Shown here in pieces: positions 1-64,000 of a stretch of 64,000 nt of DNA. Both the position numbers and the translations under genes were made by a program. Every line of letters starts with the position of its first letter. Positions within the stretch are counted from its first letter, which is position 1. Origin of the DNA: an uncultured Bacteroidota bacterium (GTDB taxonomy: Bacteria > Bacteroidota > Bacteroidia > Bacteroidales > P3); the NCBI GenBank assembly GCA_902783595.1, contig CACZRR010000025.1, positions 1,999-65,998 on the forward strand. Direction: 5' to 3'. Below the pieces are notes generated by a model. The model was given only the letters and a program-made list of their open reading frames with translations. It was not told the origin of the DNA and did not search any database.

Positions 1-1
1 T

Positions 2-310
2 GATTATTACGCTTTTCAGGATTCTACCGGTAATACTCTGCAATTTACAATAGCTTATAACGAGGCAATGCAAGGGCAAACAATGTACTTACTCGATGTA
101 GGTACAATTGGTTGCCAAACTTCCAATCCAAAAGACTACATGTCTTTATGTGGTAAAAGTTCACCGATAAGTAAGATCAAGCAGATACCTAATGACATGA
201 AAGTTGTAGTTGGTGATATGACCAAAACACAAAAAACTATACTTTGGACCTCTTTTATTATAGGAGCCGGTTCGATTCTGGCCAGTATTTTCTTCATTTC
301 AAGCATGTAA
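2..310 (+). CDS. Partial CDS (5' end outside window); hypothetical protein with C-terminal transmembrane anchor
   Basis: Frame is open from the window edge to TAA at 308-310. The last ~25 aa (ILWTSFIIGAGSILASIFFISSM) are hydrophobic. Segment is AT-rich unlike the rest of the window. No family recognised. Confidence 0.4.
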   Translation, partial: DYYAFQDSTGNTLQFTIAYNEAMQGQTMYLLDVGTIGCQTSNPKDYMSLCGKSSPISKIKQIPNDMKVVVGDMTKTQKTILWTSFIIGAGSILASIFFISSM

Positions 311-408
311 CCACAATTCATTCATCCTCACATATATGTGGTACGACGACATAAAAAACCAAAATTGTTTGGCATAAAAGGGAATAATTTGGGAGAATAT
401 GTCGAAAC

Positions 409-451
409 GAAGAAAGACTTGAATCTATGGACTCAAGTCTTTCTTTTATTT
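409..451 (+). terminator. Rho-independent-type hairpin between convergent ORFs
   Basis: Perfect 12-bp stem 411-422/433-444 (AGAAAGACTTGA / TCAAGTCTTTCT) with a 10-nt loop, followed by TTTTATTTG on the + strand. Confidence 0.6.
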
Positions 452-500
452 GTGCATAAGGATTATCCCTCGTATAAGGACATCCTGACAGTGATGCCCT

Positions 501-1094
501 TTATTCCATCAACCCTTGCGCCCACAGGGGGATATCATCGGTATAGCGTTTGATGATTTTGCCGTCGGCAAAGCGGAAGAGGATGCGCGCCTCCTGATTA
601 TCAACGGAATTGTCGTAGATATAGGTACGGTCAACAATGCGAGATAGTTTCACACAGTTGGCAATAGACTTATTGTAGCGCGAGATGATTTTGACAATAG
701 GCACGTCATGGCCACCCTCAATAACACGCTTCGCAATACGAGATGCATTGATGGTCGGAGAGGCGGTGCAGACGAAAAACAACCGCACAAAGAAACCTGC
801 ATCAATCGCACGCTCAATGAAATCAACCTTGTCTGGAGCGGAGAGCACACTTTCGAAAATCATGCTTTTGCGTTCGGCCAGACAGTGTTCGCGCCACTCG
901 GCACAGTATTCTGCAGCCTGTCGTACGGCTTCGGGCGAGTTCCAGTCGCCAAACCGTTCCTGAGCCACTTGGTCGGGATTGATATATACAGAATCCTCCA
1001 GCCATTCATGTTTCAGAATTTTCGAGGTAACGGTGGTCTTTCCCGAACCGTTGGGGCCAGCAATTACGATGAGAACAGGACGATGGTCGGTCAT
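501..1094 (-). CDS. Zeta-toxin-family P-loop kinase (putative toxin)
   Basis: 197 aa with N-terminal Walker A (IAGPNGSGKTT). Size and layout resemble zeta/PezT-like toxins. Its ATG overlaps the stop of the upstream small ORF by 4 nt. Confidence 0.75.
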   Translation of the reverse strand: MTDHRPVLIVIAGPNGSGKTTVTSKILKHEWLEDSVYINPDQVAQERFGDWNSPEAVRQAAEYCAEWREHCLAERKSMIFESVLSAPDKVDFIERAIDAGFFVRLFFVCTASPTINASRIAKRVIEGGHDVPIVKIISRYNKSIANCVKLSRIVDRTYIYDNSVDNQEARILFRFADGKIIKRYTDDIPLWAQGLME

Positions 1095-1270
1095 ACGGCA
1101 GCGGAGGTTTGCTGCGTCATGATGCGCAATTGATCAAAGAAGCGTTTCTCTGCTTCTTTCCAACGTTGACCGGCCTCCTCGGCGGCTTCCTTCATGATGG
1201 TGGAAAGCATCTCGTCGGTGGGTTCCTCCATCGAGGTGAGGCGATATGCGTTCAATTCATTATCCGACAT
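1091..1270 (-). CDS. Small acidic protein, putative cognate antitoxin
   Basis: 59 aa from ATG at 1270 (an alternative start at 1303 gives 70 aa). Acidic/helical sequence (EEPTDEMLSTIMKEAAEEAGQRWKEAEKRF). 4-nt ATGA overlap with the toxin gene. Confidence 0.5.
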   Translation of the reverse strand: MSDNELNAYRLTSMEEPTDEMLSTIMKEAAEEAGQRWKEAEKRFFDQLRIMTQQTSAAV

Positions 1271-1327
1271 AATCGTATTTTTCTCGTTAGAACGCAAGAG
1301 CAAAAGAAATATTGTGTGGCTATGACC

Positions 1328-1365
1328 ACAAAGAAAAGCTGGTGCCGTTGAACGATTTCAACGGC
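1328..1365 (-). terminator. Hairpin terminator at the 3' end of the TrmH-family gene
   Basis: Perfect 9-bp stem GCCGTTGAA/TTCAACGGC (1344-1352/1357-1365) overlapping the stop codon, followed on the minus strand by AGCTTTTCTTTG. Confidence 0.55.
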
Positions 1366-2152
1366 TTCCTTTGCCAAGCTCGTAGAAGGCTACGGCGGCG
1401 GCGGCGGCCACGTTGAGGGAGTCGACGCCGCGGTGCATGGGTATGCGGGCCACATGGTCGCACCCCCCTATCGTCGTGCTGCTGAGCCCGTCACCCTCCG
1501 TACCCATCACTATGGCCAGCTTGTCGGGCCGCTTGAGGAGCGGGTCGTCGATGGCCACGCTGTCGTCGGTGAGCGCCAAAGCGACGGTGACGAAATGCTG
1601 CTGACGCAGCTGGCTGTAGCTGTCGAGGAAGGTCCACGGGATCTGGAATACGGTGCCCATGCTCACACGGCAGGCACGCCGGTTAAGAGGGTCGCAGCAG
1701 GTGCGCGTGAGCAACACGCCATCCATGCCCAGCGAGGCGGCAGCACGGAAGATGGCACCGATATTCTCGGAGTTGACCACGCCGTCGATCACCGCCAGAC
1801 GCCGCGCCGCACCGCACACCGTCTCCACCGTCGGGAGCTGGGGACGCCGCATGGCGCAGAGCAGGCCACGGCTCACAGCATAACCGGTGAGACCTTTGAG
1901 CACCTCGCGGGGGGCGGTGAAGAGGGGCACGTCGAGGGCGAGGGGTCGCGCCTGCGTGTCGACGAATTTCTCCTCACAGAGCAGCGAGACGGGCACCATG
2001 CCCGCCGCCAGGGCGACGCGTATCACCTTGAGGCTCTCACAGATGAAGAGGCCCTCCTCGGGATGCAACCTGTTGAGGAGCTGCGCCTCAGTGAGGCGCG
2101 CATAGGGGGCAAGGCGCGGGTCGTCGAGGGTGGTGATGGGAATGAGATTCAT
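1358..2152 (-). CDS. TrmH/SpoU-family RNA 2'-O-methyltransferase
   Basis: 264 aa. C-terminal SpoU motifs (NSENIGAIFRAAASLG, IVMGTEGDGLS, IPMHRGVDSLNVAAAAAVAFYE). Confidence 0.85.
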   Translation of the reverse strand: MNLIPITTLDDPRLAPYARLTEAQLLNRLHPEEGLFICESLKVIRVALAAGMVPVSLLCEEKFVDTQARPLALDVPLFTAPREVLKGLTGYAVSRGLLCAMRRPQLPTVETVCGAARRLAVIDGVVNSENIGAIFRAAASLGMDGVLLTRTCCDPLNRRACRVSMGTVFQIPWTFLDSYSQLRQQHFVTVALALTDDSVAIDDPLLKRPDKLAIVMGTEGDGLSSTTIGGCDHVARIPMHRGVDSLNVAAAAAVAFYELGKGSR

Positions 2153-2179
2153 AAGTGGGAATTAGTACGTGGGGAGGGG

Positions 2180-2860
2180 TCAGAAGTCGATCCAGTAGTT
2201 GAGGCTGGCGACGAGGAAGAGCTGGCCATAGTTCCTGAGGCTGTAGTCGCGGTGGTTGTAGAAGACGATACGCTTGGCGGCCTGCACGCCCGGCATCACG
2301 TCGCCGTCATCCTTGAAGGGGTTGCCCATCCACCAGACGTTGACGGCGAGGCTCACCTTCTGCCACGCCTTGGCTTCGACGCCGCCCTTGAGGGCGAAGC
2401 CGAACCCCTTCTCGTCATACTGGCGTATCACATTGGGGCGCGTCTGCTTGTAGATGGCCATATCGTGGTAATGCGCCCCCAGCGAGCCGTGGAGCCGCAA
2501 GGCCAGCCAGTCGCACACGGGCAGCTCGTAGGCGGCACCCACCACGAGGGGAAAGAACTGGAAGTAATTGACATAAAGGAACGTGTCGATGGGCGACGCC
2601 TTGAAATCGGGGCTGTCGTAGCCGCTCTGCTTCAGGCCTCCCACCTCGGCCACCAGGAGCCAGCGGGGATGCGCCGCCAGGCGCCGCTCCACACGCAGCG
2701 TGCCAAGGGTGCCGCGACGCAGTTCGGGGGCATCGGCGCTATGCGCCCCCGGCCAGGCAACGCCAAGGCCGAAGCCCACATCCCACTGCGCCCGCAAGGG
2801 CAGCAAAGAGGACACCACAAGGGCCGCCAACAGAAGGTATCTACTGCTATGTCTCATCAC
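2180..2860 (-). CDS. Outer-membrane beta-barrel (porin-family) protein
   Basis: 226 aa. Signal peptide (LLLAALVVSSLLPLRAQ), alternating beta-strand pattern and aromatic C-terminus (LNYWIDF). Confidence 0.7.
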   Translation of the reverse strand: MMRHSSRYLLLAALVVSSLLPLRAQWDVGFGLGVAWPGAHSADAPELRRGTLGTLRVERRLAAHPRWLLVAEVGGLKQSGYDSPDFKASPIDTFLYVNYFQFFPLVVGAAYELPVCDWLALRLHGSLGAHYHDMAIYKQTRPNVIRQYDEKGFGFALKGGVEAKAWQKVSLAVNVWWMGNPFKDDGDVMPGVQAAKRIVFYNHRDYSLRNYGQLFLVASLNYWIDF

Positions 2861-2921
2861 CTCCTCCCAACGGAGAAAAGAACAAAAAATTGCACCGCCG
2901 CCAGAGGAGAAAGAAAAAAAA

Positions 2922-2953
2922 TTTGCATATATATATTTTTATGCGTACCTTTG
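2922..2953 (+). promoter_or_regulatory. Bacteroidota sigma-A-type promoter (TTTG-N20-TAccTTTG)
   Basis: TTTG at 2922-2925 and TACCTTTG at 2946-2953, 25 nt upstream of the ATG at 2979. Confidence 0.6.
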
Positions 2954-2978
2954 CAGCATCAAAAACACCCTTACCACC

Positions 2979-3749
2979 ATGACCCTCAAAGAACGCGAAG
3001 ACAAACTCTTCTCACGCTGGGAACAGCGTGCCCGCAAGCTCCGTGAGAGCGACCTCATCACCAAGGACGGCCTGCTGTTCCGCGGCGATATACATTGGAA
3101 TGGCGTCGCACAGGTGCACGACCCCGCCGACGAAGAACAGCTGTGGCACGACGCCGGCATGCGCCTCCTCATCCTCACCAAGGAACTCGACGAGGAGGAC
3201 CTGTGGGACCTGCGCGCCGAGACGGGACGAGTGCCGTCGCCACGCCTCACCTGCCGCACGGCACAGCACTTCTTCCCCAACCTGGAACTCTGGGCCTACG
3301 GCCTCCTCACCATACCCGAGCGCAAAGTCGTCCCCTTCGGCAAAGCCGACAACGCCACACGCCTGCAGGGCTTCTACGAGAACGCTCCCATAGCACGCGT
3401 ATGCTGTAAGAAACAACCCGACGGCAAAGCCGCCAGCAACAGCGTCTTGCAGCGCCACATGGAAAACTACGCCGACCTGCTGGCAGAACAGGTGAAGATG
3501 TACAACGCCGACATCGTGCTGTGCACCGGCGGCCAGGGCATCATGGTCGACTTCCTGACACGCCACGTGTGGAAAGACCTCGAACAGGTGAACACACACT
3601 GCTACTACACGCCGACCTACCACACCCTCGTCGTCAAGCAGTACCACCCCTGCTACACCGTCTACAGCCGCAAAGATATGTACACCGCCATGATGCACGA
3701 CTACCAGGCGTTCCTGAAGGCCTACCCCCAATTCCCGCAACAACGATAG
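2979..3749 (+). CDS. Hypothetical protein (no recognisable domain)
   Basis: 256 aa from the ATG at 2979. The upstream part of the tracked ORF overlaps the porin gene and lies ahead of the promoter. Coding-like GC3-rich codon usage. 9 nt upstream of ettA. Confidence 0.6.
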   Translation: MTLKEREDKLFSRWEQRARKLRESDLITKDGLLFRGDIHWNGVAQVHDPADEEQLWHDAGMRLLILTKELDEEDLWDLRAETGRVPSPRLTCRTAQHFFPNLELWAYGLLTIPERKVVPFGKADNATRLQGFYENAPIARVCCKKQPDGKAASNSVLQRHMENYADLLAEQVKMYNADIVLCTGGQGIMVDFLTRHVWKDLEQVNTHCYYTPTYHTLVVKQYHPCYTVYSRKDMYTAMMHDYQAFLKAYPQFPQQR

Positions 3750-3758
3750 ACAACAGCT

Positions 3759-5429
<1,671 letters not shown>

Positions 5430-5450
5430 CCCCCAACGTAAACCGTTGCG

Positions 5451-5541
5451 CAAAACGCAAAACGTCAAACGTAAAACGTCAAACATCAAACGTAAAACGT
5501 AAAACGTAAAACGTCAAACATCAAACATAAAACGTCAAACC
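5451..5541 (+). repeat. Tandem array of 13 heptamers (consensus TMAAACG)
   Basis: CAAAACG CAAAACG TCAAACG TAAAACG TCAAACA TCAAACG TAAAACG x3 TCAAACA x2 TAAAACG TCAAACC. It fills most of the ettA-to-lipoprotein spacer. Confidence 0.9.
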
Positions 5542-5564
5542 TTAACCCCAAAAACCTCTTTACT

Positions 5565-6701
5565 ATGAAAAAAATCATGCACCTCCTCTGTGCTGCCATG
5601 CTGCTGGTATCCTTCGCGGCATGCACCGAGAAAGACAACGAGAACGGCGGCGACGGCAGCTACGCCTCCCTCATCATCGGCAAATGGAATGTGGACGTCA
5701 TCACCATCAACGGCAACGACATGACGCCACAGAACATGCAGCTCTCCTTCTCCCGCGACGGCAGCGGCGTCATGATCCACAACGGCGTCAGCGAGAACAA
5801 CGGCTTCTCATGGTCCTTCAGCGGCAACGTCATCAACGTCACCACCCACCGTGACGAGTTCTCCTTCACCGTCGACACCATTTCGTCCAGCTTCTGCGCC
5901 TTCCACGGCAGCTACCTCGTCCTCGATCAGGAATACCACGGCGACATACGCTTCATGCTGAGCAAGGTCAGCGGCGGCGGCAACCCCGACCCGGGCGACC
6001 TCGGCATCGGCACCCCCGAGCTCTCCTACAGCACCTCCAACTCCATCACCGTCCATGCCCACGTCACAGGCAGCGTCGGACAATACCTCGACCAGTTCCC
6101 CAACTACTCCTGCGGCATCGTCTGGTGCCCCTCCTGGGACGGCACACCACTCCTGGGACGCAACAACACCATCGTCGCCAACCCCGACTCCGACGGCAAC
6201 TTCGAGATCTCCATCGCACACCTCCAGGTCGAGTCAGAGTACAACATCGTCTCCTGGCTCAAGCTCACACCCACGAGCGACCCCATCTATAGCGACATGC
6301 GCACCTACTCCACCAGCAACGCCCCCGGACAGAACGACACCAACTGGATCAACCTCATCAGCGCCATGCCCACCGCCAGCAGCACCGCCTTCTCCGTCAT
6401 CATCAAGGCCTACTTCGACGGCGACCCCATAGGCATCGGCGTCGTCTACAACACCAGCGGCAACCCCACCCTCAGCGACAACGTCTACAACGGCTTCGAC
6501 CACATCGACATGCAGACCGGCGAGACCGACGCCACCATCCAGCGCATGCAGGAGAACATCGACGGCTCGCGCACCGTGGCAGCACTGATTGGCGGCGTGC
6601 AGCCCGGCACCACCTACCACGTCCGCGGATACATGCAGTTCTCCGACGGCTCCCCCACCATCTACACCGACGAACAGACCGTCACCACATCCGCAAAATA
6701 A
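5565..6701 (+). CDS. Lipoprotein, function unknown
   Basis: 378 aa. Lipobox signal peptide (LLVSFAAC). Ser/Thr/Asn-rich beta-type sequence. Confidence 0.8.
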   Translation: MKKIMHLLCAAMLLVSFAACTEKDNENGGDGSYASLIIGKWNVDVITINGNDMTPQNMQLSFSRDGSGVMIHNGVSENNGFSWSFSGNVINVTTHRDEFSFTVDTISSSFCAFHGSYLVLDQEYHGDIRFMLSKVSGGGNPDPGDLGIGTPELSYSTSNSITVHAHVTGSVGQYLDQFPNYSCGIVWCPSWDGTPLLGRNNTIVANPDSDGNFEISIAHLQVESEYNIVSWLKLTPTSDPIYSDMRTYSTSNAPGQNDTNWINLISAMPTASSTAFSVIIKAYFDGDPIGIGVVYNTSGNPTLSDNVYNGFDHIDMQTGETDATIQRMQENIDGSRTVAALIGGVQPGTTYHVRGYMQFSDGSPTIYTDEQTVTTSAK

Positions 6702-6736
6702 CGGAGATATTCCCTCACACAAACAGAACCATCCAA

Positions 6737-6768
6737 GGGGGCGCCACACACGTGGCGTCCCTTTCTTC
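6737..6768 (+). terminator. Rho-independent terminator
   Basis: ~10-bp GC-rich stem (GGGGCGCCAC / GTGGCGTCCC) with a 4-nt loop, followed by TTTCTTC. Confidence 0.65.
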
Positions 6769-6855
6769 GCTCAAGGATGTTAGCCATCCAGCAAACAAAA
6801 CACCTGTTGAGAAAAGTGAGATTTCCGTACGCTATCTTGTGGACATTTTGTCCAA

Positions 6856-6944
6856 TTGATGTTCGATTGATGTTCGATTGTTGTTCGATTGTTGTTCGAT
6901 TGGCAATCGAACAACAATCGAACATCAGACGAACAAGAAACGAC
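6856..6944. repeat. Palindromic array of 11-nt units (TTGWTGTTCGA x4, then inverted copies)
   Basis: Left arm has 4 tandem 11-mers; the right arm is their reverse complement. 12/12 bp pair around the centre at 6903, and the stem extends imperfectly to ~40 bp. Confidence 0.9.
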
Positions 6945-7031
6945 CATATAAGCATGTTGATATTGTCCAAAGAGCAAAAAAAATGGAGGCGGAGAGGTTA
7001 GGGAAATAAAAAAAATATGGATTTTTCTTCG

Positions 7032-7039
7032 TATCTTTG
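7032..7039 (+). promoter_or_regulatory. -7 promoter box TATCTTTG
   Basis: Matches the Bacteroidota TAnnTTTG consensus, 53 nt upstream of the ATG at 7093. No clear -33 TTTG. Confidence 0.45.
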
Positions 7040-7092
7040 CCTAACGAAGATATGTCTTTAATAACCATCAACCCTCTTAAATACAGTACACT

Positions 7093-7818
7093 ATGATGAA
7101 AAAAGTGATTACCATCATCGCCCTCGCCCTCTTCATGGGCAGCGCTACGGCACAGGACATCGACGAGAAAAACATCAAGATCGGCGACATCACCCTCGCC
7201 GGCTACGAGCTGACCCTCGACAAGGAGGCACGCCTCACGCAGGACGCCCTGCTGGCACGCCTCAAGGAGGCCGACCTCAAGGCCAAGAAGGACGGCGACA
7301 ATATCGTCGTGCGCGACCAGCTCTTCGCCGAGGTGAGTGCCGACCCCATCACGCTCTATGCCGTGGTCAAGAAGGACGGCAAGGAGCGCTGCACCGTAGC
7401 CCTCTGCGCCACGCCCACCGACCCCGCCATCGACGCCAAGAAGGTCAAGGATGGCGTCCGCCGCTTCCTGCAAAACTTCCCACCCTACGTGACGCGCTAC
7501 GAGGCGGCACGCAATGCGGAGAATGAGGAGGCCGTGCTCAAGAAAGCCCTCAAGAAGCAGGCCGCCGCCGTGGCAGCGGTAGAGAAGATAGAGAAGAGCA
7601 TCAAGAACGACCAGGACAAGATCATCGACAAGAAGAAGGACATCGAGAAGTATCAGGAGAAGATCAAGGAGTGTCAGAAGGACATCAAGGACCTCGAAGC
7701 CAATATCGCCAAGAGCCAGGACAAGAAGGCCGAGGCACAGAAAGAGGTCGAGGCCGAGAACAAGAACGTCAAAACCGTTGAAGGACAGGTCGAGTTCTTC
7801 CGCAGCATGGCCCGCTGA
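7093..7818 (+). CDS. Secreted protein with C-terminal coiled coil, function unknown
   Basis: 241 aa. Signal peptide (IALALFMGSATAQ). Lys/Glu-rich heptad-like C-terminal half. Confidence 0.75.
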   Translation: MMKKVITIIALALFMGSATAQDIDEKNIKIGDITLAGYELTLDKEARLTQDALLARLKEADLKAKKDGDNIVVRDQLFAEVSADPITLYAVVKKDGKERCTVALCATPTDPAIDAKKVKDGVRRFLQNFPPYVTRYEAARNAENEEAVLKKALKKQAAAVAAVEKIEKSIKNDQDKIIDKKKDIEKYQEKIKECQKDIKDLEANIAKSQDKKAEAQKEVEAENKNVKTVEGQVEFFRSMAR

Positions 7819-7862
7819 CAAAACCTTGCAACCAGTTTTCTCTATCTAATGGCACACGCGGT

Positions 7863-10800
7863 ATGACTGAGTTCACACATCTGCACGTACACTCGCACTA
7901 TTCGATGCTCGACGGGATGTCGAAGATCCCCGATCTGGTGAAGAAGGCCAAGAAGAACGGTATGTATGCCCTGGCCCTGACGGACCACGGCAATATGTTT
8001 GGCATCAAGGACTTCCTGGACACGGTGCAGAAGGAGAACAAGGGGCGTGGCGAGGGGGAGCCGCTGTTCAAGCCCATTGTGGGCATCGAGGCCTACTGTG
8101 CGCGGCGCACGCTCTACGACAAGGATAAGAACTTCAAGAGCATCAACCCCGAGACGGGGCGCGAGCGTGTGGTGGACCGCAGCGGCTACCACCTGATCCT
8201 GCTGGCCAAGAACCTGCAGGGCTACCACTCGCTGTGCAAGCTGACGTCGATAGCATATACCGACGGTTTCTACGACCGTCCGCGCATCGACCATGCGCTG
8301 CTGGAGAAGTACCACGAGGGGGTGATATGCAGCTCCGCCTGCCTGGGCGGCGAGGTGCCGCAGCTGATCATGGAGGGCGACCTGGAGGGTGCCGAGAAGG
8401 CAGTGGTGTGGTTCAAGGAGCTCTTCGGCGACGACTACTACATCGAGCTGATGCGTCACAAGACCGACAAGCCCAATGCCAACACCGACACCTACCGGTG
8501 GCAGATGAAGGTGGAGCCCGAGCTGGTGCGTCTGGCGCGGAAGTACGACATCAAGCTCATCGCCACCAACGACGCGCACTTTGTCGAGGAGGAGCATGGC
8601 GAGGCGCACGACCACCTGATCTGCCTGGCCACGCAGAAAGACTACGACGACCCGAACCGCATGCACTACACCAAGCAGGAGTGGCTGAAGAGCCCCGACG
8701 AGATGGCGGAGGTTTTTGCCGACCTGCCGGAGGCGTTGGCGAACACCATGGAGGTGGCGGAGAAGGTGGAGGTGTACAGCATAGACAGCGACCCGCTGAT
8801 GCCCGTCTTCCCCATCCCCGAGAGCTTCGGCAAGGAGGAGGAGTGGCGTGAGAAATTCACGGAGCAGCAGCTCTTCGACGAGTTCACGCGCAACGAGAAG
8901 GGCGAGGTGGTGATGGAGCAGGAGGCCGCTGAGAAGAAGATCAAGAAGCTGGGGGGCTACGACAAGCTGTACCGCATCAAGTTCGAGGCCGACTACCTGG
9001 AGCACCTGGTGTGGCAGGGTGCGCGGAAACGCTACCTGATGAGGGCGGAAGCTAATAACTCCGACCTTCGACCTCCGACCTCCGACCTGGAAATCAAGGA
9101 GGCCCTCAGCGAGGAGCAGCGCGAGCGCATCGTCTTCGAGCTGCACACCATCAAGACCATGGGCTTCCCCGGCTACTTCCTCATCGTGAGCGACTATATC
9201 CGTGCCGCGCGTGAGGAGCTGGGCGTCAGCGTAGGTCCCGGCCGCGGCAGTGCGGCAGGCAGCGTGGTGGCCTACTGCCTGTGGATCACGGACCTCGACC
9301 CCTTGCGCTACGACCTGCTGTTCGAGCGCTTCCTGAACCCCGACCGTATCTCGCTGCCCGATATCGACGTCGACTTCGACGATGCGGGGCGCGGCAAGGT
9401 GCTGGAGTGGGTCACCAAGAAATACGGCAAAGAGCGTGTGGCGCATATCATCACCTATGGCACCATGGCCACCAAGAGCTCCATCGCCGACGTGGGACGT
9501 GTGGAGAAAGTGCCGCTGAGCACCGTCAACCAGCTCAAGGGCTACATCCCCGAGCGCAACTTCCCCGACGGTCTGAAGGGCGACGACGGCAAGCCGCTGG
9601 CCAAGCCGCCGAAGGTGAACCTCAAGAACTGCTACAAGTACGTCCCGGAACTCAAGGCCATCATGCAGGACGGTCCCGACGACCTGCGGCGCATGCTCAC
9701 CTATGCCGAGGAACTCGAGGACACCAACCGCCAGATCGGCATCCACGCCTGCGGCGTCATCATAGGCTCGCAGGACATCACCAACATAGCGCCTGTCTGC
9801 GTCATCAACGACAAGGAGAGCGGCGAGGATGTGCTGGTGACGCAGTACGATGGTCATGTGGTGGAGAACGTAGGCCTCATCAAGATGGACTTCCTGGGGC
9901 TGAAAAACCTCACCATCATCAAGAACTGCATCCGCATGGTGAAGAAGCGCACGGGCGAGGAGATCGACATCGACCACCTGCCGCTGGACGACGAGCTGAC
10001 CTACAAGCTCTTCTGCGAGGGCAACACCGTGGGTGTGTTCCAGTTTGAAAGTGCGGGCATGCAGAAGTACCTGCGGGAGTTGCAGCCCCACGTCATCGAC
10101 GACCTCATCGCCATGAACGCCCTCTACCGCCCGGGTCCCATGGACAACATACCCGAATTCATCGACCGCAAGCAGGGCCGCAAGCCCATCAGCTACGACC
10201 TGCCGGTGATGGAGAAATACCTGAAGGAGACCTACGGCATCACCGTCTATCAGGAGCAGGTGATGTTGCTGAGCCGTCTACTGGCGGGCTTCACACGCGG
10301 CCAGAGCGACACATTGCGCAAGGCCATGGGCAAGAAGCAGATCGACAAGATGAACGAGCTGGAGGTGCTCTTCTACGAGGGCGGCGAGAAGAACGGCCAC
10401 CCGCGGGAGGTGCTGAACAAGATCTGGGAGGAGTGGAAGAAATTCGCCAGCTACGCCTTCAACAAGAGCCATGCCGCCTGCTACTCGTGGGTGGCGTACC
10501 AGACGGCCTACCTCAAGGCGCACTACCCTGCCGAGTATATGGCTGCCGTGATGACGAGTGCCCAAACCGACATCAGCCGCGTGCGCGAGCTCATGGACGA
10601 CTGCAAGAAGCACGGCATCGAGGTGGCGGCGCCGAGCGTCAACAGCAGCGAAATGGACTTCAGCGTCGATGCCGACGGCAAGATACGCTTCGGGTTGCAG
10701 GCCATCAGCGGCATGGGCGAAGCCGCCTCGGGGGTGATCATCGCCGAGCGCGAGAAGAACGGTCCCTACCAGGACATCTTCGACTTCCTGAAGCGCATCG

Positions 10801-11735
10801 ACATGCACTCCGTGAACAAGAAGAACATGGAGGTGCTGGTGAAGGCGGGCGCCTTCGACGGTGTGGGCACGATGCACCGTGCGCAGTATTTCTACAAAGA
10901 GAACCAGCTGGAGACCACGCCCACGTACCTCGACCTGCTGGTGCGCTGGGCCATACGGCGCCAGGACGGCGCGGCGAGCAACCAGATGAGCATCTTCAGC
11001 ATGAGCGCAGAGCTTGCCGAGGAGGACCATCCGCCGATACCCGTCTGCGACGAGTGGAGCACCCTCGACCGCTGCCGCGCCGAGAAGGAGGTCATCTCCA
11101 CCTATCTCTCGGGGCATCCCCTCGACGACTTCCGCTACGAGATGAAGCTCTTCACCAACACCCCCGTCAGCGCCCTCGCCAACCTCGAGGCCCTCGTCGG
11201 CAAAGAGGTCACCTTCGGCGGCATGGTGTCGGGCGTGAAAGGCGGCATCTCCTCCAGGGGCAACCCCTACGGCTCTATGGTCATCGACGACTACACCGGC
11301 AGCTACGAGTTGCGCCTCTACGACGAGGAGTACACCAACTTCAAGAACCTCTTCATCGACGGCACCTTCATCCACTGCCGTGCCACCGTGCGCAGCACCA
11401 CCTATACCGACAAGAAGACCGGCGCCGAGAAGAGCTTCACGCGTATGCGCATCCTCTCCATGACGCTGCTCTCCGGCGTGCTGGACAAGTATATCGCGCG
11501 TGTGGCTTTCACCGTGCCCCTCGAGCGTGTGGACACCGCCTTCTGCCGCCAGCTCGAGCGGCTGGCCAAGCGCCACAAAGGCAGCGTGCCGCTACAGGCC
11601 ATCGTCGTCGACGCCTCGCAGAAGCTCACCCTCACCCTCAACACCACGGCTTTGCGCGTCAACCCCCACGACATCCTCGGCGAATTGGAGCAGTTGCCCG
11701 GCGTCACCGCCGTGAAGCCCATCCCAAAAAGTTAA
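7863..11735 (+). CDS. dnaE: DNA polymerase III subunit alpha
   Basis: 1290 aa. PHP domain start (FTHLHVHSHYSMLDG), GFPGYFLIV, the PDIDVDF catalytic motif and a C-terminal OB region. Confidence 0.97.
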   Translation: MTEFTHLHVHSHYSMLDGMSKIPDLVKKAKKNGMYALALTDHGNMFGIKDFLDTVQKENKGRGEGEPLFKPIVGIEAYCARRTLYDKDKNFKSINPETGRERVVDRSGYHLILLAKNLQGYHSLCKLTSIAYTDGFYDRPRIDHALLEKYHEGVICSSACLGGEVPQLIMEGDLEGAEKAVVWFKELFGDDYYIELMRHKTDKPNANTDTYRWQMKVEPELVRLARKYDIKLIATNDAHFVEEEHGEAHDHLICLATQKDYDDPNRMHYTKQEWLKSPDEMAEVFADLPEALANTMEVAEKVEVYSIDSDPLMPVFPIPESFGKEEEWREKFTEQQLFDEFTRNEKGEVVMEQEAAEKKIKKLGGYDKLYRIKFEADYLEHLVWQGARKRYLMRAEANNSDLRPPTSDLEIKEALSEEQRERIVFELHTIKTMGFPGYFLIVSDYIRAAREELGVSVGPGRGSAAGSVVAYCLWITDLDPLRYDLLFERFLNPDRISLPDIDVDFDDAGRGKVLEWVTKKYGKERVAHIITYGTMATKSSIADVGRVEKVPLSTVNQLKGYIPERNFPDGLKGDDGKPLAKPPKVNLKNCYKYVPELKAIMQDGPDDLRRMLTYAEELEDTNRQIGIHACGVIIGSQDITNIAPVCVINDKESGEDVLVTQYDGHVVENVGLIKMDFLGLKNLTIIKNCIRMVKKRTGEEIDIDHLPLDDELTYKLFCEGNTVGVFQFESAGMQKYLRELQPHVIDDLIAMNALYRPGPMDNIPEFIDRKQGRKPISYDLPVMEKYLKETYGITVYQEQVMLLSRLLAGFTRGQSDTLRKAMGKKQIDKMNELEVLFYEGGEKNGHPREVLNKIWEEWKKFASYAFNKSHAACYSWVAYQTAYLKAHYPAEYMAAVMTSAQTDISRVRELMDDCKKHGIEVAAPSVNSSEMDFSVDADGKIRFGLQAISGMGEAASGVIIAEREKNGPYQDIFDFLKRIDMHSVNKKNMEVLVKAGAFDGVGTMHRAQYFYKENQLETTPTYLDLLVRWAIRRQDGAASNQMSIFSMSAELAEEDHPPIPVCDEWSTLDRCRAEKEVISTYLSGHPLDDFRYEMKLFTNTPVSALANLEALVGKEVTFGGMVSGVKGGISSRGNPYGSMVIDDYTGSYELRLYDEEYTNFKNLFIDGTFIHCRATVRSTTYTDKKTGAEKSFTRMRILSMTLLSGVLDKYIARVAFTVPLERVDTAFCRQLERLAKRHKGSVPLQAIVVDASQKLTLTLNTTALRVNPHDILGELEQLPGVTAVKPIPKS
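9041..9087 (+). repeat. Heptamer element inside dnaE (short GAGGGCGGAAG arm, loop, then TCCGACC-type x4)
   Basis: TCCGACC TTCGACC TCCGACC TCCGACC at 9060-9087, translated in-frame as NSDLRPPTSDL. Confidence 0.85.
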
Positions 11736-11736
11736 T

Positions 11737-11771
11737 CCACTTTCCACTTTCCGTTTTCCACTTTCCACTCC
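11737..11771 (+). repeat. Five tandem heptamers (CCACTTT family) forming the dnaE-to-GSCFA spacer
   Basis: CCACTTT CCACTTT CCGTTTT CCACTTT CCACTCC lies between the dnaE TAA (11733-11735) and the ATG at 11774. Confidence 0.9.
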
Positions 11772-11773
11772 CC

Positions 11774-12733
11774 ATGATAGCCCTCAACACTCCCGTCAGT
11801 GTCTCTCCCCTCCCCTTCACGGTGGACTTCGACAGCGGCATCGTCACCCTGGGATCGTGCTTTGCCGACGAGGTGGCACAGCGTCTGCTCGACGGTGGCT
11901 TCCGCGTCGACGCCAACCCTTTCGGCACCCTCTACAACCCTGCCTCCATCGCCGCGGCGTTGCAGCGCATCATCGACGACCGCGAGGTGGGTGCCGCCGA
12001 CCTTGTCGAGCGCGACGGCCTCTGGCATTCGTGGCACCACCACGGCGCCTTCTCGCGGCGGAGTGCTGAGGAGTGCCTCGACGCCTGCAACGGGCGTCTG
12101 CATGAGGCACACCGTCACCTGCGCCAGGCGCGGCTGCTCATGGTCACCTTCGGCACCGCCTGGATCTATGAGTTGAGGTCGGAGGTCGGAGGTCGGAAGG
12201 CGGCAGCTTCACAAGACACCTCCGACCTCCGTCTTCCGACCTCCGCCTTCCACGTTGTGGCCAACTGTCACAAAGTGCCGCCGCAGGCCTTTGTGCGGCG
12301 CATGATGGATGTCGACGAGATCGTGCAGCTGTGGCGTCCCCTGCTGCAACAGCTCTCCACTTTCAACCCTCACCTTTCCGTCATCTTCACCGTCTCCCCC
12401 ATCCGTCACCTGGCCGACGGTGCCCACGGCAACCAGCTCAGCAAGAGCACCCTGCTATTGGCTGTCGACCCACTTTCCACTCACATGGTGAGCCCGTCGA
12501 ACCACCACTCTCCACTTTCCACTTTCTACTTCCCCTCTTACGAGATTGTGCTCGACGAGCTGCGCGACTACCGCTACTACGGTCAGGATATGACGCATCC
12601 CACGGCGCTGGCTGTCGACATCGTCTACGAGCGTCTGCAGGGCGCCATCATGACCCCCGCCGTCGTGCAGCAGGCGCACCTCAACGCCAAGCGTCAGCGC
12701 CGCGACCGGCACATACCCCTGCACCAGTCATAA
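11774..12733 (+). CDS. GSCFA-family protein
   Basis: 319 aa from the ATG at 11774. Has the eponymous motif (VTLGSCFADEV) plus TFGTAW, VVANCHK, SPIRH and YFPSYEI..DELRDYR blocks. Confidence 0.85.
   Translation: MIALNTPVSVSPLPFTVDFDSGIVTLGSCFADEVAQRLLDGGFRVDANPFGTLYNPASIAAALQRIIDDREVGAADLVERDGLWHSWHHHGAFSRRSAEECLDACNGRLHEAHRHLRQARLLMVTFGTAWIYELRSEVGGRKAAASQDTSDLRLPTSAFHVVANCHKVPPQAFVRRMMDVDEIVQLWRPLLQQLSTFNPHLSVIFTVSPIRHLADGAHGNQLSKSTLLLAVDPLSTHMVSPSNHHSPLSTFYFPSYEIVLDELRDYRYYGQDMTHPTALAVDIVYERLQGAIMTPAVVQQAHLNAKRQRRDRHIPLHQS
12175..12251 (+). repeat. Inverted-repeat heptamer hairpin inside the GSCFA gene
   Basis: Left arm is GAGGTCG x3 + GAAGGCG (12175-12202). Loop is ~17-19 nt. Right arm is CTCCGAC CTCCGTC TTCCGAC CTCCGCC (12220-12247). 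Read in-frame as RSEVGGRKAAASQDTSDLRLPTSAF. Confidence 0.9.
12470..12534 (+). repeat. Second heptamer element (CCACTTT family) inside the GSCFA gene
   Basis: CCACTTT CCACTCA, a 21-nt spacer, then CCACTCT CCACTTT CCACTTT CTACTTC. Read in-frame as PLSTHMVSPSNHHSPLSTFYF. Confidence 0.8.
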
Positions 12734-12737
12734 ATCA

Positions 12738-13028
12738 TTATTTTCCCTTTCTATTGGGATTCTTGGGGAACCAGCCTTTTTCCACCCGCTCGCGCTGCTT
12801 GAACAGCTCGAGGATGGACCATAGGCTCGAGAAAGCCACGACGCCGAGGATGGTCGAGGGAATGACGGCCTCTGTGAGCAGCGACCCCGCGACGCAAACC
12901 GCAGCCACCAGCAGGAACACCCACCAGCAGCGTGTGCCGAGATAGTATTCCGCCTTGATAACGATGGGGTGGAAAAGGCCTATGCACAAGAAAGAAGAGA
13001 CACCGATGATTATGCCGACAAAGTTCAT
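12738..13028 (-). CDS. Small integral membrane protein (DUF4491-like)
   Basis: 96 aa with three hydrophobic segments and a basic C-terminus. The family assignment is from memory only. Confidence 0.55.
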   Translation of the reverse strand: MNFVGIIIGVSSFLCIGLFHPIVIKAEYYLGTRCWWVFLLVAAVCVAGSLLTEAVIPSTILGVVAFSSLWSILELFKQRERVEKGWFPKNPNRKGK

Positions 13029-13073
13029 TTTGGAAGGGTTAGTCAGAATTTAACATTTAGTATTTAGAAATCC

Positions 13074-13697
13074 TCAGATGGGTATGACCACGAACACCAG
13101 CGCATCCCAGAGGGCGTGGCTGACCACGAGTGCCGGCAGCGCCCTGGGGCAGAGCCGGTAGAGGAGACCCCATACGGCCCCTGCCGTCAGCGCCGCCATC
13201 ACCAGCATGAAGTTGCCCGACCAGATATGCACGAGGGCATAGATGGCCGTGGTGACGAGGAAGGCCGTGGTGGCGCCATGCTGTCGTGCCAGGGTGCGCT
13301 GCACATATCCGCGCCAGAAGAGCTCCTCGGCGGGGCCGATGACGAGCAGCAGCAGCGCGGCGATGGCCGCGGGCGGAAGGCCCGTCTTCATGGCATAGAC
13401 ATTGTCCACCTGAGTGCGGGCGAAGTCGAACATAGCGGCGGAGGCCTTGTCGCCCACCCAGAACACACCCCACAGCAGCAGCGCGATGACGACGCCTGCC
13501 GTCAGCTGCAGCAGCGGTTTCTCCACCTTCATCAGTTCCCTGCTGTCGGGCGTGAAGAGCAGTGCCAGGGTGGTGAGCACGACACCCGAGAGGGTCATCA
13601 CGATCCAGAAATTGGGGCGTCCCTGCGTCCATGGGGAGAACATATAGAACCAGAGCAGGGCGGCGACGGCGATGGCGACGATGAGGTGGCGTCTCAT
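13074..13697 (-). CDS. CPBP-family intramembrane glutamic endopeptidase (CAAX protease-like)
   Basis: 207 aa from the ATG at 13697. Motifs EELFWRG and HIW/HALWD in TM helices. The start overlaps the menA-like stop by 4 nt. Confidence 0.8.
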   Translation of the reverse strand: MRRHLIVAIAVAALLWFYMFSPWTQGRPNFWIVMTLSGVVLTTLALLFTPDSRELMKVEKPLLQLTAGVVIALLLWGVFWVGDKASAAMFDFARTQVDNVYAMKTGLPPAAIAALLLLVIGPAEELFWRGYVQRTLARQHGATTAFLVTTAIYALVHIWSGNFMLVMAALTAGAVWGLLYRLCPRALPALVVSHALWDALVFVVIPI

Positions 13698-14596
13698 AGC
13701 AATCCGGCTATTATCAACCCTATGGTGAGGAGACCCGAGAAGGCCATCTGCAACTTGGAGGAGGCGATATCGAGGCCCTTCATGGCGTCGAGGCCCAGGT
13801 GGCGGTACTGTGCTGCCCGGCGGAAATTCTTGTAGGCCGGCACCACGGCGACAAGGCTGAGCAACGCCAGCGGGTGGAGCAGGCCTGCCGCCACATAGAG
13901 CACGAGGCAAAGGAATGGCAACACCATGTAGCAGCAGTAGAGACGCGCCGACGTCTGGATGCCGAGCAGCATGCCGAAGGTCTTGATGCCTGCCTCGCGG
14001 TCGCTGTTGGTGTCGAAGGTGTTGTTGGCGTGGAGCACCGACACGGTGATGATGCCCACGGGCAGGGCCAGCAGCAGTGTGTCGACGACGACGGTGCCGG
14101 TGATGGCGCAGGAGGTGCCGAGGAACGCCAGCACGCCGAAGATGAGGAAAATGTCGAGGTCGCCGAGGGCGTGGTATTTCAGGAAAGAGTAGAGCACTGT
14201 CAGCAGCACGCCCGCGGCACCCACGACGAGCACACCGGGGCCGCTGAGCAGCGTGATGACGATGCCGACGGCTATGCCGACGGCGAAGAGCAGGATGCTG
14301 AAAACAAGGTATTCGCGAGGCTCGAAGGTCTTGAACACCAGGTTGGGGACGGCGAAGGCGCGCTCGTTGTCGACGCCACACTTATAGTCCTTGTAGTCGC
14401 TCAGCACATTGCCGGCGGCGTGCAGCACCACGATGCCCAGCAGCGACAGGAGGAGGCAGAGCCACGGCATAGTGCCGTCGGGCACAAGGCCGCGGCTGAA
14501 GAGGTAGGCGAAGCAGACAGCCACAGGCATGGCGGAGACAGGGAAAGACCAGTAGCGGGTCACCGCAAGCCACTCTTTGAGCGTGTGTTTCATCAT
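13694..14596 (-). CDS. menA: UbiA-family prenyltransferase, likely 1,4-dihydroxy-2-naphthoate polyprenyltransferase
   Basis: 300 aa with ~8 TM segments. Asp-rich motifs (NVLSDYKDY, NNTFDTNSDREAG) typical of MenA/UbiA. Confidence 0.75.
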   Translation of the reverse strand: MMKHTLKEWLAVTRYWSFPVSAMPVAVCFAYLFSRGLVPDGTMPWLCLLLSLLGIVVLHAAGNVLSDYKDYKCGVDNERAFAVPNLVFKTFEPREYLVFSILLFAVGIAVGIVITLLSGPGVLVVGAAGVLLTVLYSFLKYHALGDLDIFLIFGVLAFLGTSCAITGTVVVDTLLLALPVGIITVSVLHANNTFDTNSDREAGIKTFGMLLGIQTSARLYCCYMVLPFLCLVLYVAAGLLHPLALLSLVAVVPAYKNFRRAAQYRHLGLDAMKGLDIASSKLQMAFSGLLTIGLIIAGLL

Positions 14597-14711
14597 CGTT
14601 CTTTCTTGTGCTCATAGCAACGCATAGGGCACTCGTTTATTGCCTTCGGACAATAAAAAAAGAGAGGCTGCGTTATTGCTTTTGAAAATCGATTTTTTCC
14701 ACTAAAACGCC

Positions 14712-15218
14712 ATGATTATGAAAAAGATTCTTATTGCCATGATGGCTTTTGCGACACTCTTTGCTGTGTCGTGCAACAAAGACGACGAAGAGGAGAATGC
14801 CACCCTCCAAGGACGCTGGGACGCTCCGCACTCTGCCGACGACATGGGAGACATCGCCTTTGTCGCCCTCTTCGGGGACGAGAACCTCGACCTGTATATC
14901 ATCCCCTGGGGGCAGCACATGAAGGGCACCTACTCCATGAACAACGGGGTGATCACCTACAACATCACGGAGGCCTACCAGGCCTATACGGATGTCTCCT
15001 ACGATGGCGAAGGCAACATGACCAGCTGGTCGTGGATGGCCGGCAACCTGGATGCCACCACCCTCACGCTTGCCGAAGGCTACGATTGGTACGCCATGAA
15101 CGGGGAGAATTTCAACCAAGCCCAAGAGGGCTTTGGCGAGTTTGAATTCAACATCAAAGGCAGCACCGCGAAGAGCACGCTGGTGGGCCTCCCCGATCTG
15201 ACCTTCTACAAGAAATAG
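14712..15218 (+). CDS. Lipoprotein, function unknown
   Basis: 168 aa with a lipobox (FATLFAVSC). Confidence 0.7.
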   Translation: MIMKKILIAMMAFATLFAVSCNKDDEEENATLQGRWDAPHSADDMGDIAFVALFGDENLDLYIIPWGQHMKGTYSMNNGVITYNITEAYQAYTDVSYDGEGNMTSWSWMAGNLDATTLTLAEGYDWYAMNGENFNQAQEGFGEFEFNIKGSTAKSTLVGLPDLTFYKK

Positions 15219-15253
15219 CACATCGTAGGGGCGATCCCCCCACCAGAGACGAG

Positions 15254-15283
15254 AAGACCCGTGGGTTTCCACGGGTCTTTTTT
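15254..15283 (+). terminator. Rho-independent terminator
   Basis: 11-bp stem AAGACCCGTGG/CCACGGGTCTT with loop GTTT, followed by a T-run. Confidence 0.8.
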
Positions 15284-15368
15284 ATATCGTCGTTCGCTTG
15301 GCCACTGGGGAGGAGCCCTCGTGGAGGCAAAATCATCATTTTTAGGTATTGCAGACGTGGAAATTGTG

Positions 15369-15376
15369 TATCTTTG
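15369..15376 (+). promoter_or_regulatory. -7 promoter box TATCTTTG
   Basis: TAnnTTTG match 20 nt upstream of the ATG at 15397. Confidence 0.45.
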
Positions 15377-15396
15377 CAGCATAATCGCACAAGGCC

Positions 15397-16155
15397 ATGA
15401 ATGCTTTAATTGTCGGAATACTAATGCCTTTGGCGGGGACGATGCTGGGGTCGGCTTTCGTGTTCTTTATGCGGAAGGAGATCCCCGACCGGCTGCAGAA
15501 GACGCTGCTGGGCTTCGCCAGCGGCGTGATGGTGGCGGCGAGCGTGTGGTCGCTGCTGATACCGAGTATCGAGATGGCGGGCGAGGGTGTTGTCCCTGCC
15601 GCCGTGGGGTTCCTCGCGGGCATCGCCTTCCTGCTGCTGATTGACGAGCTGACGCCCCACCTGCATGTCGGCGCGCAGAATGCCGAGGGTCCTCGCAGCC
15701 GCCTGTCGCGCACCATGATGCTGGCGCTGGCTGTCACCATCCACAACCTGCCCGAGGGTATGGCCGTGGGCGTGGTGTTCGCCGGAGAGGCGCAGGGCTT
15801 GACCCTCAGCGCCGCCCTGGCGGTAGCGGTCGGCATCGCCATACAGAACATCCCCGAGGGGGCTATCATCTCAATGCCCATGCATGCCGAGGGCAACTCA
15901 CGAGGCAAATCATTCCTCATCGGCACCCTCAGCGGCGTGGTGGAGCCCATAGGATCCGTAGCCATCCTGCTGCTGGCGGGTGTGCTGGGTGTGGCGCTGC
16001 CCTACTTGTTGGCCTTCGCCGCCGGCGCCATGATGTATGTGGTGGTGGAAGAGCTCATCCCCGAGACCGCCCAAGGGCGCCACACCAACCTCTCCACCAT
16101 CGGTTTCGCCATAGGCTTCGTGCTAATGATGGCGATGGATGTGGTTATGGGGTAA
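15397..16155 (+). CDS. ZIP-family metal (zinc) transporter
   Basis: 252 aa. TM protein with ZupT-like motifs (HNLPEGMAVG, QNIPEG). Confidence 0.88.
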   Translation: MNALIVGILMPLAGTMLGSAFVFFMRKEIPDRLQKTLLGFASGVMVAASVWSLLIPSIEMAGEGVVPAAVGFLAGIAFLLLIDELTPHLHVGAQNAEGPRSRLSRTMMLALAVTIHNLPEGMAVGVVFAGEAQGLTLSAALAVAVGIAIQNIPEGAIISMPMHAEGNSRGKSFLIGTLSGVVEPIGSVAILLLAGVLGVALPYLLAFAAGAMMYVVVEELIPETAQGRHTNLSTIGFAIGFVLMMAMDVVMG

Positions 16156-16200
16156 TACGTTTTACGCTTTCGGAAAGTCGTTAAAATAAACCATTCGGAT

Positions 16201-16590
16201 ATGAGAGAAGATATTGCTGCCGCCAAGAAACGTTGTGGAAGCCACAACTGTGCCCAGGCGGTGTTGAGTACCTACGCCGACGTGGCGGGAATCAGTGAAG
16301 AGCAGGCCATGAGCCTCGCGGCTGCCTTCGGTGGCGGCATGGGCAATATGGAGGGGACCTGCGGTGCCCTGGTCGGCGCGGGCCTTGTGCTGGGGATGGC
16401 CAGCAAAGAGAGAGGCGCTGCCATGAGGCAGATGCGCCAGCTGATGACCCTGTTCCAGGAGAGGAACGGCGCCACGCAGTGCAAGCTGCTCAAGGGTGTC
16501 GGCACAGGGGTGGTGCTGCGCGAGTGCCCGCTCTGTGTGGCCGATGCGGCGGAGCTGCTGGAGCAATGCCTCGGCGAGAAGCAGAAATAG
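16201..16590 (+). CDS. C_GCAxxG_C_C-family protein
   Basis: 129 aa. Contains CAQAV, TCGALVGAG and a C-terminal CPLC, the family's cysteine pattern. Confidence 0.8.
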   Translation: MREDIAAAKKRCGSHNCAQAVLSTYADVAGISEEQAMSLAAAFGGGMGNMEGTCGALVGAGLVLGMASKERGAAMRQMRQLMTLFQERNGATQCKLLKGVGTGVVLRECPLCVADAAELLEQCLGEKQK

Positions 16591-16636
16591 CATCTGGGGG
16601 AAAATTGTAGTTTTGCATTGCATAAAATAAAGATCC

Positions 16637-16783
16637 ATGATACAGAAACATTGCCACGAATGCGGGGCCGCCCTCATTGAGAAGGAATTGGAGGGGGAGG
16701 GCATCGTGCCGCACGCGCCCTGGGATGGGAACATACTGGTGGCTGCACCCTCTACGAGCACCGCGACGAAGTGGAAGCCATGA
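16637..16783 (+). other. 48-aa ORF with one zinc-knuckle (CHECG); possible remnant of a zinc-ribbon N-terminal domain
   Basis: MIQKHCHECGAALIEKELEGEGIV resembles zinc-ribbon N-termini, but the second Cys pair is missing. Below the ORF-track size cut-off. Confidence 0.2.
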
Positions 16784-16817
16784 TAAATAGCTCACGTCCG
16801 GAGAGGAGGAGGACCCT

Positions 16818-17528
16818 ATGACACTCATAGAAGCCATCGCCGCCAGGCATAGTGTGCGGCAATATTTGGACAAGCCCATCGACGCCACGACAGTGGATGC
16901 CATACGTGCCTGCATCGACGAATGCAATGCCGCCAGTGGGCTGCACATGCAGCTTGTCACAAACGAGCGGACGGCCTTCGCCTCAGGGCTGGCGCGCTAC
17001 GGCCGTTTCCGAGGTGTGAGCAACTATATTGTGCTGGCAGGACGGCGGGGTCACGAGAGCGACGAGCTGATGGGCTACTACGGCGAGAAAGTGGTATTGC
17101 TGATGCAGACCTTAGGGCTCAATAGCTGCTGGGTGGGGCTTACCTTCAAGGATGTGAGGGGCGCCTACACCCTCGACGAGGGCGAGAAGATGCGCCTCGT
17201 TATTGCTTGCGGCCATGGGGCCTCGCAGGGCGTACCGCACCGGCAGAGGCACACCTGGGAGGACTTTGTGGTGAACCACACAGGCCTGCCGCTACCCGAA
17301 TGGTTCATCGCCGGCGTGCAGGCTGCCGAACAGGCCCCCACGGCAATCCACCAGCAGAAATTTGAATTCGAATGGTTGGGGGACGAAAAAGTCGTTGCAC
17401 GGCGCCGCATGGCCCTCAACAGCTACACCTACATCGACCTCGGCATCGCCAAGCTGCACTTCGAGATAGCAACGAATGAGATGAGGCTCCAGCAGCTGGG
17501 GGATGTTCCCCTCCTGAAAATGATATGA
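16818..17528 (+). CDS. Nitroreductase-family protein
   Basis: 236 aa. N-terminus IEAIAARHSVRQY is typical of nitroreductase-fold proteins. Confidence 0.8.
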   Translation: MTLIEAIAARHSVRQYLDKPIDATTVDAIRACIDECNAASGLHMQLVTNERTAFASGLARYGRFRGVSNYIVLAGRRGHESDELMGYYGEKVVLLMQTLGLNSCWVGLTFKDVRGAYTLDEGEKMRLVIACGHGASQGVPHRQRHTWEDFVVNHTGLPLPEWFIAGVQAAEQAPTAIHQQKFEFEWLGDEKVVARRRMALNSYTYIDLGIAKLHFEIATNEMRLQQLGDVPLLKMI

Positions 17529-17818
17529 TCCAGATAACATCCACCCATATCATCCTGACCTACCTTATAGTCATCACCGTGGTGGCCTTCTTCGCCTACG
17601 GCATCGACAAAAGGAGAGCCCAACGTGGCGGACGACGCACCCCCGAGGCGGTGCTGCTATGGCTGGCGGCGGCAGGCGGTAGTATAGGGGCATGGATGGG
17701 GATGAAGGTATGGCGTCACAAGACGCTGCACAAGAAATTCAGGTACGGTGTACCACTCATCCTGGTCGGTCAGATTGTGGTGGTGCTGGTATTCTGCTGG
17801 CTGGCGATGGGACAATAG
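17525..17818 (+). CDS. DUF1294-family membrane protein
   Basis: 97 aa. YGIDKRRAQRG..R.PE..L, GGSIGAWMGM and RHKT..KF are characteristic. 4-nt overlap with the upstream gene. Confidence 0.8.
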   Translation: MIQITSTHIILTYLIVITVVAFFAYGIDKRRAQRGGRRTPEAVLLWLAAAGGSIGAWMGMKVWRHKTLHKKFRYGVPLILVGQIVVVLVFCWLAMGQ

Positions 17819-17835
17819 ACGACAAAGTTTTTTCA

Positions 17836-18750
17836 ATGACGATGAGCCACTCCCGCCCCTTCTACGTTGCATTTGCCCCACTGCAAGGATATACCGGCGC
17901 TATTTACCGGCAGGCGCATCACCTGTGCGCCGGTGGCGTGGACGAATACTACACCCCCTTTCTGCGCATTGAGCGAGACGCCGTAAGGGGCAAAGACCTG
18001 CGCGACGTAGCCCCCGCCGCATGCGAGGGAGTGCCGACAGTACCACAGGTGATTGCCAATGGTGGCGACGAGTTCGCCCGATTGTGCGATGCGCTACAAG
18101 GACAAGGATGGAACCGTATAGACCTCAACATGGGATGTCCTTTCCCCATGCAGGTGAGGGCTGGCCGCGGCTGCGGATTATTGCAGCATAGGGAACGTGT
18201 TGAAGAGATACGGCGCGAGATGTTGCGGCGCAGTGATGTGGCGTTCTCCGTCAAGATGCGCCTCGGCCAAGAGAGCGAAACAGAAGGCGAGGCTATCATG
18301 TCCATCGTGAACGCTATGCCTTTGCTGCACGTCACATTGCATCCTCGGCTGGGACGACAACAGTACAAAGGGGAGGCCGACCGTGATGCCTTTATTCGTT
18401 TTGCGCAACGCTGCCAACATCCCATGGTATACAATGGTGACCTAACAGAGGTGAGCCAACACGAATGGGATGCGCTGCACATCAAAGGCGTGATGCTCGG
18501 GCGCGGTCTCCTTGCACGTCCCTGGATGTTATGTGAGAGAGATCCCCAAGAGGTGGTCGGCGAGATGCATGCTCTCATCTATCGGCATGCGACCACCCGA
18601 TTGTGTGGCGACAGCCAGATCCTTGCGCACCTACATGCCTTTTGGGAATATCTCGACATACCCCATCGCCTGAAGAAACCCATCATGAAAGCCACCACGC
18701 TTAGCCGCTACAATGAGGCCGTTGCCAACTACACAAAAAAAATATCATAG
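17836..18750 (+). CDS. tRNA-dihydrouridine synthase family protein
   Basis: 304 aa from the ATG at 17836. APLQGYT and IDLNMGCP motifs of the Dus TIM-barrel. Confidence 0.8.
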   Translation: MTMSHSRPFYVAFAPLQGYTGAIYRQAHHLCAGGVDEYYTPFLRIERDAVRGKDLRDVAPAACEGVPTVPQVIANGGDEFARLCDALQGQGWNRIDLNMGCPFPMQVRAGRGCGLLQHRERVEEIRREMLRRSDVAFSVKMRLGQESETEGEAIMSIVNAMPLLHVTLHPRLGRQQYKGEADRDAFIRFAQRCQHPMVYNGDLTEVSQHEWDALHIKGVMLGRGLLARPWMLCERDPQEVVGEMHALIYRHATTRLCGDSQILAHLHAFWEYLDIPHRLKKPIMKATTLSRYNEAVANYTKKIS

Positions 18751-18790
18751 AAGGAACAGTTCCTCGGCGTTCATTTTCATTATTTTTTTG

Positions 18791-18798
18791 TATCTTTG
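18791..18798 (+). promoter_or_regulatory. -7 promoter box TATCTTTG
   Basis: TAnnTTTG match 56 nt upstream of the ddl ATG. Confidence 0.45.
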
Positions 18799-18854
18799 CA
18801 GACCATATGGCTCCCCTTCAGAGAGTCTAATATCTTAAGAATAAGAACACTGCA

Positions 18855-19880
18855 ATGAAAAAGAATATAGCCCTCGTGATGGGTGGCTTCAGCGGCGAGC
18901 ACGACATCTCGATTGCCAGCGGACGTCAGGTCTATGAGCAGTTGGACCATAGTCGCTACAATGTGTACAAAATTGTGGTGGATCGTGCGGGCTGGTACTG
19001 GGAATGCGGCGACGAGCACAGACCCATCGACCGCGGCGACTTCACCGTCATCGATGCCGGCGTCACGGTTCATTTTGATTTAGCCTTTATCATCGTGCAT
19101 GGCAACCCCGGCGAAAACGGCGTGTTGCAAGGTTACTTCGATATGCTGGGCATCCGCTACACCACCTGTGGTTACTACACCTCCGCACTCACCTTCCATA
19201 AAGGCTACTGCAACCCCGTAGTAAAAAACTTTGGCATCGTCAAAGTAGCCAACTCGGTTCTGCTATATAAAGAACAGTGGGAAGTGGAAAGTGGGAAGTG
19301 GAAAGATGGAATAGTGCCAACCGACTCTCCGCAATCCTCTCTTCATCTCCCCGTTTTCGTGAAGCCGGCTGCCGGCGGCAGCAGCGTTGCCACCACCAAG
19401 GTGAAGAGCCCCGAGGCCCTGCCCGCCGCCATCCGTGAGGCTTTCACAGAAGATAGCGCAGTGCTGATAGAGGAAGCCATTGTAGGACGCGAGTTTGACT
19501 GCGGCGTATTCCGCAATGCAGACGGAGAATTGCTCCTGTTCCCTATCACCGAAATTATACCCAAAGGTGGACATGAATTCTTCGACTATGCTGCCAAGTA
19601 TGAGGGTTTCAGCAGCGAGGTGACCCCCGCCGAGGTCGACGAGCACACGGCACAACACATACAGGCGGTGTCGGCACAGCTCTACGAACGCCTGGGATGC
19701 AAAGGCATCGTACGCTTCGACTACATCCTCGACAGCGCCAACAACGAGCTCTACTTCCTGGAGGTGAATACCATCCCGGGACAGAGTGCAGAGAGCATCG
19801 TACCCAAACAAGCCCGTGCCATGGGCATCACGCCCGCCCAGCTCTACCAGATGAGCATCGAGGCGGCGATGAATAAGTGA
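18855..19880 (+). CDS. ddl: D-alanine--D-alanine ligase
   Basis: 341 aa. GGFSGEHDISIASG, HGNPGENG, FVKPAAGGSS and EVNTIPG motifs. Confidence 0.92.
   Translation: MKKNIALVMGGFSGEHDISIASGRQVYEQLDHSRYNVYKIVVDRAGWYWECGDEHRPIDRGDFTVIDAGVTVHFDLAFIIVHGNPGENGVLQGYFDMLGIRYTTCGYYTSALTFHKGYCNPVVKNFGIVKVANSVLLYKEQWEVESGKWKDGIVPTDSPQSSLHLPVFVKPAAGGSSVATTKVKSPEALPAAIREAFTEDSAVLIEEAIVGREFDCGVFRNADGELLLFPITEIIPKGGHEFFDYAAKYEGFSSEVTPAEVDEHTAQHIQAVSAQLYERLGCKGIVRFDYILDSANNELYFLEVNTIPGQSAESIVPKQARAMGITPAQLYQMSIEAAMNK
19277..19311 (+). repeat. Five tandem heptamers (AGTGGRA family) inside ddl
   Basis: AGTGGGA AGTGGAA AGTGGGA AGTGGAA AGATGGA, read in-frame as QWEVESGKWKDG. Confidence 0.85.
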
Positions 19881-19910
19881 ATAGTGAAAAATTAAAAGTG
19901 AAAAGTTAGA
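19876..19910 (+). repeat. Five tandem heptamers (AGTGAAA family) forming the ddl-to-asnS spacer
   Basis: AGTGAAT AGTGAAA AATTAAA AGTGAAA AGTTAGA, running from the ddl stop codon to 1 nt before the asnS ATG. Confidence 0.85.
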
Positions 19911-19911
19911 T

Positions 19912-21315
19912 ATGAAACGCTACGAAATTAAGCACTTGTTGAAAGAAGACGTGAGCGCCCTTATTGGCGCCACAGTATGCGTCAAAGGATGGGTGCGCAC
20001 CAAGCGCGGCAACAAGAACGTTGCTTTCCTTGCCGTCAACGACGGAAGCATCATACACAACATACAGATTGTTGCCGACCCGACGAGATTCGAGGAGGAG
20101 TTGAAACGCATCACCACCGGAGCCTGCATCGGTGTAGAAGGTCTGCTGGTGGAGAGCCAGGGCAGCGGTCAAGCCGTGGAGGTACAGGCCACGAAGATTG
20201 AAGTCTACGGAGAAGCCGACCCCAACACTTACCCACTTCAAAAGAAAGGCCACTCTATGGAGTTTCTCCGCGAGATTGGGCACCTGCGTCTGCGTACCAA
20301 CACCTTTGGTGCCGTGATGCGTCTGCGTCACAACATGGCCATGGCCATCCACACATTCTTCCACGAGCGCGGCTTCTTCTACTTCCATACGCCCCTCATC
20401 ACCGCCAGCGACTGTGAGGGAGCTGGCGAAATGTTCCACGTAAGCACCCTTGACCCCGAGAATCCTCCTCGCAAAGAGGACGGCACCATCGACTGGGAGC
20501 AGGACTTCTTCGGCAAGTTCACCGCCCTGACCGTCAGCGGCCAGCTGGAGGGAGAGCTCGGTGCCACGTCGCTGGGTAAAATCTACACCTTCGGCCCCAC
20601 CTTCCGTGCCGAGAACAGCAACACGCCACGCCACCTTGCCGAATTCTGGATGATAGAACCCGAAATGGCTTTCTACCAACTCGACGAACTGACGGCTTTA
20701 GAAGAAGAATTCATCAAGTATTGCGTGCGCTGGGCATTGGATCACTGCATGGACGACCTCGAATTCCTCAACAAAATGATCGACTCTACCCTCATTGAGC
20801 GACTGAAGAGCGTGGTGAACACCGATTTTGTACGCCTGCCCTATACCGAGGGTATCAAAATCCTCGAAGAAGCCGTCAAGAGCGGCGTGAAATTTGAGTT
20901 CCCCGTGAGCTGGGGCGTCGACCTGGCCTCCGAGCACGAGCGCTACCTTGTAGAGAAACACTTCAAGAAACCCGTCATCATGATTGACTACCCGAAGGAG
21001 ATCAAAGCCTTCTACATGAAGCAGAACGACGACGGGAAGACGGTTCAGGGCACCGATGTGCTCTTCCCTCAAATCGGCGAGATCATAGGCGGCAGCGTGC
21101 GTGAGGAGAACTACGACAAGCTCATGCAGCGCATCGAGGAGCTCGACATCCCCATGAAGGATATGTGGTGGTACCTCGACACACGGCGCTACGGCAGCTG
21201 CCCCCATGCCGGCTTTGGTCTTGGCTTCGAGCGCCTGATGCTCTTCGTCACCGGTATGGCCAACATCCGCGACGTCATACCCTTCCCGCGTACGCCTAAG
21301 ACAGCTGAATTCTAA
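19912..21315 (+). CDS. asnS: Asparagine--tRNA ligase
   Basis: 467 aa. Class IIb synthetase motifs ([30 protein letters not shown]). Confidence 0.95.
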
Positions 21316-21348
21316 TTTGAATCAAGACCTATCGACAATCAATAACCA

Positions 21349-22369
21349 TATGAAAAAAGCAATGATGATGACTTTCGCTGCTGCCATCATGCTTGGAGCA
21401 TGCAAACAGCATGTCGCCGATCCCGAAGCGCAGAAAGACACAGACGGCGCTACCGTCTACATGACCAAGGACATCAGCCCTGAGAGCCTAGTGAAAATCT
21501 ACGAAGCTCTCGGCGTGAAGGCACAAGGGAATGTGGCCGTCAAGATCAGTACCGGAGAGGGGAGCAACCCCAACTACCTGAAACCCGAGCTCATCCAAAA
21601 ACTCGTGGAACTGGTGGACGGCACCATCGTGGAGTGCAACACTGCCTACAGTAGCGGCCCCGGTGACGAGCAAGACGACCGCAACACCTCTGCCAACCAC
21701 TGGAAAATCATCAAACGTCACGGCTTCATTCCCATGTTCAAGGTCGACATTATGGACGAGGAGGGCGAAATCCGCATCCCCGTCAAGGACAGCACCCACA
21801 TCAAGTACGACATCGTGGGCAGCCACATGGCGAACTACGACTTCATGATTGCCCTCAACCACTTCAAGGGCCATCCCATGGGCGGCTACGGCGGAGCCCT
21901 GAAGAACCTCAGTATCGGCTGCGCCAGTCAGAATGGCAAAGCCTACATCCACTCTGCCGGCAAGATGGAAATACTCGATATGGCCAAGCTCTGGACACCC
22001 GAATTCATCGGCGACCAAGACGGATTCCTTGAGAGTATGGCGGCAGCTGCCCAAGGTGTGGTAAACCACTTCAAAGCAAAGAAAGGCATCATTTACATCA
22101 GTGTGATGAACAACATGAGCATCGACTGCGACTGCGTGGACCATCCTGAACCAGTGAAACTTGAAGACTATGGTATCCTGGCCTCCACAGACCCTGTGGC
22201 TCTCGACCAAGCCTGCGTGGACATCGTCAACCAGATGGAAGTCAGTGCCAGCAACGACCCCACCGACCTTATCAATCGTATCAACCAGCAGCATGGCGTG
22301 CACACCATCGAGCATGGTGAGACCATCGGTTTAGGCTCCCGCAAGTATCACATCGTAAGCATTGATTAA
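21349..22369 (+). CDS. DUF362-domain lipoprotein
   Basis: 340 aa from the ATG at 21349. Lipobox (AIMLGAC). DUF362-like blocks (HFKGHPMGGYGGALKNLS, DCDCV). Confidence 0.7.
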
Positions 22370-22460
22370 ACTCTCTGACCCTTTTGACCACCGTCGGCTG
22401 CTGCGTTTCACGCTGCTGTCGACAGGGGTCATTAGTTATCTGAACAAGGGTCTTCTATCA

Positions 22461-22490
22461 ACCAGCAATCGTCCCGCGGCGATTGCTGGT
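22461..22490 (+). terminator. Perfect 11-bp hairpin in the 3' region of the DUF362 gene
   Basis: ACCAGCAATCG / CGATTGCTGGT with an 8-nt loop. The downstream T-tract is weak, so terminator function is uncertain. Confidence 0.4.
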
Positions 22491-22533
22491 ATTCGATATA
22501 TTGGCAGTATTCGCGACGAGAAGAAAATTATTT

Positions 22534-22564
22534 TTTGACATTTGGCATTAGTTTACTATCTTTG
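22534..22564 (+). promoter_or_regulatory. Bacteroidota sigma-A-type promoter (TTTG-N19-TAtcTTTG) for guaA
   Basis: TTTG at 22534-22537 and TATCTTTG at 22557-22564, 22 nt before the ATG. Confidence 0.65.
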
Positions 22565-22586
22565 CAATTTAAAATAATATATATAT

Positions 22587-24113
22587 ATGGAGACTATCAT
22601 CATCTTAGACTTTGGTTCTCAGTACACTCAGCTGATAGCACGCAAAATTCGCGAGCAGAATGTCTACTGTGAAATACACCCTTACAACAAGATTCCCGTA
22701 CTTACAGAGAACGTAAAGGGGGTAGTCTTCTCCGGCAGTCCTTACAGCTGCAACGCAGCCGACGCACCCGTGCCAAACATGGAGGGTATCAAAGGTACAC
22801 TGCCGTTGTTGGCAGTATGCTATGGTGCGCAATACCTCGCCAAATGGGGCGGCGGACGTGTGCAGCAAAGCGCGAGCCGCGAATATGGCCGTGCCAACCT
22901 CACCACCATTGATAGCAGTAATCCCTTGATGAAAGGTATTTCCTCTGGCAGCCAGGTGTGGATGAGTCATGGCGACACCATCGAGCAGTTGCCGGAAGGC
23001 TACCGCGTGATCTGCTCAACCGAAAGCGTAAAGAATGCAGGATACCAGATTGAAGGGGAGCAGACCTATGCCATCCAGTTTCACCCCGAGGTGCACCATT
23101 CGCTTGACGGTACTACATTGCTGCACAACTTTTTGGTTGATATCTGTGGCTGTCACCAGGAATGGACGCCACAGAACTTCATTGAGACCACCGTGCACGA
23201 CCTGCGTGCCAAACTAGGCAACGACAAAGTGGTATTAGGCCTCAGCGGCGGTGTGGACAGCACCGTTGCCGCCGTACTCATCAGTCGTGCTATCGGCGAC
23301 CAGCTGCACTGCATTTTCGTTGACAACGGGCTACTGCGTAAAAACGAGTTTGAGAGTGTGCTTGCCTCGTACCGTGACATGGGTCTCAACGTGAAGGGCG
23401 TCGATGCCAAAGAGCGTTTTTACAGCGTGCTGGCAGGCGTCACCGACCCGGAAAAGAAACGCAAAGCGATCGGAAAAACATTCATCGATGTCTTCGATGC
23501 CGAAGCGAAGCTCATCACCGATGCCCGCTGGCTGGGTCAGGGGACCATCTACCCCGACGTCATCGAAAGCAGCAGTGTGAAGGGGCCAAGTCAGACCATC
23601 AAAAGCCACCACAATGTGGGCGGTCTCCCGGATTATATGAAGCTGCAGCTTGTAGAGCCACTCCGCCTGCTTTTCAAAGACGAAGTGCGCCGTATCGGAC
23701 GCCAGTTAGGGATCAAAGAGGAGCTCATCGGGCGCCATCCCTTCCCTGGCCCTGGTTTGGCCATACGCATCCTTGGCGATGTGACCCCTGAGAAAGTGCA
23801 CATCCTTCAAGAGGTGGACCACATTTTCATCCAAGGGTTACGCGATGCTGGGCTCTACGATAAGGTGTGGCAGGCCGGAGCCATACTGCTACCGATACAA
23901 AGCGTGGGTGTGATGGGCGACGAGCGGACCTATGAACGTGTAGTTGCGCTGCGCGCAGTGGAGAGCGTGGACGGAATGACCGCTGACTGGTGCCATCTGC
24001 CCTACGATTTTATGGCTCGCATCTCAAACGAGATTATAAACCATGTACGCGGTGTGAACCGTGTATGCTACGACATCAGTTCCAAGCCGCCAGCAACAAT
24101 CGAATGGGAATAA
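22587..24113 (+). CDS. guaA: Glutamine-hydrolysing GMP synthase
   Basis: 508 aa. GATase domain ([14 protein letters not shown]), ATP-PPase SGGVDS motif and C-terminal TIEWE. Confidence 0.96.
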
Positions 24114-24151
24114 ACCCATCTGGTAAACGGAAAAATAAACGAGGAGAGATT

Positions 24152-25741
24152 ATGAAAAGAGCCACTGATAAGGTTTTTTGCGGGAAAGCGCTAAAAGTGA
24201 TGTTGCTGGTTTTCGTCTGCATCACCTTCCGTTTTTCTCCTTCCACTTTCCTCGCATTAAGAGCCCAAGCGCCTGGGACAGCACCCGTGAAGGTGAGCAG
24301 CGAGATACAAGTGGTGCACGGAAAGCGATACTTTGTCCACATCGTCGAAAAAGGGCAAACCGTCTACTCTATTTCCAAAGCATACAAAGTGGAGAGCTAC
24401 GATGCCGTCACGCATGTCGACATCCATTTCCTGCACCCCGGCGACACGGTGTGGATCCCTTGCCGCTACCAAAATGCTACCACTCCACTACCTGTTGAAC
24501 AGGCTTCCCCGAAAAGCCCACAACAACAAACCACAAAGCCGACGAATAAGGACTCGCGAAAACCCGTCACGGTGCCACCTACAGTGACACACCCCACCCC
24601 TGTGGTACACAGCGCCGCGAGTGGCGACGCACGGCCTTCGCGCTCGGTAGGTTCCGTGGTCAAAGTGGCGCTTATCATGCCCCTGCACCTTGGCGAGATG
24701 GAGGAAATCTCAACAACAAAATTTGACATCGAACAAAGGGGCAAACGAACCTACCATCAATTTGAATTCATCGAATTCTACGAAGGCATACGTATGGCCC
24801 TTGACCAATTGGCCGAGGAGGGCATCAACAGTGAAATTAACGTAGTAGATATTGCCACCCAAAGTGCCGACGAGGTGAAGCGCCTCTTCAACGAGCACCA
24901 CCTTACAGAAAGTGATGTCATCATCTCGCTCCTCTTCCGCGACGCTTTTACGCAGGCCGCCGAATTGGCGCGCGACGCAAAGGTGTATATCGTCAACCCC
25001 ATGACGACACGCAGCGAAGTATGCCAGGATAACCCCTATGTGGTAAAGATACAGCCCTCGCTGGCGGGACAGGTGAGCACTATGCTCGACAACATCAAGA
25101 GCGAACGTCCCAACGGACAACTCTTCGTCATTCATTCAGGCAACAAAGAGGAACGAGTAATCCTCGAAGAGATCAAAAAACAGTTGATACAACGCGGAGA
25201 TCTGCGCTATACCCTTTTCAACTGGTCACAATACGCCAAACTAACCCAGTTCCTTAAAGCAAATCCGTCGAGTAGCGTGCTAAGTATCTACAACGAGGGA
25301 CGCGACAAAAATCGTATCTATGTGAGCAACCTCCTCAACCGTCTCGCATCGTTCAAGAGCAACACCCCTACACTCTACACCTTTAACGACTGGACGCGAG
25401 AGTTGCCCGATGTAGATTTTGCGCAGCTACAACAGGTCGGATACCATACCTTCGCGACAGGGTGGGATATGACCAACAACATACATGTGGACTTCTTGAA
25501 AGCATTCCGCACGCGCTACGGGACCGAGCCCACATCAACGCTAGCTTCCACAGGCTATGACCTAACACTCTACATCGTCGGTGGTCTAGCCAAGAAAGGA
25601 ACATCTTTCTGGCTTGCCCCAACCCTACCCTCCCCCACGCTAACCAGTCCCCTCCACCTCATACGTTCCGGCGAAGGATTGGAAAATGACCGTTCTCTAC
25701 TCTACCGCCTAGAATCGTTACGATTCATCCCCGCCAACTAA
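24152..25741 (+). CDS. LysM-domain protein with periplasmic-binding-protein-like C-terminal region
   Basis: 529 aa from the ATG at 24152. Signal/anchor segment, a LysM-like block (HIVEKGQTVYSISKAYKV), a Pro/Thr linker, then an alpha/beta region. Confidence 0.7.
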   Translation: MKRATDKVFCGKALKVMLLVFVCITFRFSPSTFLALRAQAPGTAPVKVSSEIQVVHGKRYFVHIVEKGQTVYSISKAYKVESYDAVTHVDIHFLHPGDTVWIPCRYQNATTPLPVEQASPKSPQQQTTKPTNKDSRKPVTVPPTVTHPTPVVHSAASGDARPSRSVGSVVKVALIMPLHLGEMEEISTTKFDIEQRGKRTYHQFEFIEFYEGIRMALDQLAEEGINSEINVVDIATQSADEVKRLFNEHHLTESDVIISLLFRDAFTQAAELARDAKVYIVNPMTTRSEVCQDNPYVVKIQPSLAGQVSTMLDNIKSERPNGQLFVIHSGNKEERVILEEIKKQLIQRGDLRYTLFNWSQYAKLTQFLKANPSSSVLSIYNEGRDKNRIYVSNLLNRLASFKSNTPTLYTFNDWTRELPDVDFAQLQQVGYHTFATGWDMTNNIHVDFLKAFRTRYGTEPTSTLASTGYDLTLYIVGGLAKKGTSFWLAPTLPSPTLTSPLHLIRSGEGLENDRSLLYRLESLRFIPAN

Positions 25742-25752
25742 ATGATCCTCAC

Positions 25753-26679
25753 ATGGAATACCAAACCACCATACAGAAAGAATTTCGAGTCACAGGACCT
25801 GGGCTGCACACAGGACGCACTGTGACCGTCACCGTGAAGCCCGCCTTCGAAGACTTCGGCATTGCTTTCCGTCGCACCGACCGTACCAATATCGTCACGC
25901 AGCATGCCCTTGCTGAAAACGTGGGAGCCACCTCACGCGGCACCACACTCGGCTCGGGGCGCCAAACCATAGCCACCATCGAACATCTCATGTCAGCACT
26001 GCATGGTATGCGGATTGATAATGCACTTATCGAACTGGATGGCGGCGAGGTACCCATCATCGACGGCTCTTCACGTCCCTGGATGCTCGAGCTTACACGC
26101 GTAGGATTACGCACGATGTCGGCGCAACGCCACACATATAATATCCCCGAGGCACTGCATTTCGAATTCAAAGACACAGGGTCAGTATTCGATGTGGAGC
26201 CCAGCGATCGCTTCTCTGTGCATTGTGCCATCAACTTCCCCAATAGCGTCATCGGAGCCCAGGAAGCAGACATGAACGACCTCTCTGAATACTCCTCTGG
26301 CATAGCTCCTTGCCGCACCTTCGTTTTCCTTCATGAGATTGAACCACTACTGCATTTCAACCTTATTAAAGGCGGGAGCCTCGACAATGCATTGGTATAT
26401 GTAAACAAAGAGCTCACCCCGCGACAGCTCAAACGCCTCGGCAAAATATTCAATAAGGACATCAATAACTTCCGTGTGCACGACGGCGTGCTCAACACTA
26501 CCAACCCTTACTTCCCCAACGAGCCCGCACGACACAAACTGCTTGACTTTGTGGGCGACATTCGCCTTGCTGGCCCCATGATAAATGGTCACTTCTCTAT
26601 CTACCGCCCCGGTCACAAGGCCAACAACGCCTTCGCACGTTTCCTTTCAAACTACATCAAGGACCATCCGCAAGAATAG
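25753..26679 (+). CDS. lpxC: UDP-3-O-acyl-N-acetylglucosamine deacetylase (stand-alone, no FabZ domain)
   Basis: 308 aa. LpxC motifs (GPGLHTG, TIEHLMSAL, IIDGSS, HK.NN). Confidence 0.9.
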   Translation: MEYQTTIQKEFRVTGPGLHTGRTVTVTVKPAFEDFGIAFRRTDRTNIVTQHALAENVGATSRGTTLGSGRQTIATIEHLMSALHGMRIDNALIELDGGEVPIIDGSSRPWMLELTRVGLRTMSAQRHTYNIPEALHFEFKDTGSVFDVEPSDRFSVHCAINFPNSVIGAQEADMNDLSEYSSGIAPCRTFVFLHEIEPLLHFNLIKGGSLDNALVYVNKELTPRQLKRLGKIFNKDINNFRVHDGVLNTTNPYFPNEPARHKLLDFVGDIRLAGPMINGHFSIYRPGHKANNAFARFLSNYIKDHPQE

Positions 26680-26726
26680 CATCCTGATAATACCCATTGT
26701 ATTGATAATACCAAAACTGATATAGA

Positions 26727-27515
26727 ATGACTCTGTACGACCTTCACCCCGATGCTAAAATCGGGCAGAACGTAAAGATTTCAAATTTCACCACCATCTA
26801 TGAAGATGTGGAAATTGGCGACGGCACATGGATAGGACCCAACGTCACCATATTCCCTGGTGCCCGCATCGGCAAGAACTGCCGCATCTTCCCTGGCAGC
26901 GTCATCGCCGCTGTACCTCAGGACCTGAAGTTCGCTGGCGAGTATACTACCGTAGAAATTGGCGACAACAACACTATCCGCGAGTGCTGCACCATCAATC
27001 GTGGTACTGCCGCCAGCGGTAAAACCGTCATCGGCAACGGGAACCTACTGATGGCATACGTGCATGTTGCCCATGACTGTGTCGTAGGCGACAACTGCGT
27101 GCTGGCCAACAACGCCACCCTCGCCGGACACATCATACTTGGCGACTATGTTATCCTCGGAGGAAAAACGGCATGCCTGCAGTTCATACACATCGGCTCA
27201 CACGTCATCACTCAAGGAGGGTCACTCATCGACAAGGACATCCCTCCCTACGTCAAAGCAGCACGCTACCCTATACAATACTGCGGAGTGAACACCCTCG
27301 GTCTGCAGCGTCGCGGATTCACCCAGGAGAGCATCAACCGCATCAGCGACATATACCGTTACATCTTCGTCAAAGGCCTCAACGTCACCGAAGCAGTGGA
27401 ACAGGTGAAAGAAAAATTTGGCAACACCGACGAGGGCAAAATGATTCTCGCCTTCATCGGCAATGCCAACACTGGCTTGATGAGCGGATATAAATCAGTT
27501 AGAAAAAGCGAATAA
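26727..27515 (+). CDS. lpxA: Acyl-ACP--UDP-N-acetylglucosamine O-acyltransferase
   Basis: 262 aa. Left-handed beta-helix hexapeptide repeats and an LpxA-type C-terminal helical domain. Confidence 0.92.
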   Translation: MTLYDLHPDAKIGQNVKISNFTTIYEDVEIGDGTWIGPNVTIFPGARIGKNCRIFPGSVIAAVPQDLKFAGEYTTVEIGDNNTIRECCTINRGTAASGKTVIGNGNLLMAYVHVAHDCVVGDNCVLANNATLAGHIILGDYVILGGKTACLQFIHIGSHVITQGGSLIDKDIPPYVKAARYPIQYCGVNTLGLQRRGFTQESINRISDIYRYIFVKGLNVTEAVEQVKEKFGNTDEGKMILAFIGNANTGLMSGYKSVRKSE

Positions 27516-27559
27516 CACGATCGCCATAGAAGAATAGCTGTTATCCCTACAGCCAACTC

Positions 27560-27985
27560 CTAAACGTGTACCATCGTAGTCTCGACAGTGGCAACCAACT
27601 TTCCACTGTCGAGATTTGCTATTTCTGTCCGGAAAAGAGCCATTGTGCGACCCACTTTGACGGCTGTACATGTCGCTATAAGACGGCATCCCTTATCCAC
27701 TGGCGCCAAGAAATGAATGTTCGCCTGGGACGATACCCATTGCAAATCCTCCTCTAAACAGCAACTGTTGGCGGCGACAGCAGCGGCAAAATCGCCCAAT
27801 GTAGAGAGCACGCCACCCATCGCCACATCACGCGCATTGCAGTGGCGCTCGTCAATAGCAAGACAGCAAAGAGCACGATATTTTTCTACTTCTACAATCT
27901 CAATACCCGTGGTCCCAACGGCATAACGGTCGCCACAAAAAACGCGCCGTGCTTCTTCTGTCATAGTGTTCATAAACAAGTGCAC
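27560..27985 (-). CDS. PaaI-family hotdog-fold thioesterase
   Basis: 141 aa. G.HGG-like core (AMGGVLSTLGDFA) and hotdog-fold length. The start may instead be an internal Met (27973). Confidence 0.7.
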   Translation of the reverse strand: MHLFMNTMTEEARRVFCGDRYAVGTTGIEIVEVEKYRALCCLAIDERHCNARDVAMGGVLSTLGDFAAAVAANSCCLEEDLQWVSSQANIHFLAPVDKGCRLIATCTAVKVGRTMALFRTEIANLDSGKLVATVETTMVHV

Positions 27986-28032
27986 TTTTCTTTACAACGT
28001 ATCTTACCAGCATCTATTGCTCTATCACTTTT

Positions 28033-28062
28033 AAAAAAGCAAAACCGCCTCTACTGAGGCGG
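28033..28062 (-). terminator. Rho-independent terminator downstream of tRNA-Val
   Basis: Minus strand: stem CCGCCTC/GAGGCGG with a 4-nt loop, followed by TTTTGCTTTTTT. Confidence 0.75.
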
Positions 28063-28071
28063 CTTGTATCG

Positions 28072-28146
28072 TGATCTGCACAAGATTTGAACTTGTGACC
28101 TCTTGCCTGTCAAGCAAGCGCTCTAAACCAACTGAGCTAGCAGATC
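28072..28146 (-). tRNA. tRNA-Val (anticodon GAC)
   Basis: Manual cloverleaf: acceptor GATCTGC/GCAGATC, D-stem GCTC/GAGC, anticodon stem CTTGC/GCAAG with loop TTGACAG, T-stem ACAAG/CTTGT with loop TTCAAAT. CCA is not encoded. Confidence 0.9.
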
Positions 28147-28229
28147 AAAATGGTCAATTTCGGCTGTCGAAATCGGGTGCAAAATTACATATATTTTCCA
28201 ATGTGGCAAAATTTATTTGAAAAAAGTTG

Positions 28230-28237
28230 TAATTTTG
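28230..28237 (+). promoter_or_regulatory. -7 promoter box TAATTTTG
   Basis: TAnnTTTG match 87 nt upstream of the ATG at 28325. Confidence 0.4.
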
Positions 28238-28324
28238 CCTTCGGATGCACCTATCATCGCTCGCATAGCATACTGACAGTCAATCAAGAAACATCACACA
28301 TTTTATAAAGAAAAAAACAGACAA

Positions 28325-28960
28325 ATGGCTGACAACTATCTGGAAAAAAGATACGAAGAAACCCTCGGAAAAGGCAAAATCAAAGTACGTAGAATCGGCC
28401 ACACCGTCGATGAACTGCTATTGAAAAACCGCAGCACACGAGGCTACAATAAAGCCTATGTCGTGAGCCAAGCAGAACTAGAACGTATCGTAGGCGTTTG
28501 CACCAAGATACCATCAGCATGCAACCAACAGGTACTACGCTTCAAGTTAGTGACACGCGACAACGGCGCCGACCGGTTGTTGCCGTTATTACGAATGGGG
28601 GCAGCACTTCCCGAGCTACACCTCCCCATAGCAGGCACAGAACCGGAGGCTTTCATTATCTGCTGCTCCACCACAAAAGAGAGTCCTCTGGTGGATGTCG
28701 ACCTCGGCATAGCCCTACAAAGCATGCTACTCAAGATGACGGAAATGGGCCTGCAGGGCTTGGTTATCGGCGCTTTCAACCGCACACAGACACAAGAGCT
28801 CTTCGAACTTCCCTATTTACCTCTAATGCTCCTGGCGGTAGGCAAAGGTATCGAACGCTTCGAGATAAAGCCCATCCACGCCAACGAAAGCCATGCCTAC
28901 TACCGCGAAAACGGGGTGCATGTGGTACCCAAAGTGATGCTACAGGACCTCATCCTGTAA
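28325..28960 (+). CDS. Nitroreductase-family protein
   Basis: 211 aa. NRSTRGY and nitroreductase-fold blocks. Confidence 0.8.
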   Translation: MADNYLEKRYEETLGKGKIKVRRIGHTVDELLLKNRSTRGYNKAYVVSQAELERIVGVCTKIPSACNQQVLRFKLVTRDNGADRLLPLLRMGAALPELHLPIAGTEPEAFIICCSTTKESPLVDVDLGIALQSMLLKMTEMGLQGLVIGAFNRTQTQELFELPYLPLMLLAVGKGIERFEIKPIHANESHAYYRENGVHVVPKVMLQDLIL

Positions 28961-28980
28961 TCCCTTCTCGAAACCACCCT

Positions 28981-30411
28981 ATGCGGCGTACACCTTTTCT
29001 ACCCCTTGCCATTGCCTTGCTGTTCGGATGTCTGGTAGCACACCATCTGAATAGCATGGATACAATATCCTGGCTATTAATATGCGGAATAGTAGCCATG
29101 ATAACGGCACTAATCGTCGCTCTTAGCCGACAAATGCCACATAAAACGGTAGCATGCCTCCTCATCCTTGTTTTCTTTACTATCGGCGGCAGCCGCTATT
29201 GCATGCAGCGTGATGCAGCCCCTGCATGGTACGACCTTTGTCCTACTCACTCTTTCCTCTCGCTACGCCTTAATGAAACTCCTTCGCCCCACAAACGAAG
29301 CCTGATGGCCACCGCCGATGTCGTAGCTGTCGACGGATTGTCTACGCAAGGCACACTACGCCTCTTCCTGCGCAACGACAGTCTGGCAAACACACTAATG
29401 CTTGGCGACAAACTGCTTGTGCACGGCTATGCCGATACCCTTCAACGCACACTATACAGCACCTCCGACCACTATTTCATAACAGAACGAGGCAAAGGAC
29501 TAAGACACCAACTGGAAGGATGGCGGCAAGCACTCCTGCGCCGTATGCAGAAAGGTCCTATAGACCATCGCTACGCCGGCGTAGTAGCGGCATTGACACT
29601 CGGATGGCGCAGCGACCTGGATGGGAGCCTGCGTGACCAATTCCGCGATGCAGGAATCATGCACCTGCTGTGCGTCAGCGGTTTGCATGTAGGCCTAATA
29701 ACAAGTATTATCGGTTTATTACTTTTCTGGATACCACGCGATCGACGGGGACGGCAGATACGTTGCGGGGTACAGATGACGGCATTATGGGGATTCACAC
29801 TGCTTACGGCACTATCGCCAGCAACGCTACGCGCCGCCATGATGTTCTCTCTGATCCTGGTAAGCCACATGTTGGCACGACGCACCGATAACATGAACCT
29901 GTTGGCCTTCGTGGCTATCGTTATGCTCATAGCCGACCCAACGTTGCCTTTCGACATCGGATGGCAGCTTTCTTTCAGCGCCGTGACGGGAATTTTGATG
30001 ATACGTCCCTTATTGCAAAAGCTGCACCATCAGATACCCAAAGCCTTCGTGGTCTCCGTTGCAGCCACATTGGCCACACTACCCTTCGCGCTCGCTGCTT
30101 TTCACTCCTTCTATCCGTACTTTATCGTTGCCAATGTCATCATAGTGCCCGCCGCATCAGTGCTGCTGACGCTGTCACTCATCTATCTACTACTCCCATG
30201 TTCCCTCACAGCCTTCCTTACCGCACACACCATCTCCTTCTGCGACCGTCTAACAGCTGCCATTGCTTCTTGGCCACACGCGCACCTGGCGCATATCAAC
30301 TTGAGCACAGCTAATCTTATTGCCATCGGAGTAGCAGTATTTTTGCTACTGCTGGCAATAAATCAGCTCGCAAATCGTTACCCATGCCATAGAAAAATCA
30401 TGCCATGCTGA
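28981..30411 (+). CDS. comEC: ComEC/Rec2-family competence channel protein (no metallo-beta-lactamase domain)
   Basis: 476 aa from the ATG at 28981. Polytopic membrane protein with the ComEC core (GIMHLLCVSGLHVG). Confidence 0.85.
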   Translation: MRRTPFLPLAIALLFGCLVAHHLNSMDTISWLLICGIVAMITALIVALSRQMPHKTVACLLILVFFTIGGSRYCMQRDAAPAWYDLCPTHSFLSLRLNETPSPHKRSLMATADVVAVDGLSTQGTLRLFLRNDSLANTLMLGDKLLVHGYADTLQRTLYSTSDHYFITERGKGLRHQLEGWRQALLRRMQKGPIDHRYAGVVAALTLGWRSDLDGSLRDQFRDAGIMHLLCVSGLHVGLITSIIGLLLFWIPRDRRGRQIRCGVQMTALWGFTLLTALSPATLRAAMMFSLILVSHMLARRTDNMNLLAFVAIVMLIADPTLPFDIGWQLSFSAVTGILMIRPLLQKLHHQIPKAFVVSVAATLATLPFALAAFHSFYPYFIVANVIIVPAASVLLTLSLIYLLLPCSLTAFLTAHTISFCDRLTAAIASWPHAHLAHINLSTANLIAIGVAVFLLLLAINQLANRYPCHRKIMPC

Positions 30412-30938
30412 CCGATACTCCTCAATGGGTGGCTCTATACACCAAATCGCGAGCAGAAAGAAAAGCGGAAGAGAAACTACGAGAAAGGGGCTTCGAAACC
30501 TATCTGCCACTACGCTGCAAACTACACCGCTGGAGTGACAGATGGAAGACTATCGAAGAGCCCTTGCTGCCAGGCTATCTCTTCGCTCGCATCAGACGTA
30601 CTGATGTGATACCCGTACGAAGCATCGATTTTGTGGTAAATGTTGTGTCGTGGCATTACCAACCCGCCGTAATCCCAGACAGCGAGATGGCTGCCCTGCG
30701 ACGCCTCGTAGATTCGGATAAAGATATTTTCATCCGCAACAACGAAGGACTACAGAAAGGGGCGATGGTGCGCATCACAGGTGGCGAATTCAACGGTATG
30801 ACAGGAGTATTGTTCTCCGAAGAAACGGGCGGCAACTTCGGTATCAGCATCACCGGTCTCGATTTCTTCCTCGTGGTGGAGGTAGAACGCAACCTGCTCG
30901 AAGTCATTTCTCCGACAGCAGAAAAGGCCAACGAATAA
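30405..30938 (+). CDS. UpxY-family (NusG-like) transcription antiterminator
   Basis: 177 aa. WVALYTKSRAERKAEEKL, YLPL, W.DR.K, PLLPGYLF and a KOW-like GAMVRITGGEFNGMTG. The start overlaps the comEC stop by 7 nt. Confidence 0.8.
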   Translation: MLTDTPQWVALYTKSRAERKAEEKLRERGFETYLPLRCKLHRWSDRWKTIEEPLLPGYLFARIRRTDVIPVRSIDFVVNVVSWHYQPAVIPDSEMAALRRLVDSDKDIFIRNNEGLQKGAMVRITGGEFNGMTGVLFSEETGGNFGISITGLDFFLVVEVERNLLEVISPTAEKANE

Positions 30939-30952
30939 GAAGAAAAAAAACG

Positions 30953-31531
30953 CTATAACTCGTCCTGCCCCGCCTTAATAGATGAGCCGGCGGTGGAATG
31001 GAACCCACATTTGTCCCACTCTATTCGATTGTCCTCATTTTCCACCTTTACCCATCCATAGTGCAGGGCTCCGTGATGAAGAAAGCGTAAACCGACATAA
31101 ATCTTTTCGGCGCTCCTGGACGGAAACACAATGGTATCCCTGCCCTCTGTACCAAAATGCGACTGCGCACCTACGATGCTACCTTTAGTCAACGGCGTAA
31201 CGTGACCACCCTGGGCAACCACTGCATTACCTCCCTCCTCAACATCGTAGACGAGCACTTTCATACCGCCAACAAGACGGAAATCTATGGTATCATCATT
31301 GTCAAGATCAATACCATAGACATCGCTCTCCCAAACCCCATTTATCCTCATCACCCCTTGTGTGATCTGCCCGCGGACAATCGTGGCACCTGAGGTTACA
31401 TCCGGATCATCCTGTTCCTGCTGCGAACCGGTAGCACCAGTACGGGCATCGTCATCCTCGTCGTCACATGACGCCATTAACAAGGCTGTAACAGCAATAC
31501 AGCCTATAGTCTTTATCCAGGGAAACTTCAT
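30953..31531 (-). CDS. Lipoprotein, function unknown
   Basis: 192 aa. Lipobox (ALLMASC) followed by an acidic linker. Confidence 0.7.
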   Translation of the reverse strand: MKFPWIKTIGCIAVTALLMASCDDEDDDARTGATGSQQEQDDPDVTSGATIVRGQITQGVMRINGVWESDVYGIDLDNDDTIDFRLVGGMKVLVYDVEEGGNAVVAQGGHVTPLTKGSIVGAQSHFGTEGRDTIVFPSRSAEKIYVGLRFLHHGALHYGWVKVENEDNRIEWDKCGFHSTAGSSIKAGQDEL

Positions 31532-31593
31532 ATTATCTCTTTTAGTTATTAACGTTCCGCCCTTTTTTATTATTATACATTACAAAAAAAACG

Positions 31594-31601
31594 TATTTTT
31601 G
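31594..31601 (+). promoter_or_regulatory. -7 promoter box TATTTTTG
   Basis: TAnnTTTG match 33 nt upstream of the ATG at 31635. Confidence 0.45.
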
Positions 31602-31634
31602 CATCGAATTATCCTGGTACACAAAACGACACAC

Positions 31635-32900
31635 ATGAAAGGCAAAATACTCATTTTTATATTTATATCCTTCTTCTTCAATACTCTGGCACAAATCCCA
31701 TTACGCCCCGACGCCTTTCCTCCCATCGACGAGCCCTCTGTCCCTAGCAAAGCTCTCCTTATGGCATCAAACGTCGATCAGATGGCACAATGGAACCGCT
31801 ATCCTACCCACTCCACCTACCTCTCTATGATGCAGGAATGGGCCGACAATCACCCCGAACTCTGCCGGCTCGACAGCATAGGAACTTCTGTCCAAGGACG
31901 TAAAATACTATGCTTAGCAATAGGAACCCACTTGGGCGACAGCAACTATCCTGAATTCTTCTACTCCTCTACCATCCATGGCGACGAGCTAACAGGCATG
32001 GTGATGATGCTACGGCTTATCGACACCCTCCTCAACAGCTATGGCAGAAACCCTCGTCTCACACACCTCGTCGACAGCCTGCAGATCTACATCAACCCTC
32101 TAGCCAATCCCGACGGCACCTATCACGGCGGCGACAACACCGTTGCGACATCGTGGCGCTATAACGCAGACGGCATCGACCTCAACCGAAACTACCCGGA
32201 TCCTTTCTCATCTACAACACCCACGCCGACACCCGAAAATACAGCCATGATCGACTATGTGTCACATCATCGCTTTCGTCTCAGTGCCAACCTACATGGC
32301 GGCGCAGAAGTGCTCAACTACCCATGGGATAGCTTCCTATCCTCAGTGCAGGCTCATCCCAAATCCGATTGGTGGCAGGAAGTATGCACGCGATTCATGG
32401 ATACACTGCGATGCTACGACACTACTCATTTCGCAAATGTAACCTCCTCGGGATACATAGCGGGAGGCGATTGGTACGTCATAGGCGGCGGCCGACAAGA
32501 CTACATGAACTATTACCACGACTGTCTGGAGATGACCATGGAGATCTCCACCACTAAACGTCTGCCAAGCCATCTTCTGCCCTCTTATTGGCATTTTCTA
32601 GCAGGACCACTCATCACATATATCGAAGAACTGCTATCCCTCCTTCCTCACGACAGCAACGACATCGCCGAAGTGCCCGACGGGGTGCTATGGGAGGCTT
32701 ACCCCAATCCCACTTCCGGACACATAACTCTCCTGGGCGTGACACCTGGCGACGCAGTCAGCGTGCTCGATCTCTCGGGAGCCACTCTGCTGCACAGCAC
32801 ATCGTCGACGCTCGACCTCAGTCACCTGGCACCAGGCATCTATCTCGTGCGTTATGGCCGCAGGGCCATGAAAGTCATCAAAACTGGAGCACCTCACTAA
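31635..32900 (+). CDS. M14-family zinc carboxypeptidase with T9SS C-terminal sorting domain
   Basis: 421 aa from the ATG at 31635. Signal peptide. HGDE zinc motif (STIHGDELTG), NRNYP and LHGG. C-terminal YPNP....GIYLVRY block typical of type A Por sorting domains. Confidence 0.85.
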   Translation: MKGKILIFIFISFFFNTLAQIPLRPDAFPPIDEPSVPSKALLMASNVDQMAQWNRYPTHSTYLSMMQEWADNHPELCRLDSIGTSVQGRKILCLAIGTHLGDSNYPEFFYSSTIHGDELTGMVMMLRLIDTLLNSYGRNPRLTHLVDSLQIYINPLANPDGTYHGGDNTVATSWRYNADGIDLNRNYPDPFSSTTPTPTPENTAMIDYVSHHRFRLSANLHGGAEVLNYPWDSFLSSVQAHPKSDWWQEVCTRFMDTLRCYDTTHFANVTSSGYIAGGDWYVIGGGRQDYMNYYHDCLEMTMEISTTKRLPSHLLPSYWHFLAGPLITYIEELLSLLPHDSNDIAEVPDGVLWEAYPNPTSGHITLLGVTPGDAVSVLDLSGATLLHSTSSTLDLSHLAPGIYLVRYGRRAMKVIKTGAPH

Positions 32901-33995
32901 CTAGGGACGCAGAGAACGCCCAAGGCGCTGATGGTGACAGGTGAGCAACCGTCCGTCATCGTCATAAAGATGCAGACCGCTACCTTCGCAGTAGCGCCAC
33001 ACTTGGCAGTTCTCACATTGGTCTTTTCTCGTCCACCGACGGTCACGCATCACCGAAAAACGGTTTTGCCACACCTCCCAGAAATCGTCCTCGTAGATAT
33101 TTCCTTGATCCATATGGCTACGCACCGATGTGCATCCACTGATAGCACCATCGCAACGTATGGAGGCCACCTCAATACCGCTACGACAGAAGAAAAAATG
33201 GTCACGCACACGCTGCTCATAAGCTCCCAAGAAACCCTCACAAGCATAGCTCACGTTCATCACATTCCCTTCCACACTCCTTTCCATCCTGCTCGCAGCA
33301 ATAAAATCCATCAGCCCACGCAACTGCCCGTCGTCAAGCTGCAGGGAAGCGTCATGGGCGGCACGACCCATGGGAGCAATACTGAATAGACGCCACGAGG
33401 GGACACCGCGCTGCTGCAGGTATTCCCGCAAAGCGCCAAGATGAAGGTAGTTGCGCGGGTTGACACAGGTGACAACATCCCACAACACCTCATGTTGCCT
33501 AGCCAAAAGGTCGATAGCATGTTCCACATGAGCAAAAGAGTCCGGATGACAACGCAACCAGTTGTGATCCTCGGCAAGACCATCAAGGCTGATAGCAACA
33601 CTATGCATACCACTGGCTAGAAGTCTATCAAAACGCTCTTCATCAAGCAGGTAGCCATTGGTAACCACACCCCAGGGAAAACCACGCCGATAGAGTTCGT
33701 GCCCCACCATCTCAAGGTCATCGCGCAGCAACGCTTCGCCTCCGGTGAAGATAATGAATAACTTATGCGGATCAACATGCAGCAACAAACCATCGATAAC
33801 ATGCAAAAAATCGCCAGCAGGCATATCTCCAACTGAAGGCTGCACACGACAGTCACTGCCACAATGACGACAATGCATATTGCACCGCAACGTACATTCC
33901 CAAAACAAAGTTCGCAATGGATGCAGACGCGCCGTGTTGTGACGCAGGCTGCGCTGCAACTCAAGACCTACACGTTGGCGTAACGTGAGCGACAT
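32901..33995 (-). CDS. Radical SAM / SPASM-domain protein
   Basis: 364 aa from the ATG at 33995. CNMHCRHC (CxxxCxxC) cluster motif and a Cys-rich C-terminal SPASM-like region (CRSG..C.G..SGC...C.NC..W..C.GSG). Confidence 0.85.
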   Translation of the reverse strand: MSLTLRQRVGLELQRSLRHNTARLHPLRTLFWECTLRCNMHCRHCGSDCRVQPSVGDMPAGDFLHVIDGLLLHVDPHKLFIIFTGGEALLRDDLEMVGHELYRRGFPWGVVTNGYLLDEERFDRLLASGMHSVAISLDGLAEDHNWLRCHPDSFAHVEHAIDLLARQHEVLWDVVTCVNPRNYLHLGALREYLQQRGVPSWRLFSIAPMGRAAHDASLQLDDGQLRGLMDFIAASRMERSVEGNVMNVSYACEGFLGAYEQRVRDHFFFCRSGIEVASIRCDGAISGCTSVRSHMDQGNIYEDDFWEVWQNRFSVMRDRRWTRKDQCENCQVWRYCEGSGLHLYDDDGRLLTCHHQRLGRSLRP

Positions 33996-34002
33996 AAAAA
34001 AA

Positions 34003-34551
34003 CTATTTCTTTCTGTCGAGCGAGATATAAATCCTCTTGTTGAAAGTGCCTCGATACCACCCGTTGGCGCCCGTGGTATCGACATCGGCGGCTCTCACCT
34101 CTACATCTACCACCTTATCCTGCAAATCGCCATTAGCGGCACCATCCACATCTCGCACCATAAGACGTACACGGTCTCGGGGAAAGTCGTGCCTATCGAG
34201 AACGAAACGTCCCTTTTCATCAGTAATCACAGCGCTCTCCTCAAGCCATTCCTTCACCCTATCGGGATTGCCCTGCAGCGTGGTACCTTCTACCTCCATA
34301 TTGTATTCGAGCATATTGACACGAATATCCTGCACCGGCCGCCCCTGCTCGTCTTTCACCTCTCCACGAAGACGAAAATCCATCGATGGAGTACCATACA
34401 TAAGCAGAATTTCATCGCGCTGCATAGGTGGCTCCTTGGGCATACCGTCAGAAACTATCGTCTCTTTATGACTGCGGCACGAGGAAAGTCCTAACACACC
34501 CATCAGCGTCACCAAAAACCACTGCTTCACTCTAAGGTATCTTACTTTCAT
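34003..34551 (-). CDS. Putative lipoprotein paired with the radical SAM gene
   Basis: 182 aa. Lipobox (GVLGLSSC). The stop is 7 nt upstream of the radical SAM start codon. Confidence 0.75.
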   Translation of the reverse strand: MKVRYLRVKQWFLVTLMGVLGLSSCRSHKETIVSDGMPKEPPMQRDEILLMYGTPSMDFRLRGEVKDEQGRPVQDIRVNMLEYNMEVEGTTLQGNPDRVKEWLEESAVITDEKGRFVLDRHDFPRDRVRLMVRDVDGAANGDLQDKVVDVEVRAADVDTTGANGWYRGTFNKRIYISLDRKK

Positions 34552-34585
34552 ACCACGCTAACGACACCAAATAAAAAAAATTGTG

Positions 34586-34593
34586 TACTTTTG
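34586..34593 (+). promoter_or_regulatory. -7 promoter box TACTTTTG
   Basis: TAnnTTTG match 18 nt upstream of the ATG at 34612. Confidence 0.45.
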
Positions 34594-34611
34594 CATTTTC
34601 AAAAATAATCC

Positions 34612-35664
34612 ATGGAGATCATCGAGAGACCTTTTGTCATCGCCGGCCCCTGCAGTGTGGAGAGCCGTGAGCAACTTGAGAGCGTATGCACCTCCCTCTG
34701 CTCTCTACCTCAGGTGCAGATGATACGCGGCGGCGTATGGAAACCACGCACCCGTCCCGGTGGATTCGAAGGACTGGGTGAACCGGCACTCCAATGGATG
34801 CAGGAAATCTCTAACGGTCCCCTGCGCATGGCCGATGGCAACCACGTGCGCTTCTGCTGCGAGGTGGCTCGTCCCGAACATATCGAGCTATGCCTCCGGC
34901 ATGGCATCAACACCGTGTGGATCGGTGCTCGCACCACCGGCAATCCCTTTATGGTAGATGAACTAGCCGAAGCTCTGCGCGGAAACAACATGCAGGTGAT
35001 GGTAAAAAACCCCATGAGCCCCGACGTGCGCCTATGGATAGGCGCCTTCGAACGGCTTCAGCAAGCGAACATCAATTGCATAGCCGCCATTCATCGCGGG
35101 TTCAACATGTACAACAACTACGACTACCGCAACACCCCTCTTTGGGAACTGGCGATTGAGTTGCGGCGCACCTTCCCCACCCTGCCTATACTATGCGACC
35201 CCAGCCACATCAGCGGAAAAAGCAGCATGGCAAAAGATCTGATGTTGCGAGCACTACAACTCGCCTACGACGGTTTCATGGTAGAAGTTCACCCCAACCC
35301 CTCACAGGCTTGGACAGACGCCGACCAGCAGCTCACGCCCTCCCAACTGTCAGACATCCTGAAGTCTCTGCCCAACAATATCAACGACGACAGCAGCCAC
35401 ACCACAGCCCTCGAAGCTCTGCGTAGCCGCATTGACGCAATCGACTACGACATGTTGCAACTGCTGGCACGACGCATGGAGGTGTCACGCGAGATAGCAG
35501 CCGTCAAACGCAATGAAGGAATATCCGTCTATCAAGCAAAACGATGGGAGAGCGTGATGAATAACCGCATCAAGATAGCCACAGATATGGGCCTCGATCC
35601 CAAATTCGTCAAAGAACTGCTCGACAAGATACACATCGAGAGCGTGCGAGTGCAGTTCGAATAA
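34612..35664 (+). CDS. Bifunctional 3-deoxy-7-phosphoheptulonate synthase / chorismate mutase
   Basis: 350 aa. N-terminal type I-beta DAHPS/KDO8PS-like barrel (AGPCSVES, KPRT, DPSH). C-terminal AroQ-type chorismate mutase (LRSRIDAIDYDMLQLLARRMEVSREIA). Confidence 0.85.
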   Translation: MEIIERPFVIAGPCSVESREQLESVCTSLCSLPQVQMIRGGVWKPRTRPGGFEGLGEPALQWMQEISNGPLRMADGNHVRFCCEVARPEHIELCLRHGINTVWIGARTTGNPFMVDELAEALRGNNMQVMVKNPMSPDVRLWIGAFERLQQANINCIAAIHRGFNMYNNYDYRNTPLWELAIELRRTFPTLPILCDPSHISGKSSMAKDLMLRALQLAYDGFMVEVHPNPSQAWTDADQQLTPSQLSDILKSLPNNINDDSSHTTALEALRSRIDAIDYDMLQLLARRMEVSREIAAVKRNEGISVYQAKRWESVMNNRIKIATDMGLDPKFVKELLDKIHIESVRVQFE

Positions 35665-35670
35665 CATCAC

Positions 35671-35697
35671 AAAAAAGGGCCCCAAAAAGGGACCCTA
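35671..35697 (-). terminator. Candidate terminator for the rplU-rpmA operon
   Basis: Minus strand AGGGTCCC-TTTTT-GGGGCCCT followed by TTTTTTGTG. The stem has one mismatch. Confidence 0.45.
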
Positions 35698-35741
35698 CAA
35701 CAAATCAATATCATGTAACAATACCTCTGCTCGCGCAGCGA

Positions 35742-36002
35742 TTATTCCGCAGCGGGAAGGACAGAGACAAAACTGCGATCCTCGCGGCCTTTGTGGAACT
35801 TCACAACACCGTCGACGAGTGCAAAGAGGGTATGATCCTTACCCATGCCAACATTCTGACCGGGATTGTGGACGGTGCCACGCTGACGAACGATGATGTT
35901 GCCAGCGATGCACTGCTGACCACCAAAAATTTTCACTCCTAAGCGTTTGCTTTCGGATTCGCGACCGTTACTGGAACTACCAACACCTTTCTTGTGTGCC
36001 AT
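35742..36002 (-). CDS. rpmA: 50S ribosomal protein L27
   Basis: 86 aa. [24 protein letters not shown]. Confidence 0.97.
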
Positions 36003-36028
36003 ATTCTTTTCTTTTTAAACGGTTAGAC

Positions 36029-36337
36029 TTAGTTGATGCTATCAATTTTGATCTGGGTCAGATAGTCACGGTAACCATTCATCTTCTGGAAACCTTTGCG
36101 ACGGATTTTCTTAAACACCAAGACCTTATCGCCCTTAAGATGGCGAAGCACAGTGGCTTTCACATTTGCTCCGGCGATATAGGGCTTGCCTACCTCGACC
36201 TTGCCATCATTGTCCTTAAGCATCACGGTGTCAAAAGACACTTCGCTGCCTTCCTCGTTCTTGAGGCGGTTGACGAAGATCTTCTGATCTTGGGCGACCT
36301 TGAATTGCTTGCCTGCGATTTCTACGATTGCGTACAT
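36029..36337 (-). CDS. rplU: 50S ribosomal protein L21
   Basis: 102 aa. MYAIVEIAGKQFKV. Confidence 0.97.
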   Translation of the reverse strand: MYAIVEIAGKQFKVAQDQKIFVNRLKNEEGSEVSFDTVMLKDNDGKVEVGKPYIAGANVKATVLRHLKGDKVLVFKKIRRKGFQKMNGYRDYLTQIKIDSIN

Positions 36338-36372
36338 TTTTAACTGTTTGTTTTTTAGGTTGTTTCAGAAAT

Positions 36373-36398
36373 AAATAGACATTTTCCTATGTCTATTT
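36373..36398 (-). promoter_or_regulatory. Perfect 10-bp hairpin in the rplU 5' leader
   Basis: AAATAGACAT / ATGTCTATTT with a 6-nt loop, located between the -7 box (36406-36413) and the rplU ATG (36337). Confidence 0.5.
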
Positions 36399-36405
36399 GG
36401 AGTTG

Positions 36406-36413
36406 CAAAGATA
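36406..36413 (-). promoter_or_regulatory. -7 promoter box TATCTTTG (minus strand) for rplU-rpmA
   Basis: The reverse complement of CAAAGATA matches TAnnTTTG, 68 nt upstream of the rplU ATG. Confidence 0.55.
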
Positions 36414-36446
36414 CAACCTTTTTCCAAACCACCAAAATATTTTTTT

Positions 36447-37427
36447 CTATTTCACTCTCTCTATCAGCTCCCGCGAGGATGCCACCGCTCCAACACCCCC
36501 ATATATTCCTAAGGTATCAGGACAAAAACTGAAACTGCTCTTGGCAACGCCGGCAAAGATACCAAGGGCACCATTCACATTGCCTCGCACCTGACCCTGC
36601 TCCGAAAAGAAAGAGGAGGTACCGCGCTGCCTTGATGCATCAATAATGTAACGCAGGCGCGCAGGCGTAACCGAGCGCAGGCTGACAGTATACTCATGTT
36701 TGAATGGTGCTATCTCGGTAGTATCAATAATATGAAGTATCTGCATCTTGACAGGATAGGTCCTGCCATCAATCCTGCTATCGTTAAAATAATTGTGCGT
36801 ATAGAAGAAACCAAAGGCAGCGTTGACATACGAGGCATCACCAGTGATCTCGTCATTGTCTGTGAGGGCGAAATAGACACTGCGCGTGGTGTCGACATGG
36901 TCAATACGGTGTTCTCTGTGGTTGCGGCGGGCCCCACTGTCACGCACCTCTACAACGAGCGTATAATACTCCGCCTCTCCTCCGTGGTCCTCAAAAGCAA
37001 AAGAGGCATTGTAAAAACGAAAGGCCTGACCACCCGTGTCGGCCAAGAGACTGATGTTGCTGAGGGTGGGCACGCGCGGCACATAGGTGCGCGCCGTCAA
37101 GGTACCATACGGAGTGATCCCCTCCAGACGCAGGCTGTCTCCCTCCTGTGGCTCATAGGCGTAATGGTAGCGGCAACGCACTATACTATCAAGCGCCAAC
37201 GGCACATCGTTGGCATAAACCGTCAGACTAGCATCAGCAAGGGGCTGGTTGTTATTGGTATCAAGAAAGAAACGCGTATGGGCAAAATAGACAAACAGGG
37301 GCTCCCCAACTGTTGGTATGGCGTTAACAACAGGCAATTCCTTCGAAGGATCGTTGTTTATATCAACAACCTTCTCGCACCCAACAAACAGCACCGCAGC
37401 AACAATAATCATCAATATCCTTTCCAT
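36447..37427 (-). CDS. DUF4249-like lipoprotein (partner of the upstream TonB-dependent receptor)
   Basis: 326 aa from the ATG at 37427. Lipobox (AAVLFVGC). Sits immediately downstream of the TonB-dependent receptor, as DUF4249 genes typically do. Family assignment is from memory. Confidence 0.7.
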   Translation of the reverse strand: MERILMIIVAAVLFVGCEKVVDINNDPSKELPVVNAIPTVGEPLFVYFAHTRFFLDTNNNQPLADASLTVYANDVPLALDSIVRCRYHYAYEPQEGDSLRLEGITPYGTLTARTYVPRVPTLSNISLLADTGGQAFRFYNASFAFEDHGGEAEYYTLVVEVRDSGARRNHREHRIDHVDTTRSVYFALTDNDEITGDASYVNAAFGFFYTHNYFNDSRIDGRTYPVKMQILHIIDTTEIAPFKHEYTVSLRSVTPARLRYIIDASRQRGTSSFFSEQGQVRGNVNGALGIFAGVAKSSFSFCPDTLGIYGGVGAVASSRELIERVK

Positions 37428-37459
37428 ATCCTCTAAATCTTCTAATAAAACCAAAACCT

Positions 37460-39904
37460 CTAAAAATATAAAGTATATGCCACCGATGGCAGTATCGGAA
37501 AGAGCGACAACTGCACCAGCGCCGACGGATAATGGGCGTAGGTGTCGCGACTCGACCGGTAAAGCATGTAGGGATTCTGTCGGTTGTAAACATTGTAGAT
37601 ACTAACGTTGATACATCGCCGCGCACGCTTGAATTTCTTATGAAAGTTAACACCTACGTCAAGTCTGTGATAGTCGGGCATCCGGTAGTTGTTCCTTCCT
37701 TCTATGTAGTTCACCGCACCACGACGGCCCATGTGGTCGTAGTCGTCAGACTCTTCCTGTGCTATGGGGTAGCTCTGTGTGGCTAGGGATGCAGCATTGC
37801 CACTGGAATAAACCCACGTAACATTGAAATCCACACGCTCGCTCAGCTTGTAGTTGAGCACCACAGAGAGGTCGTGGCGACGGTCATATTTGGCGGGGAA
37901 GGGCTCTCCATTGTTGAGCTCTTGTCCCTTGCGGTCAAAGAGACGCATGGTGCGGCTCCACGTGTAGCCCACCCACCCTGTGAGACGTCCCACCTCGCGC
38001 TGCACCAATATTTCCACACCGTAACTCCACCCCCTGCCCATGCAGACAAGATTCTCCCAGGCGTCATACGACCCAAGCAGCGTGGCACCGTCACGATATT
38101 CTAGCAAGTTGTCCATGTGCTTGTAATACACCTCAGCAGAGAAGTCGGCTATACCACTCAAACTGTAAGACACACCACCGGCAACCTGATGACTGCGCAT
38201 GGGCAACACACGTCGCGTAACGGGCATCCACAAATCGGTGGGCAGGGTGACACTGGTGGTGGAAAGTAGGTGCACATACTGCGTCATGGCGGCATATCCC
38301 ACCTTGACGGAAAGGTCGGGGGTGAGCAACAGTCGCGCCGAGAGACGCGGCTGCAGCGATGGATAAACGGTATCGCTCAACCGGAAGCACGACAGATGCA
38401 GGCCATAGTTGACCTTCAAGGCGTCACTGACGGACCAATCATCCTCACCAAATAGGGTGAAGGTGTTGGCCATAACCATGGATGAGCCGATGTCAAGGGT
38501 GTGGTGCAACGTGTCGTTCATCAGCAGCGAGTCGAAGTAGTCGATGCTGGCAGTGGCCACCTCGGGACTAAACCAGTGTCGAGTGACACCACCACCGAAA
38601 CGCACACTGTGCTCCGGCGACGGAGTGTAGTCGAAGTCGGCACGCAGGCTCCCCTCTCGGATACCAGAGGTGTAGTCTCCCTCGATGGTCGAAGCATTGT
38701 GATCACCAGCAGTGGGCTGCTTGGCAACGCTGCCGACAATGACGTTGCGGTAGCGCGAAAAGGAGCCCGTAACATTGAGGAAGAGTTTCGGACTCATAGC
38801 ATAGTTCCACCGCAGCGAGGCAACAATATTGCCCCACAACGACGAGAAACCCAGATCCACATCTTCGTCGTCGGCATTGACGGTATGGATGGCACCATGC
38901 AGCTTGTCGTCGCCCATATAGAAGCTGGCATGCAGACGACTACGGTCACTGAATTTGTGCGTGACACGGGCATTGAAATCGTAAAAGTAGTATCCCGCAT
39001 CGTAGTCGGCAGCGTCAGTTCCACCGTCCGACGTCGAAGTACCCGCCAAGCTGTTTTTATTGAGAGACAAAGCCAAAGGAATGATAAAGAGCTCTGCGTA
39101 TGTACGGCGGAAGGAAAAGCTGAAGGTGGTACGCTCCCTTACGATAGGACCCTCTAAATTGCATTTGGCAGAGATAAGGCCTACGCTAAGATTGCCGTGC
39201 AACTCTTTGTCGTTGCCGTTGTTCTGTGTAACGTCGAGCACTGCACTGAGCCTTCCGCCAAAACGCGCAGGAAAGCTGCCCTTGTACAGGGTGACGTTCT
39301 TGACAGCGTCGGTGTTGAAGGCCGAGAAGAAGCCGCCAAGATGGGTGACGTTATACAGCGGCACTCCATCCAATAGGAAAAGGTTCTCGTCAGGCCCTCC
39401 TCCTCGCACATACATGCCACTTCCACCTTCACTGCCGCTCTGCACTCCGGGAAGCAATTGCAAGGCTTTGATGAGGTCGGCTTCTCCGAAAAGGACAGGC
39501 ACCGAACGGATTTTCTCCATGGTGACCTGCACGGCACTCATCTGCGACGAACGCAGGTCACCTGGTCGCTCGGCGGTGATGGTGACCTCTTGAAGCAGCA
39601 ACGACGGCACCAGGCTCACATGCACCTCATGGCTGCGATCCATCAGCAACCTCACCTCCTGTGGCTCGTATCCCACGAAGCTCACCCTCAGTGTCACACT
39701 GTCTCTCGGGAGCGTCAAGGAGTAGTGACCAGCCATGTTGCTGACAGCACCTTTACCACTGCGCATATCCACCACCGTGGCACCGATCAAGGTCTCGCCA
39801 CTGCGTGCATCGGTAATGGTACCACTCACCGTGGCCGTCTGCCCACACAACATCAATGGCATCAAGATCAACGCCAACGCAATAATGAACGACCTACACC
39901 TCAT
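37460..39904 (-). CDS. TonB-dependent receptor with N-terminal carboxypeptidase-regulatory-like domain
   Basis: 814 aa. Signal peptide. CarbopepD_reg-like block (VSGTITDARSGETLIGATV), a plug region and a beta-barrel ending in an aromatic residue (YTLYF). Confidence 0.9.
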   Translation of the reverse strand: MRCRSFIIALALILMPLMLCGQTATVSGTITDARSGETLIGATVVDMRSGKGAVSNMAGHYSLTLPRDSVTLRVSFVGYEPQEVRLLMDRSHEVHVSLVPSLLLQEVTITAERPGDLRSSQMSAVQVTMEKIRSVPVLFGEADLIKALQLLPGVQSGSEGGSGMYVRGGGPDENLFLLDGVPLYNVTHLGGFFSAFNTDAVKNVTLYKGSFPARFGGRLSAVLDVTQNNGNDKELHGNLSVGLISAKCNLEGPIVRERTTFSFSFRRTYAELFIIPLALSLNKNSLAGTSTSDGGTDAADYDAGYYFYDFNARVTHKFSDRSRLHASFYMGDDKLHGAIHTVNADDEDVDLGFSSLWGNIVASLRWNYAMSPKLFLNVTGSFSRYRNVIVGSVAKQPTAGDHNASTIEGDYTSGIREGSLRADFDYTPSPEHSVRFGGGVTRHWFSPEVATASIDYFDSLLMNDTLHHTLDIGSSMVMANTFTLFGEDDWSVSDALKVNYGLHLSCFRLSDTVYPSLQPRLSARLLLTPDLSVKVGYAAMTQYVHLLSTTSVTLPTDLWMPVTRRVLPMRSHQVAGGVSYSLSGIADFSAEVYYKHMDNLLEYRDGATLLGSYDAWENLVCMGRGWSYGVEILVQREVGRLTGWVGYTWSRTMRLFDRKGQELNNGEPFPAKYDRRHDLSVVLNYKLSERVDFNVTWVYSSGNAASLATQSYPIAQEESDDYDHMGRRGAVNYIEGRNNYRMPDYHRLDVGVNFHKKFKRARRCINVSIYNVYNRQNPYMLYRSSRDTYAHYPSALVQLSLFPILPSVAYTLYF

Positions 39905-40391
39905 GCAGCATCTCCTCCACGGTCTTCCCCAACACTGGATGCCGAAATCCAGGCGCTATCTCCGCCAACGGCTCCAACACGAAACGGCGCAGGTGCATAC
40001 GCGGATGCGGCAGAGTGAGCTCAGGGGTATCCGTCACAACATCATCATAAAAGATCAAATCTATGTCCATCGGGCGCCCAGAGTAGATTCTTGAAGCACC
40101 ACTAGGGATACTAGAAATGCTATCGCCTTCTGGCCTCACCCTTCCCAGCTCCGCCTCGATAGCCAACGCAGCACGCAGCACCTGCCAAGGTGAAAAGGTG
40201 GTCTCCACCAACAGCGCACGGTTGAGAAAATTCTTTTGAGGTTTATCAAAGCTACCCCAGGGGGCTGTCTCGTAGAGGCCCGAAGCAAGAACAACCGTGC
40301 CAATACGTTCTTGTATCAGCACGGTTGCCTGTTCTATCAGCTGCTCTCGGTTGCCCTGATTGCCGCCGATAAGGAGGGTTACTCTATTCAT
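39894..40391 (-). CDS. folK: 2-amino-4-hydroxy-6-hydroxymethyldihydropteridine diphosphokinase
   Basis: 165 aa from the ATG at 40391. GGNQGN, YETAPWG, R.DIDLIFY and LTLPHPRMH.R.FVL.PL motifs. Confidence 0.85.
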   Translation of the reverse strand: MNRVTLLIGGNQGNREQLIEQATVLIQERIGTVVLASGLYETAPWGSFDKPQKNFLNRALLVETTFSPWQVLRAALAIEAELGRVRPEGDSISSIPSGASRIYSGRPMDIDLIFYDDVVTDTPELTLPHPRMHLRRFVLEPLAEIAPGFRHPVLGKTVEEMLHEV

Positions 40392-40404
40392 AGAACATAT
40401 TCGT

Positions 40405-41910
40405 TCAGCCGCAGTGGATAAAAGTCTCGACAAGTTCGAGGGTCTTCTGGGCGTCCTTGCCGATGTCGGCACGCAGGGTGCGGTCGTTAAAAGCACGCAA
40501 CTGCTTCAGAATACCGTCAACAAGCTGCGGCGCAAAGATACCATCCTGCTCATACACGGCGCGGTCGCGCTCCAGCAGGTCGGCGCTGGCTGCACAACTG
40601 TCGGGAAGCACATCAAGGCGCGACAGCACGTCCTCATGTTCAAAGATATTGACACTGACATAGCGGTCTTTGGCATACTGCACAGCATCAGCCATCTCAA
40701 AACCACGACGGGCGGCGACAGTCATACCGGCAAGCAGCAGGTATACATTGGCACTGCCGTCGGGAGTGCGCAGCTCGATAGTCTGCTTGTGGCTGAAGTC
40801 CACAGATTCCTTCTTCTCCAAAGGATTGACGACAGCCATCATATTTCCGCTGCCTTTGTTCCACCCCAGCGGAACGCGCACCATGGCGCTACGGTTGCGG
40901 TCGCCCCAGCAAATATTCGTCGGGGCCTCCTGATGCGGCACCAGGCGGAAGTAACTCGTGGGATTGGTGTTACCAAAGGCCGTGAGCGAACCTGCCAGGC
41001 TCAGAATACCAGCCATGGTCTTCATGGCCACATCACTCAATCCGTTCTCCCCGACATACATGTTTTTCCCATTCTGGCTCACACGTGTATGAATGTGCAT
41101 ACCGCTACCGGCCTTACCAACGGTAATCTTCGGCGCAAAGGTAATAGTGATACCATAGCGGTAGCCTAGCTCTCTCATCATCCATTTGGCTATCACCAAC
41201 TGGTCGGCAGCCTGCTCCAGCTTGGTGGGAAGAAACTCTATCTCGTTCTGCTCATACATCAGATCGCCATGCGTGAAGTTACCCACCTCGCTGTGCCCGT
41301 ATTTGATCTCACCTCCCGCAGCGGCAATCATGCGCATGGCCTCGGTGCGAAACTCTTCAAATTTACAGAAGGGCATGCTCACATGGTAGCCATGCTGGTC
41401 CTCAGCCATATACTGCTCCTCTTTGGGGGCTATGGCGTAGTATTCCAACTCGCCCATCACCTCAAAGTCCATACCGCCTGTCGCCTCACGGAAGGCTCGT
41501 GCCGCCTTCTGCAACGTGTATTCGGGAGCCAATGCAAAAGGTTCTCCGTCCTTGTTGAAGAAAGAACACAGCAGGTCTAACGTAGGCACCTCGCTGAAAG
41601 GATCCAGGAAAGCAGTGCGGAAACGCGGAATGACATACAGGTCCGAATTGCCGGCCTCGATGTAGGGAAACAGACTGCTACCGTCGACACGCTCACCGCT
41701 CGTCAGCACCTCGTCAGCATGCGCCAGACTCTGAATGACGAAGTTAAGCGTATGCAACTTGCCGTCATCAGCCATGTAGCGGAAGTTGAGCATCTCTATC
41801 TGGAACTCCTCAATAACCTTGAGGATATCAGCCTTAGTGAATTCGGCCATGGGCTTCTCCAGGAAAGCCACCAATGGATTGGGATTGAATTTCAGTTGTT
41901 CTTGTGTCAT
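40405..41910 (-). CDS. glnA: Glutamine synthetase (about 500-aa Bacteroidota type)
   Basis: 501 aa. GS beta-grasp and catalytic domain blocks (GSGMHIH, NRSAMVRVP). Confidence 0.88.
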   Translation of the reverse strand: MTQEQLKFNPNPLVAFLEKPMAEFTKADILKVIEEFQIEMLNFRYMADDGKLHTLNFVIQSLAHADEVLTSGERVDGSSLFPYIEAGNSDLYVIPRFRTAFLDPFSEVPTLDLLCSFFNKDGEPFALAPEYTLQKAARAFREATGGMDFEVMGELEYYAIAPKEEQYMAEDQHGYHVSMPFCKFEEFRTEAMRMIAAAGGEIKYGHSEVGNFTHGDLMYEQNEIEFLPTKLEQAADQLVIAKWMMRELGYRYGITITFAPKITVGKAGSGMHIHTRVSQNGKNMYVGENGLSDVAMKTMAGILSLAGSLTAFGNTNPTSYFRLVPHQEAPTNICWGDRNRSAMVRVPLGWNKGSGNMMAVVNPLEKKESVDFSHKQTIELRTPDGSANVYLLLAGMTVAARRGFEMADAVQYAKDRYVSVNIFEHEDVLSRLDVLPDSCAASADLLERDRAVYEQDGIFAPQLVDGILKQLRAFNDRTLRADIGKDAQKTLELVETFIHCG

Positions 41911-41964
41911 GATATATATGTGACTTTTATGGTTGTTTTACACATTTTTTTACAACGCCACCCA

Positions 41965-42170
41965 CCCCTTTTTATTGTCCCGCACAAACAAAAAAAAACA
42001 ATACCACCCACCCCTCTAAATTCTCTAAGACTTCTACGACTCGGAAATAAAAAATTGGAAACCAGCACTTTTCAAAACATATAATAGCCCAACACACTGA
42101 TTTACAACATCTCCCGACACCTCTCTCCAAGACCGCTCCATATCCGCTCCCATATCGCTCCCATCTCCTC
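41965..42170 (-). repeat. Dispersed non-coding repeat, copy A (5' leader/promoter region of glnA)
   Basis: Aligns with 58133-58335. Identical blocks include CAACACACTGATTTACAACA, ACCTCTCTCCAAGACCGCTCCATATCCGCTCCCA and CGCTCCCATCTCCTC, and the CCCCTTTTATTGTCCC(C)GCACAAACAAAAAAAAC block is near-identical. A CT-rich tail continues to ~42200. Confidence 0.85.
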
Positions 42171-42285
42171 GCATCTCTTCGCATCTCCCTCCCCCACTCT
42201 TTTTTTTCTCTACCCGACATACTAAATCGCACCCCCCATCGTTGACCTATAATTATTTTAATACCCACTCAATACCCCTACTATT

Positions 42286-43674
42286 ATGTTTAGCAAAGAA
42301 ACCTATATCGCCCGTCGCGAGCAGCTCCGCAAGGACATCAGCCACGGCATCATCATCATCCCCGGCAACCACGAAGCACCCTGCAACTACAAGGACAACA
42401 CTTACTGGTTCCGCCAAGATAGCACATTCCTCTACTTTTTTGGCCTGCAGCGTGAAGACCTCGTGGGCGTCATCGACTGCGACAGCGGAAAAGACTACCT
42501 CTTCGGCAACGACTACGACATCGACGACATCATCTGGACAGGCCCCCTGCCCTCCGTCAAAGAACTCGCCGCTAGCGTCGGCATCGACAACAGCGGATCC
42601 ATCGCCGAACTCCATAAATACCTCAACGCCAAACGCCCCACTTCCGCCTTACCTCATTACCTACCGCCCTACCGCGCCGACATACGCGCCGACATCAGCG
42701 AAATGCTCGGCGTCACCTACTCCGCCGTAAACCGCCACGCCTCACTCGATCTCATACTGGCATGCGTGAAACAACGCGCCGTAAAGAGCGCAGAAGAAAT
42801 AGAGGAAATCGAGAAAGCAATAGCCACGGCCTACAACATGCACGTCGGCGCCATGAAGATGGCCATGCCAGGTCGCTACGAATACGAACTTGCCGGATTC
42901 ATGGAGGGCGAAGCATGGAAAGGTAACGGCCCCGTCTCCTTCCCCGTCATCATGACAACACACGGCGAGACACTCCACAACCACGGCCACAACAACAAAC
43001 TGGAGGTGGGTCGCATGCTAGTGATGGATGCCGGATGCGAAACTCCCATGAACTATTGCTCCGATATCACACGCTCCGTTCCCGTGGGAGGACGCTTCAA
43101 TGAGCGTCAACGCACCATATACGAAATAGTGCTCAGCGCACAACTCGAGGCAGCACGCGTCACTCGCCCCGGCATCACTTACAAGGAGGTCCACCAGGCT
43201 GCCAGCCGCAAACTGGCAGAAGGATACAAGGAAATTGGCATACTCCGCGGCAACATCGACGACATCGTGGAAGCCGGCGCTCACAGCCTCCTCATGCCTC
43301 ACGGCCTCGGACACATGATGGGTCTCGACGTGCACGACATGGAGAACTACGGCCAGATCAACGTGGGATACGATAACGAAACACGCCCCTCCGAACAGTT
43401 TGGACTCGGTAGCCTCCGTTGCGGACGCCGTCTCCTGCCAGGCTACGTCATCACCGACGAGCCGGGATGTTACTTCATACCCGCTCTTATAGACAAATGG
43501 CACGCCGAAGGCACTTGCAAGGACTTCATCAACTTCGACGAACTGGAAAAATGGAAGGACTTCGGCGGCATACGTATCGAAGACGACGTACTCGTAACCG
43601 AAAAAGGATCTCGCATCCTGGGCAAACCTATCCCCAAGACGGTGAAGGAAATCGAAGAAACCATGGCCTCATAA
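42286..43674 (+). CDS. Xaa-Pro aminopeptidase (M24B family)
   Basis: 462 aa. N-terminal creatinase-like domain and pita-bread catalytic domain (HGLGHMMGLDVHD, EPG.Y, IRIEDDV). Confidence 0.85.
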   Translation: MFSKETYIARREQLRKDISHGIIIIPGNHEAPCNYKDNTYWFRQDSTFLYFFGLQREDLVGVIDCDSGKDYLFGNDYDIDDIIWTGPLPSVKELAASVGIDNSGSIAELHKYLNAKRPTSALPHYLPPYRADIRADISEMLGVTYSAVNRHASLDLILACVKQRAVKSAEEIEEIEKAIATAYNMHVGAMKMAMPGRYEYELAGFMEGEAWKGNGPVSFPVIMTTHGETLHNHGHNNKLEVGRMLVMDAGCETPMNYCSDITRSVPVGGRFNERQRTIYEIVLSAQLEAARVTRPGITYKEVHQAASRKLAEGYKEIGILRGNIDDIVEAGAHSLLMPHGLGHMMGLDVHDMENYGQINVGYDNETRPSEQFGLGSLRCGRRLLPGYVITDEPGCYFIPALIDKWHAEGTCKDFINFDELEKWKDFGGIRIEDDVLVTEKGSRILGKPIPKTVKEIEETMAS

Positions 43675-43686
43675 AAACAAAAAAAA

Positions 43687-45378
43687 ATGAACCAAGTTGA
43701 AATCGTCCTCGCCAACACGGGTGAACGAAAAATGATAGAAGCGGGCACACCGCTATCGCAACTAGCAGAGGAATACACAAAACAGAAGACCGCAGCCAAC
43801 AGCAAGACACCTTGGCCCATCCTCGGCGCACTGGTGAACAACAAGGTGCAACCCCTGCACTACCGCGTGTATACGCCTAAGACTATAGAATTGTTCGACA
43901 TCACGACGAACCAGGGATTCCGCATGTACCGCAACGCTCTCTGCTTCATGCTCTACACTGCCGTGCACGACTGCTATCCCAAGGCGGTGCTACAGTTCGA
44001 CCACTCCATGCAGAACGGCTTCTACTGCCGCATCACGTCGGCGGTGGATGATTTCGTTCTCCCCGATACCATGGAAGTGTGCCGAACCGTGCGCGAACGC
44101 ATGATAGAACTGCAAGAACAGGACATCCCATTCACCACACGCACTATGCTCATCAAAGATGCCATAGAGCTCATCCGTCCCCGACACATGGAGAAAACGC
44201 TCTATATCCTTGAGCACCTACGACAGATATACATCGAGATGAATTTCCTAGGCGATACAGTGCACAAGATCAACGGCAAGCTGGCGCCTAGCACAGGATG
44301 TCTGTCGACTTGGGATTTCCGCACCTTTGAAGATGGCTACCTGCTACTCTGCGCCGATCCTGAACACCCCGACAAACTCTCGATGTTCACAAATACCCCC
44401 AAGCTCTTCGCCATCTTCCAAGAGCACAAGCAGTGGGTAGATCTGATGCACACTCCCACCGTCGGCGACTATAACCGCATAGTACAACAGGGCGGAGGCC
44501 AGCAACTCATACTCCTCGCCGAAGCACTGCACGAGAAAAAATATGCCGAGATCGCCGAACAGGTAAGACAACGGGGTGCACGCATGGTGCTGCTCTCGGG
44601 ACCCAGCAGCAGCGGCAAAACAACGTCATGCCGACGCCTCAGCGTGCAGCTCTCCGTACTCGGTTACGACGTCAACCAACTCTCTCTCGACGACTACTTC
44701 CTCGGTCGCGAACGTACCCCCAAACTGCCAAATGGCGACTACGACTTCGAAAGCGTCGACGCACTCGACATCCCCCTGCTCAACGAGCATCTCGACGCAC
44801 TGGCTCGTGGCGAGGAGGTGAAAATACCTACCTACGATTTTATCAAGGGGGAGCCCTTCTACAGCGGTAAGACGCTAAAACTAGGGCCCCGTAGCATCCT
44901 CGTGGTCGAAGGCATCCATGCCCTCAACCCTCGCCTCACAGCTAGCATCGACGACGCACTGAAATTCAGGGTCTACGTCAACGCACTTACACAACTGGCC
45001 ATCGACGGGCAGAATATCATCCACGGCACCGACAACAGGCTCGTGCGCCGCATCGTGCGCGACAACAACTTCCGCGGATGGAACGCCCACGAGACCCTCA
45101 AGCGCTGGCCCGAGGTGGTGCGTGGCGAACGCAAGCACATATTCCCCTACCAGGAAAACGCCGATGTCATGTTCAACTCTGCCCTACTCTACGAAATCGG
45201 CGTACTGAAACGCTATGCCGAACCCCTGCTCAAGCAGGTGCCAGAGGACAGTCCCGAATATGCCATTGCTTGCCAACTGCTGGGATTCTCCGAGCTGCTC
45301 CTACCCATAGAGGATAGGTTTATCCCCTACAATAGCATCATGCGCGAATTCCTCGGCGGCAGTGTCTTCGAATACTGA
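43687..45378 (+). CDS. Nucleoside (uridine-type) kinase with extended N-terminal domain
   Basis: 563 aa. P-loop (LSGPSSSGKTT) followed by uridine-kinase-like blocks (SLDDYF, VVEGIHALNP). The N-terminal ~280 aa is TGS/ThrRS-like. Confidence 0.7.
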   Translation: MNQVEIVLANTGERKMIEAGTPLSQLAEEYTKQKTAANSKTPWPILGALVNNKVQPLHYRVYTPKTIELFDITTNQGFRMYRNALCFMLYTAVHDCYPKAVLQFDHSMQNGFYCRITSAVDDFVLPDTMEVCRTVRERMIELQEQDIPFTTRTMLIKDAIELIRPRHMEKTLYILEHLRQIYIEMNFLGDTVHKINGKLAPSTGCLSTWDFRTFEDGYLLLCADPEHPDKLSMFTNTPKLFAIFQEHKQWVDLMHTPTVGDYNRIVQQGGGQQLILLAEALHEKKYAEIAEQVRQRGARMVLLSGPSSSGKTTSCRRLSVQLSVLGYDVNQLSLDDYFLGRERTPKLPNGDYDFESVDALDIPLLNEHLDALARGEEVKIPTYDFIKGEPFYSGKTLKLGPRSILVVEGIHALNPRLTASIDDALKFRVYVNALTQLAIDGQNIIHGTDNRLVRRIVRDNNFRGWNAHETLKRWPEVVRGERKHIFPYQENADVMFNSALLYEIGVLKRYAEPLLKQVPEDSPEYAIACQLLGFSELLLPIEDRFIPYNSIMREFLGGSVFEY

Positions 45379-45384
45379 CCACCG

Positions 45385-45867
45385 CTACAGCAAATCGAAA
45401 TCAGGCATTGCACCATCAACGACGATGGATGCCCTGCGGTAGTAGGGTTCACGCTCTCTCATCTGCCTTTCTATACGACGCCGCACCTCATCGGCGCTGA
45501 GGCCTCGCATGGCAGGGCGCGGGTTACGGCTGTCGAGAGCACGTTGCACAAGTTGATCTACCGTCATCTGCAGGTAAACCGCGGTACCATGGGCAAGGAT
45601 GAAATCCATATTGTCACCATAGCATGGTGTCCCTCCTCCGGTAGCTATCACGGCGGAATGCAACGTTGCCGTGGAATGCAGCACCTCGGTTTCCAGACGG
45701 CGGAAAGCCGCCTCTCCAAACCGTGCGAAGCAGTCACGCACAGTGTAGTGGTAACGCTCCTCAAAGGCGTGGTCGAGATCCACGAATGCCATACCACGCT
45801 GCGATGCAAGACGGCGTCCGAAGGTGGTCTTGCCGGAGTACATATAACCTATGAGGTAGATATTCAT
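45385..45867 (-). CDS. aroK: Shikimate kinase
   Basis: 160 aa. GYMYSGKTT P-loop, DLD and ATGGG motifs. Confidence 0.85.
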   Translation of the reverse strand: MNIYLIGYMYSGKTTFGRRLASQRGMAFVDLDHAFEERYHYTVRDCFARFGEAAFRRLETEVLHSTATLHSAVIATGGGTPCYGDNMDFILAHGTAVYLQMTVDQLVQRALDSRNPRPAMRGLSADEVRRRIERQMREREPYYRRASIVVDGAMPDFDLL

Positions 45868-47525
45868 AACTTCATCAGTTCACGTGCTGTCTGAAGGGCG
45901 GCAGGCGTGGGCGGGTCACTGCTGAGCATCACGGCAATCTCCGTCACACGCTCGTCAGTGCAGAGCTCGCGCAGACGGCTCACTGTACTGTCATCCTCAA
46001 CCTCCTTGTATACCTTTAGGTGTTGGTTGGCCCGTGCCGCTATCTGGGGGAGGTGGGTGATGGCAACCACCTGCATCGTCGCTGCCATGTGGCACATCGT
46101 ATCGGCCACCGAAACACTAATATCGCCGCTAACGCCGGTGTCTATCTCGTCAAAGATAACGGTAGGTATCAGACGGCGACTGTTTACCATGCTCTTCACA
46201 GCCAACATTAGGCGCGACATCTCGCCACCCGACGCCACACGCGCCATATCGCTCATCTCACCGCCGCGGTTGGCGGTGAAGAGGAAGGATGCGTTATCAT
46301 GTCCTTCGGGAGTATAAGATGCTGCAGGGGTAATCGCCACCCGAAAACGAGCCTCGGGCATGCCGAGAGCATGAAGTGTGGGCAGTATACCCTCAGAGAG
46401 GGTGGCGGCAGCTTGTTGGCGCGCCTCGGTGAGCGTAGCGGCTTCGCTTTGCATGGTGGTGTAGGCCTTGTCAACCTCCTCCATGAGTGCCTGAATGCGC
46501 TCCCCTTGTGTGGCGATACCTTGCAGACGTCGGTCTAGGTCATCGCGCAGTGCGATGAGAGCCTCTTCGTCATCCACCCCATGCTTCTTCTCGAGGCGAT
46601 ATAGAAGTGCAAGCCGCTCGTCTACCTCCTGCTGCCTGGCAGGGTCATAGCTCACTTGGGAAGATTGATGCTGCAACTCACTGTTGATGTCATCAAGCTC
46701 GATAAGTGAGGAGTTGAGACGCTGCAGCAATGCGTCTGCCACCGGCAAAAAAGAGGCAATATGCATCAATGCATTCTTGGCATCACGCAAACGTACCAAC
46801 ACAGACTGGTTCTCATCACCGTCCAAAAGGGCGGCGGCCTCATAGAGTCCTTCTCTTATGGATTCAGCATGTTCCAGCAACTGCTGTTCCTGTTCCAAGG
46901 CCGATTGTTCATCAGTCACAAGGTGCGCCTCCGCCAGTTCATCGTACTGAAACAGCAGATAATCCTGCTCTCGTCTCGACTCAGCCTCCTCGGCGGTGAG
47001 GCGCTCCAACTCATGCTTAAGAGTGGAATAATGTTCGTACGCCTCGCGGTAGCGAGCGGAGATTGTGGCGTCGCTGAGACTGTCGAGCAATCCCAGACGG
47101 AACAAGGCATCGGCCAACTGCGTATTCTGGTTCTGTGAATGGATATCCACCAACCTCGACGCCATGTCGGCGAGGAAACGTAGAGGTACAGGACTATCGT
47201 TAGCGAAAGCACGGCTTCGTCCTGTAGGTAGTATCTCGCGGCGCAAAATGAGCAGACCGTCTTCGTTAATGTCGATGTCACTATCAGCAAGCTGCGGTGC
47301 CAAGGCTAGTTCACGGATGTCGAACACAGCCTCCACGACACATTTCCGGTTTTTATCGGCCAGCACCGCGCAGTCGGCACGACCGCCCAACAGGAGGGTC
47401 AAGGCCCCTAAGAGTATGCTCTTGCCAGCGCCCGTCTCGCCAGTGATAGCCACGAAGCCGCCCGCAAAATGAATGTCGCTCTCGCGTATCAGGGCGTAGT
47501 TTTCTATATGTAGGGAGGTGAGCAT
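45864..47525 (-). CDS. recN: DNA repair protein RecN
   Basis: 553 aa. N-terminal Walker A (ITGETGAGKSIL), long coiled coil and C-terminal SGGE/FDEID. Confidence 0.93.
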   Translation of the reverse strand: MLTSLHIENYALIRESDIHFAGGFVAITGETGAGKSILLGALTLLLGGRADCAVLADKNRKCVVEAVFDIRELALAPQLADSDIDINEDGLLILRREILPTGRSRAFANDSPVPLRFLADMASRLVDIHSQNQNTQLADALFRLGLLDSLSDATISARYREAYEHYSTLKHELERLTAEEAESRREQDYLLFQYDELAEAHLVTDEQSALEQEQQLLEHAESIREGLYEAAALLDGDENQSVLVRLRDAKNALMHIASFLPVADALLQRLNSSLIELDDINSELQHQSSQVSYDPARQQEVDERLALLYRLEKKHGVDDEEALIALRDDLDRRLQGIATQGERIQALMEEVDKAYTTMQSEAATLTEARQQAAATLSEGILPTLHALGMPEARFRVAITPAASYTPEGHDNASFLFTANRGGEMSDMARVASGGEMSRLMLAVKSMVNSRRLIPTVIFDEIDTGVSGDISVSVADTMCHMAATMQVVAITHLPQIAARANQHLKVYKEVEDDSTVSRLRELCTDERVTEIAVMLSSDPPTPAALQTARELMKL

Positions 47526-47572
47526 TATTATTTCTTTTTGCTATTCCTGCTATTTTTTCCGTTACAGAAAAC

Positions 47573-48775
47573 CTATGATAAGAGGGGCAATATTTTCTTT
47601 ATGGCGGCGATGAAAGCGTCAATCTCCTCGCGCGTGTTGTAGACCGCGAAAGAAGCACGCACGGTACCGGGGATACCGTAGCGGTCCATGACAGGCTGCG
47701 TGCAGTGGTGACCGGTACGCACGGCGACACCAAGCTGGTCTAGCAAAGTGCCCACATCATAGGGATGACTCTCGCCTAGGAGGAATGAAAGCACCGCAGC
47801 CTTGTGTGATGCCGTACCATAGAGGCGCACACCAGGGATGTCCCGCATCTTGTCGGTAGCATAGGACAGAAGATCCGCTTCGTGGGCCGAAATATTTTCC
47901 AGTCCCACTCCTTCCATGAATTCAATAGCCTTACCTAAACCCACCACATCTCCCACCGACGGAGTGCCAGCCTCAAACTTGTACGGCAACACATTGTACG
48001 TGGTGCGCTCAAAAGTGACGTTCTCTATCATCTCTCCCCCCCCTTGATAGGGTGGCATACGGTCGAGCCACTCACGACGGCCATACATAACACCAACTCC
48101 CATAGGACCATACATCTTGTGACCCGAGAAGCAATAGAAATCTGCGCCCAGCTGCTGCACATCAACAGCGGTGTGTGCTACTGCCTGCGCTCCATCCACC
48201 AACACCGGCACACCATGACTGTGTGCTATGGCCGTCATTTCGGCAATGGGATTGATGGTGCCCAAAGTATTGGAGACGTGACATAGTGCCACAAGGCGCG
48301 TCCGCGCGGTGAACAGGCGTTCATAGGCATCCAAATCAAGCTCCCCCGCATCACTGAACGGCACGGCACACAGTCGCGCACCCACAAGTTGCCAGGGGAC
48401 AATGTTGCTGTGATGCTCCATACCGCTGACAATCACCTCATCATCACCCTTAAAAAAGGCCTTGGCAAACGAGGCTGCCACAAGGTTAACAGCCTCTGTG
48501 GTACCCCGTGTAAACACCACCTCCTCGGCTTCTGCAGCCCCAATAAAGCGCTGCACATGTCGTCGCACGTCCTCATAGCGGGCAGTAGCCTCGGCGGCGA
48601 GATGGTAGGTGCCACGATGTATGTTGGCGTTGAGGGTCCGGTAATAGTCGTCAAGGGACTCTATTACCGACAACGGTTTCTGCGTGGTGGCGGCATTGTC
48701 GAGATAGACAAGCTGACGACCACGCTCCTTCTCGCCGAGAAGGGGAAAGAGGGTTCGTATATTGCTATTGTTCAT
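47573..48775 (-). CDS. sufS: Cysteine desulfurase, SufS-like (class V aminotransferase)
   Basis: 400 aa. YLDNAATTQKP, FSGHKMYGP (PLP lysine) and RTGHHC (active-site Cys). Confidence 0.88.
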   Translation of the reverse strand: MNNSNIRTLFPLLGEKERGRQLVYLDNAATTQKPLSVIESLDDYYRTLNANIHRGTYHLAAEATARYEDVRRHVQRFIGAAEAEEVVFTRGTTEAVNLVAASFAKAFFKGDDEVIVSGMEHHSNIVPWQLVGARLCAVPFSDAGELDLDAYERLFTARTRLVALCHVSNTLGTINPIAEMTAIAHSHGVPVLVDGAQAVAHTAVDVQQLGADFYCFSGHKMYGPMGVGVMYGRREWLDRMPPYQGGGEMIENVTFERTTYNVLPYKFEAGTPSVGDVVGLGKAIEFMEGVGLENISAHEADLLSYATDKMRDIPGVRLYGTASHKAAVLSFLLGESHPYDVGTLLDQLGVAVRTGHHCTQPVMDRYGIPGTVRASFAVYNTREEIDAFIAAIKKILPLLS

Positions 48776-49509
48776 TGCTTACGCTTTTTCACATAATGTC
48801 GTACCACTACAACCACCACAGCCACCACTACGATGCCCATGATGATGTAACTCAGCAGATCGCTATATTGTTTGATCATACTCGGGTTTGCCACCTTGAA
48901 AGCCAGCCAACCCATACCCGCAAGTACCATATTCCAGATGGCGGCGCCAAGGGTGGTATAGAGAGTGAAGAGGCCAAGGTTCATCTTGCTCAACCCAGCA
49001 GGAATGGAGATGAGCTGACGGATGACAGGGATGAGCCGTCCTACGAGGGTGGACATGACACCATGGTCGTTGAAATAGCGCTCGGCGCGCTCCATCTTCT
49101 CTCCAGAGAGGCCTAACATATGCCCCCAACGGCTATCGACAAAAGCATAGATAATGGGACGCCCCAACCACAATGACAGAAAGTAGTTGATATACGCACC
49201 AATAAGAGCACCCAATGTTCCTATCACCACAATAAGCCACCACGTCATGCCGCTACGACTCGTCTCGTCGAACGACACATAAACGGCGGGAGGAATAACC
49301 AACTCCGACGGAAACGGAATAAACGAACTCTCCACAGCCATAAGCACTCCCACAGCAGGATAGCCCATGTGCTGATCATACTGCTGCAAAGCCCAGGCCA
49401 CAACACCAGTTTGGTTACTGTCAACACTTTCGGCCAAACCTTGTCCCCGACAGGGTAGCACGACAGAAAATATCACAAGGAGCGTCAAAAAAAATAGGGT
49501 TTTTCTCAT
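48772..49509 (-). CDS. DedA-family membrane protein
   Basis: 245 aa. DedA core (ESSFIPFPSE, GRLIPVIRQLISIPAG). Confidence 0.8.
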   Translation of the reverse strand: MRKTLFFLTLLVIFSVVLPCRGQGLAESVDSNQTGVVAWALQQYDQHMGYPAVGVLMAVESSFIPFPSELVIPPAVYVSFDETSRSGMTWWLIVVIGTLGALIGAYINYFLSLWLGRPIIYAFVDSRWGHMLGLSGEKMERAERYFNDHGVMSTLVGRLIPVIRQLISIPAGLSKMNLGLFTLYTTLGAAIWNMVLAGMGWLAFKVANPSMIKQYSDLLSYIIMGIVVVAVVVVVVRHYVKKRKQ

Positions 49510-50948
49510 ATCGTTGTCTTATTATTGTTATCATTGTCACTATCGCCAACAGAAGGCACCAAGGGACCGAGAAGCGGATGAGTCATAATTTCCGGGCAGA
49601 TATCCGCCAACAAGGCAGCCGATACATCGGGCAGCAGCTTGCGCACCCTGTTGTAGCGGTTGGTGTAGAAATAGGCAGCTGCAAGATAGGTGCTGTAGAA
49701 GGGGTCGTGGGGTAGATCAAGCAGAGAATCGCTGCCGAAGAGATCAATCATATCATAGTTGTGGTGTTTGTAGAGGAACTGCACGTACAGCTGGTACTGT
49801 TGCTCCGTCGCGGTGCCGGTGGCTATCATGCCATCAAAACAGTCGCACGCCATCTGATAGTTGCCAACGGCGTCATAGACCATGGCCGCCGAGCAATAGA
49901 CATCTGCACTACCCCCTGCAGGGTCAGCATGGCTGGCAGCCTCGATATTCATGGCTTTTTGGACATACGTCAAAGCCTGCGACTGGTCGCCAAGATGCAG
50001 ATGACACATTGCCAATGAGGCCAGCACATCGGCATTGAGAGGATTCTCATCAAGGGCCTTTTTGAAATAGGCCATTGCAGTGGCAAAGTTGCCATCACGG
50101 GCATAGAGGGCTCCGATAGTACGGTAGATATGGTCTCTCTGGTCGCTGTATTCGAGGGCACGCACCATGGTCGTCACCGCCTCGCCAAGGTTGCCCTGCA
50201 GATCGTAGGTCTGCGACAACATAATGTAGGCATCGATGAAGAATTTGTCTATAGCGATGGCATACTCATAAGCATCGACAGCTCGCTCATAAAGTGTCAT
50301 GTCGCGATAGCCATTACCTAAACAGAACCACGCCTCTTTGTTGTATGGATCAGCCTCCACCAACCGCTGCATCTCACTGATGGCTTCAGATACGAAACCC
50401 TGCTCATAACAGGTCTCACAGAAGTTATACACCGTCGAGTCGTCGAACGAGTCGGTCTGCAACGCCTTACGGTAGTAACGCAGTGCCTTGGCGTAGTCTT
50501 TCATCTTGTAGTATTCCTCAGCCATATTGGTATACACCTTCCCAAGCATCCACCCGTCGTGAGCGGCCTCCTGGAAGCACTCTATCGATTTTTCGGGCTT
50601 ATCCATGGCGCTGTAGGCAACACCAAGTGAGTAGGCAATATCTGTGTTGTCGGGCTCCTTCTCTCGCAATAAAAGCAGACGTTTCAGCGCGGGAGCAAAC
50701 TGACGGTTGGAGATCATCAAGTGAGCCCGACGCAAACGAATGGGGGTATTGTTTGGATACAAGTATTCGGCGTACTCGACAGCACGCACCAAAGGCTTGG
50801 TGTCATTGACCTCGAAGTAGTAGTCGATGATCATCTCGAGCTCGTCGACATCAAAGAACTGGTCCTTCCCTTGGAGCACGGTGCTCTCAAACTCGATGAC
50901 AAGGTTTCGCAGTTCATCGTCGTAGTCGTGGAAGCGATCTTTCTTCAT
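49506..50948 (-). CDS. Tetratricopeptide-repeat protein
   Basis: 480 aa. Multiple TPR-like A..Y..AL motifs. Confidence 0.8.
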   Translation of the reverse strand: MKKDRFHDYDDELRNLVIEFESTVLQGKDQFFDVDELEMIIDYYFEVNDTKPLVRAVEYAEYLYPNNTPIRLRRAHLMISNRQFAPALKRLLLLREKEPDNTDIAYSLGVAYSAMDKPEKSIECFQEAAHDGWMLGKVYTNMAEEYYKMKDYAKALRYYRKALQTDSFDDSTVYNFCETCYEQGFVSEAISEMQRLVEADPYNKEAWFCLGNGYRDMTLYERAVDAYEYAIAIDKFFIDAYIMLSQTYDLQGNLGEAVTTMVRALEYSDQRDHIYRTIGALYARDGNFATAMAYFKKALDENPLNADVLASLAMCHLHLGDQSQALTYVQKAMNIEAASHADPAGGSADVYCSAAMVYDAVGNYQMACDCFDGMIATGTATEQQYQLYVQFLYKHHNYDMIDLFGSDSLLDLPHDPFYSTYLAAAYFYTNRYNRVRKLLPDVSAALLADICPEIMTHPLLGPLVPSVGDSDNDNNNKTTI

Positions 50949-50955
50949 TTGAGAA

Positions 50956-50980
50956 TTTAGATTATTTAGAGGTTTTAGAA
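50956..50980 (-). repeat. Three 9-nt units (minus strand TTCTAAAAC CTCTAAATA ATCTAAATT) in the sprA-to-TPR spacer
   Basis: TTTAG on the + strand at 50956, 50965 and 50974, exactly 9 nt apart. The first unit includes the sprA stop codon. Confidence 0.7.
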
Positions 50981-53900
50981 GGAGAAGCGTATAGTCAAAC
51001 CTCCTTTGGTGGTGGAGTTGGGGTAGGAGTTGGAGATGTAGGGTGTGTTGATGTTGGTCTGGAAGAAGGCACGTGCCGTGAGCGACGAGGTGAGGGCGTA
51101 CTCAGCACTCAACTCGGCCATCCACACCTTGCTGCCCGAGGAGATCTGACTGATGTTCTGGTTTATCTTGCGTATGTTGGTTTTGTTGCTGTTGTAGGTG
51201 ATATTGAGCTGCAGGACGATATCGCTCTTGAGGTCGTGGGTGCGGTCGGCGAACTTCACCTTGAAGGCGACGTCCTTGAAGCGGTAGCCGGCGCCAACGG
51301 TGAAACCGTCGCGGGTGGTCTCCGTGAGTTGGTTGTTGGAGAAGGAGAGCATCAGCGTGCGATTTTTCTGCAACGAAAAATTGAACTGCACATTGTTCAC
51401 CATGGCTACCGCCACCTTGAGGAGCGGGTTGAACTGCTCCGTGATCTGCACACCTTCCATGGTAACGGGGGGGATATAGTCACCGCTGTTGTTGAGCAAT
51501 GTCTCGGCGCCATAATCGTAGTCGTCGTTGCCTGACAAGGCTGCGTCGGTGTAGTAGTTGCCAACGGTGTAGGTCGAAGCATAGCGGTGTGACAGAGTGA
51601 TATTGGTGAACCACTGCTTGAGGAACTGGATCTTGTTCAAGCCCGTATAATTGATGTTCCAGTTGGGGAGGGGAAACCTGAGGAACGGCGAGAAACCCTG
51701 CGTGGCTGCACTACCTCCCGTATAGGTAGCGAGGAAAGAAGTGAGCAAGACGGTCTGCGAGTTGGGACTATATCCTGCCGGAAAATACTGTCCAGACATA
51801 CTGTCGAGCACCATCTGGTCGGTGTAGGTGTCGGGGTTGGCAGCGGCCAGGCGCTGTGCCACAATGGCGCGATTGGAAAGGAATGTCTCGAAAAGCGCGT
51901 CAGCATCGGAGAAGGCGGTAGCGAAGGTCCAAGTGGTGGTGCTATAGGTGCCTGTCATCGTGGGCAACAGGGGCCCCTGCACACTGCCGTAGTCGGCGAG
52001 GTACTTGTAGTAGTACTGCTCTCGCGACGACTGCGACTGCTGCGCGTTGAGCGTAATCTTCATATCACGTATGGGCTCTACATTGGCCTGCAGCGTCAGG
52101 CTTTTGTTCGCCGTCATCTCGTGGGGCGTATTGAACAGCGAGTCGGCAGAGAGCAGGTCTCGACGTAGCAGATCTTCGGCGACATCCATGTCGTAGCCCA
52201 GAATATACCCCACTCCAGGCGTCCAGCCAGCCTGTGGATCGAGCCCGACAAACTGGGGTACGCCCATATAACCCGGCAGCCGCGAGCCCCAGCTGTTGTT
52301 GTACTGCACGGTGAGATCCTTCCACGCAGTGAGCAGACGCAATCCGGCATACCCCAAGCCTTTCAACATCTCTTTCCGTTGCTCACGGCGTAGGCTGTCG
52401 GCAACAGCCACAGAGTCTTTGGCACTCATCTTGTCTTGCCCACGCAGCCGCCGCTGAGGCTGCTGGCGCGCAGGCGTTTTGGCAGCATTGGCAGCCTTCA
52501 GAAGCTTCGACTTGTTATAGAGGTTCAGAAAGTTGGCAGAACCCGTGGCAGTGAAGGTGGTAGCACCCTGCAACGTGCCGCCCATCGACTGCAGAGCCTG
52601 CGATGCACCTTGGAAGTTATACGTCGTGCGATAGCTCAGTGGCACGCGTACGAAATCCAGATAGGGCAGCTTGTTGATAGGCAGGTCATAAGTAACATTG
52701 ATCTGTTGCTGGAAGTTCTGAAGCGTGCCTCCCGAGGCGATGGATCGCCAAATGGAATCGACGGCAGACTGGCTGCTAATGGCCCCCATAGGCTCTTCGA
52801 TACGCGCACTGGCATTGGCGGAATACTGTATGTGCAGCGTCTTCATCAGGTCGTACTGCAACCCGTAGGTACGCTGCCAAGTGAACTGCTTGAAGTAGGT
52901 GGGCTTGATGATGACCAGTGCGGCACTCTTGTTGCGCAACAAGGTCTCCTCAAAGTCTCGATAGATTTCAGTAGAGAAGTTCAGGTTCTTAGGCATGTAA
53001 TAGAAGTTGAACTCCTTGAGCAGCTTCCACGCCTTACCCTGGAAGAGTTTCACCTTGCTGAACGGCGTCACAGGCTCCGCCTTGGGCGAATAGTTGTAAG
53101 TGAAGCCCCCACGGTGTTGGTCTTTATTGTAGTGCTCTATCTCCTCGTCACTGTTGCGCTCGCGGCTGTAGGCGTAAGTGAACGAGAAATTCTCTATGTC
53201 ATAGAAATGTGGTGTCAGTGCAGCCTCGCCTACCCGCTCCTTACGCACATTGGCGAGGGTGAGGTTGGTGGCACTCTTGCGCCGTTGGGTCATTCGGCGC
53301 ACACTGTCTCGCTCTGCGCTGGTGCGGTAGGTGTCTATATCTTCGCTGAGTAGCACATCTGGGTTGTAAGGATTGTATTCCGGACTGCCGATTTCGCGAC
53401 TGTGATCTATGTAGAAAGGTATGTGAAGTCCCCATTCCTCTGGCAAAAACTTGCCCAACTCTAGATCCAGGGTGGTCTGGAAGTTGAAGGTGTTCATGTA
53501 CTCTTCCTTGATGAGCGGGTCTTCGAGGTTGCCGAAATGGGCTGTTGTGTAGCTGCCATAAAGCGACAGGTTGCCAAGGTCAGCAAGGTTGGTACGCGCC
53601 ATCAACATGGCCGCCCAGCCTCCCTTGTTGGTGTAGTCGCTCAGACGCATCTCATTAAGCCACACAATAGCCGACTTGGGCATCATGTTGTTGCCGTCGT
53701 CGAGGCTCTGCTTGCGAGGGTTGCGGACACCAACCATGATGACCTTCACCTTGCCAAGGTTGGGGGTGCCCAGCACGGTGTACTTCTTGTCGCCCACCAT
53801 CTCGCTATACAGCAATGTCGGCGAGTAGCCCGTTTCACATCCGCGAATACGGCGGTTGCGGTTGGTCTTGATGTCGGGAAGCTTCTGCAGGTCGATATCC

Positions 53901-56900
53901 ACATTGTTCGCCCGCGGCCAGATGCCGTAATCGTCGTCGGTGGGCGTATACCACGGGGTGAGCTTCAGCGGCACCTCGTATTCGTAGTAGTTGTTGGTAT
54001 AGTCGCTACCCAGTCGCACGAAGAGCACCAGGTCATCGTCGTCCAGCATGTCGGTGGCATACTTCTTCTCGGCGTGGACGAACATCTTCAGGTGTCCGTA
54101 TTGGCGAAGGTCGTAGCTCGTGGAACGGTAGATAGCTCGTGCATCGCCACTGGCGAGGGCGTCGATGTCGAGTTCTATGCTCTGCTCGTTGAGTTGCGTG
54201 TAGCTGTTGCTGGTCGAGTACCACTCCTCGCGCTCAATGCCGGGAGGTAGCACGTAGGGAACGGGCTGTCGGCTGCCGTTTTCCTCGATATTCACCGTAC
54301 TGATGTTGAAGGAGGTACCCTCGTCACCTCCTCCTGTATAGTCGCCAGGCTCCAGCAGGTCCTCGCTGTACTTGCGCCACGTCGAATAGACCAGGTCGAG
54401 GGTGGCGAAACGCAGGATGATGGGCTCCTCAAAGCCGTTGAGGAACATACGCATGAAGCGTATTGACTGGTACCCGTTGATGTTGCCCACCTTCTGGTCG
54501 GGCTCACGTATGGGAATGCGGAACTGGTACCACTTACAGGTGGTAGTCTCCCCATTGGCAAGTTGCACATTGCGCGCCTCCTGGATGTCAACGATATGGT
54601 TCTCACCAATATTCATGTGCGCAGGGTCCAACTCCACAACATACTGGTAGTAGTTCTCGGCCTCGCTGAGGGTGTTGTCCTTGTTGATGTCCTCGACATT
54701 GGGATAGGCCGAAGCAGAGGTCATATACTCTTCGTCGCTATCCTCATCTACGGGCGAGTTGCCCTCGGCGTTATTGAAGTATTTGTAGCGATCGTTGACT
54801 TTGGTGTTGTTCTGATCCCAATAGGAGGAACGGAAATAGCGGAAGTCGTCGCTCGACGGGTCGGCAGAGGCTTCCTGATAGGCGCGCGAGGAGGTGCCGT
54901 AGCGCGCCGCGATAGCAGCAAGGTAGTCGGCGAAGAAAGTCTGCTCGTCATCGATGCCGTGGGTGGAGCCCAAGCCGTCATACCCTACATCCTGGTACAT
55001 GCGCGACGCAGCATCGTTGTCGAAAGCATTGACGATGGGCTGCGCCGCCGGCACACGACCCCAGATGGTGGTGTCGACACCCGTGACGGCAGCACTCGTG
55101 GGCAGCCCATTCTCAAAACCCTTCCGACCATCGCGCAATATATCCTCACTGATGTCGCCAAGGTTCAGATAGAGGCGTCCGCCGCTATGGTTGGGTCGCT
55201 CTATGAATGGATCCATGAGCCAGAACTCTATGGTCTCAATGTTCTGTGTCTCAAAATCGGTGTAGTCCATCTTGCGCATGATGCCGCCCCAACGGCTGGC
55301 GGGGTTCACCAGGGTGCCGCTGTCGGTGATGCCGGCACTGTAGGCGGTGGGGTCGACGTCGTAGTTGTAGGGACCCTTCTCCTCAGGGTAGTAGGCCAGG
55401 TTGAGCTCATAAATGTAGGTGGGCTGTCCCGCAACACGGTCTTTGTTGGGGAAGACTTCCTGCTCATAGATGCGACGCGCATAGGGCTTTGAGAGGTCTT
55501 CGTTGTTGATGTTGCCAGGACGGTTGGTCTGGAAGTAAAAGTCGTTGCTGATGCGGTACCACGCCAGACGCGCACGATTATATCCATAGGCCAATCCCGT
55601 ACCAGGACTCGTCTCAGGGAACAGGGGCATGGGCATACGCCAGTCCTGCGGCGTGCTGGCAAGGTACCACATGGCGGGGGTGACAAGGCTGATGTTGCTC
55701 TCGGCACCCTCGAAGTCGTCAATATAACTCACACTGCCCTCGCTGCTCCCCGTCGACGACATGCCGGGAATGAAATGGGCAAACTCGGCAGTGAGACTCA
55801 GCTTCGAAGGCTCCTTGGTGTCTATCCCGGGAAGCTTGTCGATGAGCTTGGTGATGAAGGGCACTTCGTGACTGTAGTTCACATCAAGGCCCCAGATGGT
55901 GTTGCTGGTCGGCTCGTCGCCAAAGTTGTTTTTCTGCGTCAATGGCTTCTCATGCAGGTTCATGACCGTGCCTCCAATGTTGAAGTCTTTATCCACCTCA
56001 TAGTTCAGGTGCAACCCCAACATCCTCTTGGTGGTCATGCTGAAGGAGTTATTCTCCGAACTCACACTGATGGGAGTGCCCGAAGCCAAAATGCTCTCGT
56101 TGATGATACGCACCGTACCCATGGTGTAGTCGACAGAGTAGTCAACATTCTCTATCAATGGCACTCCTCCGGCGGTAACGGTGACGCTACCCTGCGTGAC
56201 GCTGTAGCCAAGGGAGATCTCGCCGCTCACGGAACTGGTGTAGTAGCCCTCCAGGTAGAAGCGGTTCCTGTCGGCATACTGCTGCGCCAAACTCTTGGTC
56301 ATGGTGTAGAGCGAGTCAAAGCAGTAGCGGTTAGCATAGTCATCGTCACCCAATATAGCCCGCAAATCGCGACCAAAAGGCTCAACATATGGGAAGAAAA
56401 CACGGCCCGTACTGCTCTGTATGAGTCCCCCCTTATAAGCCGCCGAGTCAAACCAGTCGAACACTCCGTCGGCATAGTAATAGCTCTGCGAAGCATCCAT
56501 GCGGTCCATCCCGAAAAGCTCGATGAGAGGGATACCTTGCTTGGGACCGTCGGTGAAAAAGCCGACGCCAACGCCACCCTCATTGCTCTCGTAAAGCACA
56601 TTGAGACGGAAATTGTCGCGACTGAGCTGGCTACTCTTGAGGAAGTAGACATTCTTCATCATGAGCTTCCACAGAGGACTATGGGTGTCTATGGTGGTAC
56701 TCTTGAGCAGCTTGACGATGAGTGTGCTGGGGTCGTTGACGCCATCCGTCGTCAGCTCACCAACCTGGTACACATTGGTATCGCCCACCACCTGGTATTG
56801 GAAAGCAACGGCGAGCACCTGGTCATTGCTGAGAGGCTGGTTCAAGGTAATGAAGCCCAACTGAGAATTGAAGGTGTACTCGTTGCTGTTGAGCAACCGC

Positions 56901-58087
56901 GCACTCTCCACCTTCTCGTAGTCGACGCCAGCCGTGAGACCCAGGCCCTGCATGTGGCTGGTGACGGCGTTGATACTACGCACGCTGCCGCTACCTATAA
57001 CCTGCAGCATGTCGTTGGCGGTATTGCTGGGCATCACGGCTCCCATTCCGTGAAAGCGAAAGTTGGAAGGCACACCCTCGCCAAGGTCTGTCAAGGCAAG
57101 AATGTTGCGGTTCTGCGTGACAGCAGCACCCACATTCGTACGCCACACCTCAATACGCAATATGCGCACGTTGCTGTTCACCACCGGCAGCGTACTCATA
57201 GCCCTATTGTAGTTGTCATAGAAGTACTGCGCGATGAAGTAGTGTCGATTGTCCTCGTACTCGTCGGCGCGTATCTCGAACTCATGGCTGCTGGCACCAC
57301 CCTTCACCTGCATATTCTCCGTGCTGGTCTCCTTCTCACTGAGCACAGCATCAATGGTCAGTCGGCCAAATTTCAACTTGGTGTGGAAACCCCACAGTTG
57401 TTGGCTGCCTTTGATAAGATTGGTGCTCAACGGAAACGACACATCGGCTGCTTCGAGCAGTTGCAGGATATCGTCCTCCTTGCCCTCATAGCGCAGCACC
57501 TTTTTGTTCTCAAAGTCGAAGGTGGCTTGCGTGTTGTGGCTGATGTCAAAAGTGATAAGGTCGCCTATCTTGGCACTGACATTGGCCTGTATCTTCTCGT
57601 CAAAGTCGAAGGTGGTGACGCTACGCTCATTCTCGTCGCGCTGCGGATCGTTACGGTAGTTGTTCACGATCTGGAAGGTGAGTTCCGCACTGCCCGAAGG
57701 GGTAATCTTGATCTCCGGCTTGCCCATCACGGCCTCCAGCTTCGAACTGATACCACTGAAACCAGGTATCTTGCTCAGCAAACCACCATCACCACCGTCA
57801 AGCACCGACCCCTCGCTCTTCTCGTTCCAGTACTGCGACATCAGCTCGTCCATCTTCCAGTCCTGGTAGTCGTCAAAGGTCATATACTCCCTGCTCACCA
57901 CCACATCACCTATCCGAGTGACACGCACATAGTCACCACGCTCAGCATTATACTCCACGGTGGTCTGCAGCACCGACGGGCTATACCCACTGCCCATCGG
58001 CCTATACACACTGTCGTCCTGACCGTATGCCACCGGCACCGCGAACAGAACACATACAAGGAGTATCAGCCGTTTTAGGGTCAACAA
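50975..58087 (-). CDS. sprA: T9SS translocon protein SprA
   Basis: 2370 aa. Signal peptide, size and sequence character of SprA/Sov, C-terminal beta-barrel ending RFSF. Only a TTG start is available (58087). Confidence 0.92.
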   Translation of the reverse strand: MLTLKRLILLVCVLFAVPVAYGQDDSVYRPMGSGYSPSVLQTTVEYNAERGDYVRVTRIGDVVVSREYMTFDDYQDWKMDELMSQYWNEKSEGSVLDGGDGGLLSKIPGFSGISSKLEAVMGKPEIKITPSGSAELTFQIVNNYRNDPQRDENERSVTTFDFDEKIQANVSAKIGDLITFDISHNTQATFDFENKKVLRYEGKEDDILQLLEAADVSFPLSTNLIKGSQQLWGFHTKLKFGRLTIDAVLSEKETSTENMQVKGGASSHEFEIRADEYEDNRHYFIAQYFYDNYNRAMSTLPVVNSNVRILRIEVWRTNVGAAVTQNRNILALTDLGEGVPSNFRFHGMGAVMPSNTANDMLQVIGSGSVRSINAVTSHMQGLGLTAGVDYEKVESARLLNSNEYTFNSQLGFITLNQPLSNDQVLAVAFQYQVVGDTNVYQVGELTTDGVNDPSTLIVKLLKSTTIDTHSPLWKLMMKNVYFLKSSQLSRDNFRLNVLYESNEGGVGVGFFTDGPKQGIPLIELFGMDRMDASQSYYYADGVFDWFDSAAYKGGLIQSSTGRVFFPYVEPFGRDLRAILGDDDYANRYCFDSLYTMTKSLAQQYADRNRFYLEGYYTSSVSGEISLGYSVTQGSVTVTAGGVPLIENVDYSVDYTMGTVRIINESILASGTPISVSSENNSFSMTTKRMLGLHLNYEVDKDFNIGGTVMNLHEKPLTQKNNFGDEPTSNTIWGLDVNYSHEVPFITKLIDKLPGIDTKEPSKLSLTAEFAHFIPGMSSTGSSEGSVSYIDDFEGAESNISLVTPAMWYLASTPQDWRMPMPLFPETSPGTGLAYGYNRARLAWYRISNDFYFQTNRPGNINNEDLSKPYARRIYEQEVFPNKDRVAGQPTYIYELNLAYYPEEKGPYNYDVDPTAYSAGITDSGTLVNPASRWGGIMRKMDYTDFETQNIETIEFWLMDPFIERPNHSGGRLYLNLGDISEDILRDGRKGFENGLPTSAAVTGVDTTIWGRVPAAQPIVNAFDNDAASRMYQDVGYDGLGSTHGIDDEQTFFADYLAAIAARYGTSSRAYQEASADPSSDDFRYFRSSYWDQNNTKVNDRYKYFNNAEGNSPVDEDSDEEYMTSASAYPNVEDINKDNTLSEAENYYQYVVELDPAHMNIGENHIVDIQEARNVQLANGETTTCKWYQFRIPIREPDQKVGNINGYQSIRFMRMFLNGFEEPIILRFATLDLVYSTWRKYSEDLLEPGDYTGGGDEGTSFNISTVNIEENGSRQPVPYVLPPGIEREEWYSTSNSYTQLNEQSIELDIDALASGDARAIYRSTSYDLRQYGHLKMFVHAEKKYATDMLDDDDLVLFVRLGSDYTNNYYEYEVPLKLTPWYTPTDDDYGIWPRANNVDIDLQKLPDIKTNRNRRIRGCETGYSPTLLYSEMVGDKKYTVLGTPNLGKVKVIMVGVRNPRKQSLDDGNNMMPKSAIVWLNEMRLSDYTNKGGWAAMLMARTNLADLGNLSLYGSYTTAHFGNLEDPLIKEEYMNTFNFQTTLDLELGKFLPEEWGLHIPFYIDHSREIGSPEYNPYNPDVLLSEDIDTYRTSAERDSVRRMTQRRKSATNLTLANVRKERVGEAALTPHFYDIENFSFTYAYSRERNSDEEIEHYNKDQHRGGFTYNYSPKAEPVTPFSKVKLFQGKAWKLLKEFNFYYMPKNLNFSTEIYRDFEETLLRNKSAALVIIKPTYFKQFTWQRTYGLQYDLMKTLHIQYSANASARIEEPMGAISSQSAVDSIWRSIASGGTLQNFQQQINVTYDLPINKLPYLDFVRVPLSYRTTYNFQGASQALQSMGGTLQGATTFTATGSANFLNLYNKSKLLKAANAAKTPARQQPQRRLRGQDKMSAKDSVAVADSLRREQRKEMLKGLGYAGLRLLTAWKDLTVQYNNSWGSRLPGYMGVPQFVGLDPQAGWTPGVGYILGYDMDVAEDLLRRDLLSADSLFNTPHEMTANKSLTLQANVEPIRDMKITLNAQQSQSSREQYYYKYLADYGSVQGPLLPTMTGTYSTTTWTFATAFSDADALFETFLSNRAIVAQRLAAANPDTYTDQMVLDSMSGQYFPAGYSPNSQTVLLTSFLATYTGGSAATQGFSPFLRFPLPNWNINYTGLNKIQFLKQWFTNITLSHRYASTYTVGNYYTDAALSGNDDYDYGAETLLNNSGDYIPPVTMEGVQITEQFNPLLKVAVAMVNNVQFNFSLQKNRTLMLSFSNNQLTETTRDGFTVGAGYRFKDVAFKVKFADRTHDLKSDIVLQLNITYNSNKTNIRKINQNISQISSGSKVWMAELSAEYALTSSLTARAFFQTNINTPYISNSYPNSTTKGGLTIRFSF

Positions 58088-58132
58088 GGTTTGCCTTTTT
58101 ATATATAATAACCCGTATTAAACGACCTCGCT

Positions 58133-58335
58133 CCCCTTTTATTGTCCCCGCACAAACAAAAAAAACATATCACCCTCCCTTATAATTTTCCAAGGCCTCT
58201 AAACCTCAGCAATAAAAAACTGGAAATTAACAACTTCCGCAACCACAAATAACACAACACACTGATTTACAACACCTCCAATCACCTCTCTCCAAGACCG
58301 CTCCATATCCGCTCCCAGTCCGCTCCCATCTCCTC
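58133..58335 (-). repeat. Dispersed non-coding repeat, copy B (between the ruvA stop and the sprA start)
   Basis: See copy A. Same orientation relative to the downstream minus-strand gene. A CT-rich tail continues to ~58400. Confidence 0.85.
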
Positions 58336-58406
58336 CTCTCTAAAAAAGGCCTCCCAAAAGCATCCCCTCCGATACTCTCTCCTACCCCTCCAATCTTCCA
58401 AATCCC

Positions 58407-59006
58407 CTACAGTTTCTGCAGGCCTACCTTGATAATCTCCTCCACCGTCATCGCCGTACCATCCGCATGGCGCCAGTCATTGGCAGTGAGGAATTTCTCA
58501 ACGGCCGTCTTCTGGAAGCCCAGCATGACAAGGGCTGACAGAGCCTCGTCGCGAGCCACATTAGCCTGCGCGGCCATCGGCGAAACCGTCGACACGCCTA
58601 TACCGCCCACCTTGTCGGCCAATTCAAGGACGATTCTCTGCGCTGTCTTCGCACCTATCCCCTTCACTCTCTGTACCTTACGCACATCCTGCGTAGCTAT
58701 GGCACCTTTCAGGTCGTCGACGGTAAGCGATGACAACATCACACGCGCCGTCTGTGCACCTACACCGTTCACACCAATGAGCAGTCTGAACATCTCGCGC
58801 TCCGCGAGGTCTCCGAAACCAAAGAGCAGATGAGCATCCTCGCGCACTACATGGTGGGCATAGAGTTTCACACGACCCTCATCAGCCTTCTGCAGCTGCT
58901 GGTATGTGTTGAGGGTAATCTCCAGCAGGTAGCCCACGCCACCGCAATCCACAACAGCCTGTGTAGGCTCCAACGAAGCCAAACGGCCCTCAAAATATTC
59001 GTACAT
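58407..59006 (-). CDS. ruvA: Holliday junction branch migration protein RuvA
   Basis: 199 aa. MYEYFEGRL, GVGY and HhH motifs (LIGVNGVGAQTA, VKGIGAKTAQRI). Confidence 0.93.
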   Translation of the reverse strand: MYEYFEGRLASLEPTQAVVDCGGVGYLLEITLNTYQQLQKADEGRVKLYAHHVVREDAHLLFGFGDLAEREMFRLLIGVNGVGAQTARVMLSSLTVDDLKGAIATQDVRKVQRVKGIGAKTAQRIVLELADKVGGIGVSTVSPMAAQANVARDEALSALVMLGFQKTAVEKFLTANDWRHADGTAMTVEEIIKVGLQKL

Positions 59007-59030
59007 AATGAATGCTTTACGTTTGATGTT

Positions 59031-60305
59031 TTAAAACTCATACCCCAACCCCGCCGCAGGACTCCCCTCCTGCAGCGTGTAGTCGTCGTTGGCGGGGTCG
59101 CTGAAGAGGGGGTCTTCGTCGCGTTCACCACCCCGCACAATACTATTGAGGAAACGGTGATTCGAGGAATAGCCGTCAACAAAGGAAAGCAGCACCTCGC
59201 CACTATTGTAGCTTCCCCAGACGATGCAGTCAATGAAATCAGCACGCTCCAAATCTCCTCCCTCCACACTGTCGCTCAACGCCATGTAGTTGGTCAAAAC
59301 AACCGTCGGCAACTCCCGCGAGGTGTAGTTCCAATAGCCTGCAAAAGTGCTGTGACGGAACTCATAGTTACCTCCCAGCAGAGCAATGAACGAAGTAAGA
59401 CAGTCGTAGACCAGCAGGTTGCGGGCATTGAGGGTGGCCTGCTGACCCACAAGACCACAGTCGCTCATATTGCGCACTATGCTGTTGGTCAGCGTGAGTT
59501 GCGCTCCCGGGTAGAGACGGAGTCCACCAATGCCGTTCTCAACAACGGCATGGTCAATTACATTGCCTATGCTGTTGTCCCTAAACCAGATGAGCCCCCA
59601 TTGCCCAGGCAAAAAACGGTACCAGCCGTCGTGACGCAACGAGGTGAAGACAATAGGTTCCTCTTCGCTGCCGCGCGCCTGCAGGCGCGCCGTCGATTCC
59701 AACACCAGACAGGCGTCGTTGGCGAAATGCACCTCGGCGCCAGGGCTGATAGTGAGCGTCTGCAGCGAGTCCACCCACATGTTGCCCACCACGATATGCG
59801 GCAACGTAGCATCCCACGTCTGACTGCTCAGGTGAAGCACACCGCCGTCAGGAGCTATATGGTAGCGCGCATTGCGTCCATAGGCCGTCAAGGGTAGCCG
59901 CTGACCATTGGAAAAGAGGATGGCATCACTCACCAAAAAAGGCGTCGTCGAATCGTTGGGATTGATATTTACCTGCACGAAAATGAAAAGGCTATCGTGG
60001 GCCAGCAACTCCACATCGCGGACCACAAGCGATGTGTCACCATCGACATTGAGACGAAAACGGCTGGCACGTCCGCCCTCAAGGGTCACACTGCTCAACA
60101 TCACATTGTCACTGCTGCCATTAGTAACGGTGAGACGCAGCGTGGTGCTGCCCATGGTAGTGAAAACGGTGTCGAACGTCAGCGTGTCGCACGAGAATGT
60201 CAGTCGTACACTCCCATCATCCTCCACAAACGATTCCTTCTCGCACGACAACGAAAACCATGGCATCACAGCTAAAACCACCACGTATAGAATCCTCTTC
60301 ATCAT
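59031..60305 (-). CDS. Lipoprotein, function unknown (possible beta-helix fold)
   Basis: 424 aa. Lipobox (WFSLSC). Confidence 0.7.
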   Translation of the reverse strand: MMKRILYVVVLAVMPWFSLSCEKESFVEDDGSVRLTFSCDTLTFDTVFTTMGSTTLRLTVTNGSSDNVMLSSVTLEGGRASRFRLNVDGDTSLVVRDVELLAHDSLFIFVQVNINPNDSTTPFLVSDAILFSNGQRLPLTAYGRNARYHIAPDGGVLHLSSQTWDATLPHIVVGNMWVDSLQTLTISPGAEVHFANDACLVLESTARLQARGSEEEPIVFTSLRHDGWYRFLPGQWGLIWFRDNSIGNVIDHAVVENGIGGLRLYPGAQLTLTNSIVRNMSDCGLVGQQATLNARNLLVYDCLTSFIALLGGNYEFRHSTFAGYWNYTSRELPTVVLTNYMALSDSVEGGDLERADFIDCIVWGSYNSGEVLLSFVDGYSSNHRFLNSIVRGGERDEDPLFSDPANDDYTLQEGSPAAGLGYEF

Positions 60306-60332
60306 CTTTTTCTTTGTTTTTTGCCTCGTCCC

Positions 60333-61580
60333 CTACTTCGTGTACAACCCAAACACCTCCTCCAGTCGTTTCTTGCAGACAGGGCAGAAAGGCGCATAGT
60401 CGCGCATCATGCAGTGCATGGTGGGTCGATAGATGCCCTTGGCGGCATAACCAGCACCTTCATACACCCCCAACGGACCATTCTCACTGCGCGGAACAGC
60501 ACTGTTAGCGGGCGTAGGAACAGGCGTCCCCGAGGGCAACATAGACTTCCACTTCGAAGCAAAGTCCTTCAAATTGGTAATATTGGGCTCAAAAGGCTCC
60601 ATATCGCCTTGATGCAAACTCCCATAAGAAAGCGCGGTATCGACATACTCGTCGGCCAGACCACCAAAATGGTGGCCAAACTCGTGAGGTAGCACATACT
60701 CCGCCATAGTGTGCATGGAGGTGACAGCATAGAGGTTGTAAATGGCTCCACCACCATACACAGTGTCGTTCACCATGACGATGATGAAGTCGCACGGCGT
60801 AGTTCCTATGCGGCTGTGCAAGCGGTGCACAAACGGCGTCATCAAGTAACGGTCGATGCCGAAGGTGTTGTATTCGGCACCCACATCGCCCACGACACCA
60901 TAAACATTAAAATCGCTACGGTGCGACGCAAAAGGTTCCTTGCCGAAGAGTATCTCTTTAATGCGGTAGTAATCCACCCGCAGGCGCGGATCGGCACCGC
61001 CATCATAGCCCTGCGCCACGATGACCACATCCACCTTTTGCGACGGGTCGCCGTGCACCTCAAGGTCCACGCGCTCCCCAACAAAGAAGTCGTGCTCTAT
61101 CGGGGTACTCTCAGGGTCGAAATGCAACAACGTGGCATCCTTCATGCGTCCGTCGGCACCACGTTTCTGCAAAGCCACAACGACGGCCCGCTTGGGCATG
61201 GGCAGCAGCAACGTCTCCTCAAACCGCTCCTTGACGCCCTTCCTGCCGGCAGGAGTGTCACAATATTCGCGGAAAAGGCTGCCATAGGCTCGTGAGTATA
61301 TGGCTTTCCCGCTACGCTCGTCGCGCATCTCCACACGATAGTCGCCATTGGGGAAAGGATCTATCAGCTGCTTTCGGGAACCATGCCAGTCAGAACGACG
61401 GTCCACCCAGCGCAACGCCCATACGGTATCGCCACGCGACGAGCCCTCACGCAAGCAGTCTAACCGCAACGTGCGCCCACTAAAATACTTCCCGAAGCGC
61501 ACCCGTTGCCCCTCAGCATCTGGCACAACAGCCATGAGCAGCAGCAACAACAGCAAAGGAGAAAAATAGACATTCTTCAT
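60333..61580 (-). CDS. M64-family (IgA-peptidase-like) zinc metallopeptidase
   Basis: 415 aa from the ATG at 61580. Signal peptide. HEFGHHFGGLADEY zinc motif and an M64 N-terminal-type domain. Confidence 0.85.
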   Translation of the reverse strand: MKNVYFSPLLLLLLLMAVVPDAEGQRVRFGKYFSGRTLRLDCLREGSSRGDTVWALRWVDRRSDWHGSRKQLIDPFPNGDYRVEMRDERSGKAIYSRAYGSLFREYCDTPAGRKGVKERFEETLLLPMPKRAVVVALQKRGADGRMKDATLLHFDPESTPIEHDFFVGERVDLEVHGDPSQKVDVVIVAQGYDGGADPRLRVDYYRIKEILFGKEPFASHRSDFNVYGVVGDVGAEYNTFGIDRYLMTPFVHRLHSRIGTTPCDFIIVMVNDTVYGGGAIYNLYAVTSMHTMAEYVLPHEFGHHFGGLADEYVDTALSYGSLHQGDMEPFEPNITNLKDFASKWKSMLPSGTPVPTPANSAVPRSENGPLGVYEGAGYAAKGIYRPTMHCMMRDYAPFCPVCKKRLEEVFGLYTK

Positions 61581-61663
61581 ACCATCCTTTAACGTCGACG
61601 CACACCCTTTATTGCATTGCACAACAAAAAGAAACATAACACCACCGAAAATTATTTTTTTTG

Positions 61664-61671
61664 TACTTTTG
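61664..61671 (+). promoter_or_regulatory. -7 promoter box TACTTTTG
   Basis: TAnnTTTG match 24 nt upstream of the ATG at 61696. Confidence 0.45.
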
Positions 61672-61695
61672 CGCTCTCGTAAGAAGAGCAAACCC

Positions 61696-62322
61696 ATGAT
61701 CATCAAACTCTACAACGGCAACCCCAACGTGCGCGACCTGCGCCGCATCGCCGACACCCTGCGTGCAGGCGGCATCGTCATACTGCCCACCGACACGCTC
61801 TATTGTTTTGCCTGCTCCATGGAGCACAAAAAGACTGTCGAGACCATAGCGCAGTTCAAAGGGTTTCGCATCAAACAGGCCAAATACTCAATGCTGTGCG
61901 AGAGCATGAGCCAGATGTCAGAATATGTTCGACCCATGTCCCGCGAAATGTTCGCCATGCTCAAAGAATGTCTGCCAGGACCCTTCACATTCATCATGGA
62001 GGCGGCAGGCAGCGTGCCGCGCAACTACCAAAACGCTAACCACACCATAGGCATCCGCATACCAGACAACGACATCACCCGCGCCATCATCGCCGAGGTT
62101 GGCACCCCGCTCATCGCCACCTCCGTACGCCCTATCGACAGCGACGACGACCCTGAGAACTACACCGACCCCGAACTCATACACGACCGCTTCGGCAACC
62201 GCGTCGACATCGTCGTCGACGGCGGCATTGCCGACCCCGAACCGTCCACAGTGGTCGACTGTTCCGACAATATCGAGATCATTCGCCAAGGTAAAGGACA
62301 TATCACCATCGACGAGCAATGA
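61696..62322 (+). CDS. tsaC: L-threonylcarbamoyladenylate synthase (TsaC/YrdC/Sua5 family)
   Basis: 208 aa from the ATG at 61696. ILPTDTLYCFAC, KGF.I.Q, LPGPFTFI and STVVD motifs. Confidence 0.85.
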   Translation: MIIKLYNGNPNVRDLRRIADTLRAGGIVILPTDTLYCFACSMEHKKTVETIAQFKGFRIKQAKYSMLCESMSQMSEYVRPMSREMFAMLKECLPGPFTFIMEAAGSVPRNYQNANHTIGIRIPDNDITRAIIAEVGTPLIATSVRPIDSDDDPENYTDPELIHDRFGNRVDIVVDGGIADPEPSTVVDCSDNIEIIRQGKGHITIDEQ

Positions 62323-62786
62323 ATCCCCAGCGCCCCACCCACATGTTCTACGTACAACGCAGCGGATGTCTCCTGCGCCTCATGGTACTCATGATCGCCG
62401 TGATGGCAGGAGCATGGCTGCTGCCCGGCGTCGAGGTATCATCGTTTTGGGCGGTAATGCTCACAGCTGTGGTCATATCGGTACTCAATAACATTGTGAG
62501 ACCTATCCTCATCGTCATCACTCTTCCAGCCACGGCACTCACCCTCGGTCTCTTTCTCTTTGTTATCAACGCCATCATCATACTTATGGCCTCTGGCCTC
62601 GTCAGCGGATTCAAAGTCGATAGTTTCCTATCGGCTCTCTTGTTCAGCATAGTGCTTACTGCCGTCAACTATCTCCTTGAATGGCCTAACAAATACATCA
62701 ATCGCCACAATCTCAGCGATTCATCACAACACCAAGACCCCAACAACGACGACGAAGGCTTCACACCCTACGAAGAAGTTGAATAA
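62319..62786 (+). CDS. DUF360 / phage-holin-4_2-family membrane protein
   Basis: 155 aa. Typical LLPG..V.SFW, NNIVRPIL..ITLP and TLGLFLFVINA blocks. ATGA overlap with the tsaC stop. The true start could be Met at 62343. Confidence 0.72.
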   Translation: MNPQRPTHMFYVQRSGCLLRLMVLMIAVMAGAWLLPGVEVSSFWAVMLTAVVISVLNNIVRPILIVITLPATALTLGLFLFVINAIIILMASGLVSGFKVDSFLSALLFSIVLTAVNYLLEWPNKYINRHNLSDSSQHQDPNNDDEGFTPYEEVE

Positions 62787-62790
62787 CAAT

Positions 62791-62844
62791 TTCTAAAATA
62801 TCTAAAACGCCTAAACCAACTAAATCAGCCCCAACCCCTAAAAC
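62791..62844 (+). repeat. 9-nt periodic CTAAA array in the spacer upstream of panC
   Basis: CTAAA at 62793, 62802, 62811, 62820 and 62838. Spacing is 9 nt or a multiple of 9. Units are TTCTAAAAT ATCTAAAAC GCCTAAACC AACTAAATC. Confidence 0.7.
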
Positions 62845-62856
62845 ACATCCACAACC

Positions 62857-63735
62857 ATGAAACAAATCACCCAAGCCGCCGAGCTACAGGCAGCAGTGGC
62901 AACAGCAAAACAACAAGGCCTTTCAATCGGCCTCGTACCCACCATGGGAGCTCTCCACAAAGGACACCTCTCCCTCATCTCTCGCGCTATCAAAGAGAAT
63001 GACATCGTGGTGGTGTCGCTCTTCGTCAACCCCATCCAGTTCAACAACAAGGAGGACCTCGAGAAATATCCGCGCACCATCGACGCCGACCTTCAACTCA
63101 TAGCAACACTGGGAGCTGACAAAATCCTCGCTTTCACCCCCTCTGTTGACGAGATGTATCCTCAAGGACAACCCTCCGAGGTCTACCACTTCGGTCCCGT
63201 AGAGGAGGTGATGGAAGGTCCGCGCCGCCCTGGACACTTCAACGGCGTGGCCATAGTGGTGCGTCGCCTCTTCGACCTGGCACAGCCCACACGCGCATAC
63301 TTCGGCGAGAAAGACTACCAGCAGATAGCTGTTATCCGCGCTCTGCTCGAACAGATCAAATACCCCATCGAGCTGGTGCCATGCCCCATCATACGCGCCG
63401 ACGACGGTCTAGCCCTCAGCAGCCGCAATATGCGCCTCTCCCCGGCAGCACGCGCCATGGCTCCCGCCATCAACGCCACACTCGAACAAGCTGCAGAGAT
63501 GGCAGAATATGAGGAAGTAGACGATGTGAAGGAGTGGGTGCTCGACACCCTCTCCACCTACCACCTCGTCAACGCCATAGAGAACTTACAGTTCGAACCC
63601 GAATATTTCGAAATCGTCGACGCCAAGACCCTGCAGCCCATCTCGGAATGGAACGAAGCTGGCGACCTCGGCGCCGTGGGATGCATCGCCGTATGGCTCG
63701 ACGGCGTGCGACTCATCGACCTGGTGAAGTTCTAA
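62857..63735 (+). CDS. panC: Pantoate--beta-alanine ligase
   Basis: 292 aa. VPTMGALHKGHLSL, FVNP.QF and GEKDYQQ motifs. Confidence 0.94.
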   Translation: MKQITQAAELQAAVATAKQQGLSIGLVPTMGALHKGHLSLISRAIKENDIVVVSLFVNPIQFNNKEDLEKYPRTIDADLQLIATLGADKILAFTPSVDEMYPQGQPSEVYHFGPVEEVMEGPRRPGHFNGVAIVVRRLFDLAQPTRAYFGEKDYQQIAVIRALLEQIKYPIELVPCPIIRADDGLALSSRNMRLSPAARAMAPAINATLEQAAEMAEYEEVDDVKEWVLDTLSTYHLVNAIENLQFEPEYFEIVDAKTLQPISEWNEAGDLGAVGCIAVWLDGVRLIDLVKF

Positions 63736-63755
63736 GCTCCTCCTCGCTCATCCTC

Positions 63756-63806
63756 AAAAAAGACGCTGGTCCATTCCCTCCGTGGAACGACCGGCGCCTT
63801 TTCTTC
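63756..63806. terminator. Bidirectional hairpin terminator between panC and aroQ
   Basis: Imperfect long stem AAGACGCTGGTCCATTCC / GGAACGACCGGCGCCTT, flanked by an A-run (5') and TTTTCTTC (3'). Confidence 0.6.
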
Positions 63807-63900
63807 TAGCTCCACTCCCAGCGAACGCAACTCCTCGTCAAGCTCCGCTTGATTGTCGGAGAGCGTCATCAACATGTCTCCTTCTGTCTAATCTACAACC

Positions 63901-63928
63901 TAAAACGCAAAACGAACAGCATTAAACT
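63901..63928 (+). repeat. Short heptamer run (TAAAACG CAAAACG plus 2 degenerate units) abutting the aroQ stop
   Basis: Same unit sequences as the 5451-5541 array. Ends directly at the aroQ stop codon (63929-63931). Confidence 0.55.
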
Positions 63929-64000
63929 TTACACCCCCTCCGCCAAGCAGCGAATGGCCATCTCATAGCCCCGCAATCCCAATCCACAAATCATCCCCTT
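63929..64000 (-). CDS. aroQ: Type II 3-dehydroquinate dehydratase, C-terminal fragment (continues beyond window)
   Basis: The minus frame reads KGMICGLGLRGYEMAIRCLAEGV*, typical of an AroQ C-terminus. Confidence 0.65.
   Translation of the reverse strand, partial: KGMICGLGLRGYEMAIRCLAEGV

Follow-up and report, generated by a model that had tools for sequence, protein, structure and literature searches.

An in-frame heptanucleotide repeat array in the D-alanine--D-alanine ligase gene of an uncultured Bacteroidales bacterium

Families of heptanucleotide repeats have been on record since 1990. STRR, as cited in PMC4692102, are three tandem heptanucleotides in Calothrix PCC 7601, and the repeats of Nostoc and Xanthomonas have GGGGA(T/C)T / GGGAATC units (PMC4692102). 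For LSSRs (Mrazek, Guo and Shah 2007), the account given in PMC4679880 is that unit lengths in coding regions are mostly multiples of three. TAACTGA direct repeats occur in marine Beggiatoaceae, some cyanobacteria and five Bacteroidetes, and a post-transcriptional role was proposed for those upstream of start codons (PMC4679880). No paper linking heptamer repeats with Bacteroidales was found in a literature search. Rickettsia palindromic elements, reportedly described by Ogata et al. in 2000, are said to be dispersed, ~100-150 bp long and alike along their whole length. The array presented here, which lies in a D-alanine--D-alanine ligase gene (ddl), adds to the known kind of heptanucleotide repeats; its residence in coding DNA of Bacteroidales is what differs.

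The array was found in a 64,000-nucleotide stretch of DNA from an uncultured member of the Bacteroidales, which was analysed as a whole and is referred to as the window. A phmmer comparison of the ddl product with the PDB gave a best match to 4fu0 (E 1.8e-42) and 36 other Ddl/Van entries, its AF2 model was matched by Foldseek to Ddl/Van ligase structures with TM scores of 0.72-0.79, and PF01820/PF07478 were the precomputed Pfam domains on protein P0001, which is identical to the window Ddl. The ORF encodes a bona fide D-Ala-D-Ala ligase, whose sequence and fold match those of solved Ddl enzymes with N-terminal and ATP-grasp domains. Both ddl and dnaE, the second gene of the window considered below, are presumably essential.

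As an earlier note made from the sequence had claimed, the array is in frame within ddl and lies in the linker before the conserved ATP-grasp block. The translation around it reads ...LLYKEQWEVESGKWKDGIVPTDSPQSSLHLPVFVKPAAGGSS..., the peptide encoded by the array being QWEVESGKWKDG, and the VFVKPAAGGSS strand follows directly downstream of the linker, in agreement with the orthologue alignment. The site is a length-variable loop that leads from the N-terminal domain to the first strand of the ATP-grasp central domain. Compared with most Ddl orthologues the net insertion was 10 residues (a gap in alignment A1), and a PDB Ddl homologue showed a gap at the same site. In the AF2 model, pLDDT was 49-55 at residues 141-160, with the strands on either side modelled.

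The five heptamers listed in the earlier note are real, with the first unit beginning at 19276 and not at 19277: AGTGGGA (19276-82), AGTGGAA (19283-89), AGTGGGA (19290-96), AGTGGAA (19297-19303) and AGATGGA (19304-10). They are preceded by a degenerate extra unit, AAAGAAC, at 19269-19275. TRF reported the array with period 7 (5.6 copies) and with period 14 (2.1 copies, 100% match). Six heptamers span 42 nt, exactly 14 codons, and so leave the reading frame intact. AGTGGAA and AGTGGGA are free of stop codons in all three frames through which a 7-nt repeat cycles, and the stop-containing unit AGTGACC is missing from the sole register that would place TGA in frame. The heptamer block, termed the left arm, is followed by a loop and by decayed heptamers of opposite orientation, termed the right arm (Table 1). 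The right arm is orthologous to CTCTCCA CTTTCCA CTCTCCA CTTTCCA in locus L001 and in register with AATTCTC arrays that L018 and L035 carry independently in this linker of Ddl. Strain SNPs at 19336 and 19347 shifted right-arm units towards AATTCTC/TTTCCCC.

Table 1. Array host gene, parts of the ddl cassette and other arrays of the window (window coordinates)
Feature	Coordinates	Strand	Basis
Intergenic array, ~12 units AAAACGT/CAAACGT/CAAACAT, ending 30 nt before the ORF that starts at 5565	5449..5535	+	
CTCCGAC x4.6 in dnaE (7863-11735), in frame, encodes SDLRPPTSDL	9059..9090	+	TRF, orthologue alignment
TCCACTT x4.9, filling the spacer from the dnaE stop to the GSCFA start (ATG 11774)	11736..11769	+	TRF
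Inverted pair GAGGTCG x4, 15 nt, ACCTCCG x4, in frame in GSCFA-family gene (11774-12733)	12173..12245	+	
CCACTTT-family arrays, in frame in GSCFA gene: two units at ~12468-12485, 4.4 units at 12503-12533	12468..12533	+	
ddl, D-alanine--D-alanine ligase gene, 341 aa, array host	18855..19880	+	ORF, PDB phmmer, Foldseek, Pfam
Left arm, six-unit heptamer block, 42 nt/14 codons, encodes KEQWEVESGKWKDG	19269..19310	+	TRF, orthologue comparison
Spacer/loop between arms, ATAGTGCCAACCGAC, encodes IVPTD	19311..19325	+	predicted hairpin loop
Right arm, decayed opposite-orientation heptamers TCTCCGC AATCCTC TCTTCAT CTCCCC, encodes SPQSSLHLP	19326..19352	+	orthologues
Intergenic heptamer-like array from ddl stop codon to asnS start (ATG 19912), TGAATAG TGAAAAA TTAAAAG TGAAAAG TTAGAT	19878..19911	+	

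It was found that no period-7 array of at least 4 units arose in 100 second-order Markov simulations of the window, and the window held no arrays at periods 5, 6, 8-10 or 12. Chance and codon-usage periodicity were excluded by the simulations together with the comparison of periods. Over the 1.52 Mb of related loci together with the window, period 7 accounted for 73 arrays with four or more units and period 11 for 16; the counts at the other periods were 1 (period 5), 5 (period 6), 7 (period 8), 3 (period 9), 2 (period 10) and 0 (period 12). About half of the period-7 arrays were inside ORFs, and AGTGGAA arrays were in frame in proteins of other genomes, where they gave VESGKWKVKS (ORF of L008/L032) and EVESGKWKVEI (ORF of L028). 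Unit pairs with at most 1 mismatch made up 26% of pairs within a locus and 20% of those between loci, the figure for random heptamers of equal composition being 3.8%; the first two values lend little to the idea that units are genome-specific, which was not retained. Across the clade the units form a narrow related set that is AT-rich (30% GC in genomes of 54% GC). The AGTGGAA and CGGAGGT families of the window are higher in G+C than most clade units.

The ddl array is a heptanucleotide repeat by its tandem units beyond chance, the excess at period 7, and the related units at unlinked loci in both orientations. As LSSRs are presented in PMC4679880 and PMC4692102, the arrays resemble them in having tandem 7-nt units, a period-7 excess over neighbouring periods and many copies per genome, in the lineage-specific abundance, and in polymerase slippage as the proposed source. 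They differ from LSSRs, as far as that account extends, in that about half of the period-7 arrays, those of ddl and dnaE included, are in ORFs, and in belonging to an uncultured group of rumen Bacteroidales. As in the STRR, Nostoc and Xanthomonas repeats, a few heptamer units are reused at many loci in both orientations and with some inverted pairs, and a given intergenic site differs in sequence and length from one related species to another (PMC4692102). In contrast to those repeats, the units are unrelated, the phylum is different, coding residence is prominent, and the mostly AT-rich units lack the G tracts of G-quadruplexes.

Within the window, the AAGTGGA family was present at four sites (19276-19310 in ddl, 11736-11769, ~12468-12485 and 12503-12533), and the ddl unit is, as had been noticed, the reverse complement of the TCCACTT/CCACTTT arrays at the last three. 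The array at 11736-11769, of the same family and in opposite orientation, was predicted to be unstructured, and the arrays at 12468-12533 correspond to a 10-aa insertion compared with the GSCFA orthologue of L004. The CGGAGGT family was found in three arrays, in dnaE and in both arms of the GSCFA pair. The earlier note had also proposed kinship with an AGTGAAA spacer past the end of ddl, and the array at 19878-19911 between ddl and asnS indeed has a stop-containing unit one base from the ddl unit; it was predicted to be unstructured (MFE 0). Arrays starting at the ddl stop codon were also present in L016, L035, L051, L055 and L064/L071. That ddl is not the only conserved gene with such an array was confirmed by dnaE, whose in-frame CTCCGAC array lies within a lineage-specific insertion of ~20 aa that 12 of 14 orthologues do not have. 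Like TAACTGA repeats, the arrays at 11736-11769 and 19878-19911 are directly upstream of start codons, and in-unit stop codons restrict the placement of arrays relative to genes (PMC4679880); unlike them, the unit is different and the ddl array is gene-internal and stop-free.

The Ddl insertion was carried by the window and by only four other lineages (P0002-P0005), with the same length in all five. The peptide was absent from 24 of 28 close orthologues and from 80 of 80 GTDB relatives, and the four orthologues that have it all encode it by repetitive heptamer DNA with different unit variants, not by the non-repetitive DNA that the earlier note had named as the contrary case. The orthologous left arms in L001, L003 and L004 consist of AGTGACC, 4 units and AGATGG/GGATGG. 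When metagenomes were scanned for a DNA pattern built on the loop (AGTGGAARGATGG...CCGACTC), the one matching contig was of the already known P0003 type. Outside the linker, the carrier Ddl are ~81-92% identical (the near-identical P0002/P0003 apart), and the divergence of the cassette among carriers (68-87% nucleotide identity) resembles that of the rest of the gene, which points to long survival, unlike that of a purely deleterious passenger.

The carriers were interleaved with non-carriers in a linker-free tree and in pairwise identities. The view that the carriers form a clade in which the insert was gained once was therefore dropped, and the working model became an old cassette with recombinational replacement of linker alleles. 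One Ddl backbone 97% identical to a carrier had an unrelated 13-residue linker and no loop, indicating a patchy distribution of the cassette and, probably, its exchange through recombination. At the DNA level, a carrier/non-carrier ddl pair was 92-100% identical in 60-nt windows elsewhere and ~25% identical over the ~100-nt linker.

Since each 7-nt unit gained or lost shifts the frame, and since tandem repeats are classic slippage substrates, the array might have been taken for a contingency locus in which copy-number change switches ddl on and off or varies the protein. The probability of this is close to negligible. Copy-number differences between strains, a mark of heptanucleotide repeats, were found neither in the ddl array nor in the ddl-asnS spacer when 14 conspecific assemblies (99.0-99.6% identity) were compared, which argues against a phase-variation switch, and array length did not vary among the five carrier lineages either. 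The array is imperfect and 4-6 units long, and, ddl being a single housekeeping ligase gene, switching it off would kill the cell. The constant copy number of the coding array is what the frame constraint would lead one to expect.

The unit sequences, by comparison, did change. Over 1061 nt, strain L087 and the window differed at 7 positions; two of these form a reciprocal G/A swap exactly 7 nt apart within the array. Changes of E to S and of E to T need 3-nt changes, yet they arose as parallel unit changes with a 14-nt periodicity. Loop length and Q141, W142, V144, S146, G147, W149, K150, D151 and G152 were invariant across carrier Ddl lineages, and at codons Q141, V144 and S146 of the AGTGG core the synonymous third bases were identical in all four lineages, compared with 28% gene-wide. 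These invariant residues, the short strands modelled by AF2 at 142-143 and 148-149, and a cassette as old as the divergence of the carrier genes would fit a loop that is useful to Ddl, namely a Trp-containing beta-hairpin QWxVxSGxWK serving interaction or stability, with the repetitiveness of the DNA as a relic of its origin. We consider this improbable, as the invariant residues are exactly those set by the invariant AGTGG core, synonymous positions included, and the variable ones change through whole-unit swaps. Moreover, the loop is absent from the Ddl that is 97% identical outside the linker and from all 80 GTDB relatives, and unrelated proteins that have received the array show this peptide too. 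Because the AGTGG-core residues are invariant, selection on the protein is inseparable from homogenisation of the DNA.

The conserved synonymous sites bear also on the proposal that the arrays are functional nucleic-acid elements, either tandem sites for a heptamer-binding protein or RNA or mRNA hairpins, in a role akin to the post-transcriptional one proposed for TAACTGA repeats, the ddl copy tuning, for example, translation or decay of the ddl-asnS transcript. The narrow AT-rich unit set shared by many genomes would suit such a role, and so would the conserved positions, with arrays that begin at the stop codon of ddl in six or more lineages and arrays that fill spacers up to the next start codon. 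A hairpin could be drawn in every carrier, with z of -2.2 in L001 and -3.4 in L003, and the GSCFA inverted pair gave a predicted hairpin of -52.2 kcal/mol (z -5.5). Nevertheless, the window ddl hairpin was no better than shuffles (z -1.3) and lacked covariation support (alifold term +0.17, 1 of 22 pairs compensatory), a selected RNA hairpin in ddl being considered but not supported, and the arms show independent decay from one lineage to the next. Orthologous arrays have different units by species, the orientation of arrays to the downstream gene is mixed, and about half of the arrays are in ORFs, at sites seemingly chosen for protein tolerance. With Rfam 15 at the gathering threshold there was no match at the ddl array, the sole match in the window being a tRNA at 28072-28146. 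A nucleic-acid function is thus unlikely in our estimation.

The GSCFA inverted pair enlarges a 9-residue turn to 32 residues; differing heptamer arrays enlarge the same turn in the window, L004 and L075, and short palindromes occupy it in L058 and L067. An inverted partner array within 120 nt was present for 9% of arrays, against 1.6% in shuffled-unit controls. Taken with the inverted-array cassettes in both ddl and GSCFA and an 11-mer version at 6848-6943, the palindromes and this ~5-fold enrichment raise the question of whether left array, loop and right array together, ~85 nt long, are a small palindromic element that is mobile, inserts in frame at loop-coding sites in the manner of Rickettsia palindromic elements and spreads among genes and genomes. 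The patchy distribution across Ddl backbones, the sharp cassette edges and the same heptamer arrays on IMG/VR contigs (17 and 56 stretches in the scans) would agree with this. On the other side, 91% of arrays had no inverted partner, and the non-carrier allele is an unrelated 42-nt sequence and not an empty site, which indicates allele replacement rather than insertion and excision. The ddl and GSCFA cassettes showed no conserved termini, target duplications or common loop sequence, and the cassettes diverge in step with their host gene, so that nothing points to recent spread. A mobile element therefore appears quite improbable.

Set beside Rickettsia palindromic elements, the cassettes are alike in being repetitive, hairpin-capable DNA in frame in conserved or essential genes, at tolerant surface positions and patchy among orthologues. 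In contrast, the copies here share the 7-nt unit alone, most arrays are non-palindromic, and no evidence of transposition was obtained. Of the features of RPE/MITE/REP-like elements, in-frame residence at permissive loops of conserved genes with a patchy distribution was observed, and for hairpin pairing the z scores and covariation were those given above; whole-element similarity and defined ends were not found between the ddl and GSCFA cassettes, nor was a clean empty site in the non-carrier allele.

The ddl array is best explained, with moderate confidence, as a resident copy of an STRR/LSSR-like heptanucleotide family of uncultured rumen/gut Bacteroidales, frozen in length and probably functionless. 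The left arm would have originated as an inverted copy of the older downstream array of opposite orientation, by template switching during replication; in support, the reverse complement of the L001 right arm is an alternation of AGTGGAA and AGTGGAG, that is, of the left-arm unit, and the excess of inverted partner arrays over the shuffled-unit controls points the same way. The repeat would be tolerated because it merely adds a small surface loop to the enzyme, the QWxVxSGxWK peptide being presumably a benign beta-hairpin-like decoration and the array presumably without a role of its own in Ddl. A slip of one or two units is expected to be lethal in ddl; steps of three units alone would be survivable, and the array length would thereby be frozen. 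Units may be reshuffled by mispairing or conversion within the array and not by independent point mutation, a view of concerted evolution drawn from few sequences (four distinct carrier lineages). Linker alleles are likely to have been swapped between lineages by homologous recombination.

The presence of the same related units at unlinked loci of many genomes is more than slippage alone can account for and implies an extra factor, for which sequence preference, ectopic conversion, mobility or a binding protein are candidates. Possible, if doubtful, is an active sequence-biased process that generates or maintains repeats, a Bacteroidales counterpart of the STRR system, which would seed related heptamers at permissive sites, homogenise nearby units and permit exchange of cassettes between species. 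The permissive sites would then be loop-coding positions of ddl and dnaE, gene ends and intergenic spacers. If so, a dedicated protein could recognise the arrays, and the many available MAGs make the origin of the heptamer family testable by comparative genomics.

Under the preferred explanation, a resident and length-frozen copy, the ddl locus illustrates the fate of heptamer repeats that land in the gene of an indispensable enzyme. The survivors at such sites are stop-free units in multiples of three within permissive loops, and after colonisation the array length freezes while unit reshuffling continues. Short peptides such as ESGKWKVE, NSQFSIL, SPLSTLHFP and SDLRPPTSDL in conserved proteins are by-products of DNA repeats, which bears on annotation, on alignment-based phylogeny and on any reading of 'hypervariable' linkers that looks beyond recombination and the turnover of repeats. 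Unless a dedicated mechanism proves to lie behind the family, the practical value is modest. For the array at 5449-5535, a strain search through the neighbouring ABC-F protein matched only the window's own scaffold. Strain contigs found through other Ddl variants, none of which extended over the dnaE or GSCFA arrays, had a different gene order upstream.

The heptamers at 19276–19310 of the window (AGTGGGA AGTGGAA AGTGGGA AGTGGAA AGATGGA) were found to lie in frame within ddl, with the sequence and placement claimed by the earlier note, whose start at 19277 was one base late. Using TRF, a period of 7 with 5.6 copies was obtained, as well as a perfect 14-nt duplication of 2.1 copies at 100%. As judged by sequence and model, the ORF does encode a D-Ala-D-Ala ligase: its product had 37 Ddl/Van ligase matches among PDB sequences (top E 1.8e-42), and its AlphaFold model (mean pLDDT 74) superposed on Ddl structures with TM of 0.72–0.79. 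When the window was simulated 100 times with a second-order Markov model, no period-7 array of at least four units arose, and the real window had no arrays of at least four units at periods 5, 6, 8–10 or 12. Therefore, a chance origin of the ddl array was excluded.

Repeat arrays and host genes in the window and in related loci (L numbers)
Feature	Locus	Position	Strand	Description
ddl ORF	window	18855-19880	+	341 aa; array inside; translation ...VLLYKEQWEVESGKWKDGIVPTDSPQSSLHLPVFVKPAAGGSS...
ddl left-arm units	window	19269-19310		AAAGAAC AGTGGGA AGTGGAA AGTGGGA AGTGGAA AGATGGA
ddl left-arm units	L003			AGTGACC AGTGGAA x4 AGATGGG
ddl left-arm units	L001/L002/L005			AGTGACC AGTGGTC AGTGACC AGTGGTC AGTGGAA GGATGGT
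ddl left-arm units	L004			AGTGACC AGTGGTC AGTGACT AGTGGTC AGTGGAA AGATGGG
ddl right arm, decayed	window	19326-19352		TCTCCGC AATCCTC TCTTCAT CTCCCC
Arrays at ddl stop	window	19878-19911		AGTGAAA-like spacer array, from ddl stop codon to asnS start
Arrays at ddl stop	L016; L035; L051; L055; L064; L071	~10988; ~11002; ~10990; ~11038; ~2167; ~10990
Longest array	window	5449-5535		~12 units AAAACGT/CAAACGT/CAAACAT, 30 nt upstream of hypothetical ORF 5565-6701
11-nt array	window	6848-6943		intergenic; ATTGWTGTTCG x4, then directly its reverse complement (CGAACAACAAT CGAACATCAGA CGAACAAGAAA)
dnaE	window	7863-11735		PHP and Pol III alpha domains (Pfam); CTCCGAC array, in frame, 9059-9090
TCCACTT/CCACTTT arrays	window	11736-11769; ~12468-12485; 12503-12533		reverse complement of ddl unit
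GSCFA gene	window	11774-12733
GSCFA turn	window	12173-12245		GAGGTCG x4, 15 nt, ACCTCCG x4; hairpin z -5.5
GSCFA turn	L004	1169-1260		AGTGGTC x4, inverted units downstream
GSCFA turn	L075	4474-4580		AAYTCTC arrays, one orientation
GSCFA turn	L058; L067	~9289; ~9435		short perfect palindromes, CCCCTCTCT..AGAGAGGGG

When 29 close Ddl sequences (76–81% identity to that of the window) were aligned, ten extra residues were present in the window protein and in P0002–P0005 (together, the carriers) and absent from the other 24. The insertion was also found in 0 of the 51 GTDB-representative ddl loci with a parseable linker, so that the orthologue comparison proposed in the earlier note turned out in its favour. 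The inserted decapeptide read QWEVESGKWK, QWSVTSGQWK or QWKVESGKWK. It was placed between the strands VLLYK and VFVKP, where a solved Ddl homologue is gapped; residues 141–160 of the model had pLDDT of 49–55, with short strands at 142–143 and 148–149. These features indicate a predicted surface loop, possibly a small beta-hairpin, where the N-terminal domain meets the central domain. Across the family, the linker was 21–35 residues long.

We regard it as probable, with moderate confidence, that the array is a heptanucleotide repeat of the type of the cyanobacterial STRRs and of long simple sequence repeats (LSSR), which a permissive loop of Ddl tolerates in frame and which has no function of its own. 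It would have arisen when an older array close by was duplicated in inverted orientation; the reading frame would keep its length fixed, its units would turn over through intra-array mispairing, and the whole linker may be exchanged by recombination. The left arm consisted of six units (42 nt, 14 codons) in every carrier, and the frame is kept because this number is a multiple of three, the smallest kind of frame-keeping step. The E to S, E to T and K to Q differences among carriers would take up to three substitutions per codon if pointwise. They were parallel whole-unit changes with 14-nt periodicity, which indicates that units probably change by intra-array mispairing or conversion, not by independent point mutation. 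Between the window and the conspecific strain L087 there were 7 differences over 1061 positions, two of them forming a reciprocal G/A exchange exactly 7 nt apart (19281 and 19288). Third positions of the AGTGG-core codons Q141 CAG, V144 GTG and S146 AGT were identical in 4 of 4 lineages, whereas only 28% of synonymous third positions were identical gene-wide. AGTGGAA, AGTGGGA and AGTGGTC have no stop in any of the three frames; AGTGACC, which has TGA in one register, was missing from exactly the array position with TGA in frame; and AGTGAAA, one base from the ddl unit, is confined to outside the gene because it contains a stop. The L087 swap, the frozen third positions and the stop avoidance appear to support dynamics at the DNA level, and it is unlikely that the array is kept as an adaptive protein loop.

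In L001, a carrier locus, a right arm (CTCTCCA CTTTCCA CTCTCCA CTTTCCA, encoding SPLSTLHFPLF) was found 25 nt downstream of the left array, and its reverse complement, alternating AGTGGAA/AGTGGAG, is the left-arm unit. The right-arm peptide occurred without the left arm in non-carriers (e.g. L010/P0065, P0007 and P0080), and in L018 and L035 the linker contained, in that register, perfect arrays of AATTCTC (x4.5), encoding DDSQFSILNSQL. We infer from these sequences that the linker of this Ddl family has probably long been built of a heptamer array, of which the AGTGGAA block would be an inverted copy made via template switching. The two arms of the ddl cassette (left array, loop and right array) were predicted to be able to pair, as regards the alternative of a functional binding-site or hairpin element. 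The window hairpin did not outperform shuffled sequences (z −1.3), covariation gave the consensus fold no support (term +0.17, 1 of 22 compensatory pairs), and the arms had decayed independently of each other. A structure under selection is thus not favoured, and a functional binding-site or hairpin element is an unlikely explanation.

It was observed that neither the ddl array nor the ddl-asnS spacer array changed in length in any of 14 assemblies of the window's species (different samples, 99.0–99.6% identical), with point differences only. The strain-level check of presence and copy number thus gave a ddl array present at constant length in 14 of 14, which strongly disfavours phase variation, and a contingency locus is highly improbable. 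Between lineages, the cassette had a patchy distribution: in a tree made without the linker, the carriers did not cluster together. The carrier P0003 was 97% identical to P0018, whose unrelated 13-residue linker is SMDDMPKTQHLKL, and only 92%, 88% and 82% identical to the other carriers. In 60-nt windows spanning ddl and the flank upstream of it, L001 (535–1560) and L174 (1317–2297) were 92–100% identical, vs ∼25% over a linker stretch of ∼100 nt whose edges fall within ∼25 nt of the arrays. Their linkers (35 vs 21 residues) were unrelated, as was the sequence just 3′ of the ddl stop. Recombination breakpoints thus seem to lie both in the linker and at the 3′ end of ddl, suggesting that linker alleles were replaced by recombination. 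Cassette identity among carriers (68–87%) was in line with that of the rest of the gene (75–82%); therefore, the cassette is old rather than an element that has spread recently. Non-carriers do not have an 'empty site' at this place, and that the array is a mobile palindromic cassette is rather improbable.

Another conserved gene, dnaE, carries an in-frame array, which bears out the earlier note's description of ddl as a second gene of this kind. It lies inside a ∼20-residue insertion which 12 of 14 orthologues do not have, in a region not alignable to solved Pol III alpha. Exactly at the window's insertion site, the orthologue P0146 (dnaE alignment A4, columns 452–485) had an unlike insertion of ∼30 residues, GLKVEGGGLKENTPATDISPSTFHPQPSTHNL. 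In GSCFA, a 9-residue beta-turn (VFEREGQVV in ∼25 loci) was expanded to 32–36 residues by differing arrays, and the stem changes between L058 and L067 preserve pairing of the palindrome. At the sequence level, the dnaE site thus appears to be another reused permissive site, and the GSCFA turn a hot spot for repeat/palindrome expansion across lineages. AGTGGAA arrays also encoded VESGKWKVKS in an ORF of L008/L032, a putative L-aspartate oxidase going by its sequence, and EVESGKWKVEI in an ORF of L028. In the Ddl of some lineages (P0112 and P0057; alignment A1, columns 55–70), a second in-frame N-domain insertion, GLTPQPPHLGGEGEQRIP, was closely like the palindrome-encoded LTPQPPHLSSEGER in GSCFA of L058. 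This suggests that one small palindromic sequence may occur in two unrelated genes, ddl and GSCFA (for P0112, at the protein level).

The kinship of the ddl unit with the CCACTTT family and the AGTGAAA-like spacer array past ddl were both found as the earlier note described them. In at least six lineages, an array overlaps the ddl stop codon or has it as its start, with units that differ between lineages. These units contain stops (TAGTGAA, TGAGAAT, TGAAAAG and TAGTGGG), and because of the 7-nt period, a stop falls in each of the three frames within 21 nt. All period-7 arrays of the window were between 5.4 and 20 kb, with none of at least three units in 20–64 kb. Unit families are common to arrays lying near one another (those of dnaE and GSCFA; those of the spacer, GSCFA and ddl), which hints at local spread or ectopic conversion. 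The longest array, upstream of an ORF with no Pfam match, is the best candidate in the window for strain-level copy-number variation. The halves of the 11-nt array form a long hairpin-capable inverted pair.

The relatives compared were all uncultured rumen/gut Bacteroidales MAGs (RUG, RGIG and UBA series, 'bacterium P3', Ca. Colimorpha). In 1.52 Mb of related loci plus the window, 73 period-7 arrays of at least four units were counted, vs 1, 5, 7, 3, 2 and 0 at periods 5, 6, 8, 9, 10 and 12; period 11, with 16 arrays, was the second most enriched in related loci. The units were a narrow, related, AT-rich set (AGTGGAA, AGTGAAA, AATTGAA, AATTGAG, AATTAAG, AGGTTAA, AATGAAA), with 20–26% of unit pairs within one mismatch vs 3.8% for random heptamers, and GC of 30% vs 54% for the genomes. 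By a crude open-frame test, half of 90 arrays (at least three units) lay deep in long open frames, which make up ∼92% of the compared sequence; arrays are thus enriched between genes, though common within. Inverted partner arrays were a minority despite enrichment (9% vs 1.6% in controls).

Rickettsia palindromic elements are repetitive DNA residing in frame in essential genes. According to PMC4679880 and PMC4692102, heptamers are over-represented among long simple sequence repeats, with polymerase slippage as the proposed cause. Cyanobacterial STRRs (PMC4692102), G-rich heptamers of Xanthomonas/Nostoc (PMC4692102) and TAACTGA repeats, five Bacteroidetes being among their hosts (PMC4679880), were already known, and our literature search found no paper tying heptamer repeats to Bacteroidales. 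The present results go a little beyond these descriptions in the frequent in-frame residence in conserved genes, the reuse of the same loops by arrays of differing units, and the cassette-like exchange of the Ddl linker. What the proposed reading chiefly leaves unaccounted for is the recurrence of a small set of related heptamers at unlinked sites and in different genomes, which would not be expected from slippage on its own. Exact three-unit AGTGGAA and AATTCTC matches were also observed on 17 and 56 stretches, respectively, of viral-collection contigs (IMG/VR, L094–L166), some of them with several arrays, such as L134 (five AATTCTC arrays within 8.5 kb) and L096 (four AGTGGAA matches).

What the first reader, a model, noticed from the sequence alone, without database searches (positions are those of the whole stretch)
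41911..42285. Non-coding repeat of about 205-240 bp in the glnA leader, duplicated upstream of sprA
41965-42170 aligns with 58133-58335. There are long identical blocks: 20 nt CAACACACTGATTTACAACA, 34 nt ACCTCTCTCCAAGACCGCTCCATATCCGCTCCCA and 15 nt CGCTCCCATCTCCTC, plus a near-identical CCCCTTTTATTGTCCC(C)GCACAAACAAAAAAAAC block. Between these are diverged stretches and 1-nt indels in homopolymers. Both copies have the same orientation and similar distance (about 45-55 nt) relative to the start codon of the downstream minus-strand gene, glnA here and sprA there. Both continue into a CT-rich tail. The 98-aa ORF across copy A is not preserved in copy B, so the element is non-coding. It could be a shared promoter/leader cassette, a cis-regulatory RNA or a MITE-like element. 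No TAnnTTTG box is evident inside it.
Basis: seen in the sequence. Interest (0 to 1): 0.65.

Follow-up and report, generated by a model that had tools for sequence, protein, structure and literature searches.

The report
Duplicated promoter-upstream DNA with dispersed repeat
A real 205-base non-coding repeat lies upstream of glnA and sprA in an uncultured rumen Bacteroidales genome: it is a two-copy duplication of promoter-upstream DNA that carries one unit of a new, abundant short dispersed repeat, and it is not a structured RNA or leader.

Summary
Window 41966-42170 and 58133-58335 are 80% identical over 206 nt (blastn E 5e-47), in the same orientation, 56 and 46 nt from the glnA and sprA start codons.

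The repeat is a mosaic of three parts.
- The gene-proximal ~35 nt is the T-tract and -35 half of a promoter-like motif, ACAATA-N15-CGTT(AT). In this clade the motif lies just upstream of many genes (25 of 25 matches).
- The middle ~90 nt is truly homologous but only 65% identical, and it is the most variable part between strains.
- The distal ~80 nt is one unit of a dispersed repeat family: three to four 11-bp-phased GGAGCGGnnnn units, about 20 nt, then a TTGTAAATCAG-like motif. By metagenome depth this unit occurs tens of times (about 30-100x) in the same genome.

Only the two window copies share the full 205 nt. Relatives lack the element upstream of glnA. Parts of copy B are ancestral at sprA.

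There is no Rfam hit, no fold better than shuffles and no conserved ORF, and the cDNA runs with contigs on the flanking genes have none on either copy.

Best reading: a species-specific duplication or gene-conversion tract of promoter-upstream DNA. One end is a dispersed repeat and the other a shared promoter block. The function of the repeat unit is unknown. Interest is moderate to low.

The parts
41966..42170 (-). Copy A of the 205-nt repeat, upstream of glnA (sense strand = minus)
   Evidence: blastn 80% over 206 nt to copy B, E 5e-47. Alignment. Conserved in same-species strain variants L056/L057.
58133..58335 (-). Copy B of the 205-nt repeat, in the ruvA-sprA spacer
   Evidence: Conserved in same-species contigs L016, L018, L029 and L030.
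41954..41978 (-). Promoter-like bipartite motif ACAATAAAAAGGGGTGGGTGGCGTT in front of glnA. Its -35 half lies inside copy A. Its -10-like CGTT and the 43-nt leader lie outside.
   Evidence: Exact ACAATA-N15-CGTT: 4 in the window vs 0.06 expected. 25 of 25 relaxed matches in the window and relatives lie 4-96 nt upstream of a long ORF on the same strand. Orthologous to the glnA upstream of L014 (z 9.9).
58121..58145 (-). The same promoter-like motif, ACAATAAAAGGGGAGCGAGGTCGTT, in front of sprA (TTG start at 58087)
   Evidence: Orthologous to the sprA upstream of L024 (z 6.6).
41966..41997 (-). Shared proximal block of copy A (T-run, GTTTGTGCGGG, ACAATAAAAAGGGG). B counterpart: 58133-58165.
Evidence: In orthologous promoters only the T-run and ACAATA are conserved, so the identity reflects common descent.
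41998..42088 (-). Diverged middle of copy A (65-67% identical to B 58166-58254)
   Evidence: Most within-species substitutions in copy A fall here.
42090..42178 (-). Dispersed-repeat unit in copy A. It holds the CTGATTTACAA motif (42097-42107) and the 11-nt tandem array CTCCnnnnCCG x3-4 (42125-42169), which reads GGAGCGGnnnn on the minus strand.
   Evidence: DNA depth rises from about 55 to about 1700 (run X1) and from about 36 to about 730 (run X2) only at 42117-42170. Unitigs break at 42123/42147. TRF finds period 11.
58249..58335 (-). Dispersed-repeat unit in copy B. Motif at 58262-58272, 11-nt array at 58290-58333.
   Evidence: Depth is about 51 rising to 4200-5200 (X1) and about 37 rising to 2400-3000 (X2) at 58294-58332. 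Other copies' contigs align over 50-78 nt within 58249-58333 and have the same depth as this genome in both runs.
42171..42285 (-). CT-rich (plus strand) tail of the glnA-pepP spacer, not shared with copy B. It holds 10-nt units CTCGCATCTC (42158-42188) and a weak ATACTA-N15-CGTT on the plus strand (42219-42243) in front of pepP.
   Evidence: The pepP motif was read from the sequence and matches only 4 of 6 in the first half, so it is tentative.
58336..58406 (-). CT-rich (plus strand) tail between copy B and the ruvA stop codon, not shared with copy A
   Evidence: Depth is single-copy.

Best explanation
The 205-nt repeat is non-coding DNA that was duplicated, or copied by gene conversion, between the upstream regions of sprA and glnA within one uncultured rumen Bacteroidales species. 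It does not encode a structured RNA.

It is a mosaic of three parts.
1. The gene-proximal ~35 nt is the T-tract and -35 half of a promoter-like motif, ACAATA-N15-CGTT(AT). In this clade the motif lies in front of many unrelated genes. Each copy keeps its own spacer, -10-like element and short leader, which are orthologous to those of relatives. Transcription of glnA and sprA is therefore inferred to start about 25-35 nt before the start codon, downstream of almost the whole repeat.
2. The middle ~90 nt shows no sign of constraint.
3. The distal ~80 nt is one unit of a short dispersed repeat. It consists of three to four 7-bp GGAGCGG-like direct repeats with 4-bp spacers (11-bp phasing), about 20 nt, then a TTGTAAATCAG-like motif. 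The unit is present tens of times in the same genome and is not found in the sampled loci of related species.

The likeliest history is as follows. The sprA upstream region already held the TTGTAAATCAG module and a repeat unit. A large fn3/Flg_new_2 gene lies between pepP and glnA in relatives and is missing here. After that loss, a tract bounded by the dispersed repeat on one side and the shared promoter block on the other was copied in front of glnA.

Shown: the repeat, its mosaic structure, the copy numbers, the lack of RNA structure, and the positional enrichment of the motif. Inferred: promoter function, the direction of copying, and any role of the repeat unit. The most plausible role for the unit is a phased protein-binding array or a selfish repeat.
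For: - Repeat significance and extent.
- Only two full-length copies. With copy A as the reference, depth is 1x over 42003-42087, 2x over 42089-42116 and about 30x only over 42117-42170. With copy B as the reference, depth is 1x outside 58138-58176 and 58242-58345, and 80-100x over 58294-58332.
- The other copies belong to the same genome. Their flanking contigs have depth 48-59 in X1 and 34-37 in X2, matching the 51-55 and 36-37 of this locus.
- Family unit. Loose ends of at least 10 other copies differ on both sides, but they share a YTGnAAATCAG-like motif in a fixed register about 20 nt from the array.
- Promoter-like motif. There are 4 exact matches in the window against 0.06 expected. 25 of 25 relaxed matches lie upstream of ORF starts, always with a 15-nt spacing.
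- Orthology. The -10-like CGTT and promoter spacer of A match the glnA upstream of L014 (z 9.9). Those of B, with the first bases after CGTT, match the sprA upstream of L024 (z 6.6). GTGATT..TGTTGTAA(A/T)TCA(G/C)TG of B is also found in the sprA spacer of L024 (p = 0.006). The glnA upstream regions of six relatives lack the distal parts and have a ~1900-2100-aa gene there instead.
- No RNA. Rfam finds nothing. Fold z-scores are +0.8, +0.3, +2.3 and +0.85. The plus strand is 8% G. No ORF is conserved. The cDNA runs with contigs on the flanking coding sequence (X25, X26, X28, X34 at copy A; X25, X26, X28, X30 at copy B) have none on that copy.
- Strain comparison. Substitutions cluster in the middle, and the arrays are invariant.
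Against: - No transcription start has been mapped. Logan contigs of low-depth metatranscriptomes cannot exclude a rare long leader.
- Three libraries labelled metatranscriptomic but 'WGS RANDOM' (X27, X29, X31) do have contigs over parts of the spacer at gene-like depth.
- The promoter role of ACAATA-N15-CGTT rests only on position and enrichment.
- The direction of copying rests on one relative (L024) and a p = 0.006 match.
- The other family members are known only from 30-nt flanks and depth. Some could therefore share the middle at under 80% identity and go unseen.
- Depth counts array units, so the number of loci (perhaps 10-100) is uncertain.
- The near-identity of the proximal block and the core, against 65% in the middle, could reflect selection for a shared function rather than homogenisation.
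Confidence: 0.55

Rival explanations
1. The whole ~205 nt is a member of a mobile promoter cassette or MITE-like family with many copies. Only the core is conserved enough to be seen by depth at 80% identity or more.
For: The core is multi-copy. Even copy B is invisible to the copy-A depth profile across the middle, so diverged middles in other copies would be missed. Both known copies lie at the same distance and orientation from a start codon.
Against: The sequenced flanks of other copies stop resembling A and B right after the AATCAG motif: 3 of 10 matches in the next 10 nt (loose ends). There are no terminal inverted repeats. The proximal end of each copy is orthologous to its own locus in relatives. 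No further copy occurs in about 86 kb of this genome.
Confidence: 0.13
2. The repeat unit is a cis-regulatory protein-binding array. The 7-bp direct repeats with 4-bp spacers have Pho-box-like 11-bp phasing, and there is a half-palindrome beside them. The array would place glnA, sprA and other loci under one regulator.
For: The phasing is exactly 11 bp, as GGAGCGG ATAT GGAGCGG TCTT GGAG. The arrays are invariant between strains while their neighbours vary. The unit lies upstream of promoter-like motifs at both loci.
Against: Copies are near-identical even in the spacers, which points to common descent rather than selection for binding. The array lies about 150-190 nt from the -35 element. The unit is not found at the orthologous promoters or in any of the relatives' loci sampled. 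No regulator has been identified.
Confidence: 0.15
3. The element is transcribed and acts as RNA. Either it is a long G-rich leader of glnA and sprA, or it is a C-rich, G-poor, unstructured plus-strand RNA, such as a Rho-loading (rut-like) tract that stops antisense or read-through transcription, or a CU-rich small RNA.
For: The plus strand is 34-37% C and 8% G. Copy A on that strand folds worse than all 200 shuffles (-5.5 kcal/mol over 216 nt), which is rut-like. Runs X27, X29 and X31 show low-depth contigs on parts of the spacer.
Against: The cDNA runs with contigs on the flanking genes have none on that copy. The 'WGS RANDOM' runs may contain DNA. There is no Rfam family. There is no canonical TAnnTTTG promoter and no intrinsic terminator in the element on either strand. 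No compensatory structure is possible with so little G or C.
Confidence: 0.08
4. The similarity is chance low-complexity similarity or a mis-assembly across a repeat.
For: Both spacers are compositionally extreme, and Logan unitigs break in the core.
Against: E is 5e-47, with collinear homology through the non-repetitive middle. Seven independent assemblies agree.
Confidence: 0.01

Closest known systems
BrickBuilt minisatellite-containing MITE of Porphyromonas gingivalis (Klein et al. 2015, PMC4596501)
   Same: It is also from Bacteroidales. It is a species-restricted, strictly intergenic dispersed element built around a short tandem repeat with flanking non-repeat parts. It is present in about 19 copies, lies tens to hundreds of nt from coding sequences, and is linked to promoters.
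   Different: BrickBuilt has 23-nt units and inverted-repeat ends on its leader and tail. Here the units are 11 nt in 3-4 copies, and no inverted ends or hairpin are found. Promoter activity of this unit has not been tested.
REP / REPIN elements mobilised by RAYT transposases (PMC3116915, PMC3733652)
   Same: They are short, abundant, intergenic repeat populations that are lineage-specific. A RAYT-like Y1 transposase flanked by GC-rich palindromes exists in a relative (L026).
   Different: REPs are 20-40-bp palindromes with GTAG or CGTC tags. This unit is not palindromic: one strand has 8% G, so it cannot form a hairpin. The palindromes next to the relative's Y1 transposase are unrelated in sequence.
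Segmental duplication or ectopic gene conversion of promoter regions between dispersed repeats (general bacterial genome evolution; own knowledge)
   Same: There are two copies 16 kb apart in the same orientation. The tract ends in sequences that occur elsewhere (a dispersed repeat and a common promoter block). Divergence along the tract is uneven.
   Different: The recombination event was not observed. The direction is inferred from one outgroup.
Pho-box-type response-regulator sites (7-bp direct repeats, 4-bp spacers; own knowledge)
   Same: The architecture is 7 + 4 bp with 11-bp phasing and 3-4 repeats.
   Different: The sequence is unrelated. The array lies far upstream of the -35 element instead of overlapping it. 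Copies are too alike for independently selected sites. No regulator is known.

Membership tests
MITE | Terminal inverted repeats | tested here: not met
   No inverted repeat lies at the ends of the 205-nt repeat or of the ~80-nt unit. The only arms found are chance A/T-run matches of 70%.
MITE | Target-site duplication and insertion polymorphism (filled versus empty sites) | not testable with these tools
   Other copies are known only from 30-nt flanks. No empty site is available. All same-species contigs carry both copies.
MITE | Small, non-coding, multi-copy within one genome | tested here: met
   This holds for the ~80-nt unit only: about 30-100x the genome depth, with flanking contigs at genome depth in two runs. 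No ORF is conserved. The full 205 nt has only 2 copies.
REP/REPIN | Imperfect palindrome of 20-40 bp able to form a hairpin | tested here: not met
   The plus strand is 8% G. Folding energies are no better than shuffles on either strand. No internal inverted repeat is found.
REP/REPIN | A cognate single-copy RAYT gene flanked by the same repeats | not tested
A Y1_Tnp gene in relative L026 is flanked by unrelated GC-rich palindromes.
BrickBuilt-like minisatellite element | Head-to-tail tandem units without spacers, flanked by conserved leader and tail parts | tested here: inconclusive
   A tandem array of 11-nt units (3.2-3.4 copies, TRF) and a conserved flanking motif on one side (loose ends) are present. 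No conserved part is seen on the other side, and there are no inverted ends.
Structured cis-regulatory RNA / riboswitch / known sRNA | Match to a curated family, or a conserved and stable secondary structure | tested here: not met
   Rfam finds nothing at gathering threshold and only chance-level hits at E up to 10. Fold z-scores are +0.3 to +2.3.
Transcribed 5' leader of glnA / sprA | Sense transcripts that cover the element and continue into the gene | tested here: inconclusive
   cDNA-run contigs stop at 41890/41891 in glnA and at 58072 in sprA, and none lies on the element. 'WGS RANDOM' runs reach 41952 and 41965 and cover 42010-42152 and 42117-42282 at low depth. Depth is too low and contigs carry no strand.
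Canonical Bacteroidetes sigma-ABfr promoter (TTTG ... TAnnTTTG; PMC7366714) | A TAnnTTTG box at about -7 | tested here: not met
   There is no TAnnTTTG on either strand in 41911-42285 or 58088-58406. Typical GTATCTTTGCA boxes occur at other spacers of the window.
ACAATA-N15-CGTT promoter-like class (defined here) | Bipartite motif with fixed 15-nt spacing, upstream of and co-oriented with a start codon | tested here: met
   Both copies carry it (41954-41978 and 58121-58145, minus strand). Enrichment and position are shown. That it is a promoter, and which sigma factor reads it, was not tested.

The most novel reading that the evidence does not exclude
The ~80-nt unit could be a mobile cis-regulatory module. 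It would be a helically phased array of GGAGCGG sites plus a TTGTAAATCAG half-site, bound by one regulator. By spreading to tens of promoter-upstream regions, it would have wired nitrogen assimilation (glnA), type IX secretion (sprA) and other genes into a young, species-specific regulon. This would parallel the lineage-specific short tandem arrays seen at other spacers in this clade.
Probability: 0.1. Interest if true: 0.7.

Novelty: new variant of a known kind. Interest (0 to 1): 0.35.

Why it matters
If the reading is right, the finding itself is ordinary genome dynamics: a duplicated stretch of promoter-upstream DNA.

It does expose two features of a poorly known group of rumen Bacteroidales that may be worth following.
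- A short dispersed repeat family that is abundant, strand-asymmetric and non-palindromic. It does not fit the REP or MITE definitions.
- A second promoter-like motif, ACAATA-N15-CGTT(AT), used next to the canonical TAnnTTTG box and sometimes only 4-12 nt from the start codon.

Both would help in annotating promoters and repeats in rumen metagenome-assembled genomes. The core also explains why assemblies of this species break at such spacers.

Tried and rejected
- Rfam at gathering and permissive thresholds gave no credible hit.
- The sigma-70 promoter and intrinsic-terminator scans found nothing meaningful in either spacer.
- The exact 20-mer CAACACACTGATTTACAACA against species-representative genomes gave six chance hits, for example inside ribD of a Prevotellaceae MAG.
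- The core 20-mer CCGCTCCATATCCGCTCCCA against JGI metagenome contigs gave one unrelated hit (L008), and none in viral contigs.
- The degenerate array pattern against viral contigs gave 25 hits. They are unrelated, mostly 33-nt coding repeats.
- blastn of the element against plasmid and phage collections found nothing.
- A six-frame pseudo-protein of the core was searched against the protein database, to catch spurious ORF calls on other copies. Nothing scored at E up to 10.
- I looked for further copies in about 10 kb beyond the window end and in about 300 kb of relatives' loci. None was found.
- A sigma-54 promoter (TGGCAC-N5-TTGC) and a leader peptide (MGAxWERIWSGLGER) were considered by eye and dropped. 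The boxes do not match, and the peptide frame is broken differently in the two copies.
- RNA-guided transcription targets (dCas12f-sigmaE, PMC13472631) were considered and dropped. No such locus or guide is in evidence.

Full report
**Observation**

The two stretches are really there. Copy A (41966-42170) and copy B (58133-58335) align at 80% identity over 206 nt (blastn E 5e-47). A 26-nt core pattern with up to three mismatches hits only these two places in the window, against 0.00 expected from shuffles.

Pfam confirms the neighbours:
- glnA at 40405-41910(-);
- a divergent Xaa-Pro aminopeptidase (pepP) at 42286-43674(+);
- ruvA at 58407-59006(-);
- sprA at 50975-58087(-).

Copy A therefore lies in a divergent spacer, and copy B lies between ruvA and sprA on the same strand. 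Both whole spacers are compositionally extreme, with 8% G on the plus strand. Only one other spacer in the window comes close: 5430-5564, 10% G, a 7-nt tandem array.

**Origin of the window**

The glnA protein is found on an ENA rumen MAG scaffold. The DNA is held by many bovine-gut metagenome runs. Close homologues are labelled 'Bacteroidales bacterium'.

**Not an RNA element**

- Rfam finds nothing at gathering threshold and only chance-level hits at E up to 10.
- Neither strand of either copy folds better than its shuffles, with z +0.8, +0.3, +2.3 and +0.85. The plus strand of copy A folds worse than all 200 shuffles. With so little G on one strand, and so little C on the other, stems cannot form.
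- No reading frame is preserved between the copies.
- In bona fide cDNA metatranscriptomes (X25, X26, X28, X30, X34), contigs cover coding parts of glnA, pepP, sprA and ruvA but never either copy. The glnA contigs end at 41890/41891 and a sprA contig ends at 58072.
- Three libraries labelled metatranscriptomic but 'WGS RANDOM' do show low-depth contigs on parts of the A spacer: up to 41952 and 41965, 42010-42152, and 42117-42282. These cannot be told from carried-over DNA. Transcription of the element is therefore unproven, and an abundant RNA is unlikely.

**Copy number**

I laid Logan contigs of rumen DNA runs on copy A. Depth is single-copy (about 55 in X1, about 36 in X2) over most of the spacer. 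It is doubled over 42089-42116, where A and B both match. It jumps to about 1700 and about 730 only over 42117-42170, and unitigs end at 42123/42147.

With copy B as the reference, the same core (58294-58332) reaches 4200-5200 and 2400-3000. That is 80-100 times the local depth.

The contigs that carry other copies have the same depth as this genome in both runs: 48-59 against 51-55 in X1, and 34-37 against 36-37 in X2. The copies therefore lie in the same genome. They align over 50-78 nt within 58249-58333.

Their 30-nt flanks differ from each other on both sides. On the gene-ward side, however, they share a YTGnAAATCAG-like motif in a fixed register about 20 nt from the array.

The core itself is three to four tandem 11-nt units, which read GGAGCGG plus 4 nt on the minus strand.

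So the full 205 nt exists twice, while an ~80-nt unit is a dispersed repeat with tens of copies. Depth counts array units, so the number of loci is uncertain, perhaps 10-100.

No further copy lies in the other ~86 kb of this genome that I could reach. None is in about 300 kb from related species, nor in the plasmid, phage or viral collections.

**Orthologous loci**

Upstream of glnA in relatives with 86-91% GlnA identity, a gene of about 1900-2100 aa (fn3/Flg_new_2) lies between pepP and glnA. It is absent from the window. Only the last ~90 nt before glnA is conserved: a T-run, then ACAATA(A/T)A, 13 nt, CGTT, and an A-rich leader ending ATATATATCATG. The promoter spacer and -10-like CGTT of copy A match L014 (z 9.9).

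At sprA, same-species contigs keep copy B. One relative (L021/L022) has only a 115-nt spacer with a hairpin terminator. Another (L024, RuvA 78% identical) has ACAATATAAGGGGCGAGGTTGCGTTTA, which is orthologous to the copy B promoter spacer and CGTT region (z 6.6). L024 also has GTGATTATGTGTTGTAATTCACTG, which resembles the TTGTAAATCAG module of B (p = 0.006).

Each copy thus keeps a locus-specific -10-like region and leader. The shared block upstream of it, GTTTTTTTT(T)GTTTGTGCGGG(G)ACAATAAAA(A)GGGG, is far more alike between A and B than either is to its orthologues. That points to copying within this lineage. The L024 match suggests that sprA was the donor.

The middle 90 nt is homologous (z 11) but only 65-67% identical. 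In a strain variant (L056/L057), most substitutions in copy A fall in the middle, while the arrays are unchanged. The arrays are also invariant among copy B variants.

**The proximal block as a promoter**

- The pattern ACAATA-N15-CGTT occurs four times in the window against 0.06 expected.
- A relaxed form, ACAAT[AT]-N14-16-CGTT, gives 25 matches in the window and relatives' loci.
- All 25 have a spacing of exactly 15 nt.
- All 25 lie 4-96 nt upstream of a long ORF on the same strand. The genes include glnA, pepP, sprA, aroQ and an M64 peptidase.
- The canonical Bacteroidetes TAnnTTTG box (PMC7366714) is present at other spacers of the window but is absent from both spacers of the finding.

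I therefore read ACAATA-N15-CGTT(AT) as a second promoter class. This is inferred and untested. It may correspond to the '-10/-30' motif PM2 of B. thetaiotaomicron, whose sequence is not given in the text I could read.

On this reading, transcription starts about 25-35 nt before the start codons, and almost the whole repeat lies upstream of the -35 element.

**Synthesis**

The finding is a species-specific duplication or gene-conversion tract of promoter-upstream DNA. At one end is a dispersed repeat unit, and at the other a promoter block that both loci already shared. The repeat unit belongs to a new family that resembles BrickBuilt of P. gingivalis (PMC4596501) in being an intergenic, species-restricted element built around a short tandem array. 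It fails the defining tests for MITEs (no inverted ends) and for REPs (no palindrome; PMC3733652).

What the unit does is unknown. Its 7+4-bp phasing and its invariance between strains allow a protein-binding role. Its near-identity between loci, including the spacers, fits a selfish or homogenised repeat at least as well.

**Confidence by claim**

| Claim | Confidence |
|---|---|
| Real non-coding repeat | >0.95 |
| Not a structured RNA | ~0.9 |
| Core is multi-copy in the same genome | ~0.85 |
| Proximal block is part of a promoter | ~0.65 |
| sprA-to-glnA direction of copying | ~0.55 |

Noticed in passing
window 1291-1315(-), 14650-14674(+), 34560-34584(-), 41954-41978(-), 58121-58145(-); L009, L011, L014, L015, L021, L022, L024 (sites); L026 near 9905-9935: A bipartite motif, ACAAT(A/T)-N15-CGTT(AT), lies just upstream of many unrelated genes in this clade, always with a 15-nt spacing. 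In several cases the ATG is only 4-12 nt after CGTT, which implies leaderless or very short leaders. It is distinct from the canonical TAnnTTTG box, which also occurs in the window. It may be a second promoter class.
   Followed up: partly
window 5452-5540, 6855-6947, 9059-9088, 11736-11769, 12175-12251, 12505-12531, 19276-19316, 19870-19906, 63885-63947: The window holds many short tandem arrays of 7-11-nt units. Several recur at distant sites in either orientation: TCCACTT and AGTGGAA, CTCCGAC and GAGGTCG, and AAAACGT. Some form long hairpins made of tandem units, such as the 44-nt arms at 6859-6947.
   Followed up: partly
window 11736-12330 (array hairpin at 12175-12251): This stretch looks coding (GC-rich, codon-like) but has no long ORF. 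It contains a hairpin of GAGGTCG units and their inverse. It could be an insertion of a palindromic array into a gene, or a pseudogene.
   Followed up: no
L014 11500-11700 vs L015 11500-11760: Two genomes with the identical GlnA protein carry completely different tandem arrays in the glnA-HPPK spacer (GTAGTTA in one, GGAGATAA in the other). Each array has a matching inverted partner 60-130 nt downstream. The arrays therefore turn over fast and arrive as inverted pairs.
   Followed up: no
L026 9930-9965 and 11505-11560: In this relative, 9-nt arrays (GACCCTAGG upstream, TAGGGACYC downstream) flank glnA in inverted orientation, in the predicted 5' and 3' untranslated regions. They could pair across the mRNA.
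   Followed up: no
window 41911-42285 vs L009, L011, L014, L015, L026 (about 3.3-9.9 kb in locus coordinates): A ~1900-2100-aa gene with fn3/Flg_new_2/Cleaved_Adhesin domains lies between pepP and glnA in all sampled relatives. It is missing in this species.
   Followed up: partly
L026 1660-2440 (also L027, L028): A 148-aa Y1 (IS200-like, HUH) transposase lies between PRK and pepP. It is flanked on both sides by GC-rich palindromes such as TGCCCCTGCGGGGCGTTAAT, which looks like a RAYT with its REPs. At the same spot, L014 and L015 have a 23S-rRNA-IVP/bAvd-like gene instead.
   Followed up: no
window 58087; L021 10713; L024 10911: sprA starts with TTG in this genome and in relatives. A signal peptide follows directly.
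   Followed up: partly
window 22971-23989: The stretches between the short minus-strand ORFs here look like plus-strand coding sequence. They may be a mis-chosen frame in my crude gene map, or a disrupted gene.
   Followed up: no
L017, L019, L020 (ends): Three independent Logan contigs all stop 108 nt after the ruvA stop codon, inside the repeat core. The core therefore breaks short-read assemblies of this species.
   Followed up: yes
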